In this document: positions 1 through 64,000 of the stretch, in pieces
Numbering within the stretch: the stretch's first letter is position 1
How the letters are laid out: the number at the start of each line of letters is the position of its first letter
NCBI GenBank assembly: GCA_964016885.1
Contig: OZ024740.1
Span: forward strand, 163,990,001-164,054,000
DNA from: Eledone cirrhosa
Lineage: Eukaryota
Direction: 5' to 3'
Length of the DNA: 64,000 nt
Program-made: the position numbers and the translations under genes
The notes under the pieces: model-generated
What the model was told of the DNA's origin: nothing
Database searches by the model: none
Seen by the model: only the letters and a program-made list of their open reading frames with translations

Positions 1-32
1 GGCGATGTTGAGAGGGTAAGAGACAAAGAAAG

Positions 33-48
33 GAGAGAGAGAAAGAGA

Positions 49-116
<68 letters not shown>

Positions 117-213
117 GAAATAGAAATAGAAATAGAAATTGAGAGAAAAATAGAGAGAGAGAGGCGGGGAGGGAGAGAGAGAGAGACAGAGCGAGAGAAA
201 GAAAGAGAGAGAC

Positions 214-299
<86 letters not shown>

Positions 300-370
300 T
301 GAGAAATAGAGAGAAATAGAGAGAGGGGGGGGGAAATAGCGAGAGAAAGAGAGAGAGAGAGAAAGAGAGA
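33..370. repeat. (GA)n microsatellite, imperfect
   Basis: Directly visible GA dinucleotide runs with short GAAATA interruptions. Confidence 0.95.
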
Positions 371-646
371 TCCTATGTGCTTCGGGAGAAGATCTGCAAT
401 GGTTACATTTCTATCCAATGAAATGTTCCGCTTGTGGAGTTCGTATTTCGGTTGGCGTTGGCCCGTGAAATTAACAAGTCGGGATGATTGACCTGGTTAG
501 GTCAATAAGCATTGTCTTTCAAATTGCCAGGCTACTTTCTCAATAATCCTAGCTTTCGTTTCCCTGTCCCTATTGTATTCTCCTTATGATGGATACAATG
601 CTTTGGATAAGGTGGATGAATAGCTGCTTGCTGAGGGTGATGTGGC

Positions 647-737
<91 letters not shown>

Positions 738-816
738 ATATATATATATATATGTGTGTATATATATATATATGTGTATATATATATATATATGTGTATA
801 TATATGTATATATATG

Positions 817-909
<93 letters not shown>

Positions 910-942
910 ATATATATATATATATGTGTGTATATATATATA

Positions 943-989
<47 letters not shown>

Positions 990-1017
990 TATATATATAT
1001 ATGTGTATATATATATA

Positions 1018-1060
<43 letters not shown>

Positions 1061-1083
1061 ATATACATATATATATATATGTG

Positions 1084-1178
<95 letters not shown>

Positions 1179-1184
1179 ATATAT

Positions 1185-1226
<42 letters not shown>

Positions 1227-1285
1227 GTGTGTGTATATATATATATATATGTGTATATATATATATATATATGTGTATATATATA

Positions 1286-1330
<45 letters not shown>

Positions 1331-1393
1331 ATATATATATATATATGTGTATATATATACATGTATATATATATATATATGTGTATATATATA

Positions 1394-1442
<49 letters not shown>

Positions 1443-1475
1443 GTGTATATATATATATATGTGTGTGTATATATA

Positions 1476-1508
<33 letters not shown>

Positions 1509-1545
1509 GTGTATATATATATATGTATATATATATATATGTGTG
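647..1545. repeat. ~900-bp (TA)n microsatellite with interspersed TG units
   Basis: Directly visible. It accounts for the YIYI-type ORFs at 532-1711. Confidence 0.95.
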
Positions 1546-1732
1546 AGGGAGAGAGAGAGAGAGAGAGGGAGGGAGAGAGAGAGAGAGAGAGAGAGAAAGG
1601 GAGGGAGGGAGAAAGAGGAACAAGAAGATATGGAGAGTGTTTATTAGGAAGACAGAAAAACTGAATGTTCAGGATAAAGAGAAATGATGATAAACACAGA
1701 CAGAGAGTCAAATAGGTAGAGAGATAGGTAGG

Positions 1733-1806
<74 letters not shown>

Positions 1807-1819
1807 AGAGAGAGTAAGA

Positions 1820-1894
<75 letters not shown>

Positions 1895-2006
1895 GAGAAG
1901 ACAAGATTGTGAGTGTTTATTAAGAAGTTAGAAGGACTGAGAGATTAAGAATAAAGAGAAATTGATATATATATATATATGAAGGTAGCTAAGAAGGAGA
2001 ATAGCT

Positions 2007-2045
<39 letters not shown>

Positions 2046-2224
2046 AGAGAGGAGAGAGAGAAAGACGAGAGAGAGAGAAAGAGAGGGAGAGAGAGAGAGA
2101 GAGAGAGGGAGAGAGGTGGGAGCAAGAGAGGGAGAGAAAATGGGAGCAATAATAAAAGAAATAGAGAGATGATGAGAAACATATGGAGATTGAAGAGATA
2201 TCGACAACTAGATACATAGATATG

Positions 2225-2608
2225 TTTCTTTATTAGCCACAGGGGCACAAAAGAAGGGGACAAATACAAAGGGGGAAGTTTACATACAATAAAAACGTGT
2301 AAAATGTTATCACAAATGCAATTTAAAAGTTAGTCGATTTTCCCCAATAAGGGGAGACAGTTTATATGGGTAACACATACCCCCGAAAAAATGTGCAACC
2401 CTCATCTCCAGGAGTACGAAGAGTTTGTACTCCCTTACTCTCCTCCTCCTTTTCCTCAACCTACAGGCTGATATAGAGAGAAGGCCCATTCACTCGGGCC
2501 ATTCTCGCCACTTTCACCCACCTTTCATAAAACTTGCTGGGGTACAGCACCTCTCTCTCTATCCTGATTCTTCTTCCAAAGTGGGATTTGATAAAAAGAA
2601 TCAATTGC
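2225..2608 (-). mobile_element. 5'-truncated 3' end of an L1/Tx1-type LINE next to (TCTA)n
   Basis: Minus strand reads [48 protein letters not shown], then a 3' UTR ending ctaataaagaaa. Near-identical inverted copy at 29868-30172. (GATA)n starts at 2609. Clade call is inference from the F..RW C-terminal pattern. Confidence 0.65.
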
Positions 2609-2684
<76 letters not shown>

Positions 2685-2941
2685 CAGATAGATAAATATA
2701 TACACACAGAGAGAAAGACACACGGATAGAGTAAATAGATTAATATAGCGACAGATTAATCTATACATGCACGCACACATATAAGTTGACATATAGTCTG
2801 ATAGATAGGTATGTTTGTATATATAAATGTATGTATGTATGCATGTTTGTATGTATGTATGTATGCATGTATGTATGTTTGTATGTATGTATGTATGTAT
2901 GTATGTATATATGTATATATGTTTGTATGTATGTATGTTTG

Positions 2942-2973
<32 letters not shown>

Positions 2974-3000
2974 TGTATGTATGTATGTATGTATGTATGT

Positions 3001-4330
3001 TCTTCTGGTTTTATAATTTCACAAATTTTGGCCAATAGAGAGAGAGTCTGTTTCTAACATAGACACAAGACTCTCTCATTGGAATTTACACAACATCAAC
3101 TAGGTAGATATATATGCATGTCTGCATGTGTAGATATGGATGTTATTCTATGTGTGGAAGCATGTGTATATGATTATCATCTGTACATATGTATATGCAG
3201 TTATTAGATGCAACATTTTTGGAATGTTTTACATATTTTTACTGTTCCATTAATGGATTGTACTTGTAATTTCCTAACTAGTTGTGTTCTTTCTGTTCCT
3301 GTGAAGCTCAGCTTCTCAAGATTTGTATTGAGGCAGTTACTAACATACCCCGGTGCCCCAATAATCACAGGCATAAATCAGAAGGTATAATCAGGGTGGA
3401 ATATCTGTAGATTTCTCATCAGTTCTCCATAAATATTCTCCTTTTCGTTAATCTTTGATATTATATTAGCATCTGCTGGGCAGCTAATTTCCACTACTGT
3501 GCATGCCTTCTTTTCCCTGCCCCATATCATAATATCTGGTCTGTTATGCTTGCATTTTATTGGGGTTTTTACTGGAACATTCCACCAGTACTCTTTCATA
3601 TTATGTATATGTATGTCTTCCACATTGCTGTAGCTTTAAATGTGTTTATTATCGGAGCTATCTTTTCTACGGATTGTATTGTACAGTGTTTTGGCCACTA
3701 TATCATGCCTCATAAGTAGATAGTACCGTGATGACATCTTTGGACAGCTGCTTATGGTATGGGTGACATCTTCGATGTTAATTTTGCAGAGTCTGCACTT
3801 GTTATCACATCTAGGTGTTTTGCCTGCCTCCCTCTCTCTTTTGTGAATCAGGTATTTCGTGTTAATCTCCTGTTCTTGGATTGCAAAAGCGTATCCTTCA
3901 AAGTGGGAGCCAATATAGCGGTTGTTGGTCCAAGATAGACTACTTTCTTTATCTATATTACTCTCACTCTGGAGCTTCCTGGCAACATATCCATGCACGA
4001 TTTTTTGCTGATAAGCATGCAGTTTTTCATCCATGGATTCACTGCGATACTGCTAAGCGACTTCCCTGGGTGTGAGGTTTTAATTATCACACAGGGAATA
4101 CCTCTCGAGGAGTTCCTTCCCAACTCTCATGATCTTATCTATTTCATGCAGATAGACCGGCTCCTACGCTTTGAGGTTCGTATATGTTGTCGGAGGGATA
4201 TGATGCGACATTCAAATGCTGTCTGGACTGATGTTAGGCCTGATGTCCAGTAAAGGCGGTCTATGTCACTGTTGATGTGGAAGTTTCCGGTGTCTTTTAG
4301 TATTTTTCGAGTTCTAACATCAATTGCTCG
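3001..4330 (-). mobile_element. 5'-truncated R4/Dong-type non-LTR retrotransposon, family B (decayed)
   Basis: Broken ORFs contain IDVRTRKIL..TGNFHINSDIDRLY, CRLCKINIEDVTHTISSC (CCHC), RHD and HNRPDIMIW..VVEISCP (REL), all homologous to the 1169-aa ORF. (TATG)n on both sides. Confidence 0.9.
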
Positions 4331-4561
4331 GTATGTATGTTTGTAAGTATGTATGTTTTTGTAAGTATGTATGTTTGTATATATGTATGTATGTATGTAT
4401 GTATGCATGTATTTATGTATGCATGTATGTATGCATGTATGCATGTTTGTATGTATGCATGTATGTATGTGTGTATGTATAATTAAGTAAACGAAGTTAG
4501 CTATACAGATTACGAGGGAAAGCTAAATAAGACAAACAGAGAAATATTGTGAAAGATTGAT

Positions 4562-4604
<43 letters not shown>

Positions 4605-4612
4605 TACACTCA

Positions 4613-4684
<72 letters not shown>

Positions 4685-4942
4685 GAAGGAGAGATAATGA
4701 GAGAGAGAGGGAGTGAGAGAGAAAGACAGATAGACAGATAGATAGATAGAGGGAAGGAGAGAGAGAAAGAGATAGAGATAGAGTGAGAAAGAGGAAGGGA
4801 AGGTGAAACATGAGACAACGAATAAATGGAGAGGTGCAGCAGAGAGATAGAGAGGGGGAGAGAGAGACACACACAAGGAAAACGTGAAAGAGAGAAAAAG
4901 AGAGAAAGCGGTACACCGATAAAGCGAGAAGGAGGGAGAGGG

Positions 4943-5010
<68 letters not shown>

Positions 5011-5249
5011 AATGAGTGGGTATCCTAAACAACAATAGTAACTATGGAAGTTAGATACACGTGGTTGGGGAAATAAAGTGAAGGGAGGGGTGAATGATGA
5101 ATGGAACAACTGAATAGAAGTTGAAACAAAAGAGGAATGATTATATAGAGACACAAATAAAATATGAGTGGAGAAAGAGAGGAAAGAAATACAGGGAGGT
5201 ATAATATGTACAAGGAAAGGGGCTGATCATGAGATCGGACCAGAGAAAC

Positions 5250-6480
5250 AAGGTTTTGACTATGGAAACTATGTTTCCATTGCTGATAATATCTGCCGAT
5301 CACATGACTTTGTGAATGAAATTGGGTAAACGGAAACTGTTTGGAAATCTGTCGGACAGACTTGTACTTCAATGGGTTAACTTTGTTACACTTTGTGCCA
5401 CGTTGAATCTTCCTGAGAATTATGTTTGGAGAATGCTCAGTTACTTGCACATAAATTTCATGAGCAGACTGTTCCTTTGATCGAACAACTGGAACACTCA
5501 CCATCGAAACTGTCAGAGGTCCAAAAGATCATGTTATAGTCCGCCATAGAGACAAAAACAGTCTCATTTTGACCTTTGATACATCAATGAGTTTCGGGCA
5601 CTTAATGTCCCCCTTAATGCCTATTATGCCTGACAGTAAACTAGAACTTTGCTCTGGCTATACTAATGTCTATTGAGAATTTTGTCCATCTTAACACATA
5701 TACGTTCCACCTTTTCTTCATATCACGATGACACACTATTACGAATTTAGACATCTGCCAGTTCCTAGAACTTGCGTACATCGAAGTTGTTTTATACACG
5801 GGCTTCAGATAAAAGAATGTGTTTGTAATGACCAGGTCCAACTCTGTGCAAAATGAAAGTAATTTGAAAATTGGAGCCCATTCGAATTCCTTTTCTGTAG
5901 CTAAAAGAATCTAAGATTCAATAGTTCCAACCCTTGCATTATACTTTCAAATAAGAACACTTTTGTTATTTCTTACCAAATTCAAAACATTTCTCGGTGA
6001 GTCGTAGAATAAAGTGATCAAATCGACACAAGCTGTTTAATGTACGAGCATAAATAGAGATTGCGGTAGAATGCCACTGTCCACCCGATGAGACTCTCAA
6101 TTTCATTATGTAGTCACAAACACTACACGGTAACATCACCATTTCCACAGTATTCTGATAGTAAATCCGATTTCTTTATGTCTTCTCACATTCTCTGGCT
6201 TTCCTATTCAGAAAAAAAAATATATCCACTTCCTTCCCCCTTTTACCACCTTCACCAACCTAGCCCATCTCAGATAGACCAGCAATGTCAATGCTCTCTG
6301 GCAACTATTGTAGTTCTCTTCTCCCGTCGGTCACAATTTACCGTATCCATTAGCATTCTAATGTTCCAACATCGCAAATTCACATCTTTGTTATGTTTGC
6401 TATATTTCAAGTTTCTTTGTTATATTTGGCCCGCAAGTGATCTGCACTCAGCCGCGGTCAATTGACCAGCATGGATTTTA
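5250..6480 (-). pseudogene. highly decayed RTE-clade LINE (APE endonuclease remnants)
   Basis: Minus strand near 6380 reads NLRCWNIRMLMD..RREKRTTIVARE, followed by a frameshifted IDIAGLSE. ORF 5641-5841 has LVITNTFF..KTT, typical of RTE APE domains. Boundaries approximate. Confidence 0.65.
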
Positions 6481-6960
6481 TGACAAGCAATGTTGGGGAC
6501 ATTTCTATATTCCCCTCGAACAATTGTTGATAGTCAGTGCCCTACGTAAAAAGATACTTATCCACAGAGGGTTTCATGACAGCAAGAATACCTTTCTGAT
6601 GTCCATGCATAAGTTTATGATTCAATGTCTTCAGATTATTATATCACTTGTCCACCACTGCAATATTTAAGGAAACAATGGCGCAAAATGTGCCAAAACA
6701 ACACATTTTATAGCTACAAATAATTCGTGGGCTTGTGGACTTAGTCACCAATGGCTTGACAATGAATTTGAAATGGTTTACACGATTATCAGTAACAGAT
6801 TTTTGACCTCTCACACACACGTACATACACACGCACATACACACACAGAGGCTCAGACATACAGACACACGCGCACACACATATATGTGCACAGTCACAC
6901 AGATACATATACACGAATAGACAAACACGTATACAAGAACAAACACGCGTATATTAATTT

Positions 6961-7173
6961 ATAATTTTGTTGGCAGTAACTTCGAAGCTTCCCTGATGAT
7001 GGCTTATTCAAATTGTCTTATAGCGTGAGTAAACATTCAAGAACACACAAACACTTACATTCTAGTCTCAATCATTTCTTCATAGTACGATCTACTGTAG
7101 TATGTAAAAGATCTGTTTATCAGTTTAAATAGGACCCACAAGCAAACTTCGAAGTCACTGTAAACACAATTAT
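6961..7173. repeat. short element with imperfect ~27-bp terminal inverted repeats (MITE-like)
   Basis: ataattttgttggcagtaacttcgaag versus cttcgaagtcactgtaaacacaattat. Confidence 0.35.
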
Positions 7174-7390
7174 AAAAATATTAGATTATATACATGGATT
7201 GAGACGGTTGTTCATTCGTCGTTTGTTGTTTCTATGTGTTTAAAAACACTTAACCGTAATTGTATATATATGTATATGTGTTTTTTTATGGGTTGTAGCG
7301 TATGTGTGTGTGTGTGTGTATGTATATATGAAGATATATATAGATATATATATGCTTATATATATTTATGTATACATATACATATTATGT

Positions 7391-7429
7391 TTCGACACGC
7401 GATTTCATATAAAAAACCTTGCAAAACAA

Positions 7430-7493
<64 letters not shown>

Positions 7494-7495
7494 AA

Positions 7496-7585
<90 letters not shown>

Positions 7586-7717
7586 TTATATATATATACT
7601 TGTATATATATATATATATATATATTGTTATACTTGGGGAGGGTCATATTTGTGTAATAATATTGCCAGAATTAATAACAGAACACACTCACTGTTTGGT
7701 TGGTTTTCGCTTCTGTG
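7391..7717. mobile_element. two fragments (tail 7391-7428, arm 7623-7717) of the 'gttatacttggggagggtcata' fold-back family
   Basis: Sequence matches the copies at 14595, 33087 and 55653. The pieces are separated by (TA)n. Confidence 0.7.
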
Positions 7718-7720
7718 AGA

Positions 7721-7797
<77 letters not shown>

Positions 7798-7845
7798 AAA
7801 ATAACAGATTAAAGTTTGGATTTTAGTCTTCAAATTTATTATTAT

Positions 7846-7917
<72 letters not shown>

Positions 7918-8002
7918 GTATATATATATACACATATACACATCTCTCTGTTTCTCTCTCTCTCTGTCTCTTTCTCTCTCTCTCTCTCTAGCTCTCTCTC
8001 TA

Positions 8003-8046
<44 letters not shown>

Positions 8047-8548
8047 CATATGTACATGCACACGTACAAATACACACAGATACCTGGCTACATACATACA
8101 CATATACATACATACATACATACATACATACATACATACATACATACATACATACATACATACATACATACATACATACATACATACAAACTTGACTGGA
8201 AATATTCTTTCCTTATCCTTGGCTTATAAGACAGAAGCTTTTAACGATGAAGTATCTATCTACACAGCATGAATTCTTCACTTACACAGCAGGGGTGCAT
8301 GGAATTCACATAATTAGGGATTAGAAAACTAAACAAATACAATACACATATATATTTACATCTTCTCACAAGGATTGAACCAGTTATTCCGTTGATGACT
8401 TCAACATATATTGTAACAATAGGCAATGATGATGTCATTCAGTAAAAGACAGGACCATTTGCTGACATTTGATGCTTTAAACATACAGACGCAGATCAAA
8501 TATGCGCAAAACATAGGATAACTCTATTCCAGTGTTACTCCCTCCCTC

Positions 8549-8586
<38 letters not shown>

Positions 8587-8636
8587 CATTTATGTATGTA
8601 TGTGTGTGTATGTGTGTATGTGAGGTCTTGTGTGTT

Positions 8637-8705
<69 letters not shown>

Positions 8706-8879
8706 CAAACACACAAGACCTCACATACACACATACACACACACATATATATATATATATATACATTTATATATGTATGTGTGTGTGTGTGTATGTCAGG
8801 TCTTGTGTGCGTGCGTGTATATATATATATAATATATATACAAATACGTGTAGCACAATTTAGTGTAAGCATAGCTGTA

Positions 8880-8966
<87 letters not shown>

Positions 8967-9025
8967 ATGTAGCAAAATATCGGTGGGTGTGAAAATGGAG
9001 AAGGAAAATAGTATACAATCTGCTG

Positions 9026-9058
<33 letters not shown>

Positions 9059-9110
9059 CAAGGTTTAGCAAATAAGAAAAAGTTTCAAAATAAATTTCAA
9101 AAAATTCACT

Positions 9111-9140
<30 letters not shown>

Positions 9141-9147
<7 letters not shown>

Positions 9148-9452
9148 TATGTTTATATACGGAACACAAAGCGCTAGCTATGGTTTCAAGGTTCAATTAT
9201 GACCATCTCCCCACATTTTCTACGTTGGCGTAGAGAGTTCAAGGGCATGATGGTTAGGAAACACTTTTGATCGCTCTTCTACACTGCACCACTATGTATA
9301 ATCTGGGGAGATGGTCATAATTGGACATTGAAACCATAGGTAGCGGTTTTTGTTCCATCTATAAACATAAATAATATAATATATCAGCTCACACACCAGA
9401 TTGAGCACTATTTTCATTGTTCCTTTTCTCTCTTTCTTTCTTGTAAAAACAT
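9141..9452 (+). mobile_element. asymmetric inverted-repeat insertion next to (TA)n
   Basis: Arm 9141-9213 is the imperfect reverse complement of 9304-9377, followed by an unpaired tail to about 9452. Confidence 0.7.
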
Positions 9453-9512
9453 ATATTTCAGGAGATACGCATGCGCACGCAGACGCCCACACACGCACAT
9501 ACACATATATGC

Positions 9513-9577
<65 letters not shown>

Positions 9578-10269
9578 TATTTATTTATACACATACATGC
9601 ACGCTCGACCTCACACACACACATACACACACACACATATATATATTTCTACAGCCCAGCGTATTTGTTCCCACGTATGTAAGTTTGCGAATGTGAATGT
9701 GTGTGTGTGCGTGTTAGTGTGTATGCGTGTGTGTGCATGTGTGCGTGCCTGCGTGTGTGCGTGCCTGCGTTTGTGTAAGTATAGTGTTCAACCCATCAAT
9801 ACAATTGCTGGCTCTATTGTGGTCAGCAGATGTATGTTTAATCTGTTTGGCTTATTTCGCAGCAGCTAATTATGTGAACATTTTGTGGAAATCAGCTTGA
9901 TCTCAAAACCTTGTACAAGGTAATGCAATTTTTAGTTAGTGGGGGATCACCATCATTGGAATGGTGCTATGTTGGTGCTGGTATGTCGGCAGTGTGTGCC
10001 TTGGAGCGGTAGTGAGATGATAAATGTTGTAGGCTGCATGACATTTTTGTTAAACCCATCTAAACCAAGGGGGAACGAACAATGCTGGGTTTCATCATCA
10101 GATCGTATTCCCCAAAGAAAACTGTGACCTTTACACACAGATATGCGTAGAAACATTCAAACACACAAGCCCACACATATGTAGATACAATGATAGGCTC
10201 ATAGACGTATACAATCAAGCATAAATACATTGGCATATACACACATATATACGCTTATATGTATGTCTG

Positions 10270-10396
<127 letters not shown>

Positions 10397-10513
10397 GTAT
10401 GTATATATAATATGTATATACACACATACATACACATATACGTTTGGCGTCACGGTCGGGCTCATACCTCTCTCTCTCACTTTTTATCTCTCTCTCTCAC
10501 TCTTCCCCCCCCC

Positions 10514-10554
<41 letters not shown>

Positions 10555-10555
10555 G

Positions 10556-10975
10556 GTAAGTTATTCCGGGTTGAATCGGAGGTAACCACAGTAAGTAAGG
10601 TACTCAATACATAGCAGAGTATAAAAGTTTTAATATAGATGAGATTCTACAGGACTAGAACTGTTTAATTCTTTAGAAATCATCAGGAATCTGGCTTTCC
10701 AAAAATAAATGTTGTGGTATTTATATCTTTTCAGGTGGTAGGAGAGGGTGGGGAGTGGGATGGGTGGAGGTCATTGGTTGAAAGAAAAGGGAATTCATTA
10801 AAAGCTAATTCTTTAAGGCTATAATTTATATTTAGAGTGACAAAGGCAGAAAGAATTCTATAAACAAGTTCAAATTGGGGTGCCACTCCTTATTTTTAAG
10901 TTTCTCTTAAGCTAACAATGCCTATATTTCAGGTGTCTATAAGATGGTTGGGGGTCGGTCATGGTTGATGGATTT
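10556..10975 (-). mobile_element. probable PLE pseudo-LTR fragment with a decayed hammerhead at 10642-10692
   Basis: Minus strand: agattc-CTGATGA-tttctaaagaat-TAAA-cag(ttctagtc)ctg-TA-gaatct. Stems I and III pair, but GAAA is TAAA. Flanked by TA-rich repeats. Confidence 0.55.
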
Positions 10976-11030
10976 ATATGTGTATATGTGTATATGTGTG
11001 TATGTATATATATGTGTATATGTGTGTATA

Positions 11031-11075
<45 letters not shown>

Positions 11076-11097
11076 ACGTATATATATATATATATAT

Positions 11098-11334
11098 CGC
11101 AAGTAAGTATGTTTTGAAACAGTGAGCGAGTTTGAAATTAGAAAATATATAGCTTTCACCGTATTTTTAACTAAAGGAATTTTAGCTTGATAACGGGGTT
11201 TAGAACCCTCAGATAAATGGAAAAAGATGAGTATTGACGTACATGTACGTCAATACTCATCTTTTTCCATTTATCTGAGGGTTCTAAACCCCGTTATCAA
11301 GCTAAAATTCCTTTAGTTAAAAATACGGTGAAAG

Positions 11335-11342
<8 letters not shown>
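11098..11342 (-). repeat. perfect 198-bp palindrome (11145-11342) plus one-sided tail, in (TA)n
   Basis: Centre gacgtaca|tgtacgtc at 11243/11244. Arms are exact reverse complements with no spacer. Confidence 0.95.
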
Positions 11343-11368
<26 letters not shown>

Positions 11369-11370
<2 letters not shown>

Positions 11371-11561
11371 CGAAGGAAATGTGGTAAGGAACCAGGTGGA
11401 CCATAACGCACCAAAGTACTCAATACTTGAGGTAGTAGAGTGGGTAATAGGAACCAGTAAGACCCCGACAGCTGAGCTCAAGCCGTTTCGACGGCTAATT
11501 CTGGATCCAGAATTAGCCGTCGAAACGGCTTGAGCTCAGCTGTCGGGGTCTTACTGGTTCC

Positions 11562-11564
<3 letters not shown>
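11369..11564 (-). mobile_element. half-hammerhead fold-back element: perfect 118-bp palindrome (11447-11564) plus tail
   Basis: Centre ctgga|tccag at 11505/11506. Same family as 18697-18888 and 22997-23191. Confidence 0.9.
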
Positions 11565-11600
<36 letters not shown>

Positions 11601-12173
11601 ATATATATATACACACACACACACACACTAATAACTTATTTTAGTTATTATTGCGCCAACGTGAGGTATATGATTTTTAATGCAATACCTATGACCGTTG
11701 GTAAATCACTGATGAGGGACTCATTTTATAACATGTTATCCATGTGCAACCATGCAGTATTCTTCTCCCCATTTTTTCATATATATATATATATATATAC
11801 GAATGAAAATGTATACGAAATGGACCTCTGTCGGTTTTAATGATGAGTATTCCTGTTGTTCCGTTAACCGAAACCTCTTCTCATGAAATTAACGTGTAAT
11901 TAGCTGAGTAATCCATAGGCACGTGTACTGTTAACGTAATTTTCTAGGAGATAAGTGTGACAAAGCTGACTCTTTGGAACACAAATACAGTCCAGCCGAT
12001 GGTCTTCCAAACAGTTTCCCTCTACCCAATTTCATTCACAAGGCATGGGTAGACTCGAGACCACGTTAAATAACATTTGCCTAAGATGCATAGCAGTCGT
12101 CTGGAACTTGGGACTTAATGATTGTGAAGGGAACTCCTTAATTCGGCCATACTACACACACTCACACACTCAC

Positions 12174-12268
<95 letters not shown>

Positions 12269-12989
12269 CACACTCACACACACAGACAGACAGACAGACA
12301 CACACACTCACACACACACATATATATATATATACACATATACATTCACTCATGTAGAAACCCACTGTATATAAAAGCTACTCTTCATGCACAGACATCA
12401 GTAACAATATCTATGTCTATATTGATACATGAATATAGAATTAGAAAAAAAGATCTGGACCAACGAATGATAAAAAGGTTTTCTGTAAGACGAATGCCAC
12501 AGTACTTCGTTCCATCCTTTAAAAAATTATACTGAGATAGGCGCTATTTGAATTAGTGTGAATTCAATGTAGTTAGTTGATGTGTTATTAGTGGTTCTGT
12601 CAGCACAAAGCTTTTCTCTAAGCATGCACCTATTAGGGGAAGACTGACCTTCATATTTTGTGAATTGCAAGTCGACTTCGTTTACTCTTTGTTTGATTAC
12701 AATATCTTTAGATTGTGATTCTGCTTGTCATTTGGAATGCGCTGCATCCAACTATGCCTCACCTTTACTTTGTCCTTATTAAACAACAAAAACTACATAA
12801 AATAGTTTACGTATTTAAATTTGTGGAAGAGCACTGTTACAGATATCATGTGGTTCGATGGTATCCAAAAGAAACATAAATGCAGAAATATCCTATACGA
12901 CATTATTGATTCTTATTAATCCATATATAATGCCTGTCTTCTAAAAGTTATTCAATTCACGAAAATATAAATGAACGTCATACATAGCG

Positions 12990-13900
12990 ATCTTCAGATA
13001 GTCATGCGTGTGAGAAGATCCCTCTTTTTTTAACAATAATATTTTTAGAGTTAAGACAGGTGGTACGAATAATTTTGATATCACAAAGGGCAGCTTTGAT
13101 TGAGATGGAACCTGTGAGCTAGTAGACGAGTTCCTGCTAAAAATGTTATGTTTATGATTTCGATTAGTATATGCACGGTTACAGATGATGCCCTCAGAAT
13201 ACGAGTAGTAACATTAAAATGGCGACAGCTGAATCGAACCTTACAAAAATAAAGCTCCTTGACATTATGTTTAAACTAAAATAGAAACCATAGGAGCTCG
13301 TCGGCCATTCAAAAAATATATATCTCTATACACAACGTCATGAAACTCTTAAAGAACGATTGAACAAAGTTTTCATTTGGATGAGTAATCATGTTTTCAT
13401 ACGTAAACATATATCTACGCAATTTTCAGCTGTCATGTTTTGCTCCCTCCTTTCTCTTTTATCCTCAAATTCCGGTTATGTTACCATCGGAGCAATTTCA
13501 CTATTTTATATTTGAGAGTTTTGTTGAATCCACATTGTCATCTAAAATACAATGTTGCTTTCATGTGCGGGTGCTTTCAAAATGATTGGAATTATAGTGG
13601 TGATGCTAAGGAGGATAATGAGGATAATGAGGATAATATCATAAGAATGATGATCTTCTCAAAGTTATAAAAACATTTCCTATCAATATATAAGATAATA
13701 GCACTTCTAAATAAGAGAGAAATAAAGAACTGTACTTATAAAATACTCTACACGCTAACAACAAAATTAATAACATAAGAAAAAATAAATAGCAATGAAA
13801 ATTATTTAAAAAACCCCTGAAAACTTGACAATTCATTTTTACACAAAATATTGAATAAGAACTCCAAAAGCAATCTTATTTCTACAAATTTGAAGATCCT
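12990..13900 (+). pseudogene. heavily decayed PLE reverse transcriptase remnant
   Basis: Near 13074 reads FDITKGSFD*DGTCELVDEFLL (compare FDITMGSSDSAQVTDLV in ORF 20733), with DDAL near 13184. Boundaries approximate. Confidence 0.5.
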
Positions 13901-14027
13901 ATTCAGAACCGGTGCTTTAATTCAGGCTTTCAGGGCTGATAATATTGATACATACATATATACATACATAAATACATACATACATAAATACATACATACA
14001 TTTTGTTTAGCTTAAATCTCTTTTCAC

Positions 14028-14082
<55 letters not shown>

Positions 14083-14478
14083 GGAGAAGAATGAAACGAA
14101 ATTTCATTTCTCACTCTTAGTACGGCAGGTACTTAAATGTAAGTATGTATGTATGTATGTATGTATGTATGTATGTATGTATGTATGTATGTATGTATCT
14201 ATGTATGTATGTATGTATGTATGTATGTATGTATGTATGTATGTATCTATACGTACATACATATATGTATACAGACGTACAGTAGTATGTATATATATAT
14301 ACATACATGCACACATATATATATGCACGTATCGGTTTACCGAACATTTATTATAATGCTCGGTTTGTTTGTAAACAAACAAACAGCCCGAATTACGCCG
14401 TACAGTGTCTAGGCAACCACGTCACCTTTTTGTTCAACACTGACACAGGAACGATGTACTATATTATATATATATATT

Positions 14479-14574
<96 letters not shown>

Positions 14575-14594
14575 CTATGTATATATATATATAT

Positions 14595-15067
14595 GACGGC
14601 GATGAATTTGTTTTGCGAGGTTTTTGATATGAAATCGTGTGTCGAAAAAATATTGTTATACTTGGGGAGGGTCATATTGTTGTAATAATATTGCCAGCAA
14701 TAATAACAGAACACACTCACTGTTTGGTTGGTTTTCGCTTCTGCATCTTTTATATCCCAATAAATAAATAGATAAAATAAAAATGGCGTAGACATTACAA
14801 GACATACAATACAGTAGGGGGAAACATGATAATAGTACCACATATGTTATTGCAGATGTGCAACGAAAGAACTTTGTTAGACTATATATATTTATATCTG
14901 TATTTTTTACCGTTGGTCAGTTAATGATAAACATTGATGCTCAAATGAATTAACTATGGAGATATAAAAGATACAGAGGTGAAAACCAACCAAACAGTGA
15001 GTGTATTCTGTTATTATTTCTGGCATTATTATTACAACAATATGACCCACCTCAAGTATAACAATAT
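14595..15067 (-). mobile_element. fold-back family 'gttatacttggggagggtcata': tail, ~108-bp arm, spacer, arm
   Basis: 14650-14757 is inverted at 14959-15067, with tail 14595-14649 and (TA)n on both sides. Confidence 0.8.
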
Positions 15068-15070
15068 ATA

Positions 15071-15129
<59 letters not shown>

Positions 15130-15226
15130 AAATGAAGTAATTCCGTCGGGAAGCTCCAGGAAAAAAGAGTGCTCTATGTAGGTTACAGAGCTTAATAGTT
15201 ATGTAATAAACAACATAAGATAATTA

Positions 15227-15287
15227 TTTCATTTACCAGTGGTTTCTCGAAAGCAAACAAAATTTGCTTTCAGTCATCAGAATGAAA
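15227..15287 (-). ncRNA. type I hammerhead ribozyme motif
   Basis: tttcatt-CTGATGA-ctgaaagcaaa(ttttg)tttgctttcga-GAAA-cc(act)gg-TA-aatgaaa. 7-bp stem I; the first pair of stem II is mismatched. Confidence 0.75.
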
Positions 15288-15419
15288 AAATCCTGGTGTA
15301 TTTATTGACAGTGGATTTTAAAAACAAAAATATAATCTATATGAAAGTGAGGCTGGAAAAGGAAGAAGGAAAGGAAAAAAAGGGAAAAAGAATAGATATA
15401 AAAGTAGATAAACAATCAT

Positions 15420-15535
<116 letters not shown>

Positions 15536-15567
15536 ACACACACACACATATACATATATATATACAT

Positions 15568-15646
<79 letters not shown>

Positions 15647-15725
15647 CATATATATATACATACATACACATATATATATACATATCCATACATACACATA
15701 CATAGAAATACACAAACACACACAC

Positions 15726-15782
<57 letters not shown>

Positions 15783-16147
15783 ATCATACATATATACACA
15801 CGTACATACACACACATACATACACACATATATACACGCATACATACTCACACACATATATAGATATATGTACAAACACCTACATGCACACACACACAAT
15901 TAATTATAATAAAAAATAAAAAAACAATGGACAACCATATAATGCAATAGGCCGTCACATAAAAAAAAAAAAATATACAACTTAAGAAAATAAAAATAAA
16001 AATTATTATAAAGTTGACAGTGATACAGGAAATAAACAAACACACGTGGTAAGCAATACACACATTTACACATACACATACATACATATAAATATATACA
16101 TACACACACACACATACACACATATATACATATATATATATATATAG

Positions 16148-16230
<83 letters not shown>

Positions 16231-16655
16231 AGAAAATCCATAAATATTATATATATATATAAAAATAAAAAGGTGGAAGGGGTAACCAAATAGTTGGGAA
16301 TACGACAAATAATAAATAAATAAATAGATAAAGGTATAAATGTTTATAGCTGATTTAGAGCACTCAACAAGTTCCTGGAGCAAATAATCAATGAAAATAA
16401 ACATTAAATCACTCTGTATGTAATTATACATACACATATATATATATACACACACACTAAACCATACAAATACACACACATATACATATAGATACATATA
16501 TACATATATATATATATATATGAAAAAAGTATGACCCCGACGGCAGAGCTAAAGCCGTTTCGACGGCTATTATATATATATATATAAATATATACATATA
16601 TATATAAAATACACATACACGCACACACACACTAACATACACACACACATATAAA

Positions 16656-16743
<88 letters not shown>

Positions 16744-17398
16744 CACACACATATATACATACAAATATACATAACTATATACACACATACATATACATAC
16801 AGATATATATAATTACATACACATATATATATACATATATCTATACATATACATATATACACATATACACAACACATACATGCACACAGAAATAAATATC
16901 TATAAATAAAAAAGGTGGGTATGTAAAGGGTAAGGTAGAAAGTAGGGGGGAATAAGGAAAATAAATAACCTAGGAAAAAGTTTAAATATAAGGGGAGATA
17001 AGGGAGAAAAAGAATATAAGAGTACAGAAAGTGAGTTCAGAGAGTAATAAAAATCGTAGTGGATGTAAGGCATAGAGAGCAGAGAAGAAGTTCAAGGTGG
17101 TTGAGTCATCGTAGGAATGTCAATCCAGTTACAGATCAGATGTGATTTCAGGTGAGGACAACATCTGAAGATCTCGGTCTTGGAGTTCAGGCAAGTTGAA
17201 GTGGCTTTCAAGTTTTGTAGATTCCTAAATTTTTCAGTCGTACACAAAGAACAATTCTTTGTTCCCCTTTGGTATTCCCTCGAATGGTCTAAAATAGACC
17301 AATCGATAGAGTACGGGATGTTTTTATCTTTGAATTCCCACACCTTATTTGCGAGAGCCGTTGCTGTTCTTTTATCAGAGTGTTTAAAAGAAGCGACA

Positions 17399-17461
<63 letters not shown>

Positions 17462-17651
17462 ATGTGTGTTTATATGTGTGTGTGTATTTTTATTAAGGTG
17501 GTGACGTATTTTTTGTATATATGTGTGTGTATATTAGTGTGTGTGTGTATATGTGTATTTTTATATATATGTATATATTTATATATATATATATATATAT
17601 AATAGCCGTCGAAACGGCTTGAGCTCTGTCGTCGGGGTCATACTTTTTTCC

Positions 17652-17684
<33 letters not shown>

Positions 17685-17700
17685 GTGTGTATTTGTATGG

Positions 17701-17748
<48 letters not shown>

Positions 17749-17948
17749 ATATGCATAATTACATACAGAGTGATTTAATGTTTATTTTCATTCATTATTT
17801 GCTCCAGGAATTTGTTGAGTGCGCTAAATCAGCTATAAACATTTATACCTTTATCTATTTAATTATTTATTTATTATTTGTCGTATTCCCAACGTTTACC
17901 CCTTCCACCTTTTTATTTATATAAATATAATATTTATGTATTTTCTTA

Positions 17949-18019
<71 letters not shown>

Positions 18020-18202
18020 GGGTGTGTATATATATATATGTATATATGTGTATATATATATGTATGTATATATATATATATATGTATATGTGTGTTTATG
18101 TGTGTGTGTGTGTGTGTATATATTTATATGTATGTATATATGTGTATGTATGTATGTATGTATGTATATATATATATATATATGTATGTGTATATATGTG
18201 TG

Positions 18203-18249
<47 letters not shown>

Positions 18250-18433
18250 GTGTGCATGTATATGTGTGCGCGCGCGCGCGTGTGCGTGTGTGTTTGTGTG
18301 TGCATGTGTATTTGTCTACTTTTATATTTATTCTTTTTCCATTTTTTCCTTTCCTTCTTCCTTTTCCAGCCTCACTTTCATATAAATTATATTTTTGTTT
18401 TTAAATCTACTGTCAATAAATACACCACGATTT

Positions 18434-18494
18434 TTTCATTCTGATGACTGAAAGCAAATTTTGTTTGCTTCCAAGAAACCACTGGTAAATGAAA
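18434..18494 (+). ncRNA. type I hammerhead ribozyme motif (inverted copy of 15227-15287)
   Basis: tttcatt-CTGATGA-...-GAAA-ccactgg-TA-aatgaaa. Confidence 0.7.
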
Positions 18495-18519
18495 TAATTA
18501 TCTTATGTTGTTTATTACA

Positions 18520-18659
<140 letters not shown>

Positions 18660-18660
18660 C

Positions 18661-18696
<36 letters not shown>

Positions 18697-18700
<4 letters not shown>

Positions 18701-18888
18701 AAAAAGTATGACCCCGCCGGCAGAGCTCAAGCCGTTTCGACGGCTATTTCTGGACTGAAATAGCCGTGGAAATGGTTTGAGCTCTGCCGTCGGGGTCATA
18801 CTTTTTCCTATTTCCCACTCTACTACCCTAAGTATTGAGTACTCTGGTGCGTTATGGTGCATCTGGTTCCTTACCACAATTCCTTTGT
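18697..18888 (+). mobile_element. half-hammerhead fold-back element (diverged subfamily)
   Basis: Arms 18697-18810 around the loop tggact, then a tail homologous to 23114-23191. (TA)n on both sides. Confidence 0.85.
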
Positions 18889-19194
18889 TATATATATATA
18901 TACACAGTTCGAGAGTAAACCAATCTTAAAGAGAGAGATGGAGGTAGGAGAGGAGAAGAGAGATTGGTGAAGGTGTTAGAAGCCAAAAGCGTAAAGCCTT
19001 GTGCTCGATGTGCAATATGCACTGGGAGGCAACTAGAGAACTGGGTCCATGCAGAGATTAGGTGCACATAACTGGAAATATTCATTAGTTAAGCAAAGCA
19101 AGACCACAAAATTCACATGGAAGATGTTAGTTAAAGCATAGTTGCAGTTTAATGTAAGGAATAAATAGTGTAATTGTAGTTTAACGTAAGGAAA

Positions 19195-19533
19195 AATTGT
19201 TTCTACTTTTGGCACCAGGCCAGCAATTATCTCAGTACATCACTGGTTCTTTATTTTATCGACCCTGAAATGATGAAAGGCAAAGTTAACCTCGGCGGGA
19301 TTTGAACTCAGTCCGTAAAGGGACGTAACTATGCTGTAAAGTATGGCTAATAATTGTTTCTACTTTTGGCACAAGGCCAGCAATTTCCCAGTGTATTACT
19401 GGTACTTTATTTTATCGACCCCGTAAGGATGAAAGGCAAAGTTAACCTCGGCGGGATTTGAACTCAGAATGGCAAGGGCCGTAACTCTATGCGTCAAAGC
19501 ATGGCGTCCGACCCTCTACCGATACTGCCAATT
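19195..19533 (-). mobile_element. tRNA-derived SINE, one partial and one full unit in tandem
   Basis: Minus strand has A box tggcagtatcgg, B box gagttcaaatcc and core gcctttcatccttacggggtcgataaaataaagtacc (MetaSINE-like, from memory). Absent from the other PLE arm. Confidence 0.85.
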
Positions 19534-20123
19534 CAATGTCCATTTACAATTATTTCGCTACTTCATATAATGTTTCTGGATCAATTGATTATTAGATCGT
19601 TATTGATCTGATTCAGAGGAAGATAAGTAACTTAAGTAATGTTATGGAGCAGCACTTCAGAACTATAGATGAGATAATGAAAATATTTATAAAGATAAGA
19701 TGGAATAAGACAGATAAAATAAAGTAAAGTAAGATGTTTACGTGACTGTACGATTACAGAGATTGGTATTTCACAAAAGGAGTCCTGGATAGCTCAAATG
19801 TCTGCTATAAACAAGCATTACGCTTCTGTCGAGTCTCTATTAAGCAAGATCTGCGTATGCGTAACAAGATGGCTACTTTTACGAAATTTATCTTATTAAT
19901 TAGAGACGGGTTTCAAGGGAGGTAACTCCTTGAAAAGTTAAATTCATAAGGAATTTATAATTTCGATAGTGCAAAAGACCTTAAATGTATGATAATGTAA
20001 GGGAGGTAACTTATAATTGTCTAAGTATAGGGCTAAATATTTAACATGCTAGTTATATGCAATGGCGAGATTTGATGACTATGTTGGGTCGAATATTCTG
20101 TTGGCGCAGGAATTTGCCCTACG

Positions 20124-22320
20124 ATGGTGACAGTTAATAAGAATAATTTCCTCACAAAATTAGCAACAGCAATCAAAAACTTTAAAAATAGCCACCTCAT
20201 ACATGTTATGTCTGATAAAACTAAAAATTTATATACCATGCCTCCTGAAACTTACAACTCTTTCCTTCTTAAGGAGCTTAATAAGAACTATAAAAAAACT
20301 ATACCCTCCAGTGTAAACTTACTTAACCGAAAAGCCCAGGCTCTGGTTAAGTACTTGCATCTGGATAAATTTACCCACCCTTATGTATCCACAACTCCTA
20401 GGTTCTCGCTCAAAGATCACAAGCCAATCTTTATTGAGAACCCATCTATTAGGCTTATAAGTCCAACCACATCTGACTTGGGTCGTATCAGCAAGAACAT
20501 TCTCGATAGGATCATACCTGGGTTGCGAGATGGTATCACCTACAAGATGTGGTCTAACACCGGCCAAGTCATTAGATGGTTTTCAGATCTAAGGTCCAAG
20601 GACTCGATGAGGTTTCTTTAATTTGACATTGACAGTTACTACGCTTCAATAACCCCGACACTGCTTAACAAAGCATTAACCCTAGCTAGCACTAACTCTG
20701 ACATAACTAATAAGGAGATTGCCATCATACTTATGACTAGGGAGACCATCATTGAGTTCAACGGCTCATTCTGGACTAGAAAGGACAGAACAGACAACTT
20801 CGACATCACAATGGGCTCAAGCGACTCTGCGCAAGTCACCGATTTAGTTGAAATCTACCTCTTACATAACATCAGAGCTGAGATCCAACCCTTGCAAGGT
20901 GGAATATATAGGGACGACGCCCTATTTGCAGTCCACAATTGCTCTAATCGAGGCATTGACTTGCTCAAAAAACAATTACATAGATTTTTTAAAAATAACG
21001 GTCTCTCTATCACCATCGAACCGAACCATCAGGTAGTAAATTTCCTGGACGTTACTCTAGATCTTAATAACAATTTATATTACCCTTATCATAAACCAGG
21101 TGATATACTTACATATATTAGCCCGCACTCTAACCACCCACCGGCGGTCATCAGAGCAGTTATTAAATCTATCTCTTATAGGATCTCCATGCTATCCGCA
21201 AATGAGGAGATATTTATGAACCACGCGGCATATTATAATAAGGCCTTTTCTGAATCTGGTTATGAACAGTCTATCTACTACATACCTAAAGGCCATAACG
21301 CAGAACTTCGCCACAACTATAATAAATTTAACACTAGAACTAGAAACACAATAGCATGTAGCCAGATACGCCGTTACTTTAGCCTTAACAACACCTATAC
21401 AGGGAACCGTAATGGTGGCAGAGGCCAACTTCCCACTCCTAGTAGCAGACTCAGAATCAACCCTAGAATAGGAATGAACAATGGGATGACCAATAGCAAA
21501 CGCCTCGGTAATAATAACCCTATGAAGGCCCTCGCCAACTCTACTAGAACCCCTAGAAGTAATAGGCCGAGAAAAATCACCTGGTTTAACCCCCCATTCT
21601 CATCTAATTTAGCCACTAATATCCCTAAACGCTTCTTCTCTATCCTATCTAAACATTTCCCCCCCAACCATAGATACTAAAAACTCTTTAATAAAAACAA
21701 TATTAAAATCTCCTTCTCCACGACACCGAACCTAGCTAGCCACATCGCATTCAGTAACCATCATAAACTAAAACACCGCGGTACACCCCCCCATAAATAC
21801 ACCACGCAACTATACCAATACTTATTCTAGTAGCATATCACCCCCTCCAATTCTATTAGTACACACCAGCCGCATAGTTTAAACAACCCTACTCTTGCTA
21901 ATAGCAACAGTAATTGCTACTGCCGTTACCCTAATGCATGCCCACTTAACGGACAATGCCTTACGCCCAATATAGTATATAGGTGCACAGTTAGCATCAC
22001 ATACTAGCTCCTATATTGGCTCTACCTCTAACCCTTTTAAGGTACGCTATAATGCGCACTCATTTTCCTTCCGCGACCCTAGCAATAGATGCTCAACATC
22101 TCTAGCTAGGCTCATTAAAAACCTTAAATTAACCAACATTGAACACTCACTAACCTGGGATATCTTGGCTAGATCCCAGCATTCAATGGACGAAGAAACT
22201 GTTGTGATCTCTGTCTTACCGAGGCCTATCACATAACACTGTCACGACCAACACCTATTAATGATAGAAACGAGATAACTATTAACTGTCACCATCGTAG
22301 GGCAAATTCCTGCGCCAACA
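20124..22320 (+). pseudogene. PLE RT plus GIY-YIG ORF, disrupted
   Basis: Motifs LKDHK, FDITMGSSDSA, GIYRDDAL, VNFLDVTLDL, SNHPP, WFNPPFS, CYCR..CPLNGQCL..IVY, YIG and CDLCLTE. In-frame TAA at 20619 and 21678, plus frameshifts in the endonuclease region. Confidence 0.9.
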
Positions 22321-22755
22321 GAATATTCGACCCAACATAGTCATCAAATCTCGCCATTACATATAGCTAGAATGTTAAATATTTAGCCCTATACTTAGAC
22401 AATTATAAGTTACCTCCCTTACATTATCATACATTTAAGGTCTTTTGCACTATCGTAATTATAAATTCCTTATGAATTTAACTTTTCAAGGAGTTACCTC
22501 CCTTGAAACCCGTCTCTAATTAATAAGATAAATTTCGTAAAAGAAGCCATCTTGTTACGCATACGCAGATCTTGCTTAATACAGCCTCGACAGAAGCGTA
22601 ATGCTTGTTTATAGCAGACATTTGAGCTATCCAGGACTCTTTTCGTGAAATGCCAATCTCTGTAATCGTACAGTCACGTAACCATCTTATTTTACTTTAT
22701 ATTATATGTCTTATTCCATCTTATCTTTATAAATATTTTCATTATCTCATCTATA

Positions 22756-22875
22756 GTTCTGAAGAGCTGCTCCATAACATTACTTAAGTTACTTATCTTC
22801 CTCTGAATCAGATCAATAACGATCTAATAATCAATTGATCCAGAAACAATATGAAGTAGCGAAACAATTGTAAAC
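22756..22875 (+). ncRNA. candidate hammerhead with a very long stem II
   Basis: gtt-CTGAAGA-gctgctccat...atgaagtagc-GAAA-caattg-TA-aac. Stem I is only 3 bp; stem III is palindromic. Confidence 0.5.
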
Positions 22876-22963
22876 GGACATTATTATTCCTTACATTAAA
22901 CTGCAACTATGCTTTAACTAACGTCTTCTATGTGAAATTTGAGGTCTTGCTTTGCTTAACTAA

Positions 22964-22996
<33 letters not shown>

Positions 22997-23001
<5 letters not shown>

Positions 23002-23191
23002 AACCAGTAAGACCCCGACGGCTGAGCTCAAGCCGTTTCGACGGCTAATTATAGTCCAGAATTAGCCGTCGAAACGGCTTGAGCTCAGCCGTCGGGGTCT
23101 TACTGGTTCCTATTACCCACTCTACTACCCCAAGTATTGAGTACTTTGGTGCGTTATGGTCCACCTGGTTCCTTACCACATTTCGTTCGTT
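22997..23191 (+). mobile_element. half-hammerhead fold-back element
   Basis: Arms 22997-23113 around the loop atagtccag, tail to 23191, (TA)n on both sides. Confidence 0.9.
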
Positions 23192-23206
23192 ATATATATA
23201 TATATA

Positions 23207-23496
23207 TATATGAGAGGGATGAACACCGATACAAGTATACATGTGTTGCCCGATATAGGTTTGTTATTTTTATTGATTTATTACTTTAAATCGAGACAGG
23301 CAAACCAGATTGTTTTAAATTAGTATTTTTCAACCTAGCTAACTTGGTCATTTACAATTGGAACGCATGTATACTTGTATCGGTGTTCATCTCTCTCATA
23401 TATTCAATTATATTACACGGCTCGGAAAGATTCCCTTCCTTGAGCTATTTAATTGTAAAAGACTATTTTAAGTTTCTCACTCAATCTATCAATCTA

Positions 23497-23498
<2 letters not shown>
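23207..23498 (+). mobile_element. asymmetric inverted-repeat insertion in (TA)n
   Basis: atatgagagggatgaacaccgatacaagtatacatg (23207-23244) is inverted at 23366-23403, followed by a ~95-bp tail. Confidence 0.75.
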
Positions 23499-23575
<77 letters not shown>

Positions 23576-24122
23576 TATATATATATATGTATGTATGTGT
23601 GTATTTATGTGTCTGTGTGTGTCAATGAGGTTGACTTGGTTGCTTTTCGGGAGAGATAGTAGACCTGTGTATGCATATATATGGAGTGGAATTTGGAATA
23701 TGTGTAATGATGCATACGCACATACATATATACGTATATGTGTATGTATGTATATATGTGTATGCATTAATGTCGACTCCAGCACTCATGCTACTTGGGT
23801 TCAGCTTGTGTACTGCCGCTGTCATGTCTATTTCAAACAATGAAGAACTCTAGAAATGTCTCAGAACACTATGTTCATTCTTGCATTGTAATACTTGCCC
23901 TGATCTAATAGCGTAACTCGAGCTGACAAATTTCTAACGATTTCATTAATTAAAATCTTAATTAAGGAAATGTTTATAAACAAAATATAATGAAATAAGT
24001 CTAAATTATATAATTTTTGTCCGAGGGAAAGTATCGCGTTACTAAAATGTTTTGATCAAAAATGAAAATATTTTCAAGCTTGGTATTGGACCACCGTGTT
24101 ATGTCTGATCGTTCATGATTTT

Positions 24123-24302
24123 TCCAGTATCGTTAGTGGGTCGGACGCCATGCTTAGCAGCATGGAGTTACGGGCCTTTACGATCTGAGATCAAATCGCG
24201 CCGAGGTTAACTTTGCCTTTCATCCTTACGGGGTCGATAAAATAAAGTACCAGTAATACACTGTAATAATTGCTGGCCTTTTGCCAAAAGTAGAAACAAT
24301 TA
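24123..24302 (+). mobile_element. tRNA-derived SINE
   Basis: Same family as 19195, in sense orientation, with decayed A and B boxes. Confidence 0.8.
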
Positions 24303-24834
24303 TTAAAACATATAGCAGTAACTATATCACTTTCATCCACACATTCAGCAATGCACATATAGCCCTTTTTTCTAAATCTTTCACCAGTGACTAATTATTA
24401 CGATAACATCTAGAGTGGTGATAAAGAAAATATAAATGTATCCATCATGGAAAAGGATACAGTTAGATCTAAAAGAAAAAATCCTTTGAGCAGAAAAATA
24501 TTAAACCAGCCCGAACTACTCTACTGAAAACAAAAGTAGGCACGCGCTCGTTTTAAATCATAAGACATAAACAGATAAACAGATTGATTGGGTATGTTCA
24601 ATATAACAAGTTTTTGTGAAGAAAGCAGAAAAGTGTATTTAGAGATACTGATGGAGTAAGCGTTTATTTCTCATAAAAAATGTATATATTTTCAATCTTA
24701 AATATACCAGTGCAGTATTTGTTCCATGTAAACACTGTTTATTCTGCTATAGGGAAGCCATTCAAATGATTTTAATATAGAAATGCATTGAACACCATGT
24801 AAAAAGATATCTTGTACGTTTAATACATTTTGTT

Positions 24835-24973
24835 AAAAAAATCATGAGCTACAGACGCCACTAATACACACACACTCACACACATATAATATTATATATA
24901 TATATATATATATAAACCTATTATATAAGTGTGTGATTGTGTGTATTAGTGGCGTCTAAGCTCATGATTTTTT
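24835..24973. repeat. imperfect inverted repeat around a TA tract
   Basis: aaaaatcatgagctacagacgccactaatacaca versus tgtgtattagtggcgtctaagctcatgattttt. Confidence 0.75.
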
Positions 24974-25237
24974 ATATATATGTATGTAAAAGGTAAACAG
25001 AATAACAACACAATCGGTACAGTGTATAAAAGGAACATGTTATGTTAACGCTTGAACTAGCAGGAAGATATGTAAAGGGTAAACAGAAATATCAAAGCAA
25101 AAGACACAGTGCAATACAGAAATATGTTAGTTTAACGCTTCAAATAAGGAAAAGAGCCACCCGTATGTTATTGACGGCCGAGAGAAACGGGTATTCAATA
25201 CCAGCGTAACAAGACTCACTATTTAGCCTTTATAAAA

Positions 25238-25291
<54 letters not shown>

Positions 25292-25429
25292 AATATATGT
25301 ATGTGTGTGTGTGTGTGTGTGTGTATGTGAGTGTGTGTCTGCGCGCGTGTCTGTGTGTTGAACATAAAGGTTGATAATGATTTCTAGTTTTCTCCTGGTA
25401 TCCATTTCACCACTAAAACTAAATAAAAT

Positions 25430-25612
25430 AATTGTTTCTACTATTGGCACAAGGCCAGAAATTAACCAGTGTATTACTGGTACTTTATTTTATCGACCCC
25501 GTAAGGATGAAAGGCAAAGTTAACCTCGGCGGGATTTGAACTCAGAATGACAAGGGCCGTAACTCTGTGCGTCAAAGCATGGTGTCCGACCCTCTACCGA
25601 TACTGCCAATTC
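25430..25612 (-). mobile_element. tRNA-derived SINE
   Basis: Near-identical to 19352-19533. Confidence 0.85.
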
Positions 25613-26477
25613 ACCAAAATAATGGAGGCAATGAGGGTTTATCTACATGGTCACTTGTCATGCACGAATTAGCAGTTGATTTTTTTTCAAACCATATCAT
25701 ACCACTTCATATTGATAATGGAGTCCTACATACATTTAAGAAATGACGAGGTTGTCACGGTCAGAATACCTTTAATCATATGCCTGTCTGATCAGGTTTG
25801 ACCTGAAGATAAAAAGAAAACAAAATATACAACAAAATAATCGCTTTCGTGAGTTGAATAAAACACCCATAGAAATATTCAAAGCTTCTATGAAACAATT
25901 TGCGAACAGAATCCTAAAAAGTACAACAAAACACAATTAGAAGGAAGAAAAGAAGAATTTATACTTCAATGGACACGTACACGTACAAGATGTAGCGATG
26001 GTACCCTGGTGATACCATCATGAGTTAAGGGTCAATGAATGGATAGATTAAGATCAATATTGTCCAATGACTCATCACACATTTAGGACGATATTCTATC
26101 TATATTTTTGTATTATTTTACTGGTGTCAGTCATTTAACTGCAACCACGCTGGGCGCTGCCTCCAAAGGTTTAGCCGATTTTATCGACATGTATTCGCTA
26201 TTGCTTAAAGGCTGGCATATATGTTATCAAGGTTGCATTATGGAATAGATGCTTTACAAACCATAAACACACAGTACCGATTGGTAAGCGGTGCAAGCGT
26301 AAACACATATACGCACAGAGGAAATACATTAAAAACTCTTATATATATGTATATATATCGAGAGAGAGAGAAAGCCAATAATCTCTCACGCCTGTCTCTT
26401 TCTCCCCCTCTCTCTCTGTCGCTTTTCTAGATATCTCTCTATCTATTAATCACTCTCACCACACCCTCTCTACTTCA

Positions 26478-27576
26478 ATCTTCATTAAACCAACAGACTC
26501 CCAATTTTACCTAGACTTCACCCCCCCTCCCATCCAACCCACACCAAACACTCTATACCCTATTCCCAATTCCTCCGTCTTCGTCGACTCTGTAGCCAGG
26601 ACGACGATTTCGAAACCCATTCCCTTCGCATGGCTTCCTGCTTCATCCAGCATGGATATCCCCCCACCCTGATCCAAGCTGCTCTGACCCGCGCCCGTGA
26701 AACAGACCGCACCACAGCCCTCTCACCTCACCCGTGTTCCTTTCCCTCTCACCTGCCACCCCATCACTCTACCACTCCGGTGATATATCCTCCGCTCCTT
26801 CCGTATCCTCTCTTCCGACCCCGTCACTTCTCGCTTTATTCCAAACCCACCCATTACTGCTTTTAAGCGCGCCCGCAACCTCCGTGACCTCCTGGTTCGC
26901 AGTTCCTTTTCGTCCTCTCCCACGACTCCACCCGGCTCTTATCCTTGTTCCCGTTCCCGCTGCAACACTTGTCCCTTTATTTCCACCGTTCACCACTCTT
27001 ACAGGCCCTAACGGGTCCTTCGGTATCCGCTATTCCTTCACCTGCACATCCACCCACGTTGTCTATGCCCTCCGGTGTTCCCTTTGCGGGTCTTTATATA
27101 TCGGACAAACGGGACGCCGTATGGTGGACCGTTTTGCCGAACATTTGAGGGACATACGACTCGGTTTGGATACTCCTGTCGCACGTCATTTCTGTTCTCC
27201 TGGTCATTCTTCCCTGGGTGTCCTTTTACACCATGGATCACAGGCCTCGCGCACCAGGACTGAAAAAAGTCTGATTCACCGCTTTGGGTCCTATTCCCCT
27301 CTTGGACTCAACTCACCTCCCCAATTTCTCAAATACCCCGTCCGTTATCACACTCTTAGATTCCTATCGCTTTCTCTTGATCATTAGCAGCTTCTCTTAC
27401 AACTAATACATGCCGACTATATATGCTCACTCCACTTTTCTCTTCACTGCTCTGTATACACACATACATACCCCCTATATTAACATACTTATGTTCATAG
27501 CTTCGTACTTACATGCACACACACTCTTTTACTCACATATACACACACATTTCTTCTTAGTTTCGTACGGACGTAT

Positions 27577-27633
<57 letters not shown>

Positions 27634-28088
27634 AACACATGCTTACGCACGTGCTCAAGTATAGCTCTTTTTACAAAACGTTTTTTTTTTCCATTTCAGG
27701 TAGACGCGCTCCAGAATCCATTTTTCTAAAAAATAAATCATACACAAAACGCCAGCACCAAGAGTTTTGCAAGAGATTTCAACATGAATGGACCTGTTAT
27801 TTTTATCTAAAGACATTTTTTCCAATTCCATCCCGCCCGTCCCCTCAATATATCTTATTTCTCATTCTTTCTTCTGATGAAGGACTAGCGTCCGAAATGT
27901 TAAGACCATCGTTAACCTAATATATCCCTTCCTGTACCGATTGTGTTGTTATTTGTAACCAGGATTGAGCAACACATCTCCTATGTAACACCTCCACTTT
28001 ATTCTTATTGTATACACTCTGATTTGCATTGAGTACTGACTTTGGTTCTCTCACCAGTTTTCTTCAGAGTTACTGAACTTTTTGCATA
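26478..28088 (+). mobile_element. 5'-truncated PLE (Neptune-like): RT C-terminus, GIY-YIG and 3' region
   Basis: KPTDSQFYL..HPTHTKHSIPYSQFLRLRRLCS, then FTCTSTHVVYALRCSLCGSLYIGQTGRR..RFAEH..PVARHF, with frameshifts. Hammerhead downstream. Clade name is from recalled motifs. Confidence 0.85.
27870..27905 (+). ncRNA. minimal type I hammerhead (PLE type)
   Basis: tctt-CTGATGA-aggac(tagc)gtcc-GAAA-tgtt-aaga. Stem III is reduced, probably from the palindrome AACGTT as in the copy at 37239. Confidence 0.7.
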
Positions 28089-29301
28089 TATATAAAGATA
28101 TATAGTTAAAACTATATAACCCTTTATTTTAATATACATTAATTGTTACTCAAAGTTATTCAACGGAAATAAACAGGACCTCAGGCTTAAGGTTGATGGT
28201 GCATGCTAGATAAATCTGCTACGATTAATTGGATACCATCATGACATACTGAGTACCAATGGAAACATATGCTTAGTTGCCATGTATATTAAGTAATATA
28301 AAACACTTCTATGTTTACATATCGGGAGTTCATTCTTTCTTAATTAGAATTCAAATTCAGTCAATAAAGTGGTTCTTTATGTATATTTTTGTGTAGTTGG
28401 AGTGATAGTAGAGTTCAAAAGATCAGGTTTTAGTTGATTTAATAGAAAAGTCATTCTAGACGTTTGTTCTATTCAAATGAAAATACATATAACAGTAAGG
28501 GGTATGTGATGACTCTGTGTGTGCGTGTGCGTGCGTGCACGTGTCTGTGTGTGCGTGTGAGAGAGAGAGAGAGAGAGAGTGTGTGTGTGTGTGTGTGTGT
28601 GTAAGAGTGGGGGTTTCTACAAATCTTTGGCTTACTTGAATCAAAAGTTTAGGATTATTATAGAATTTGTTCTGGCTAGAGATGCAGTAGCAATATAAAT
28701 GAAACCAAAAATACAGCTGATTGTAATGGGTTATGTGTTGTGTGTGTATGTGTGCTTGAATGTATGTGTGTGTGTGTTGTTTTTTACAGCTGTCAAAAAA
28801 AAGAAGTTTCCGGAAAATTCTACTAATATTTCTGTCTACCAAAAGTGGCTATAGTAGAAGAGACTTGCTGAAGGTGCCACAGATTGAGAGTAAACTCGAA
28901 ATCACATGGTTGCGAAGCAAACTCCATAAACCTGACAACCCTGCATGTGCCAATAGAGTATGGTATGAGAAACAGTTAGCTGCTATTACTAGCAGGCAAG
29001 ACCATGGAGAGACTCCTTCTTTTCGAAACAACAGTTTCTCCCAGAAGACTATATTTAGTCATCAACATGTAGTTTTGTTCTGTTGTTACCAGTCACTCGA
29101 CTCACACCATATACATTTGTGTCCATTCTCAAACTTTTCACCCAGCACAACAAACTTCTATTGATCGGAAGACATTTTCTTATCGGATTAATTTCATGCA
29201 AGGCTGATTCCTTACAATAGAATGTCCAATATATTCATACATACTTTCATGCACATAAACATCATAAACGCTATATATATATATATATATATATATAAAT
29301 G

Positions 29302-29423
<122 letters not shown>

Positions 29424-29448
29424 CATACATACATACACACACACGCAC

Positions 29449-29482
<34 letters not shown>

Positions 29483-29572
29483 TTATATATATACACACTT
29501 AAAATTTCTGTACAGATTTACGTGTACACATATCTATTTATCACATTTGTTTCCTTTCCTTCTTTCATTCAT

Positions 29573-29640
<68 letters not shown>

Positions 29641-29754
29641 TCATATAATCAATATCTCCATCTCTGTTTATGCACAAAGACCACTTTATTTAATGTCTCT
29701 CTCTCTCTATCATCTCTCTCTGTCTCTATCTATCTATCTATCTATCTATCTATA

Positions 29755-29806
<52 letters not shown>

Positions 29807-29867
29807 ATCTCTCTCTGTCTCTATCTATCTATCGATCTATCTATCTATCTAGCTATCTATCTATCTA

Positions 29868-30171
29868 TGAAAGGTGGGTGAAAGTGGCGAGAATGGCCCG
29901 AGTGAATGGGCCTTCTCTCTATATCAGCCTGTAGGTTGAGGAAAAGGAGGAGGAGAGGAAAGGAGTACAAGCTCTTCGTACTCCTGGAGATGAGGGTTGC
30001 ACATTTTTTTTCGGGGGTATGTGTTACCCATATAAACTGTCTCCCTCTATTGGGGAAAATCGACTAACTTTTAAATTCCATCTGTGATAACATTTTACAC
30101 GTTTTTATTGTATGTAAACTTCCCCCTTTGTATTTGTCCCCTTCTTTTGTGCCCCTGTGGCTAATAAAGAA

Positions 30172-30172
<1 letters not shown>
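29868..30172 (+). mobile_element. 5'-truncated 3' end of an L1/Tx1-type LINE inside (TCTA)n
   Basis: Reverse complement of about 2225-2529, with (TCTA)n directly on both sides. Confidence 0.7.
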
Positions 30173-30257
<85 letters not shown>

Positions 30258-30311
30258 ATATCTATCTATCTATCTATTTCTCTATGCCTCAAGTAGGCTA
30301 GTTAGCTATCA

Positions 30312-30358
<47 letters not shown>

Positions 30359-31158
30359 TTATATATTATAAATTTATATATATAGATATATATATAAATA
30401 CATATATACATATATATATATGAATGCAGCATTACACAGACGCATACACACACACATATACACACATATATATATATGATTTTATATTTATACGATATAT
30501 GTAATATATTTATAAATATAAATATATCTCACACACACGGAGATTCATATATATATATATATATATATACATACACACATAATACTTACATACACATATA
30601 TACATATATGTATACATGTATATATATACATGTATAAATGTTAGCATACATACTCAAGAATAAAAAGATACATGCATAAATGAGTACAAACATTTCTAGA
30701 AATGAAAATCTATTATTTCTTAATAATTTATAGTGGAAAAGAACTATTGTTATTACTCTCTCGCTCTCTCTCTCCCTCTCGATCTCTCTCCCTCTCTCTC
30801 TCCATCTCCCCACTCTCTCTCCCAACATACACAGAGAAAAACACAGACACACACACATACATATATATATATATACATACATCCTTTCTTTCTCTCACAC
30901 ACACCACACACATGTATATAACTTCTACATAGCCGTGCAGTGAAATAAATTTCACGTGATCTGGAAAACAGCTGAGCTGTCAGAAATACAGGAGCTCGGG
31001 AAGTAAATGGTAGTATGGAAATACCACAAGGTATTTTGTCCGACGCTTTACAGATTCTACCAATTTCCCGGCAATACAGGAGCATTGTATCATGTTAAGA
31101 CATGTAGAAGTTGAAACATCTGCATCCCTGACACTTCTACACTTTACTGTCATCCTAT

Positions 31159-31342
31159 AATTGTTTCTGCTTTTGGCACAAGGCCAGCAATTATCCCAGT
31201 GCATTACTGGTACTTTATTTTAACGACCCCGTAAGGAGGATGAAAGGCAAAGTTAACCTTGGCAGAATTTGAACTCAGACCATAAAGGGCCGTAACTCTT
31301 TACTGCAAAGCATGGCGTCCGACCCTCTACCGATACTGCCAA
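31159..31342 (-). mobile_element. tRNA-derived SINE
   Basis: Same family as 19195. Confidence 0.85.
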
Positions 31343-31347
31343 ATATA

Positions 31348-31399
<52 letters not shown>

Positions 31400-31738
31400 A
31401 TTCACATACACGCGCACAGACACACATACACACGCACATTCCCATATAGGATTAATATTGATGATCGCGAGAATTACTACTTAATATCATAGTAGCGATT
31501 ATGACTAAGTTTGAGTATTCTTGCACTGGAGTTTCTCCTGCATATTCGCAAAGTCATCCGTGAATACGCAGGCATAATAGTATATATATATATATATATA
31601 CATATATATATGTGAATTTCGTATATCTAAAGATATACGTGATTTTTAATTAATAAACATCTTGAAAATCCAGCTATTAATTGAATGGCTGACGGCCAGC
31701 TCCATCTATCAGACTCCAGCAGAAACAGTAGAGGATAA

Positions 31739-31778
31739 CTGTCTATACATTTCGAGCTCATGACCCTCATCAGGACAG
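31739..31778 (-). ncRNA. compact type I hammerhead motif
   Basis: ctgtc-CTGATGA-gggt(catga)gctc-GAAA-tgta-TA-gacag. 5-bp stem I and an intact core. Confidence 0.7.
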
Positions 31779-32239
31779 TGCTTCCCCTTGCTTACTGCTG
31801 GAATTTGAAACATGCAAAAATATATAATTTTTTTCGCCTGTATAGGTGAGCTGATTAGCCTCATTTGCATATGAAGGTGTATAGGTTGGTTCAACTTAAA
31901 TGTAGAATTAAAATTTAGCTTCGGCATAGTTGTATACATATATGTATGTGAATTTCGTAGGCAAATGAGACTAATCAGATTAGATTATAGATGTAATCAC
32001 TTACATATTAACGAAACACATGTTGATCCTTCAATTGTGAAATTGGTGTATTCATGTAATCTATTAATTTCTATATAAATACCCCAAGAATTACCATTCA
32101 TTGTATCTGCAGTTGAACACCACTGAAAAACTGTGAAAAGCGATTCATATGTTGAGTCAAAATCCACTTATGTTGACACAGTCTTCAATTTCAAGTTACA
32201 CAAATTCAACTAACGGAAACCGATTGCTACATTAACCCC

Positions 32240-32379
<140 letters not shown>

Positions 32380-33086
32380 TTAATTATACTATTTATGGTT
32401 ATGCAAATACAAAAACCTTTTGTAGTTATATATATTTTTATAAACCCTAAATAGTGGTAGGCAGTAATATATTACTACCTTATTACCAGTAAGTTAATTA
32501 GCTCAATGTAATCAGATGATTTACAGAGCAGAGACTATGAAAATGTCGCAGTGCATGAAATCCATATCATCGCTTCGCTACGCATTCCCAATATTATTAA
32601 TGCTTACATTATTTTTAATACTTATATTATTTCTCCACACACAGGCTATAACAATCATATAAAGAATTCATTACCAGATCAACCCCCTTAACACTCTTGA
32701 TTACCTGCTTAAGTGCTTCTATTACACGCAACTCTCTGCCACACTATATAAACAAGACGCACGTGCTTGCCACACATATAACCATTGCACTCTATAACCG
32801 CTTAATTTCATGTTGTATTTTAACCTGTATTTTTGATTGTATCTTTTAATATGAATGTTATCTCTAAATGTGTACTGCCACACTAAATGCTGTAATGAAT
32901 GTTGACCCACAATATTTGCATATGTATCTGTATGTCTCTTGGGTGAAAAGGAGGTCATATAAGTGTTCATTCAATAATAAATTGCTCCGAAGAATCCAAA
33001 CCTCGGTTTGGAGGAAACAGTTGTAAGCATAAAAATGTTTTGAACAGTTCTTTGATTCTTATAATTCATATATATATATATATATA

Positions 33087-33483
33087 TATTGTTATACTTG
33101 GGGAGGGTCATATTTGTGCCAGAATTAATAACAGAACACACTCACTGTTTGGTTGGTTTTCGTTTTTCGCTTCTGTGTCTTTTATATCGGTAATCTAATT
33201 TATTCGGTCCTCAATGTTGCCATTGACTGACCAACGGTCAAAAATAATACAGATACAATATAGACACAAACACATATATATAGTTTATCAAAGTTCTTTC
33301 GTTGCACATCTGCAACATCGTCAGTGGTGCTATTGTTTCCTCCCATTGCATTGTATTTTCTACACCATCTTTATTTAGTCTGTTTACACAAATACAACCC
33401 TCCCCAAGTATAACAATATTTGTCGAACAATATTCGACACACGATTTCATATCAAAAACTTCGCAAAACTAATTCATCTCCGT
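33087..33483 (+). mobile_element. fold-back family 'gttatacttggggagggtcata'
   Basis: Left arm from 33087, short right arm 33397-33419, tail to 33483. The interior is homologous to the 14760-14950 spacer in reverse. Confidence 0.8.
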
Positions 33484-33604
33484 TATATATATATTTTTTT
33501 TAATGCAATGAAATATCTATGATCGTCGGCAAATCACTGATGAGGGACTCATTTTATTACATGTTATCCATGTGCTACCTGCAGTATTTTTCTCTATATT
33601 TTAT

Positions 33605-33659
<55 letters not shown>

Positions 33660-34784
33660 GTGTATGTGTATGCTTGTAGTTAGTAGTGTATATATATATG
33701 TCTTTGCAGTTAAACTATTAAAAATAAATTTGAACTTAGTATTTGAGTAGAGTAGATATTTAAAATGATGGCTATAGTCTATGTTAGAATATCGTGGCTG
33801 AAGGTAGTTATCGTGAATCCAGTTCTGTAGTAACGTAGTTTTCACATTTTCGCGTTTTGATAGTATTTTTCAGTTAGAGATTGTTTTACATGTAAGCATT
33901 TTAAAAATTATCTCAGGACTTTTATTTAAGGAGCTAGAGGATTTTGTAAGTATTTTCACATTACAGAGTTAACGAAGAAAGTTATTTGTAGTCACTCAAA
34001 CTTTTAGTAATAGCAGCAACATTTTCCTTATATTATATGATGCAGCATTCAATAGATAAGAAGGTAATGCCTATGTACACTGAGTCAGGTTGACCTGAAG
34101 TTAAACAGGAACCATCTTATATAAAAAATATTGTGTAATTCCAGGCTAGTTCTGATCAAGCAGACCTAGCTAAAGGTATTTCCACAGATATTCTATAATC
34201 ATAATAGTGGGTGTGTATGTAGAATGGTCTTTTGTTAAGCGACGATATGAGATGACAATCAATGAGTCTCAAGCCCTATTAATTACTAGAAATGGCAGTG
34301 AAAATAACCTCAAATTACAGCGTTCCTTCTTAAAAAAAGAACACGTTGATTAGTGCTGATCACGCATGAAAAACATTTGGACGCCCGTACTCTCTCAAAT
34401 ATATTGCAGCTCTGTAATAAAGGTTCTGGTTTATGTTGGACATAAACAGCTGTTTGCTATACGTTCTCTTCGTAGGCGGAAAGATAAGAGTAATTAACTT
34501 CTGGTAAACAGCCAATTAGGTCTGAAACACGTGAAAGCAGTATCGTCAGCTTTTCAGTGCACGCAAAGAATAAGTGTGTTTGTATTTGTTCTATTTTTCA
34601 CAGCGGGATTTAACATTTATAAACTATCTACATTAAATAAACAATACGTAGTGTTGTGCATACATACATACATACACACACACATACATACATACATACA
34701 TACATACATACATACATACATACATACATACATACATACATACATACATACATACATACATACACATACACATACACACGTACG

Positions 34785-34844
<60 letters not shown>

Positions 34845-35422
34845 AATATATGCGCATATATATATATATGTATATTGTATATTTTGTCGTTCTCTTCGTT
34901 ATCGTCTGTGATTTTTTTGTTGTTTTTTCCCCGGATAACTACTCCTCTTTGTTATCAACGCACTGTGGGCAGTTGTACTGTCTTTAATGCGTTCGAAATA
35001 TCGGCGATCAACGGAAGACAGCTGATGAGCGGGAATTGTTCTTATGTTTATGTTTGTGTTTCTCTTACGTTTTCTAAATAATATTTATTAGTAACCACAC
35101 AGCACCATTGTATATATATACACATATATATATATGTATCTACATATATATACGTATATATATATATATATATATATATGTACATATATATATATATATA
35201 TACATATATATTCACATATATTCATATACATATATATATACATATATATATGTACGTACGTATGTATGTATGTATATATGTATATATGTATGTATGGATG
35301 CATGTATGTATTTATGCATGTATGTATGTATGTATGTATGTATGTATGTATGTATGCATGTATGTATATATGTTTGTACGTACGTATGTATGTATATATA
35401 TATATAGATATATATACATGTG

Positions 35423-35484
<62 letters not shown>

Positions 35485-35645
35485 CATACACATCTATATA
35501 TATATATCTATCTATCTCTCTCTCTATATATATATATATATACGTAATACAAACATATATACATACATATATGTAGATACATATATACATACATGTATAC
35601 AAACATATATACATACATATATGTATGAATATGTATGAATATTAT

Positions 35646-36227
35646 GTCAGGTCACCAGTTGGTGCTACTGGTAACATGTATGCCAGTACAACCTGTCTCA
35701 TGGTCGGGTCGTTGGCGACTTGGTGAGGAGGGTGACTTTGGACATCCTGCAGGACTAAAAACAAAACCTGTGAAAGGGCAAAGGAGCTCTTAAGAGTCAA
35801 TGGCCATCCAAAATCACTGGGAGAGATGACCCCTTAGCCTTTGTCAAGGCAGAATTCTAGGAGAAGGAAAACTCTGATATAACACCTGCAACTCTGATGG
35901 TATCCAATGATGTTGACTTGTTCTTCGTTTTGGTAAATATCATCTTGGTTAAGAGAGCGGGACTGGCTTTGTGCAGTGCCTTTGCTCACTATAAAACCTT
36001 CATGGCACAGGCATTCCTTTATATCTGGAGATCTCTCTGCACTTGTCGTCACATGGTACCATGGGCCCAGCACTATGTGTCAATAATTGTCACAAGTGTA
36101 GTGTTTGTACCAGAGTTTTCAAGTCGCTGGCTGGACTAAAAAGTCACACTCGTTTAGCGCATCGGTAAGGGTTCTCCTACATGGATATAAAGTAGTGACC
36201 GTACTCGAAAACGAGTTGGGAGCCACC
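35646..36227 (+). mobile_element. ~600-bp non-coding element with an RTE-like 5' motif
   Basis: Homologous to the 40089 array; contains ggcagaattctaggagaaggaaaactctgat. Confidence 0.75.
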
Positions 36228-36429
36228 ATATTTGTATATAAATATATCTATATATGCCCCCCCCCCCCACACACATATATATATATATGTATGTGTGTGT
36301 GTGTTATGTGTATACTACACAATGAAAAAACATTTGTTTTTCACAGAGAAAAGAATAGTTTTTGTACTTGACCGGCGTCACTTAAAACAGCTTTTCAAAC
36401 GTTTTTTCATGTCTATTTTCCACTTGTAA

Positions 36430-37338
36430 TGTTATTCTTTCCCCTGCACATCAACCCATGTTGTCTATGCCCTCCGGTGTTCCTTTGATCCCTTTGCGGG
36501 TCCATATATACATTGGACAAACCGGTGGGATAAGCGATTAGGTATCGATACCCTCGTCGCTCGTCATTTCCGTTCCCCAGGCCACTCCTTCCTACATGTC
36601 CCAGTCTTTGGTGTTCTATTAGTTCACAGATCGCTGGTTTCGCGTACCACGACTGAGCAGAGTCTCATTTTCTGCCGTGGGCCCAGTTTCCGTAATGGAC
36701 TCAATTCCCCTCCCCAATTTCTTTAATCTTGCAGCCCTAGCCACTGTCATCCTACCTCATCCGTTGTCACACATTCGCGCAAACATTCACACTTAGGTTC
36801 CCATGATTGTGTTACACCCAGAAACACACTTTTACAGCTTTTACAGACCAACAAAACACACACACACACACCTCTTCACTTACCCTCACAGCTTCGTACT
36901 CACAAGAAATCACACACACACACGCTCTTAAACTTATATATACACATATATATCCTCCTAACTTAGTACGGACAAATAAACACACACACATGCACACACA
37001 CGTACACACTCTACATACAAAATGAATTTTTCCTTTTCAGCTAGACGCGTTCGATCACAGCCTTTTAAAACAAAGCCAACTGATTTTTTCATAAAACAAC
37101 ATCAGAATCCACAATTTTCAAGGGATGAAGACTTGAATAGATCTTTTTGTTTTGTTTCTGCCACTGTTCACTATCATCCATCTTTCAATTTCTTCTTTAA
37201 TTCCACATTCTATTTTCTGATGAAGGACTAGCGTCCTAAACGTTACGACCCTTTCCCTACTATATCAAGCGTAAAACTACTAATATTTCTTCATTGTACT
37301 GTATCGTTTGTTTTATTTTATTTCTGTTTGTATTTTGC
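36430..37338 (+). mobile_element. decayed PLE 3' fragment related to 26478-28088, with a mutated hammerhead at 37213-37248
   Basis: cctgcacatcaacccatgttgtctatgccctccggtg matches 27041-27078. CTGATGA-aggactagcgtcc-TAAA-cgtt. Confidence 0.75.
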
Positions 37339-37352
37339 ATACATACATACAT

Positions 37353-37910
37353 GATGGCTGCAACTCGATTTTGAGTAATGCCATCACTTGATACTTAAGC
37401 AAGAGCATTACGGACGTGGCTTTTTAATCCTGCTAGGGACTTGCCTATGGCCAGCAATACCATGCATCGTAAAAAATGCCACATATCAAGCGATGTCTGT
37501 GGTTGAAGCTTTTTTAAGTGAGGAAAGTCTTTGCACGGAGCCAATCCCACTCTCTGAACATCGACTGCCCCCCCCCCCCCCCAAAAAAAAAAACTGGTCT
37601 ACATCATCGGATGCAAACTATGTTTCAGGTTTTATATCAGAGTGACCTTCTCCTAGAGAGATGTCTTAGTGAAGACTAGGAGTCTCTTGCTCCCCACCAC
37701 ACACAAAAAAAGAACTCTATTGGATGGCCGCTGACTCCGCTAAGTTCCTTCACCCATTGACGGGTTATGTTTTTTATCCCGCAGTGTGTCCCAAATCCCC
37801 CTCCTCACCAAGCAAGGTTGGTGGGGTTGCCGGTTTTGTCTCCGACCACTCGACTATGCACAGGTTGTGCTGGGTTACATGTAACCGGTAGCGTTGACGA
37901 GCGTCCTGAC
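37353..37910 (-). mobile_element. diverged relative of the ~600-bp element
   Basis: Minus strand begins gtcagg, contains ggcaaccccacc..ttggtgaggaggg and ctaggagaaggtcactctgatataaaacctg, and ends gagttgcagccatc(atgt)n. Confidence 0.7.
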
Positions 37911-37998
37911 ATAAATTACATACATACGTAACATCCATAAACACACACACACACACATATATATATGTATAGATACATATATATATACATGTATATAA

Positions 37999-38037
<39 letters not shown>

Positions 38038-38613
38038 ACATATATATCTGAATAAGTCTGTTTACAGCAACATGATAGACTACCACTACTACTATAACCG
38101 CAATCAAATCTTCCTGGAAAATGGATGTATATATATATATATTATATCTATATATCTATATGATTATATATATATCTGTATTTATATATTCAATAAAGCT
38201 GTTTACAGCTACAAGAAAAACTATCACTACCACGATGCCATTACCCTCACCACCACCAATAGTTCAATCAGTAATACCTTTCTAACCAAATCTATCAGAA
38301 GGAAAATACAAGCCTTCAGCGAAACGTTATTTCATTTTTATATTGAAATGCATTTTGTAAATTATTGGCAAAGATGTTTTTCTCAGCCCACACCTGTGAC
38401 AGTCTTTTATCATACATGAAAGGAGAAGGAAACAATTTAAGTACGTACATGCACATATACACACACTCACAACATTCCCCCCCTCTCTCTCTCTCTGTCT
38501 CACACACACAACACCAAAATATACACACGCATACGCATATACAGACACATTCACACATACACGTATACACACACATACACAAACACGCGCGCGAGCGCGC
38601 AAACACACACACG

Positions 38614-38697
<84 letters not shown>

Positions 38698-39137
38698 TGA
38701 AATTTTGAAACGTAGTCGTCTCAACCCAGTAATTAACAAGTAATCGAACCATTGCATCTCATTGATGCGATGTTTCGCTAAAGAGCCGTCGGGAAAATTC
38801 TCGATTTCCTAAACTATCATTTAAGGAGATCGACTATTATTATGGTTATTTCTGAGTTAGGACTACCACATTTCAAATTTTTAATTTTCTCAATGCTTCT
38901 TAAATCAATAGTTGTTTACGCTTCTGGATACAGGTTTCTGTATTTAAAAATGTGTGATTAGGTGGCCAGCGGTTCTTTAGAGTAGGGGTTAATGCACGCG
39001 CCCACCACCCGATGGATGCGGCGTTAGATTCATCTGACCACATATTACCAAATTTTATTAACTATTATAGTGCTTGGTTACATAAAATAAAAAAATTCCA
39101 ATGATTCTTAAGTCAACTATTCTTTACTTACACACAC

Positions 39138-39262
<125 letters not shown>

Positions 39263-39299
39263 CACACATTTATGCATGTATGTATTCATATATGTATGT

Positions 39300-40014
39300 T
39301 CTTCTGGTTTTATAATTTCACAAATTTTTCCCAATAGAGAGAGAGTCGGTTTCTAACATAAACACAAGACTCTCTCATTGGAATTTACACAACATCAACT
39401 AGGTAGATATGTATGTATGTCTCCATGCATGCATGTGTAGATACGGATGTTATTGTATGTGTGGATGTGTATATTTTGAGTTGTATGTGTGCATGTGTAT
39501 ATATACTTTGTATCTGTACATGTGTATATGCAGTTATTAGATACAACATTTTTGGAATGTTTTACATATTTTGACTGTTCCATTAATGGATTGTACTTGT
39601 AATTTCCTAACTAGTTGTGTTCTTTCTGTTCCTGTGAAGCCTAGCTTCTCAAGATTTGTATTGAGGCAGTTACTAACATACCCCGGTGCCCCACTAATCG
39701 CAGGCATAAATCTGAAGGTGTAATCAGGGTGGAGTATCTGCAGATTTCTCATCAGTTCTGCATAAATATTCTCCTTTTCGCTAATCTTTGATATTATATT
39801 GGCATCTGCTGGGCAGCTAATTTCCACTACTGTGCATGCTTTCTTCTCCCTGTCCTATATCATAATATCTGGTCTGTTATGCCTGCATTTTATTGTGGTT
39901 TTTACTGGAACATTCCACCAGCACTCTTTTATATTATGTACATGGATGTCTTCCACATTGCTGTAGCTTTAAATGTGTTTATTATCGGGACTATCTTTTT
40001 TACGGATTGCATTG
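39300..40014 (-). mobile_element. 5'-truncated Dong-type family B fragment
   Basis: REL C-terminus (EISCPADANII..ICKTFQK) and a 3' UTR matching 3001-3680. TATG flanks. Confidence 0.9.
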
Positions 40015-40088
40015 TGTATGTATGTATGTATGTATGTATGTATGTATGTATGTATGTATGTATGTATGTATGTATGTATGTATGTATG

Positions 40089-40770
40089 TCAGGTCACCAG
40101 TTGGTGCTACTGGTAACATGTATCCCAGTACAACCTGTCTCATGGTCGGGTCGTTGGCGACTAAACTGGCAACCCCACGAAGGTTTCTTGGAGAGGAGAG
40201 TGACTTTGGACAACCTGCAGGACTAAAAACAAAATCTGTCAAAGGGAAAAGGAGCTCTTAAGAGTCAATAGCCATCCAAAATCACCGGGAGAGATGACCC
40301 CTTAGCCTTTGTCAAGACAGAATTCTAGGAGAAGGAAAACTCTGATATAACACCTGCAACCCTGATGGTATCCAATGATGTTGACTTGTTCTTCTATTTG
40401 GTAAATATCATCTTGGTTAAGAGAGTGGGACTGGCTTTGTGCAGTGCCTTTGCTCACTATAAAAGCTTCACGGCACAGGCATTGCTTTATATCTGGAGAT
40501 CTCTCTGCACTTATCGTTACATGGTACCATGGGCCCAGCACTATGTGTCAATAATTGTCACAAGTGTAGTGTCTGTACCAGAGTTTTCAAGTCGCTGGCT
40601 GGACTAAAAAGTCAGACTCGTCCAGCGCATCGGTAGGGTTTCTCCTACATGGATATAAAGTAGTGGCCGTACTCGAAAACGAGCTGGCAGCCACCATGTA
40701 TGTATGTATGTATGTATGTATGTATGTATGTATGTATGTATGTATGTATGTATGTATGTATGTATGTATG

Positions 40771-40804
<34 letters not shown>

Positions 40805-42798
40805 TGTATGTATGTATGTATGTATGTATGTATGTATTGTATATGTATGTATGTATCATGGTCGGGTCGTTGGCGACTAAACTGGCAACCCCACCAAGGT
40901 TTCTTGGTGAGGAAGGTGACTTTGGACATCCTGCAGGACTAAAAACAAAACCTGTGAAAGGGCAGAGGAGCTCTTAAGAGTCAATGGCCATCCAAAATCA
41001 CCGGGAGAGATGACCCCTTAGCCTTTGTCAAGGCAGAATTCTAAGAGAAGGAAAACTCTGATATAACACCTGCAACCCTGATAGTATCCAATGATATTGA
41101 CTTGTTCTTCTATTTGGTAAATATCATCTTGGTTAAGAGAGTGGGACTGGCTTTGTGCAGTGCATTTGCTCACTATAAAAGCTTCACGGCACAGGCATTG
41201 CTTTATATCTGGAGATCTCTCTGCACTTATCGTTACATGGTACCATGGGCCCAGCACTATGTGTCAATAATTGTCACAAGTGTAGTGTCTGTACCAGAGT
41301 TTTCAAGTCGCTGGCTGGACTCAAAAGTCAGACTCGTTCAGCGCATCGGTAGGGGTTCTCCTACATGGATATAAAGTAGTGGCCGTACTCGAAAACGAGC
41401 TGGCAGCCACCATGTATGTATGTATGTATGTATGTATGTATGTATGTATGTATGTATGTATGTATGTATGTATGTATGTATGTATGTATGTATTGTATAT
41501 GTATGTATGTATCATGGTCGGGTCGTTGGCGACTAAACTGGCAACCCCACCAAGGTTTCTTGGTGAGGAGGGTGACTTTGGACATCCTGCAGGACTAAAA
41601 ACAAAACCTGTGAAAGGGCAAAGGAGCTCTTAAGAGTCAATGGCCATCCAAAATCACCGGGAGAGATGACCCCTTAGCCTTTGTCAAGGCAGAATTCTAA
41701 GAGAAGGAAAACTCTGATATAACACCTGCAACCCTGATAGTATCCAATGATATTGACTTGTTCTTCTATTTGGTAAATATCATCTTGGTTAAGAGAGTGG
41801 GACTGGCTTTGTGCAGTGCATTTGCTCACTATAAAAGCTTCACGGCACAGGCATTGCTTTATATCTGGAGATCTCTCTGCACTAGTCGTCACATGGTACC
41901 ATGGGCCCAGCACTATGTGTCAGTAATTGTCACAAGTGTAGTGTTTGTACCAGAGTTTTCAAGTCGCTGGCTGGACTAAAAAGTCACTCTCGTTCAGCGC
42001 ATCGGTAGAGGTTCTCCTACATGGATATAAAGTAGTGGCCGTACTCGAAAACGAGTTGGCAGCCACCATGTATGTATGTATGTATGTATGTATGTATTAT
42101 GTATGTATGTATGTATGTATGTATGTATGTATTATGTATGTATGTATGTATGTATGTATGTATGTATGCATGTATGCATGCATGCATACATGGTGGCTGC
42201 CAACTCGTTTTCGAGTACGGCCACTACTTTATATCCATGTAGGAGAACCCCTACCGATGCACTGAACGAGTGTGACTTTTTAGTCCAGCCAGCGACTTGA
42301 AAACTCTAGTACAAACACTACACTTGTGACAATTACTGACACATAGTGCTGGGCCCATGGTACCATGTGACGACTAGTGCAGAGAGATCTCCAGATATAA
42401 AGCAATGCCTGTGCCGTGAAGCTTTTATAGTGAGCAAATGCACTGCACAAAGCCAGTCCCACTCTCTTAACCAAGATGATATTTACCAAATAGAAGAACA
42501 AGTCAATATCATTGGATACCATCAGGGTTGCAGGTGTTATATCAGAGTTTTCCTTCTCCTAGAATTCTGTCCTGACAAAGGCTAAGGGGTCATCTCTCCC
42601 AGTGATTTTGGATGGCCATTGACTCTTAAGAGCTCCTTTGCCCTTTCACAGGTTTTGTTTTTAGTCCTGCAGGATGTCCAAAGTCACCCTCCTCACCAAA
42701 AACCTTGGTGGTGTTGCCAGTTTAGTCGCCAACGACCCGACCATGAGACAGATTGTACTGTGATACATGTTACCAGTAGCACTAACTGGTGACCTGAC
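40089..42798. mobile_element. array of the ~600-bp element: 40089-40695 (+), 40856-41411 (+), 41512-42067 (+), 42192-42798 (-)
   Basis: Four near-identical units separated by (ATGT)n. The second and third lack the first ~52 bp. Confidence 0.9.
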
Positions 42799-42849
42799 AT
42801 ACATACATACATACATACATATATACATACATACATACATACATACTAC

Positions 42850-45800
42850 AAATGGCGACCGTTGTGGTCAGTGTCCGATAATCGGACGTGTGTAATTACG
42901 GCTTACATGAAGGCAACATACCATATATTGGAAAAAGTTGAGCTACATTACGCGGTAAGATTACATACAATAATTCTACATAAGTGTTTGAACTGTAAGT
43001 GTGTTGTAAAACACCTATTTATATGAACGATACATACACTTATGATATATGAACGATACATACACTTTAACATATAAATGCAACGTTGTTATATTACATT
43101 TATAAAGAAATATACAAGTAACGTTTTCGATTCAGAAACAAAAACATAAGTGTTTGAACTGTGAATATGTTGTGAATAAGTTGTAGAACACCTATTTACA
43201 TGAATGATACATAAACTTTAACATATAAATACAGCGTTGTTATATTATATTACATTCATAAAGAAATATACTGAGTAACGGTTCTTTTTGTTCTCGATTC
43301 AAACGATTCAAGAACAACGTTTAAAACACAGTTGTAGAATTAAAAAACTAACTGAAAAGAAATATTACCCAAGCTGTGAATAACTTTAAATTTGATTCTG
43401 ACAGAACTTTGTCGAAACTTTTAAAGAAGATCATCGACTATTTTGAAAAATAAATACGAAATATTAGTGAATAGACGAACTCATCATGGCAGAAAGTACA
43501 AGTCTCCTTCGACCAAATCGCAACTATAACCGTTGTATACAGTGGAGTTACGAGCTTAACAAAGTATTATATGAAGCATACAAACAATCTGAACCCCAAA
43601 AGTTCGGTTTTATGCAAAGGCTAAAAACTTTATGGAACTCCAAACACCCAGAATTAGACTTTTCTTCAAAGCATTTAAATGAACAGGCAAAACGTATCAT
43701 TAGATGTAAATTGATACATCTAACGGAATTGAGTGATACTACAAATACAGCCCTTGTAGACAACCACCCCACCTCCACTGACAGACAAAGAGAATGGCCA
43801 GCTAAATCTAACAGTGAACAGCTCACCAACAATTTTGCTGAAATCCATCCCACTTCCACTGAAGAACAGCGAGAAAGGTCAGCTAACTCTAGTAATAATT
43901 GTCACAGCATCAACAACGAGGCTGAAATTCATGACTCTACTGAACAAACAGAGCACCAAAACTTGTGGACACCCTACAAGTGATATGGAACGATATGTTT
44001 CAAGAGATACACAGCCTTAATGTGAGTGACAGACCATACAACACTAGAATCAGTAAAGAACACACTAAATTGGAATTGGAAGCGGTGAACGAAATAGCTG
44101 GCAATTATCTGAAGGCTATACGATCTAAAGGTGTAGAAACGACATTTGAAACGCTTAATGTTTTGTTATATGTTTCAGCTGTCACATTGCTATCATATAA
44201 CACACATCTAAAACCACGCAATCAAGATACAAACAGAAAGCCTGAACTAGTGTGGATGCGAAATTTAAAAACCAAAATTTTGTCCCTGAGACGAAGTATC
44301 TCACACATCGCAGTCGTTATGAAATGCAACATAGAGAGCAACTTCACACGACACCAGGAAGACCTAAAGAAAAAGTTAGATAGACGATTTGGAGATACAA
44401 AATTTAAAACTTTGAACTCCAAATTACACCAGTTGAAACAACAACTCACAGCTACAACAGAAAGACTAAAATATAAGTCAACAGCACATAAACGACAAGT
44501 GCTAAATAGATTGTTTGCCAGAGATCCTAAATCAGTTTATCGCAGCTTCGGTGGCAAAAGCTCAATCCCTGTAAACGACATCCCTTCAAAAGAACAGCTT
44601 GAGTGCTACTGGAGATCTGTATGGGAAACGGATGACGGATTCAACAGACAAGCTAATTGGCTAAAAGAACTGGAACAGGACTACTGCCAACATGTCCAGA
44701 CAAAACAATATGACATAGATGGGTCAATACTGGAAACAGCTCTACAGAAAATGTCGAATAGGAAATCGCCAGGCCCAGACCTCATTACAGGATCCTGGTT
44801 GAAGAATTTCACTTTCTATCGGCAAGATCTCATACGGCTGTTTACAGAAACCATTAAAGGCACACAAGAACTGCCCAGATGGTTATCAATTGCCACTACT
44901 CTCCTCATTCCCCAAAATAGGCAAACCACCCTTGCTAAAAATTACCGCCCAATTGCCTGCCAAAACATCATGTATAAATTATATACTGGGTGCCTTAACC
45001 TGTTCTTACAGGATCACTGTGCTACCAACAACATCATAACATCTGAGCAAGCTGGTGGAAAGAGGGAGGTGTGGGGTTGCATAGATCACCTACTAACTAA
45101 CAAAATGATTCAGGAAAAAACAACAAAGAATCGCAGAAACATGACTGTCGTGTGGCTGGACTATCAAAAAGCATTTGATAGTGTACCTCATGGGTGGATT
45201 ATTAAGGCTTTACAGTTAGCTAAAGTCCCACAACCATTGGTAGCTGCTGTTGAACGCCTGACCAAGAACTGGTACACCAATTTGATCCTTAGAGGTGAGA
45301 AGGAGCAGGTTAAGACTGATAAGATACATTACCAGAAGGGCATCTTTCAGGGTGATAGCTTGTCAGTGCTACTCTTCGTTCTCTCACTGAATCCACTATC
45401 TTACCTACTCAGGAAGCAAGGTTGACAAAGAAGTGGGCCCAGAAGTATCTCCCATCTTTTCTTTGTTGATGACCTGAAGTTGTATGGGCCAAATATCAAT
45501 GACATCAAGAAACAATTGGACCTCATTACACAATTTTCAACCGACATCAAAATGAAATTTGGTGAGTCCAAGTGTGCATATTTGGCAGTAAAACGTGGAA
45601 GAGCTGTGCCCTCCTCTAGAAATCTAGAGATGAACGGCCTGACAATACAACCTCTGCAGTCAGGTGACAACTACAGATATCTTGAACAGGATGAGAATGT
45701 CAGATATGATGGACCCATAAATAAGGAGAGAACCAGAACTGAAAATACCTCAGAAGAGTAAAGAAAATATGGTCATCAGAACTGTCAGCATACAACAAAT

Positions 45801-47074
45801 ACATTGCCCACAATACTTATGCTGTGCCAATTCTAACGCCAACATTTGGCCTGCTGAACTGGTCATTGCAAGAACTAAGTGAGATGGATGTTAGAACTCG
45901 AAAACTTCTCAGTGTTACTGGCAACTTTAACATCAATGGTGATGTGGATAGGCTATACTTCTCACGCAAGGAAGGTGGCCGGGGTCTAAAATCAATATTA
46001 ACAACATATGAGACCCGGATAGTAACACTGAAGCAACACTTTCAACAGAGGAAAAAGGTTGGCAACCATCTTGCCCAGGTTTATGAGCATGAAAAAAGAA
46101 ATATCATTAGAATAGCGACTGATCTGGAGGAGAGATATGGAATAAAGCCTGATATAAATCTCTCACCCAGAGAAATCGGAAGATCATATTCAATGTTCAA
46201 ACAAGATAAAAAAATTGACCTATTTACAGAAAAAGTTGTGCATGGATACTTGAGGCGTAAAACACAGACCATAGAGGGGATAAACCACTCAAAAAGCCTG
46301 GCATGGAGTTCCGACAAGTTTATGACATCACACCTTGAGGGATATCTCTATGCAATACAGGATCAAGAACTCCCTGCCAAATATCTGCTGCACAAAAGAG
46401 GAGGGCCAGCAGCTGACAATAAATGTAGGCTATGTAAAACAAAGATCGAGGATGTAAGCCACATTGTTGCCAGCTGCGAAAGAATGTCATCTCGCTACTA
46501 CCTCCCCATGAGACACGATGGGATAGCTACAACCATCTGGAACGCACTTCGGAAAACAAAATTAACAACAAACGAGGAAGAATATATTGAGACAGATGGC
46601 ACTAAGGAATACTGGTGGAACCTGAAAATAAAAACTGCCACCAAATTAAAGCACAACCGGCCTGATATTGTTGTTTGGGACCACACATTGAAAACGTGTT
46701 CTGTTGTGGAGATCAGCTGCCCACTTGATGTAAACGTTGTCAGAAAAATACAGGAGAAGGAGGACATCTACGGACCATTGATGAGGAGTTTACAAATCCA
46801 GTATCCAAGATACACCTTTAGCTTCATACCCATCATTATTGGAGCTACGGGTTATATACCAACCCGCTTGGACCAAAGTATGACTGAACTTGGATTTGCG
46901 AACAAAAAGCGCAGCTCCCTAATTCCTAGTCTACAAATGGCTGCGATAGCTGGCACCTTCAAAATTTGCAAAACATTCTTGCGATTCAAGGGATAACAAT
47001 TTCTTTTCTTTTACAACCTTGCCACCAGGAAGGTGGCCGGTCAAAAAAATATACTCGAAATTAAGAGAAAGAGA

Positions 47075-47076
<2 letters not shown>
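42850..47076 (+). mobile_element. full-length but disabled R4/Dong-type retrotransposon, family A
   Basis: Colinear with 51445-55444. Lesions: 1-nt deletion near 43960, CGA to TGA at 45423, 2-nt insertion near 45743. (CATA)n on both sides. Confidence 0.95.
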
Positions 47077-47105
<29 letters not shown>

Positions 47106-47142
47106 CATACATACATACATACATACATTCATACATACATAC

Positions 47143-47400
47143 ATGGTGGCCTCTGGCAACCGAAGCCAAGCTCATTGCCTTCCTGTGGTGGAAATGTTTG
47201 AAACTGACAAGGAGAAGACGAAAAGGTGAGTTACTGGCGCCTTAAGATCAGTTGCTCCAAGTAGACGGAACTTGTCAGCCTTGGGTGACTGTCATATAGG
47301 AGAAGGGCCACTCTTAATTCAAAACTGAGGTAGATAGGACACCTTAGTCATAATCATGACAACCCATCTGCGCTTGGGAACTCGGAAACCTTTTTGTTGG
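47143..47400 (+). mobile_element. RTE-like 5' UTR fragment
   Basis: gttgctccaagtagacggaacttgtcagccttggg..taggagaagggccactcttaattcaaaac resembles the recalled RTE/BovB 5' UTR motif. Confidence 0.45.
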
Positions 47401-48040
47401 TATCAGGATGCGCATTATGTCCACTGGGTGTCAAGGACATCAATATAAACGATTGAAGAAGAGAAGCAGCGCGATAATATTAAACGCAAACATATTCCTA
47501 AATATATGTCAGCAAGATTTGATTGGGTACAAAAGTATTTCAAAGGGAATTTCTGTAATCTCTATACATTTTTGTTTTGTTTCACTTCTATTTGCTTAGC
47601 TGATAAATTAATGCTTAAGAAAGACACACGCCACTGAGAAGGTAGATATTGAGTGTTGCTTGTTCATTTTGAAATGTTCTCTTCTGTTGACACAGGTTAT
47701 GAAAACAGCGAAGTTTTTGGTGCAACTGTAGTTTACCATATTAAAGATCTTATATCTACAGTGTACGGATTTCATGTAAAATTGGATATTTAAATATGCT
47801 AATGAACACTTTACTATCAGAATCTATTATGTGGCCATTCAAATGTTGTGAAAAGAATAGTTTATTATCATCGTAGAGACCGAAATATGCCTAACGGAAT
47901 CTGTTTCTCAATAAATCTAAGACATACAATCCTATCAATTCACAAACCCCAGCTCCATTATACAATTTCATGGCTATATCAAACAATCCGAGTGCATTAC
48001 ATTTAACCGAAAATAGCAAAGATTTCCTACCAAGCATGAT

Positions 48041-48222
48041 AATTGTTTCTACATTTGGCACAAGGCCAGCAATTACCTCAGTGCATTACTGGTGCTTTAT
48101 TTTATCAAGCTCGTAAGGATGAAAGGCAAAACTAACCTCGGTGGGATTTGAACTCAGAACATAAAGGGCCATAGCTCTATGGTGCAAAGCATGGCGTCCG
48201 ACCCTCTACTGATACTGCCAAT
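48041..48222 (-). mobile_element. tRNA-derived SINE
   Basis: Same family as 19195. Confidence 0.85.
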
Positions 48223-48473
48223 CCTACCAAACATAAAAATATTGTCAGAACCAATAACTGAAATAAAACCTCGAATGGTTCTTAAATAAGGGACTCGGTT
48301 GTAGGCGGATAGAACTCTAATACATCGAACTTGATACATTTACAAAAATACTTATTATCTACGTTACTGAACAATTTGTTAATTAATAAACTATTATTAC
48401 GTTTCGGAAGAGAAGTCAACTTTTTAACATTAACAATGCTGGAATTTTAAATATCTTTTATTGAATTTTTCCA

Positions 48474-48557
<84 letters not shown>

Positions 48558-48653
48558 ACTATCTATCTGTCTATCTATCTGTTTGATAGCCTCTCTGTCT
48601 ATGTTTCTGTCTATTTGTCTATATATTTGTCTGTCAGTTTGCTTATCTGTCTG

Positions 48654-48723
<70 letters not shown>

Positions 48724-48754
48724 CCTATCTATTTCTTTCTTTTGCTCCCTCTCG

Positions 48755-48809
<55 letters not shown>

Positions 48810-48841
48810 CAGACACACACACACTAATACAGACACACACA

Positions 48842-48882
<41 letters not shown>

Positions 48883-49327
48883 ACACACGCACACACACAT
48901 ACACACACACTCATATATATATATAAATATACATACGTAGGTAAATATATAGTGTGAGATAGAGAACATAATTTCATAGAAAATCCGAAAACAGATATAA
49001 TATAACTAGAGGAGAATTTGAAGTTAAACGAAAAATATAGAGTTCATAATAGAAGAACGAAAATTGAATAAATATTTAAGTGCCATGCTGGCTAGCTTAC
49101 TGGCGGGCAAGCTGGTTGTCTAGCTAACTGAATGGCTGACTGGCTGGGCATAGGAATAGTCGATAAATAGACAAAAACAGATAGACTAACAGGCGAATGA
49201 AAGTGAATAAACTTCGTTTCGTATCGATATGAATATATTCACACACACACAGGATATATATATATATGTATTTCTTCAACTGATATATACATTCATATAC
49301 GTACTCAGACACACACACACATATATG

Positions 49328-49359
<32 letters not shown>

Positions 49360-49414
49360 TGTATGTATGTATGTATGTATGTATGTATGTATGTATGTAT
49401 GTATGTATGTATGT

Positions 49415-51362
49415 TCTTCTGGTTTTATAATTTCACAAAGTTTTCCCAATAGAGAGAGAGTCGGTTTCTAACATAGACACAAGACTCTCTCATTGGAATT
49501 TACACAACATCAACTAGGTAGATATGTATTTATGTTTGCATGCATGCATGTGTAGATATGGATGTTATTGTATGTGTGGATGTGTATGTTTTGAGTTGTA
49601 TGTGTGCATGTGTATATGCTTTGTATCTGTACATGTGTATATGCAGTTATTAGATGCAAAATCTTTGGAATGTTTTACATATTTTTACTGTTCCATAATG
49701 GATTGTACTTGTAATTTCCTAACTAGTTGTGTTCTTTCTGTTCCAGCTTCTCAAGATTTGTATTGAGGCAGTTACTAACATATCCCAGTGCCCCAATAAT
49801 CACAGGCATAAATCTGAAGGTGTAATCAGGGTGGAGTATCTGCAGATTTCTCATCAGTTCTGCATAAATATTCTCCTTTTCACTAATCTTTGATATTATA
49901 TTGGCATCTGCTGGGCAGCTAATTTACACTACTGTGCATGTTTTCTTCTCCCTGTCCCATATCATAATATCTGGTTTGTTATGCCTGCATTTTATTGGGG
50001 TTTTTACTGGAACATTCTACCAGTATTTTTTCATATTATGTACATGGATGTCTTCCACATTGTTGTAGCTTTTAATGTGTTTATTATCGGGGCTATCTTT
50101 TTTACGAACTGCATTGTACAGTATACTGTTACCAAACATCGTCTCTATTTTATTTTTCACTCTTTGTTAGTGAGGAATGAGGTTTTTGTGTGTTTGTTTG
50201 CATGCAAGGAGCATTATCACATGTCCTATGTTTTTTCCTATGTCAGCACTCTTTTTTTCTATTTTAGTTATATATGATGGTATTTTTGGTGGTGTTTTGT
50301 TCTTGTTAATATTTCTGCTATCACCAAGATAATGCTTCACTTTCATTGCTAAGGCATATAAACAGGCGTTGATTTGCCAAAATGTTGGGGTTTTTATCCG
50401 TCGTAAATATTCATCCCCTATTTCGTCAATAACACGTAGTATTTCATTATTTGGTTTTTTATTCACCATTGTCATTTTAACACGTTCAGCCAGAGAGATA
50501 TTTATACATGAGTTAATTTCTCTCTGGAAGATTTGGTTGAGGGAAATTTTCAATTGTTTATACTTTTGATTATCATTATCGATAGTATTTTCCACAACAG
50601 TCGAGGTAGACTCGGATGGTATACGTGGTGTCACATTTATTCGATTATTATTATTATTTCTTCGATTATTATATCGATAGTGTTTTCCCCAGCATTCGAG
50701 GTAGACTTAGATGGTACAGGTGGTGTCAAGTTTCTTACAGGCATAGTTGTTTCAAGGCGCTGTTCGACCTGGCTGCTAGGAAGTCTAGTAGCATGGCGAT
50801 CTGAAGCACGTGTTGTTGATTCCATGTTTGTTGTGGGGGACTTACAATTAATAATATTTATCTTATTTTTACGTTCAACAAACGTCGCTTGTTGGCGTAA
50901 TTGTTTCGCTGGGAAATAATTTAGCTCTGGGTGCATTTCGTCCCAGTGTAACTTCATTCTATTCATATAGCCAATGGAGGGATTGTTTTTTGCCATTTTA
51001 TAACAATTAAATAAATCATTATTAAGTTCGCAACTCCAAGAGAAATGCGATTTATGATTTCGGTTTCTTCTGTAGCTACAACTGAATAAAGTTTGATTAC
51101 CTTCCTTGTTATTTGTCTTCGATACTTCCTTAATTTTCTTGTTGATGTTGTGTTCAGCAAATCCTTGTAAAATGAATTATGTATTTAGTCGGATATCTCT
51201 ACGAATTCGAATAAAAGGTGTCTTCAGAAGGGATAGTTAGAAGAATAAGCAGTTATTCAACCTGACTGTAGTTGTGGCATTACTGTCGGAGATAGTATTC
51301 ATCTTAAATTTAATAAATAGTCTCCCACGCCAAAATATGCGACTGATCGCGTTGACTGATGG

Positions 51363-51363
<1 letters not shown>
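49415..51363 (-). mobile_element. internally deleted Dong-type family B element (both ends kept, RT and CCHC lost)
   Basis: N-terminal motif GYMNRMKLHWDEMHPEL..KQLRQQA and a region homologous to the family A N-terminus are joined near 50123 to the REL and 3' UTR. TATG flanks. Confidence 0.85.
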
Positions 51364-51393
<30 letters not shown>

Positions 51394-51444
51394 TGTATGT
51401 ATGTATGTATGTATGTATGTATGTATGTATGTATGTATGTATGT

Positions 51445-54400
51445 TTTCTCTTTCTCTTAATTTTGAGTATATTTTTTGACCGGTCACCTTCCTGGTGGCA
51501 AGGTTGTAAAAGAAAAGAAATTGTCATCCCTTGAATCGCAAGAATGTTTTGCAAATTTTGAAGGTGCCAGCTATCGCAGCCATTTGTAGACTATGAATTA
51601 GGGAGCTGCGCTTTTTGTCCGCAAATCCAAGTTCAGTCATACTTTGGTCCAAGCGGGTTGGTATATAACCCGTAGCACCAATAATGATGGGTATGAAGCT
51701 AAAGGTGTATCTTGGATACTGGATTTGTAAACTCCTCATCAATGGTCCGTAGATGTCCTCCTTCTCCTGTATTTTTCTGACAACGTTTACATTAAGTGGG
51801 CAGCTGATCTCCACAACAGAACACGTTTTCAATGTGTGGTCCCAAACTACAATATCAGGCCGGTTGTGCTTTAATTTGGTGGCAGTTTTTATTTTCAGGT
51901 TCCACCAGTATTCCTTAGTGCCATCTGTCTCAATATATTCTTCCTCGTTTGTTGTTGATTTTGTTTTCCGAAGTGCGTTCCAGATGGTTCTAGCTATCCC
52001 ATCGTGTCTCATGGGGAGGTAGTAGCGAGATGACATTCTTTCGCAGCTGGCAACAATGTGGCTTACATCCTCGATCTTTGTTTTACATAGCCTACATTTA
52101 TTGTCAGCTGCTGGCCCTCCTCTTTTGTGCAGCAGATATTTGGTAGGGAGTTCTTGTTCCTGTATTGCATAGAGATATCCCTCAAGGTGTGATGTCATAA
52201 ACTTGTCGGAACTCCATGCCAGGCTTTTTGAGTGGTTTATCCCCTCTATGGTCTGTGTTTTACGCCTCAAGTATCCATGCACAACTTTTTCTGTAAATTG
52301 GTCAATTTTTTTTTCTTGTTTGAACATTGAATAGGATCTTCCGATTTCTCTGGGTGAGAGATTTATATCGGGCTTTATTCCATATCTCTCCTCCAGATCA
52401 GTCGCTATTCTAATGATATTTCTTTTTTCATGGTCATAAACCTGGGCAAGATGGTTGCCAACCTTTTTCCTCTGTTGAAGGTGTTGCTTCAGTGTCACTA
52501 TCCGGGTCTCATATGTTGTTAATATTGATTTTAGACCCCGGCCACCTTCCTTGCGTGAGAAGTATAGCCTATCCACATCACCATTGATGTTAAAGTTCCC
52601 AGTAACACTGAGAAGTTTTCGAGTTCTAACATCCATCTCACTTAGTTCTTGCAACGACCAGTTCAGTAGGCCAAATGTTGGCGTTAGAATTGGCACAGCA
52701 TAAGTATTGTGGGCAATGTATTTGTTGTATGCTGACAGTTCTGATGACCATATTTTCTTTACTCTTCTGAGGTATTCAGTTCTGGTTCTCTCCTTATTTA
52801 TGGGTCCATCATATCTGACATTCTCATCCTGTCCAAGATATCTGTAGTTGTCACCTGACTGCAGAGGTTGTATTGTCAGGCCGTTCATCTCTAGATTTCT
52901 AGAGGAGGGCACAGCTCTTCCACGTTTTACTGCCAAATATGCACACTTGGACTCACCAAATTTCATTTTGATGTCGGTTGAAAATTGTGTAATGAGGTCC
53001 AATTGTTTCTTGATGTCATTGATATTTGGCCCATACAACTTCAGGTCATCAACAAAGAAAAGATGGGAGATACTTTTGGTCCCACTTCTTTGTCGACCTT
53101 GTTTCCTGAGTAGGTAAGATAGTGGATTCAGTGAGAGAACGAAGAGTAGCACTGACAAGCTATCACCCTGAAAGATGCCCTTCTGGTAATGTATCTTATC
53201 AGTCTTAACCTGCTCCTTCTCACCTCTAAGGATCAAACTGGTGTACCAGTTCTTGGTCAGGCGTTCAACAGCAGCTACCAATGGTTGTGGGACTTTAGCT
53301 AACTGTAAAGCCTTAACAATCCACCCATGAGGTACACTATCAAATGCTTTTTGATAGTCCAGCCACACGACAGTCATGTTTCTGCGATTCTTTGTTGTTT
53401 TTTCCTGAATCATTTTGTTAGTTAGTAGGTGATCTATGCAACCCCACACCTCCCTCTTTCCACCAGCTTGCTCAGGTGTTATAATGTTGTTGGTAGCACA
53501 GTGATCCTGTAAGAACAGGTTAAGGCACCCAGTATATAATTTATACATGATGTTTTGGCAGGCAATTGGGCGGTAATTTTTAGCAAGGGTGGTTTGGCTA
53601 TTTTTGGGAATGAGGAGAGTAGAGGCAGTTGATAACCATCTGGGCAGTTCTTGTGTGCCCTTAATGGTTTCTGTAAACAGCCGTATGAGATCTTGCCGAT
53701 AGAAAGTGAAATTCTTCAACCAGTATCCGGTAATGAGGTCTGGGCCTGGCGATTTCCTATTCGACATTTTCTGTAGAGCTGTTTCCAGTATTGACCCATC
53801 TATGTCATATTGTTTTGTCTGGACATGTTGGCAGTAGTCCTGTTCCAGTTCTTTTAGCCAATTAGCTTGTCTGTTGAATCCGTCATCCGTTTCCCATACA
53901 GATCTCCAGTAGCTCTCAACCTGTTCTTTTGAAGGGGTGTCATTTACAGAGATTGAGCTTTTGCCACCGAAGCTGCGATAAACTGATTTAGGATCTCTGG
54001 CAAACAATCTATTTAGCACTTGTCGTTTATGTGCTGTTGACTTATATTTTAGTCTTTCTGTTGTAGCTGTGAGTTGTTGTTTCAACTGGTGTAATTTGGA
54101 GTTCAAAGTTTTAAATTTTGTATCTCCAAATCTTCTCTCTAACTTTTTCTTTAGGTCTTCCTGGTGTTGTGTGAAGTTGCTCTCTATGTTGCATTTCATA
54201 ACGACTGCGATGTGTGAGATACTTCGTCTCAGGGACAAAATTTTGGTTTTTAAATTTTGCATCCACGCTGGTTCAGGCTTTCTGTTTGTATCTTGATTGC
54301 GTGGTTTTAGATGTGTGTTATATGCTAGCAATGTGACAGCTGAAACATATAACAAAACATTAAGCGTTTCAAATGTCGTTTCTACACCTTTAGATCGTAT

Positions 54401-55444
54401 AGCCTTCAGATAATTGCCAGCTATTTCGTTCACCGCTTCCAATTCCAATTTAGTGGGTTCTTTACTGACTCTAGTGTTGTATGGTCTGTCACTCACATTA
54501 AGGCTGTGTATCTCTTGAAACATATCATTCCATATCACTTGTAGGGAGCCCACAAGTTTTTGGTGCTCTGTTTGTTCAGTAGAGTCATGAATTTCAGCCT
54601 CGTTGTTGATGTGGTGACAATTACTACTAGAGTCAGCTGACCTTTCTCGCTGTTCTTCAGTGGAAGTGGGATGAATTTCAGCAAAATTGTTGGTGAGCTG
54701 TTCACTGTTAGATTTAGCTGGCCATTCCCTTTGTCTGTCAGTGGAGGTGGGGTGGTTGTCTACAAGGGCTGTATTTGTAGTATCACTCGATTCCGTTAGA
54801 TGTATCAATTTACATCTAATGATACGTTTTGCCTGTTCATTTAAATGCTTTGGAGAAAAGTCTAATTCTGGGTGTTTGGAGTTCCATAAAGTTTTTAGCC
54901 TTTGCATAAAACCGAACTTTTGGGGCTCAGATTGTTTGTATGCTTCATATAATACTTTGTTAAGCTCGTAGGTCCACTGTATACAACGGTTGTAATTGCG
55001 ATTTGGTCGAAGGAGACTTGTACTTTTTGCCATGATGAGTTCGTCTATTCACTAATATTTCGTATTTATTTTTCAAAATAGTCGATGATCTTCTTTAAAA
55101 GTTACGACAAAGTTCTGTCAGAATCAAATTTAAAGTTATTCACAGCTTGAGTAATATTTCTTTTCAGTTAGTTTTTAATTCTACAGCTGTGTTTTATATA
55201 AATGTAATATTTCTTTATAAATGTAATATAACAACGTTGCATTTATATGTTAAAGTGTATGTATCGTTCATATAAATAGGTGTTTTACAACACACTTACA
55301 GTTCAAACACTTATGTAGAATTATTGTATGTAATCTTACCGCGTAATGTAGCTCAACTTTTTCCAATATATGGTATGTTGCCTTCATGTAAGCCGTAATT
55401 ACACACGTCCGATTATCGGACACTGACCACAACGGTCGCCATTT
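51445..55444 (-). mobile_element. intact full-length R4/Dong-type non-LTR retrotransposon, family A
   Basis: ~410-bp 5' UTR starting aaatggcgacc, a single ORF and a ~80-bp 3' UTR. (TATG)n directly on both sides. Confidence 0.95.
51524..55033 (-). CDS. 1169-aa retrotransposon protein: RT, CCHC zinc knuckle and restriction-like endonuclease
   Basis: KSPGPD, NYRPIAC, WLDYQKAFDSVPH, GIFQGDSLS, HLFFVDDLKLY, YRYLG, GGRGL, CRLC..EDVSHIVASC, RHD, RPDIVVWD..VVEISCP..EKEDIY. No APE domain and no N-terminal C2H2. Confidence 0.95.
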   Translation of the reverse strand: MAKSTSLLRPNRNYNRCIQWTYELNKVLYEAYKQSEPQKFGFMQRLKTLWNSKHPELDFSPKHLNEQAKRIIRCKLIHLTESSDTTNTALVDNHPTSTDRQREWPAKSNSEQLTNNFAEIHPTSTEEQRERSADSSSNCHHINNEAEIHDSTEQTEHQKLVGSLQVIWNDMFQEIHSLNVSDRPYNTRVSKEPTKLELEAVNEIAGNYLKAIRSKGVETTFETLNVLLYVSAVTLLAYNTHLKPRNQDTNRKPEPAWMQNLKTKILSLRRSISHIAVVMKCNIESNFTQHQEDLKKKLERRFGDTKFKTLNSKLHQLKQQLTATTERLKYKSTAHKRQVLNRLFARDPKSVYRSFGGKSSISVNDTPSKEQVESYWRSVWETDDGFNRQANWLKELEQDYCQHVQTKQYDIDGSILETALQKMSNRKSPGPDLITGYWLKNFTFYRQDLIRLFTETIKGTQELPRWLSTASTLLIPKNSQTTLAKNYRPIACQNIMYKLYTGCLNLFLQDHCATNNIITPEQAGGKREVWGCIDHLLTNKMIQEKTTKNRRNMTVVWLDYQKAFDSVPHGWIVKALQLAKVPQPLVAAVERLTKNWYTSLILRGEKEQVKTDKIHYQKGIFQGDSLSVLLFVLSLNPLSYLLRKQGRQRSGTKSISHLFFVDDLKLYGPNINDIKKQLDLITQFSTDIKMKFGESKCAYLAVKRGRAVPSSRNLEMNGLTIQPLQSGDNYRYLGQDENVRYDGPINKERTRTEYLRRVKKIWSSELSAYNKYIAHNTYAVPILTPTFGLLNWSLQELSEMDVRTRKLLSVTGNFNINGDVDRLYFSRKEGGRGLKSILTTYETRIVTLKQHLQQRKKVGNHLAQVYDHEKRNIIRIATDLEERYGIKPDINLSPREIGRSYSMFKQEKKIDQFTEKVVHGYLRRKTQTIEGINHSKSLAWSSDKFMTSHLEGYLYAIQEQELPTKYLLHKRGGPAADNKCRLCKTKIEDVSHIVASCERMSSRYYLPMRHDGIARTIWNALRKTKSTTNEEEYIETDGTKEYWWNLKIKTATKLKHNRPDIVVWDHTLKTCSVVEISCPLNVNVVRKIQEKEDIYGPLMRSLQIQYPRYTFSFIPIIIGATGYIPTRLDQSMTELGFADKKRSSLIHSLQMAAIAGTFKICKTFLRFKG

Positions 55445-55478
<34 letters not shown>

Positions 55479-55527
55479 TGTATGTATGTATGTATGTATG
55501 TATGTATGTATGTATGTATGTATGTAT

Positions 55528-55560
<33 letters not shown>

Positions 55561-55582
55561 CATATATATGTGCATATATATA

Positions 55583-55652
<70 letters not shown>

Positions 55653-55656
<4 letters not shown>

Positions 55657-55766
55657 TTTTGCGAGGTTTTTTATATGAAATCGTGTGTCGAAACAGATAT
55701 TGTTATATTTGGGGAGGGTCATATTAATTCTGGCAATATTACGCAAATATGACCCTCCCCAAATAT

Positions 55767-55775
<9 letters not shown>
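55653..55775 (-). mobile_element. minimal member of the 'gttatacttggggagggtcata' fold-back family
   Basis: Tail 55653-55696, 29-bp arms at about 55697-55725 and 55747-55775, (TA)n flanks. Confidence 0.85.
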
Positions 55776-55822
<47 letters not shown>

Positions 55823-55873
55823 TTATAAAATAAAATAAATAACTCAAATATTTAAAATTTGGCTTCGTTTATT

Positions 55874-55928
55874 ACTGCAATATACATTTCGGTGACAGCC
55901 ATCTTTCGCTGTGATCTCTTCAGGCAGT
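55874..55928 (-). ncRNA. type I hammerhead motif (inverted copy of 57309-57363)
   Basis: actgc-CTGAAGA-gatcacagc(gaaagatg)gctgtcacc-GAAA-tgtata-TT-gcagt. Confidence 0.65.
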
Positions 55929-57308
55929 CCGAATTGGTGTGGTAGAGACGGGTACACATTGTGCCTTGCAGATGAAGAAATAAGATAAAGTAAAATGGGG
56001 AAATAAAAGAATATATATGGGGAAATGAAGAAAATAAAAAAATAAAAAAAATGAAGAGAAAAATGAAGAGAAAAATAAAATGTAAAGGTAAAAAAATAAA
56101 AAAATAAAAGAATGAAATAAAGAAATAAAAAGGCAAAAAAAAAATAGTAAAAAGAATAAGATAATAAAAGAATAAAATAAGATAATCAAATAAAATGAGT
56201 GTGTGTTATAACCGATCTCAAAGTTTGAAAGATTTGGAAGATATTGACCGAAGTAGAAAGGCTGTGTCAGAATCCATCTTTACACTATCATGGTGTGGTG
56301 CGTTTTAAGAGCAAATGAGACAATGGTGGAGTTTAAAACCCCAGAACCCGAGTGTTAAAATCCGGAAATGCAGAGGACTACAGTTCCCATTTTGGCATAG
56401 AGCACATATGCGTGTATGTCAACTCACATCGTTCCAAGCACACACGCACAGACACAGGCCCAGGTGCATCTCTTAAGCACCCCCCACACATACACACACA
56501 CACATTAAAAACCCCCACACCCACCCCCACACACATTAACCCTCCCCCCACACACACACACGTACACACACACACACACACATGCACACGCACACACACC
56601 CACCCGCACACACACATGTAAGTATCTGCATGTACAATCTTAACTAACAGTATCTATATATGGACATATGCATCAGTATGTGTTGTCACAGGAGTCGATC
56701 GAGGCAGGGGTATGGTGGGGCTGCTGTCCTTATAGCTAGAGGGAAGTTCCCAGCCCAATGTGTTGTTATTGTCCATATAGCTTGAGGATGGTCCCGGCCC
56801 TGAGGTATCTGCATGTCCCGGAGGGGGCCCCTATAGCTTCATTGTATTGCCTTATATTTTTTTATTTCCCCATTTTACTTTATCTTATTTCTTCATCTGC
56901 TTGGCACAACCCCTCCCCCACCACCACGAGAAATAGTGGCAGGATGGATGCCAACACACACACACACACACATTCTTCTAAAAATAGCAGCAGCCGGACT
57001 TAAGCTGACCCCAACACCAACACCACTACCAACATAAAGGAGGAGGTCAGCTGTACTTAACAAAAACAACCACTACAGATTGCCTCGCCTCAGAAAGAAT
57101 TTCTATAGACTTTTGACTGAGGAATGTTCTCACAACTGACCAATGGGAGGAGAGGGTATCCTTTGACGCTGAAATTCGTTTGTTCGAATTCATATGATTC
57201 CAGTTCCTCAGAGAAATAACAACCCAACCAGGAACTGGGTATGTCGGAGTATTGACGGAGTTAAACACCCCAACAACATGTGTACCTGTCTCTACCACAC
57301 CAATTCGG

Positions 57309-57363
57309 ACTGCCTGAAGAGGTCACAGCCAAAGATGGCTGTCACCGAAATATATATAGCAGT
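57309..57363 (+). ncRNA. type I hammerhead motif
   Basis: actgc-CTGAAGA-ggtcacagcca(aaga)tggctgtcacc-GAAA-tatata-TA-gcagt. Palindromic stem III. Confidence 0.8.
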
Positions 57364-57501
57364 AATAGACGAAGCCAAATTTTAAATATTTGAGTTATTT
57401 ATTTTATTTTACATTACTCCGGAGTAACCAAACCAACCTGCGCACTTCGTCGAATACACCTATCTGCATACTGAGGTGTCGGTAAACAACCAACATATAC
57501 T

Positions 57502-57578
<77 letters not shown>

Positions 57579-58051
57579 AATATGTATGTATTGTCTTCAC
57601 TCTTCAAGAATTCTTTTGATTTGGGAGAATGTGTTTTCACATTATATCATCCGTCAAAGTGTATTTTTCTTCTTTAATCTAAAATTAGTCAACACTAATT
57701 TTAGATTAAAGAAGTCACAATAACAGCAACAATAACAACAACAATAACAGCAGCAAAAATAACAACAACAACAGCAACAATAATAACTTCAATAGCAGGC
57801 AGGCCACCACTAGTGATCGCAGTAGTAATAACATTTTCATCATTCCACACCAAAACAATAACAAAAAATATCACAAGAACAATAGCAAGGGAAATGGTAG
57901 GAACAGTTATATAATACTCTGTCATGGCCGTTGTTAACGTCCCTATCATCATCACAACAACAATGAATCTATGAAAAATCTACTTGTGGCTCAATCTGCT
58001 AGAGGAGCAGCTAGATTTCCTCCCAAATCTTGCTAGAGCGTCTTAAAGTAG

Positions 58052-58247
58052 CAGACCTCCCAACGTCTAAAAACCCCAAACGGGGAATACCATGAAAAAA
58101 AGTACTCCAAAACGGGGAGAAATGAGGCAAAATGGGGAGATTTTACATAATGAAAGCTATACCCATTTTCAAAAGAGAAGACATCTCTCACCCACTCCAA
58201 AGTGGGTGGGAGATCTCCCCGCCCAACGGGGAGAGTTGACAAGTCTG
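58052..58247. repeat. possible small TIR element with internal aacgggga repeats
   Basis: cagacctcccaac versus gttgacaagtctg, several aacgggga/aatgggga units, no clear TSD. Confidence 0.3.
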
Positions 58248-58375
58248 AAATAGGTCACATTTAATAGTGTCGTGCTGAGTATAGAATATCGGATACAAGA
58301 TGGGATCGTCATGGCTGGAATGCCTTATGAGTCTTTTGAACCAGGGGTACCGATGATGATGATAACGAGGAATAA

Positions 58376-58577
58376 TAATTGTTTTTACATTCAGCACAAG
58401 GCCAGCAATTTGAAGAGAAGGAGAAAGTCGATTAAATCGACCCTAGTGCGTTATAGGTACTTTACTTTTCGACACCACAAGGATGAAAGGCAAAGCTAAC
58501 CTCGGCGTGATTTGAACCCGGAACGTAGAGGACCGCAACTCTATACCGTAAAGCATATTGTCCGACACACTACCGAT
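58376..58577 (-). mobile_element. tRNA-derived SINE, diverged
   Basis: Core aaggatgaaaggcaaagctaacctcggcg and B box complement gatttgaacc. Confidence 0.75.
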
Positions 58578-59337
58578 AATATAATAATAGCCATGATTAA
58601 AAAAATAACAAAAAGCAATGTTCAAAACTACACATTTTGAGGGATCGATGCACTTGATTTAATCTTACTAAGTACGTAACTACTACTTATTTTATCGTTC
58701 CTGGGTAGATGAAAAGTAAAGTTGAATTCAGTTGATTTGAGTTCAGAATGTAAAGGAATGCCCATAAGTATCACCGGTCATCTCGTTCTGCATCCTTCCG
58801 ATTCTGATATCCATAGATTATAAAATATCACACTGTCCCTTGAACGAAGTAAAGCAATGTCAGTCACCGATAGTCAGCACGGTGGTCTCTCTGCTCGTGA
58901 GAAACCTTGCTTAAACTCAGTTGCAGTCATCATGGACTTATGTATATAATTATATAAGGAGGGGAAGTAGCAGAGTTTTTAGGACGTCACATAGAATAAT
59001 TTTCCTTATCGATTCCTACTCTCTGATTTTGAATCCCGTCGAGTTGAAATTTGTCTTTCATCTTTTTGACATCTATAAATGAAATACCAGTTCAACACAG
59101 GAACGATTCTTCATCTATATCTTATTTTCGATTTTTCTTATCGTCTTAAATTTCTTTTTACTTCTACTGGTTTAAGTAATCAGACTGTGGAAATTCTGGA
59201 GCACCACTTTTACGGGTGTTTATCGGATCATAATTCATTTCAGCTGGGTATTTATTTTATTGATTTCTTTTCATCAAATGTAGTTAACATAAAGAGACAC
59301 AATTCGACGCACCTTTGTACACAGGTAAATACGTTCA

Positions 59338-59459
<122 letters not shown>

Positions 59460-59582
59460 GGAGGTGAGTTTTATTGTAGTAATAAAGCAATGCAGATATC
59501 GGATAAGAAGCACTCTACAATTTGTAGGACTGGAGTATACATAATATATAAGAACAAAAGATGGTTAAAGGAGTTCCATGTA

Positions 59583-59649
59583 TTTTATTATGCGCATTTC
59601 AAAAACAAATATCATCATGCAATAATATTTGTGTTTTCATCAGATAAAA
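59583..59649 (-). ncRNA. type I hammerhead motif
   Basis: Reverse complement of 59774-59840. Confidence 0.8.
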
Positions 59650-59773
59650 CAGGAAGACATGATATGAAGGTTAAAAAACACTTGTGGATAGTGCAGTTTT
59701 AAATCAACATATGATATGTTGATTTAAAACTGCACTATCCACAAGTGGATAACCTTCATATCATGTCTTCCTG

Positions 59774-59840
59774 TTTTATCTGATGAAAACACAAATATTA
59801 TTGCATGATGATATTTGTTTTTGAAATGCGCATAATAAAA
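59774..59840 (+). ncRNA. type I hammerhead motif
   Basis: ttttat-CTGATGA-aaacacaaatat..atatttgttttt-GAAA-tgcgca-TA-ataaaa. 6-bp stem I and palindromic stem III. Confidence 0.8.
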
Positions 59841-59872
59841 TACATGGAACTCCTTTAACCATCTTTTGTTCT

Positions 59873-59957
<85 letters not shown>

Positions 59958-59959
<2 letters not shown>

Positions 59960-60510
59960 CGAGTGTGCTTCAAAAGTTCGTGGGAAAAGGGCAGTTGGAA
60001 AAAACGGTTTAAGTTATGATGTTTCTTTTTCAACATATGCCCCATCTAGGCCAATACACTTTTGCAAACGTTGATACCAGCCTTTAAATCCATCTGTGTA
60101 AAACAGAGGTTCATGCAATTTAAACCATGTCAAAGCAGCTTTTTTTCATTTCAACTGGGGATCATCTTCAACCTCATCTCTTCCACTTCTACAACGACTT
60201 ATCCATTTGTAGGCTGTTGATTTCTTTGGAGCATTGTCTCCATAAACTTACTCCAGAGCGTCAATGATTTTGCTGCTCTTCCACCCTAGCTTCACCATAA
60301 ATTTGATATTTTGTTGGAGGTCATGTTGCTCGAGCGGGTGCTAACTTCCGACTGGCAGCGCTACCTTGCAACATGCATTTAAGGGTTCACGTTAGAACAT
60401 GTTATGACACCTTAGTACAAGAACGTACAGGCGTATTGAGATGAAAAAAAACCCTGCATATGATTTTCAGCTATGTACATTTTCCACGGACTTTTAGAAA
60501 CCCTTTCGTA
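59958..60510 (-). mobile_element. internally deleted mariner DNA transposon
   Basis: Imperfect TIRs (tacgagtgtgcttcaaaagttcgtgg / ccacggacttttagaaaccctttcgta) with TA ends. Minus strand has NIKFMVKLGWKSSKIIDALE*VYGDNAPKKSTAYKW and FYTDGFKGWYQRLQKCIGLDGAYVEK. Confidence 0.85.
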
Positions 60511-60939
60511 TATCTGCCACTGCATTATTTTCATAGAGCAAATTCTGCTCTCAAAGCGTCGATAAAGCCGAATATACAGCAGCAGAAACATACTGAGTTT
60601 ACCACGATGTGAGATCGAACCTGAAGTCACATGATTGCCAAGTTGACTTCATAAGCACCCGGCTCTATCAACATGTCGCATTATCAATGATAATTATTTT
60701 CTAATCAGTATTGCCTTCAAATTAAGAGATCTGTCGTACATCATTGTTTGACATTGTTTTCACTAACTAGATTTGATTCCAATCGATATAGCATACATAC
60801 CACCGATTCACATATCTAATATCACATCAGTAGACTTTGAATGAAATAAAACAGACGGCCAAATAACTGGTCAAATTAGTTCGTTCAAAGGTAGAGAAAT
60901 CTAGTAACTCAAATTCACTCATCCACACATTCTCTGTTG

Positions 60940-61049
<110 letters not shown>

Positions 61050-61267
61050 CTCTTTCTGTCTGACGTGTGGAATATCGCCGGTAAGTTTTTTGTTAATTTC
61101 TATGCAAAAAACCGATCTAATTGTTTGAAAAAAATACAACACTTTGTAGATTAACCCCCAAGCTGAATTGTCAGCTGGGTGGTAATCCCATTTTTCGCCC
61201 CTGTAGGGGCGAACATTTTAATTAAAAAATTTTGTTTTAAAATATCAAATTTTACAAAGTAAAAAAC

Positions 61268-63138
61268 TTGAGCAACACTAGAACGCTGGAGAACGTTAAT
61301 AGAGAAAAGAGAGAGAAAGAGGCAGATATTAACGTTATATCTGCTTCTGCTGCTATGGACGTTGCCATAGAGACAAGTGTTACAAAAGAAAAAAATATAT
61401 CAACATTTGAAAATTTTACAATTTCTACCGCCGAAGCGGAGAAAAATGACAATAACACACAGGAAAACACGGCAAAAAAACCCATTGACATACATACACA
61501 TGAAAAAGACATCAACAACTCTACAGATACATCTACACATAAAATTTCCAACAACGATAACATCATTATCAACAACAACATCACACAAAAAAAGAAAATG
61601 TCTTTCGCTGACACAGTCAACAAGAAACAAGATTTTATAAATCTTGATATCTCCAACGCAAGAGATATGCTCCAGCAAGGGAGAAAATTTGTAACTTTCG
61701 AAGAAAGAGGTGGGTTTAGAATTAACTCACCCCTTGAAATAAAGGAAGACACAAACCGCTGATCAGTCACTTTTAGGACTGTGTCAAATTCGTCAAGAAA
61801 ACCGACATTTGTTAATCAGTCAGATATAGAAGATTCTTTCAAGGAGATTCTAGCAAATGTCGATTTTCTCCAGCGAGGAAAACAGTACGGAAGTGTTTCC
61901 GTACTGTTAAAAAGCGAGACACTCGCTCAAAAAAACTCTGTGACACCAATAGTGTCAAAAGCATACACCTTTTTCCCTACATACATGGGGAAAAGGACAC
62001 AAAAAATAAAAATAAAAAACAAACCTCCAAGCATTAACATCTGGTGGATCTTGGCTGGCTTCGTAGAGCCAGAAACAGACATAATACTTTCGATACGAAA
62101 ATCCATTCGACAAAGGTGGGCGGGCACCGATTTGGAGATTCTGTTGCAAATGAAACCGGAGAGAATCTCCAAAATACCCGAAAGAGTCGTTATTGATAAT
62201 AACAACAAAATAAACATTTCGGTAGAAGGACGAAAATTTCACTGCTTTCGCTGTGGTAGCATATCTCACCTAAAAGCCTCTTGTCCACAAACACACAACA
62301 ACAACATCATAAAAAAAACGCTATTACCAACACCAACACCAAAACAACCACCACCACCACCTCAAGTACAACGACAGACGAAACGAGCAACCACACCAAA
62401 ACAAACAGACACTCAACCAACAACAACAGAAAAAACAGAGACAACACCCCTGAAGAACACATCCCCACTCCATCAAACACTACCACAAACACACATACCG
62501 AAACACCACCACCACCACACAACATACCCTTACCCCACACACCTGACGATGATTATTCATCGACGGATGAAGCTGCTTCTCCTTCTTTAAGTGAAGAAGA
62601 GGGAGAACCGCGGAAATCCAAAAAACAAAAAAAGAGACACCACAAAACCCACAAAACTCCAATCACCAACACCAACACACAACCACAGACACAAACAACA
62701 ACACAAACAACACCACAGTCAAACATCCCCCTATCAGCAAAACCAGCACCAACACCACCCCAAATACAAGCACCCACCATAAAAAGAAAACTCCCGGATG
62801 AACAACAAACTAAAACAATACAACAAAAACACAAACAACAATACGCATACATCAACACAAACAACAAGAGTTTGATGGAGGTCATCTCCCAAAACCCCAA
62901 GGTGGAGACGGAGGGCAAAACTTTCGTCAAGGCAGAATCGTCTCCACACCTTAAACTTATAAGGGTTTCTATGGAAACCTATAAAGACCTGAAAATTAAA
63001 TTTTCACAGGACGTGGGCAATCCCTGCCACAAACCCATCAACCGCGTCCTGTTGAAAGGTTTCCCCACCCCACCCAATACCCCATCCAGCACCCAAATGG
63101 AGATTGAACAAACCGATCTCCAGGAAACGAAAAGGTAA
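61268..63138 (+). pseudogene. LINE ORF1 with a CX2CX4HX4C knuckle, disrupted
   Basis: CFRCGSISHLKASC. In-frame TGA at 61760 between same-frame ORFs, and a frameshift in the Pro/Thr-rich region (about 62310-62460). Start codon uncertain. Confidence 0.75.
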
Positions 63139-63179
63139 GTGCACCTTTCGTCCTTTTTCTCCAACTTTTCTTCACCAAC

Positions 63180-64000
63180 ATGGCTGGTTTACGAGTTGGA
63201 ACCGTGAATGTGCGTGGCCTAGGGATGCCCTGGAAACAGGGCCAACTTTTAAACGACCTTAGGTCACACAGTATGGATGTGATAGCCATCACCGAGTCCA
63301 GAATCCACAACAGGCAGCAACTAACCCCCATCTTCGACGACTTTGAGATCTACGCATCTCTCTGTCAGCCAGGAGGTGGAGGTGGAGTGGCTGTTATGTT
63401 TCGGAAGAACCTGGACGTCGGAGTACAGCAAGTACACTTGGACCCGGAGGGTAGACTGGTAGTCCTAGACGTGAACAGTATCGGAGGTGGAGCCTTCAGA
63501 CTGGTGGTCGTTTATGCCCCGACCGGGCAATCGCAATCACGGCCAGACTTCTTTAAGCGTCTAGAGTCTTTTCTGGGAACGTCTCGCTCCTTACTTTTAG
63601 TGGGGGACTGGAATGGTATCCTAGATGCACGATGGGACTATGTGGGAGCATGTCCCAGTAGAGCGGGGTGCAACAACCTCAAAACTTTAATCGGCCAATT
63701 CCAACTGGCCGATAGGTATCGACTGGATTTCCCAACTGCACCACAGTGGACGTGGGTAAACCGCAGTGGGACATCTAGATCGTATTTAGATAGGTTCTTC
63801 ATTAGAGAAAGGGACAAGGATATGTTAAGCTGTCCACGAATGCACATGGTTGCCTATTCAGATCACAAGTTAGTCGTCTGCTTAGTCAACCGTGATAGAA
63901 TACATAGACAGGGTCCCGGATACTGGAAGCTGAACGTGTCGTTGCCGGCACGTAAAGCTTACAGTGAACGGATAAGTAAACTAGTCAAGCAACAGTTAAC
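63180..64000 (+). CDS. LINE ORF2 N-terminus, APE endonuclease (partial)
   Basis: My translation: MAGLRVGTVNVRGL..DVIAITES..GGVAV..GRLV..VYAP..LVGDWN..WTW..SYLDRF..SDH..GPGYWKLNVS, open to the window end. Not in the ORF track. Confidence 0.9.
   Translation, partial: MAGLRVGTVNVRGLGMPWKQGQLLNDLRSHSMDVIAITESRIHNRQQLTPIFDDFEIYASLCQPGGGGGVAVMFRKNLDVGVQQVHLDPEGRLVVLDVNSIGGGAFRLVVVYAPTGQSQSRPDFFKRLESFLGTSRSLLLVGDWNGILDARWDYVGACPSRAGCNNLKTLIGQFQLADRYRLDFPTAPQWTWVNRSGTSRSYLDRFFIRERDKDMLSCPRMHMVAYSDHKLVVCLVNRDRIHRQGPGYWKLNVSLPARKAYSERISKLVKQQL

Follow-up and report, generated by a model that had tools for sequence, protein, structure and literature searches.

The window analysed here, a stretch of 64,000 nucleotides, contains a full-length non-LTR retrotransposon of the R4/Dong type (51445..55444, minus strand, 4000 bp). 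Copies of its family, here called family A, lie in (ACAT)n microsatellites in one orientation and with one 3' register. The element is young, and we think it probable that its insertion sites are set by its own protein, which would bind the repeat and nick its ATGT strand, always in the same phase, to prime reverse transcription. That nearly all copies sit one way round in ACAT repeats is likely explained by this recognition and cutting. Its known relatives use TAA repeats instead. The finding bears on how retrotransposons with a restriction-like nuclease change their target.

Structure of the element and its protein

The limits of the element were set by self-BLAST and family alignments. Its 5' end is common to 337 exact 20-mer matches and its 3' end to 720 exact 18-mer matches genome-wide. 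It consists of a 5' UTR of 411 nt (55034..55444), a single stop-free ORF of 1169 aa (51524..55033) and a 3' UTR of 79 nt without poly(A) (51445..51523), all on the minus strand. The 3' flank is an (ACAT)20 array (51364..51444, minus strand), which is at the same time the 5' flank of a family B copy (49415..51363); at the 5' side lies an (ACAT)n array grading into (AT)n (55445..55653, minus strand). The original prediction of an uninterrupted 1169-aa frame with RT, CCHC and nuclease motifs, and of two UTRs without poly(A), was thus correct.

The reverse transcriptase domain (aa 475-726; 52856..53611, minus strand) matches Pfam RVT_1 with E 8.5e-25, and contains FVDD, with V at residue 660. Alignment places a CCHC zinc knuckle at aa 980-997 (C980...H992...C997; 52043..52096, minus strand) and the restriction-like endonuclease motif PD...E...K at aa 1059-1091 (PD 1059-1060, E1075, K1091; 51761..51859, minus strand). 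An APE domain and N-terminal zinc fingers are absent, Pfam reporting only RVT_1 and zf-RVT. The best matches in the PDB are R2 proteins, both by sequence (E 3e-29) and by Foldseek comparison of the fold (E 3e-34, 16-19% identity), the AlphaFold2 model of the protein having a mean pLDDT of 83.7. In this model the N-terminus forms three helices followed by a disordered linker. The three-helix domain (aa about 20-75; 54809..54976, minus strand; pLDDT 85) is predicted to be Myb/SANT-like. Its top matches in VIA were TRF1 (Z 5.9), Zeste (Z 5.7) and NgTRF (Z 5.3), most of the top matches being Myb, SANT or TRF proteins. Foldseek gave zero matches for it at E<=0.001, and no Myb family came up when the N-terminal alignment was searched as a profile against Pfam and the PDB. 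In alignment, relatives flanked by (TAA)n have a homologous segment at their N-terminus. On balance the modelled fold leans towards a Myb/SANT-like domain in family A.

It had also been proposed that this copy may be active. Codon 1081 (51791-51793), in the nuclease domain, encodes an Asn that is private to this copy: none of 43 other copies has it, and 26 of 27 relatives have Asp at the position. Because of this private residue, the proposal would seem to fit the family better than the copy itself.

Insertion sites of family A

ACAT directly follows 582 of the 720 exact 3'-end matches genome-wide, and ATGT follows 3; in 138 there is no ACAT within 3 nt, some of these being chance matches or variants. 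For family B, ACAT comes next at 5080 of 5852 3'-end matches. The proposal first made from the window, of two diverged families of R4/Dong type that insert into (TACA)n, is borne out across the genome. Flanks were examined more closely in 61 young family A copies, which represent at most 59 events since two pairs of loci (L114/L115 and L121/L139) are duplications; this list of loci did not include the full-length copy of the window. (ACAT)n was found at the 5' side in 55 of the 61 and at the 3' side in 55 of the 61, with no case of ATGT and none of AAT or ATT. Non-repeat 5' flanks, which the original prediction had named as the finding that would speak against it, are thus few among young copies. 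Four of 80 loci gave no alignment across the anchor: one was a chance match and three were short or deleted copies, all three followed by ACAT. In 15 diverged copies (<93%), whose 5' boundaries are unreliable, ACAT was called at 4 5' and 7 3' flanks. The background was sampled in 20 evenly spaced stretches of 10 kb each; of their 79,840 20-mers, 0.66% per strand were of ACAT type as against 5.1% for (AT)n. Despite its abundance, (AT)n was called at just 4 5' and 2 3' flanks.

In Drosophila, Waldo-A/B elements near CA repeats are reported to have inserted at random and survived passively in microsatellites (available text of PMC3812793), and this genome is rich in microsatellites. Such a process is effectively refuted here by the 582:3 strand bias together with the single register, and we give it practically no weight. 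In addition, the association is strongest in the youngest copies, and in this genome the sister family E segregates to (AAT)n.

Truncated copies are informative about the origin of the repeats. ACAT adjoins the 5' end of 46 of 49 truncated young copies, across 47 different truncation points, and when 5' ends are ordered by position it is present in 29 of 30. In runs that carry the labels organism B, D and F, truncation points adjoin this repeat too (five listed loose ends). For copies truncated at random, the repeat next to their 5' end was there before insertion. The opposite view, that the element itself generates the repeats by a tail and slippage at both ends, could appeal to the length of the arrays beside copies (median sum about 110 nt, as against 10 perfect background arrays of 304 bp in all), but targeting biased to long arrays predicts long flanks as well. 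We regard this view as very improbable, given the 47 different 5' break points adjoining the repeat and the locus-specific interruptions, which are alike in style on both flanks. Array length has a median of 71.5 nt at the 5' side vs 39.5 nt at the 3' side (n=54, Wilcoxon p=0.003), an asymmetry partly inflated by the script, as four 3' values near zero reflect register offsets and some slack was allowed at the 5' side. The search for an empty allele found none, contigs breaking at the repeats with none bridging the insertion site. Scoring of target-site duplications gave 2 informative overlaps in 54, with one 20-nt case (L086), which is too little.

Proposed mechanism of targeting

A fixed register had been claimed for the junctions. 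This holds for the 3' junction, where 52 of 61 young copies share one offset, 4 are one base off and 5 are other, but not for the 5' junctions, which in truncated copies spread over all four phases. From the shape of these junctions, and by analogy with R2 biochemistry, we hypothesize that the N-terminal Myb-like domain binds the repeat upstream of the cut and that the restriction-like nuclease nicks between one ATGT unit and the next. Priming on the A-rich 3' end of the element would then start from the freed 3'-OH, and the second strand may be joined through 1-4 nt of microhomology, in any phase. Each insertion would split one array, leaving repeat on both sides.

Strand and register could also be fixed by the RNA. 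If transcription continues past the element for a few bases of repeat, the ACAT tail of the RNA could anneal to the nicked ATGT strand, and a loosely specific nuclease would suffice. Annealing would naturally yield both strand and register, the absence of poly(A) leaves the RNA 3' end undefined, and copies standing in tandem with 5-12 nt of ACAT-like sequence between them (L128, L089) fit template jumping onto a short-tailed RNA. Nevertheless, copies about 99% identical (L002, L012, L065, L078, L133) already depart from ACAT in the first or second unit of the 3' flank, and this variation between copies means that there is no fixed tail. Moreover, the 5' side carries at least 20 nt of repeat in 53 of 54 copies, and abundant (AT)n arrays, matching 3 of 4 bases, are rarely used. 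RNA-guided priming thus appears unlikely, and recognition of the repeat by the protein is preferred.

Repeat nests in the window

Insertion by array splitting, with repeat left on both sides, would build the nests seen in the window, and the ACAT insertion habit explains the stacked repeat nests of the genome. In tandem behind the full-length family A copy lies a family B copy (49415..51363, minus strand, 1949 bp), which keeps both ends and is internally deleted from a full length of about 4.1 kb; its 3' flank is an (ACAT)21 array (49330..49414, minus strand). A second family A copy (42851..47075, plus strand), 96% identical and with two frameshifts, has ACAT repeat on both sides. Two further family B copies (39300..40014 and 3001..4330, both minus strand) are 5'-truncated. 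Taken on the strand of the element, the sequence is element|ACATACAT at all five 3' junctions (3001, 39300, 47076, 49415, 51445). The five 5' sides (4331, 40015, 42850, 51363, 55445) adjoin ACAT repeat, degenerate at 4331, which bears out the earlier observation that the repeat is there even in truncated copies.

An unrelated short element occupies the same arrays in opposite orientation, so the arrays attract other elements too. An autonomous partner for family C was looked for and not found.

The position of these copies suggests that insertion callers working on short reads would overlook elements of this kind. Few non-reference insertions are reported for Dong of O. bimaculoides (PMC9115989, section 8), and missed calls may bear on this number if that element also targets a microsatellite.

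Related families and a probable change of target

Sampled family B flanks carry ACAT at the 3' side in 25 of 30 copies and at the 5' side in 10 of 18 callable ones, with ATGT in 1. Among 20 5'-complete family B copies none has an ORF >1000 aa, the longest being 832 aa. Family E, R4/Dong-like and with an intact ORF in the same genome, is 30% identical to family A and is followed by (AAT)n in 26 of 29 copies, with ACAT in 0. Families A and B, an Argonauta protein and three metagenome contigs flanked by (CTTA)n/(ACTT)n form one clade (support 100/98 and 100/99). This group joins (TAA)n-flanked and lepidopteran relatives with support 100/100, apart from APE and NeSL-like rows; family A is 25-33% identical to these relatives over most of the protein. 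Tree 1 omitted 6 short or broken rows and tree 2 had 39 rows. The trees are without R2, HERO and CRE references and use relatives as a proxy for named R4, Dong and Rex6 proteins, none of which was among the protein-search matches or clusters, the Atlas look-up giving unnamed RVT_1 clusters only.

It is likely that the A/B branch once targeted a three-letter repeat (TAA) and then switched to repeats of four letters (ACAT, ACTT). It is tempting to go further and propose, tentatively and with somewhat more doubt than confidence, that A and B belong to an undescribed, widespread R4/Dong branch which, after this switch, went back and forth between ACAT and ACTT, a difference of one base, and that the choice is set by the N-terminal Myb-like helix. 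As families A (ACAT) and E (TAA) have intact ORFs within one clade and one genome, they lend themselves as a pair to a test of what decides the target, be it the nuclease, the RNA end or the Myb-like domain, and domain swaps can map this determinant. R2-type proteins are under development for gene insertion (PMC13580325, available text).

The original prediction had suggested that the TACA specificity is undescribed. For R4/Dong elements this agrees with the literature searched, in which no ACAT or CATA target was found; Repbase, Dfam, other papers and most supplements may already record it. For retrotransposons in general the suggestion needs qualifying, the ACAY target being known for Waldo.

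Comparison with known systems

R2 elements have N-terminal zinc fingers and insert into 28S rDNA, and in both respects they differ from family A. The R2Tg, R2Pm and R2Bm structures share with it the order of RT, CCHC and nuclease, and presumably target-primed reverse transcription. Dong targets (TAA)n. The Dong elements of Bombyx mori, DongAg, DongBg and Darwinula Dong1/2 share with family A a single ORF with RT and restriction-like nuclease and insertion into microsatellites, whereas A and B target (ACAT)n and lie on a separate, well-supported branch. The R4/Dong clade is described as having a divergent N-terminal Myb-like domain and no zinc fingers (section 3.3 of PMC7998251). Dong of B. mori carries a 5' HDV-like ribozyme (PMC3774820, available text). 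An Rfam search over 35000-56000 gave no match to such a ribozyme at E<=1; its 100 matches were all below the gathering score and attributable to repeats. Our own HDV descriptor, used without a positive control, gave zero matches in A, B and eight TAA-group contigs.

Annotations of Octopus already include Dong-R4 LINE families (Petrosino 2022, PMC9115989; PMC13282606) with young full-length copies, there being 5 families and 1129 recent insertions in O. vulgaris. By description, they carry the same clade label and probably come from the same host group as A and B; the accessible text of both papers and the one supplement searched do not give their target sequence. Togen and HERO are further families with a restriction-like endonuclease that are specific to microsatellites, such as (TG)n (PMC4640811, available text); by description, they belong to other clades and have other targets. 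WaldoAg1, WaldoAg2 and WaldoFs1, of the R1 clade, target ACAY microsatellites (PMC3812793, available text), as does family A, but they have an APE endonuclease and insect hosts. Convergence would account for the target that Waldo has in common with A and B.

Specificity of family A for ACAT repeats

The 3'-terminal 18-mer of family A, the R4/Dong-type non-LTR retrotransposon at window positions 51445-55444 (minus strand, 4000 bp), was used as a genome-wide probe. It gave 720 exact matches, against 3 for the reversed 18-mer used as control. ACAT lies within 3 nt downstream in 582 of the 720 matches, and ATGT, its opposite strand, in 3. We sampled 80 of these matches in position order on one contig (C1), skipping the window copy; four loci were dropped because no alignment crossed the anchor, identity to the window copy reached 93% or more in 61 copies and stayed below that in 15.

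The original prediction had named many copies with non-repeat 5' flanks as the observation that would speak against it. Instead, ACAT was the best repeat call at 55 of the 61 5' flanks of the closer copies, and likewise at 55 of the 61 3' flanks. It occurred on both sides in 50 and on either side in 60, ATGT in none, with two pairs of duplicate loci reducing the 61 copies to at most 59 events. Truncation exceeds 250 nt in 49 copies, with 47 distinct break points, and 46 of these copies carry the repeat at the 5' break. Among the diverged copies, whose 5' boundaries are unreliable, ACAT was called at 4/15 5' and 7/15 3' flanks. When the same call was applied to 20-mers from 200 kb of evenly spaced sequence, 0.66% per strand were ACAT-type versus 5.1% (AT)n; this control held 10 perfect ACAT arrays, 207 of AT and 44 of AC. 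A separate probe, the 5'-terminal 20-mer, matched the genome 337 times: ACAT precedes 29 of the first 30 matches and the remaining one abuts the 3' end of a preceding copy. In the runs with the labels organism B, D and F, the listed loose ends include five that are ACAT repeat at an internal break point.

Within the window, the common 3' junction and 5' repeat described earlier hold for all five junctions named: the element is followed by ACATACAT, with ACAT repeat at the 5' side. One of these insertions, the family B copy behind the family A copy (49415-51363), is internally deleted with both ends present. Target specificity of families A and B for the ACAT repeat is strongly supported.

Families B and E

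Family B, 56% identical to family A in the RT region, yielded 5852 genome matches with its 3' 19-mer, 5080 of them followed by ACAT, in line with the proposal of two diverged families with TACA specificity. In a position-ordered sample, ACAT was present at 25/30 3' flanks and at 10/18 callable 5' flanks. An ORF of more than 1000 aa was absent from all 20 5'-complete copies examined, so family B looks older.

A (TAA)-group query recovered family E (loci L348-L377 of the source genome, G000), a (TAA)n-associated, R4/Dong-like relative with many 1141-aa open frames and 30% identity to family A. Here (AAT)n follows in 26 of 29 copies and ACAT in none. Passive survival of copies in repeats is therefore unlikely: families A and E belong to one clade and occupy different repeats of one genome, a pattern for which passive accumulation cannot account.

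Protein and age of family A

The ORF (55033..51524, minus strand) encodes 1169 aa without interruption, between a 5' UTR of 411 nt and a 3' UTR of 79 nt without poly(A). Pfam places RVT_1 at aa 475-726, and alignment with 27 relatives identifies an FVDD motif, a CCHC knuckle (980-997) and a PD...E...K nuclease motif (1059-1091), in agreement with the RT, CCHC and REL motifs first read from the sequence. R2 proteins are the best structural matches of its AlphaFold2 model (mean pLDDT 83.7). The closest named protein comes from Argonauta hians (62% over the aligned part) and is the sister row in both RT trees, which makes an octopod host probable. Three helices are predicted at residues 20-75 (pLDDT 85); their structural matches come mostly from Myb/SANT and telomeric-repeat-binding domains and are weak, with Z no higher than 5.9. 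The third helix is unlike between the four-letter and TAA groups, a difference confounded with ancestry. R4/Dong elements carry a Myb-like N-terminal domain, for which a targeting role has been proposed (PMC7998251, in the part consulted).

In the C1 sample, 6 of 13 near-full-length copies retain a 1168-1169-aa ORF at 96.6-99.0% identity, indicating that family A is young. Of the 9 sites at which the window copy departs from its family, 5 are synonymous, 3 are non-synonymous and 1 lies in the UTR. One of these is Asn1081, between the presumed catalytic residues of the nuclease motif; it is private (0/43 other copies; Asp in 26/27 relatives), and raw reads of run X24 carry the other base at this codon in 463/469. 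Most of L378-L407, and the copy at window 42851-43330, represent an older family A subfamily whose 5' UTR is longer and includes a duplicated segment; in the youngest copies it is shorter.

Relatives

A metagenome scan provided 382 loci, of which the best 80 were kept. Among these, (AAT)n or (ATT)n stands at the end of many distant relatives (27-33% identity). L141, L143 and L146 (36-44%) instead adjoin (CTTA)n, that is (ACTT)n, one base away from (ACAT)n; the three stem from two assemblies, so this evidence is thin. The repeat lies on both sides of L143 (1-100 and 4822-4871), on the 5' side of L141 (1-60, plus a short 3' match) and only on the 3' side of L146 (4651-4694), 1 kb from the ORF. 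L157, L160 and L177, one clade, stand beside (ATT)n in opposite orientation, and L175 and L186 beside (AT)n.

In RT trees, families A and B, the Argonauta protein, L141, L143 and L146 form one clade (100/98 with 23 rows; 100/99 with 10), set apart from the three-letter- or AT-flanked rows and lepidopteran proteins, which themselves group with less support (86/53; 89/78). Family B joins L143 and L141 (91/92; 99/95) rather than family A, so the repeat unit changed at least once inside this branch. The putative R4/Dong membership of family A rests on architecture and on a tree in which proxies stand for named R4, Dong and Rex6 proteins.

Junctions and mechanism

The fixed register originally proposed stands at the 3' end, where 52 of 61 copies share one offset (one base off in 4, other in 5), and fails at the 5' end of truncated copies, where all four repeat phases occur. 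Among 43 such 5' junctions, 24 are clean, overlapping by 0-4 nt (by 1-4 nt in 19), 14 have extra or imperfect bases and 5 have no array called by the script. Arrays are longer 5' than 3' (medians of 71.5 and 39.5 nt, n=54, p=0.003), a difference that the script inflates in part and that agrees weakly with binding upstream of the cut. At two loci on C1, L128 and L089, family A copies stand in tandem with only 5-12 nt of ACAT-like sequence between them, through template jump or re-insertion.

Architecture, flanks, strand and register are the observed part of the mechanism. With the established R2 mechanism as template, the protein would bind the repeat upstream of the cut and nick the ATGT strand between repeat units; priming would then occur on the element's 3' end, and microhomology may help 5' joining. 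The chief alternative is that a short read-through tail guides the priming. The 3' flanks of near-identical copies diverge within the first repeat units, which argues against a fixed tail; creation of the repeat by the element itself is unlikely.

Other elements in the window

The same ACAT/ATGT arrays house family C, a 607-bp non-coding element (40090-40696, plus strand; further copies at 40857-41412, 41513-42068, 42185-42797 on the minus strand, and 35617-36256), with 2356 candidates genome-wide. Its polarity is opposite to that of A and B: the fixed end joins ATGT and truncations lie at the other end. A search for an autonomous partner found none. Behind the second family A copy, unclassified sequence adjoining an ACAT array (47145-47400, plus strand) starts like the family C fixed end read backwards.

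At 19535-22882, inverted 605-bp repeats (97%) flank two RT-like frames (20124-21680, YRDD motif) with no Pfam match, which by resemblance may be Penelope-like. At 61985-64000 (plus strand) an L1/Tx1-type element probably begins, with a zinc-knuckle ORF and then an APE-like one. A SINE-like dispersed repeat of ~185 bp (19192-19535, 24125-24304, 25427-25613, 31157-31342, 48039-48222, 58442-58578) shows 75-96% identity between copies.

Comparison with known elements

ACAT is probably a new target within a known kind of site-specific retrotransposon. Across the literature covered, which leaves aside Repbase, Dfam and a number of primary papers, no R4/Dong element is described with this target; that a repeat database already records an ACAT-targeting family is improbable, if well short of negligible. 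Dong-R4 elements are abundant and young in Octopus (PMC13282606, PMC9115989, PMC10294476), and the parts of these papers covered state no target sequence. From the portions consulted, other RLE families target microsatellites (PMC4640811) and Tx1 families four-letter repeats (PMC4494074). The published ACAY target of Waldo, as far as its description was seen, resembles that of family A, but Waldo belongs to the R1 clade and carries an APE endonuclease.
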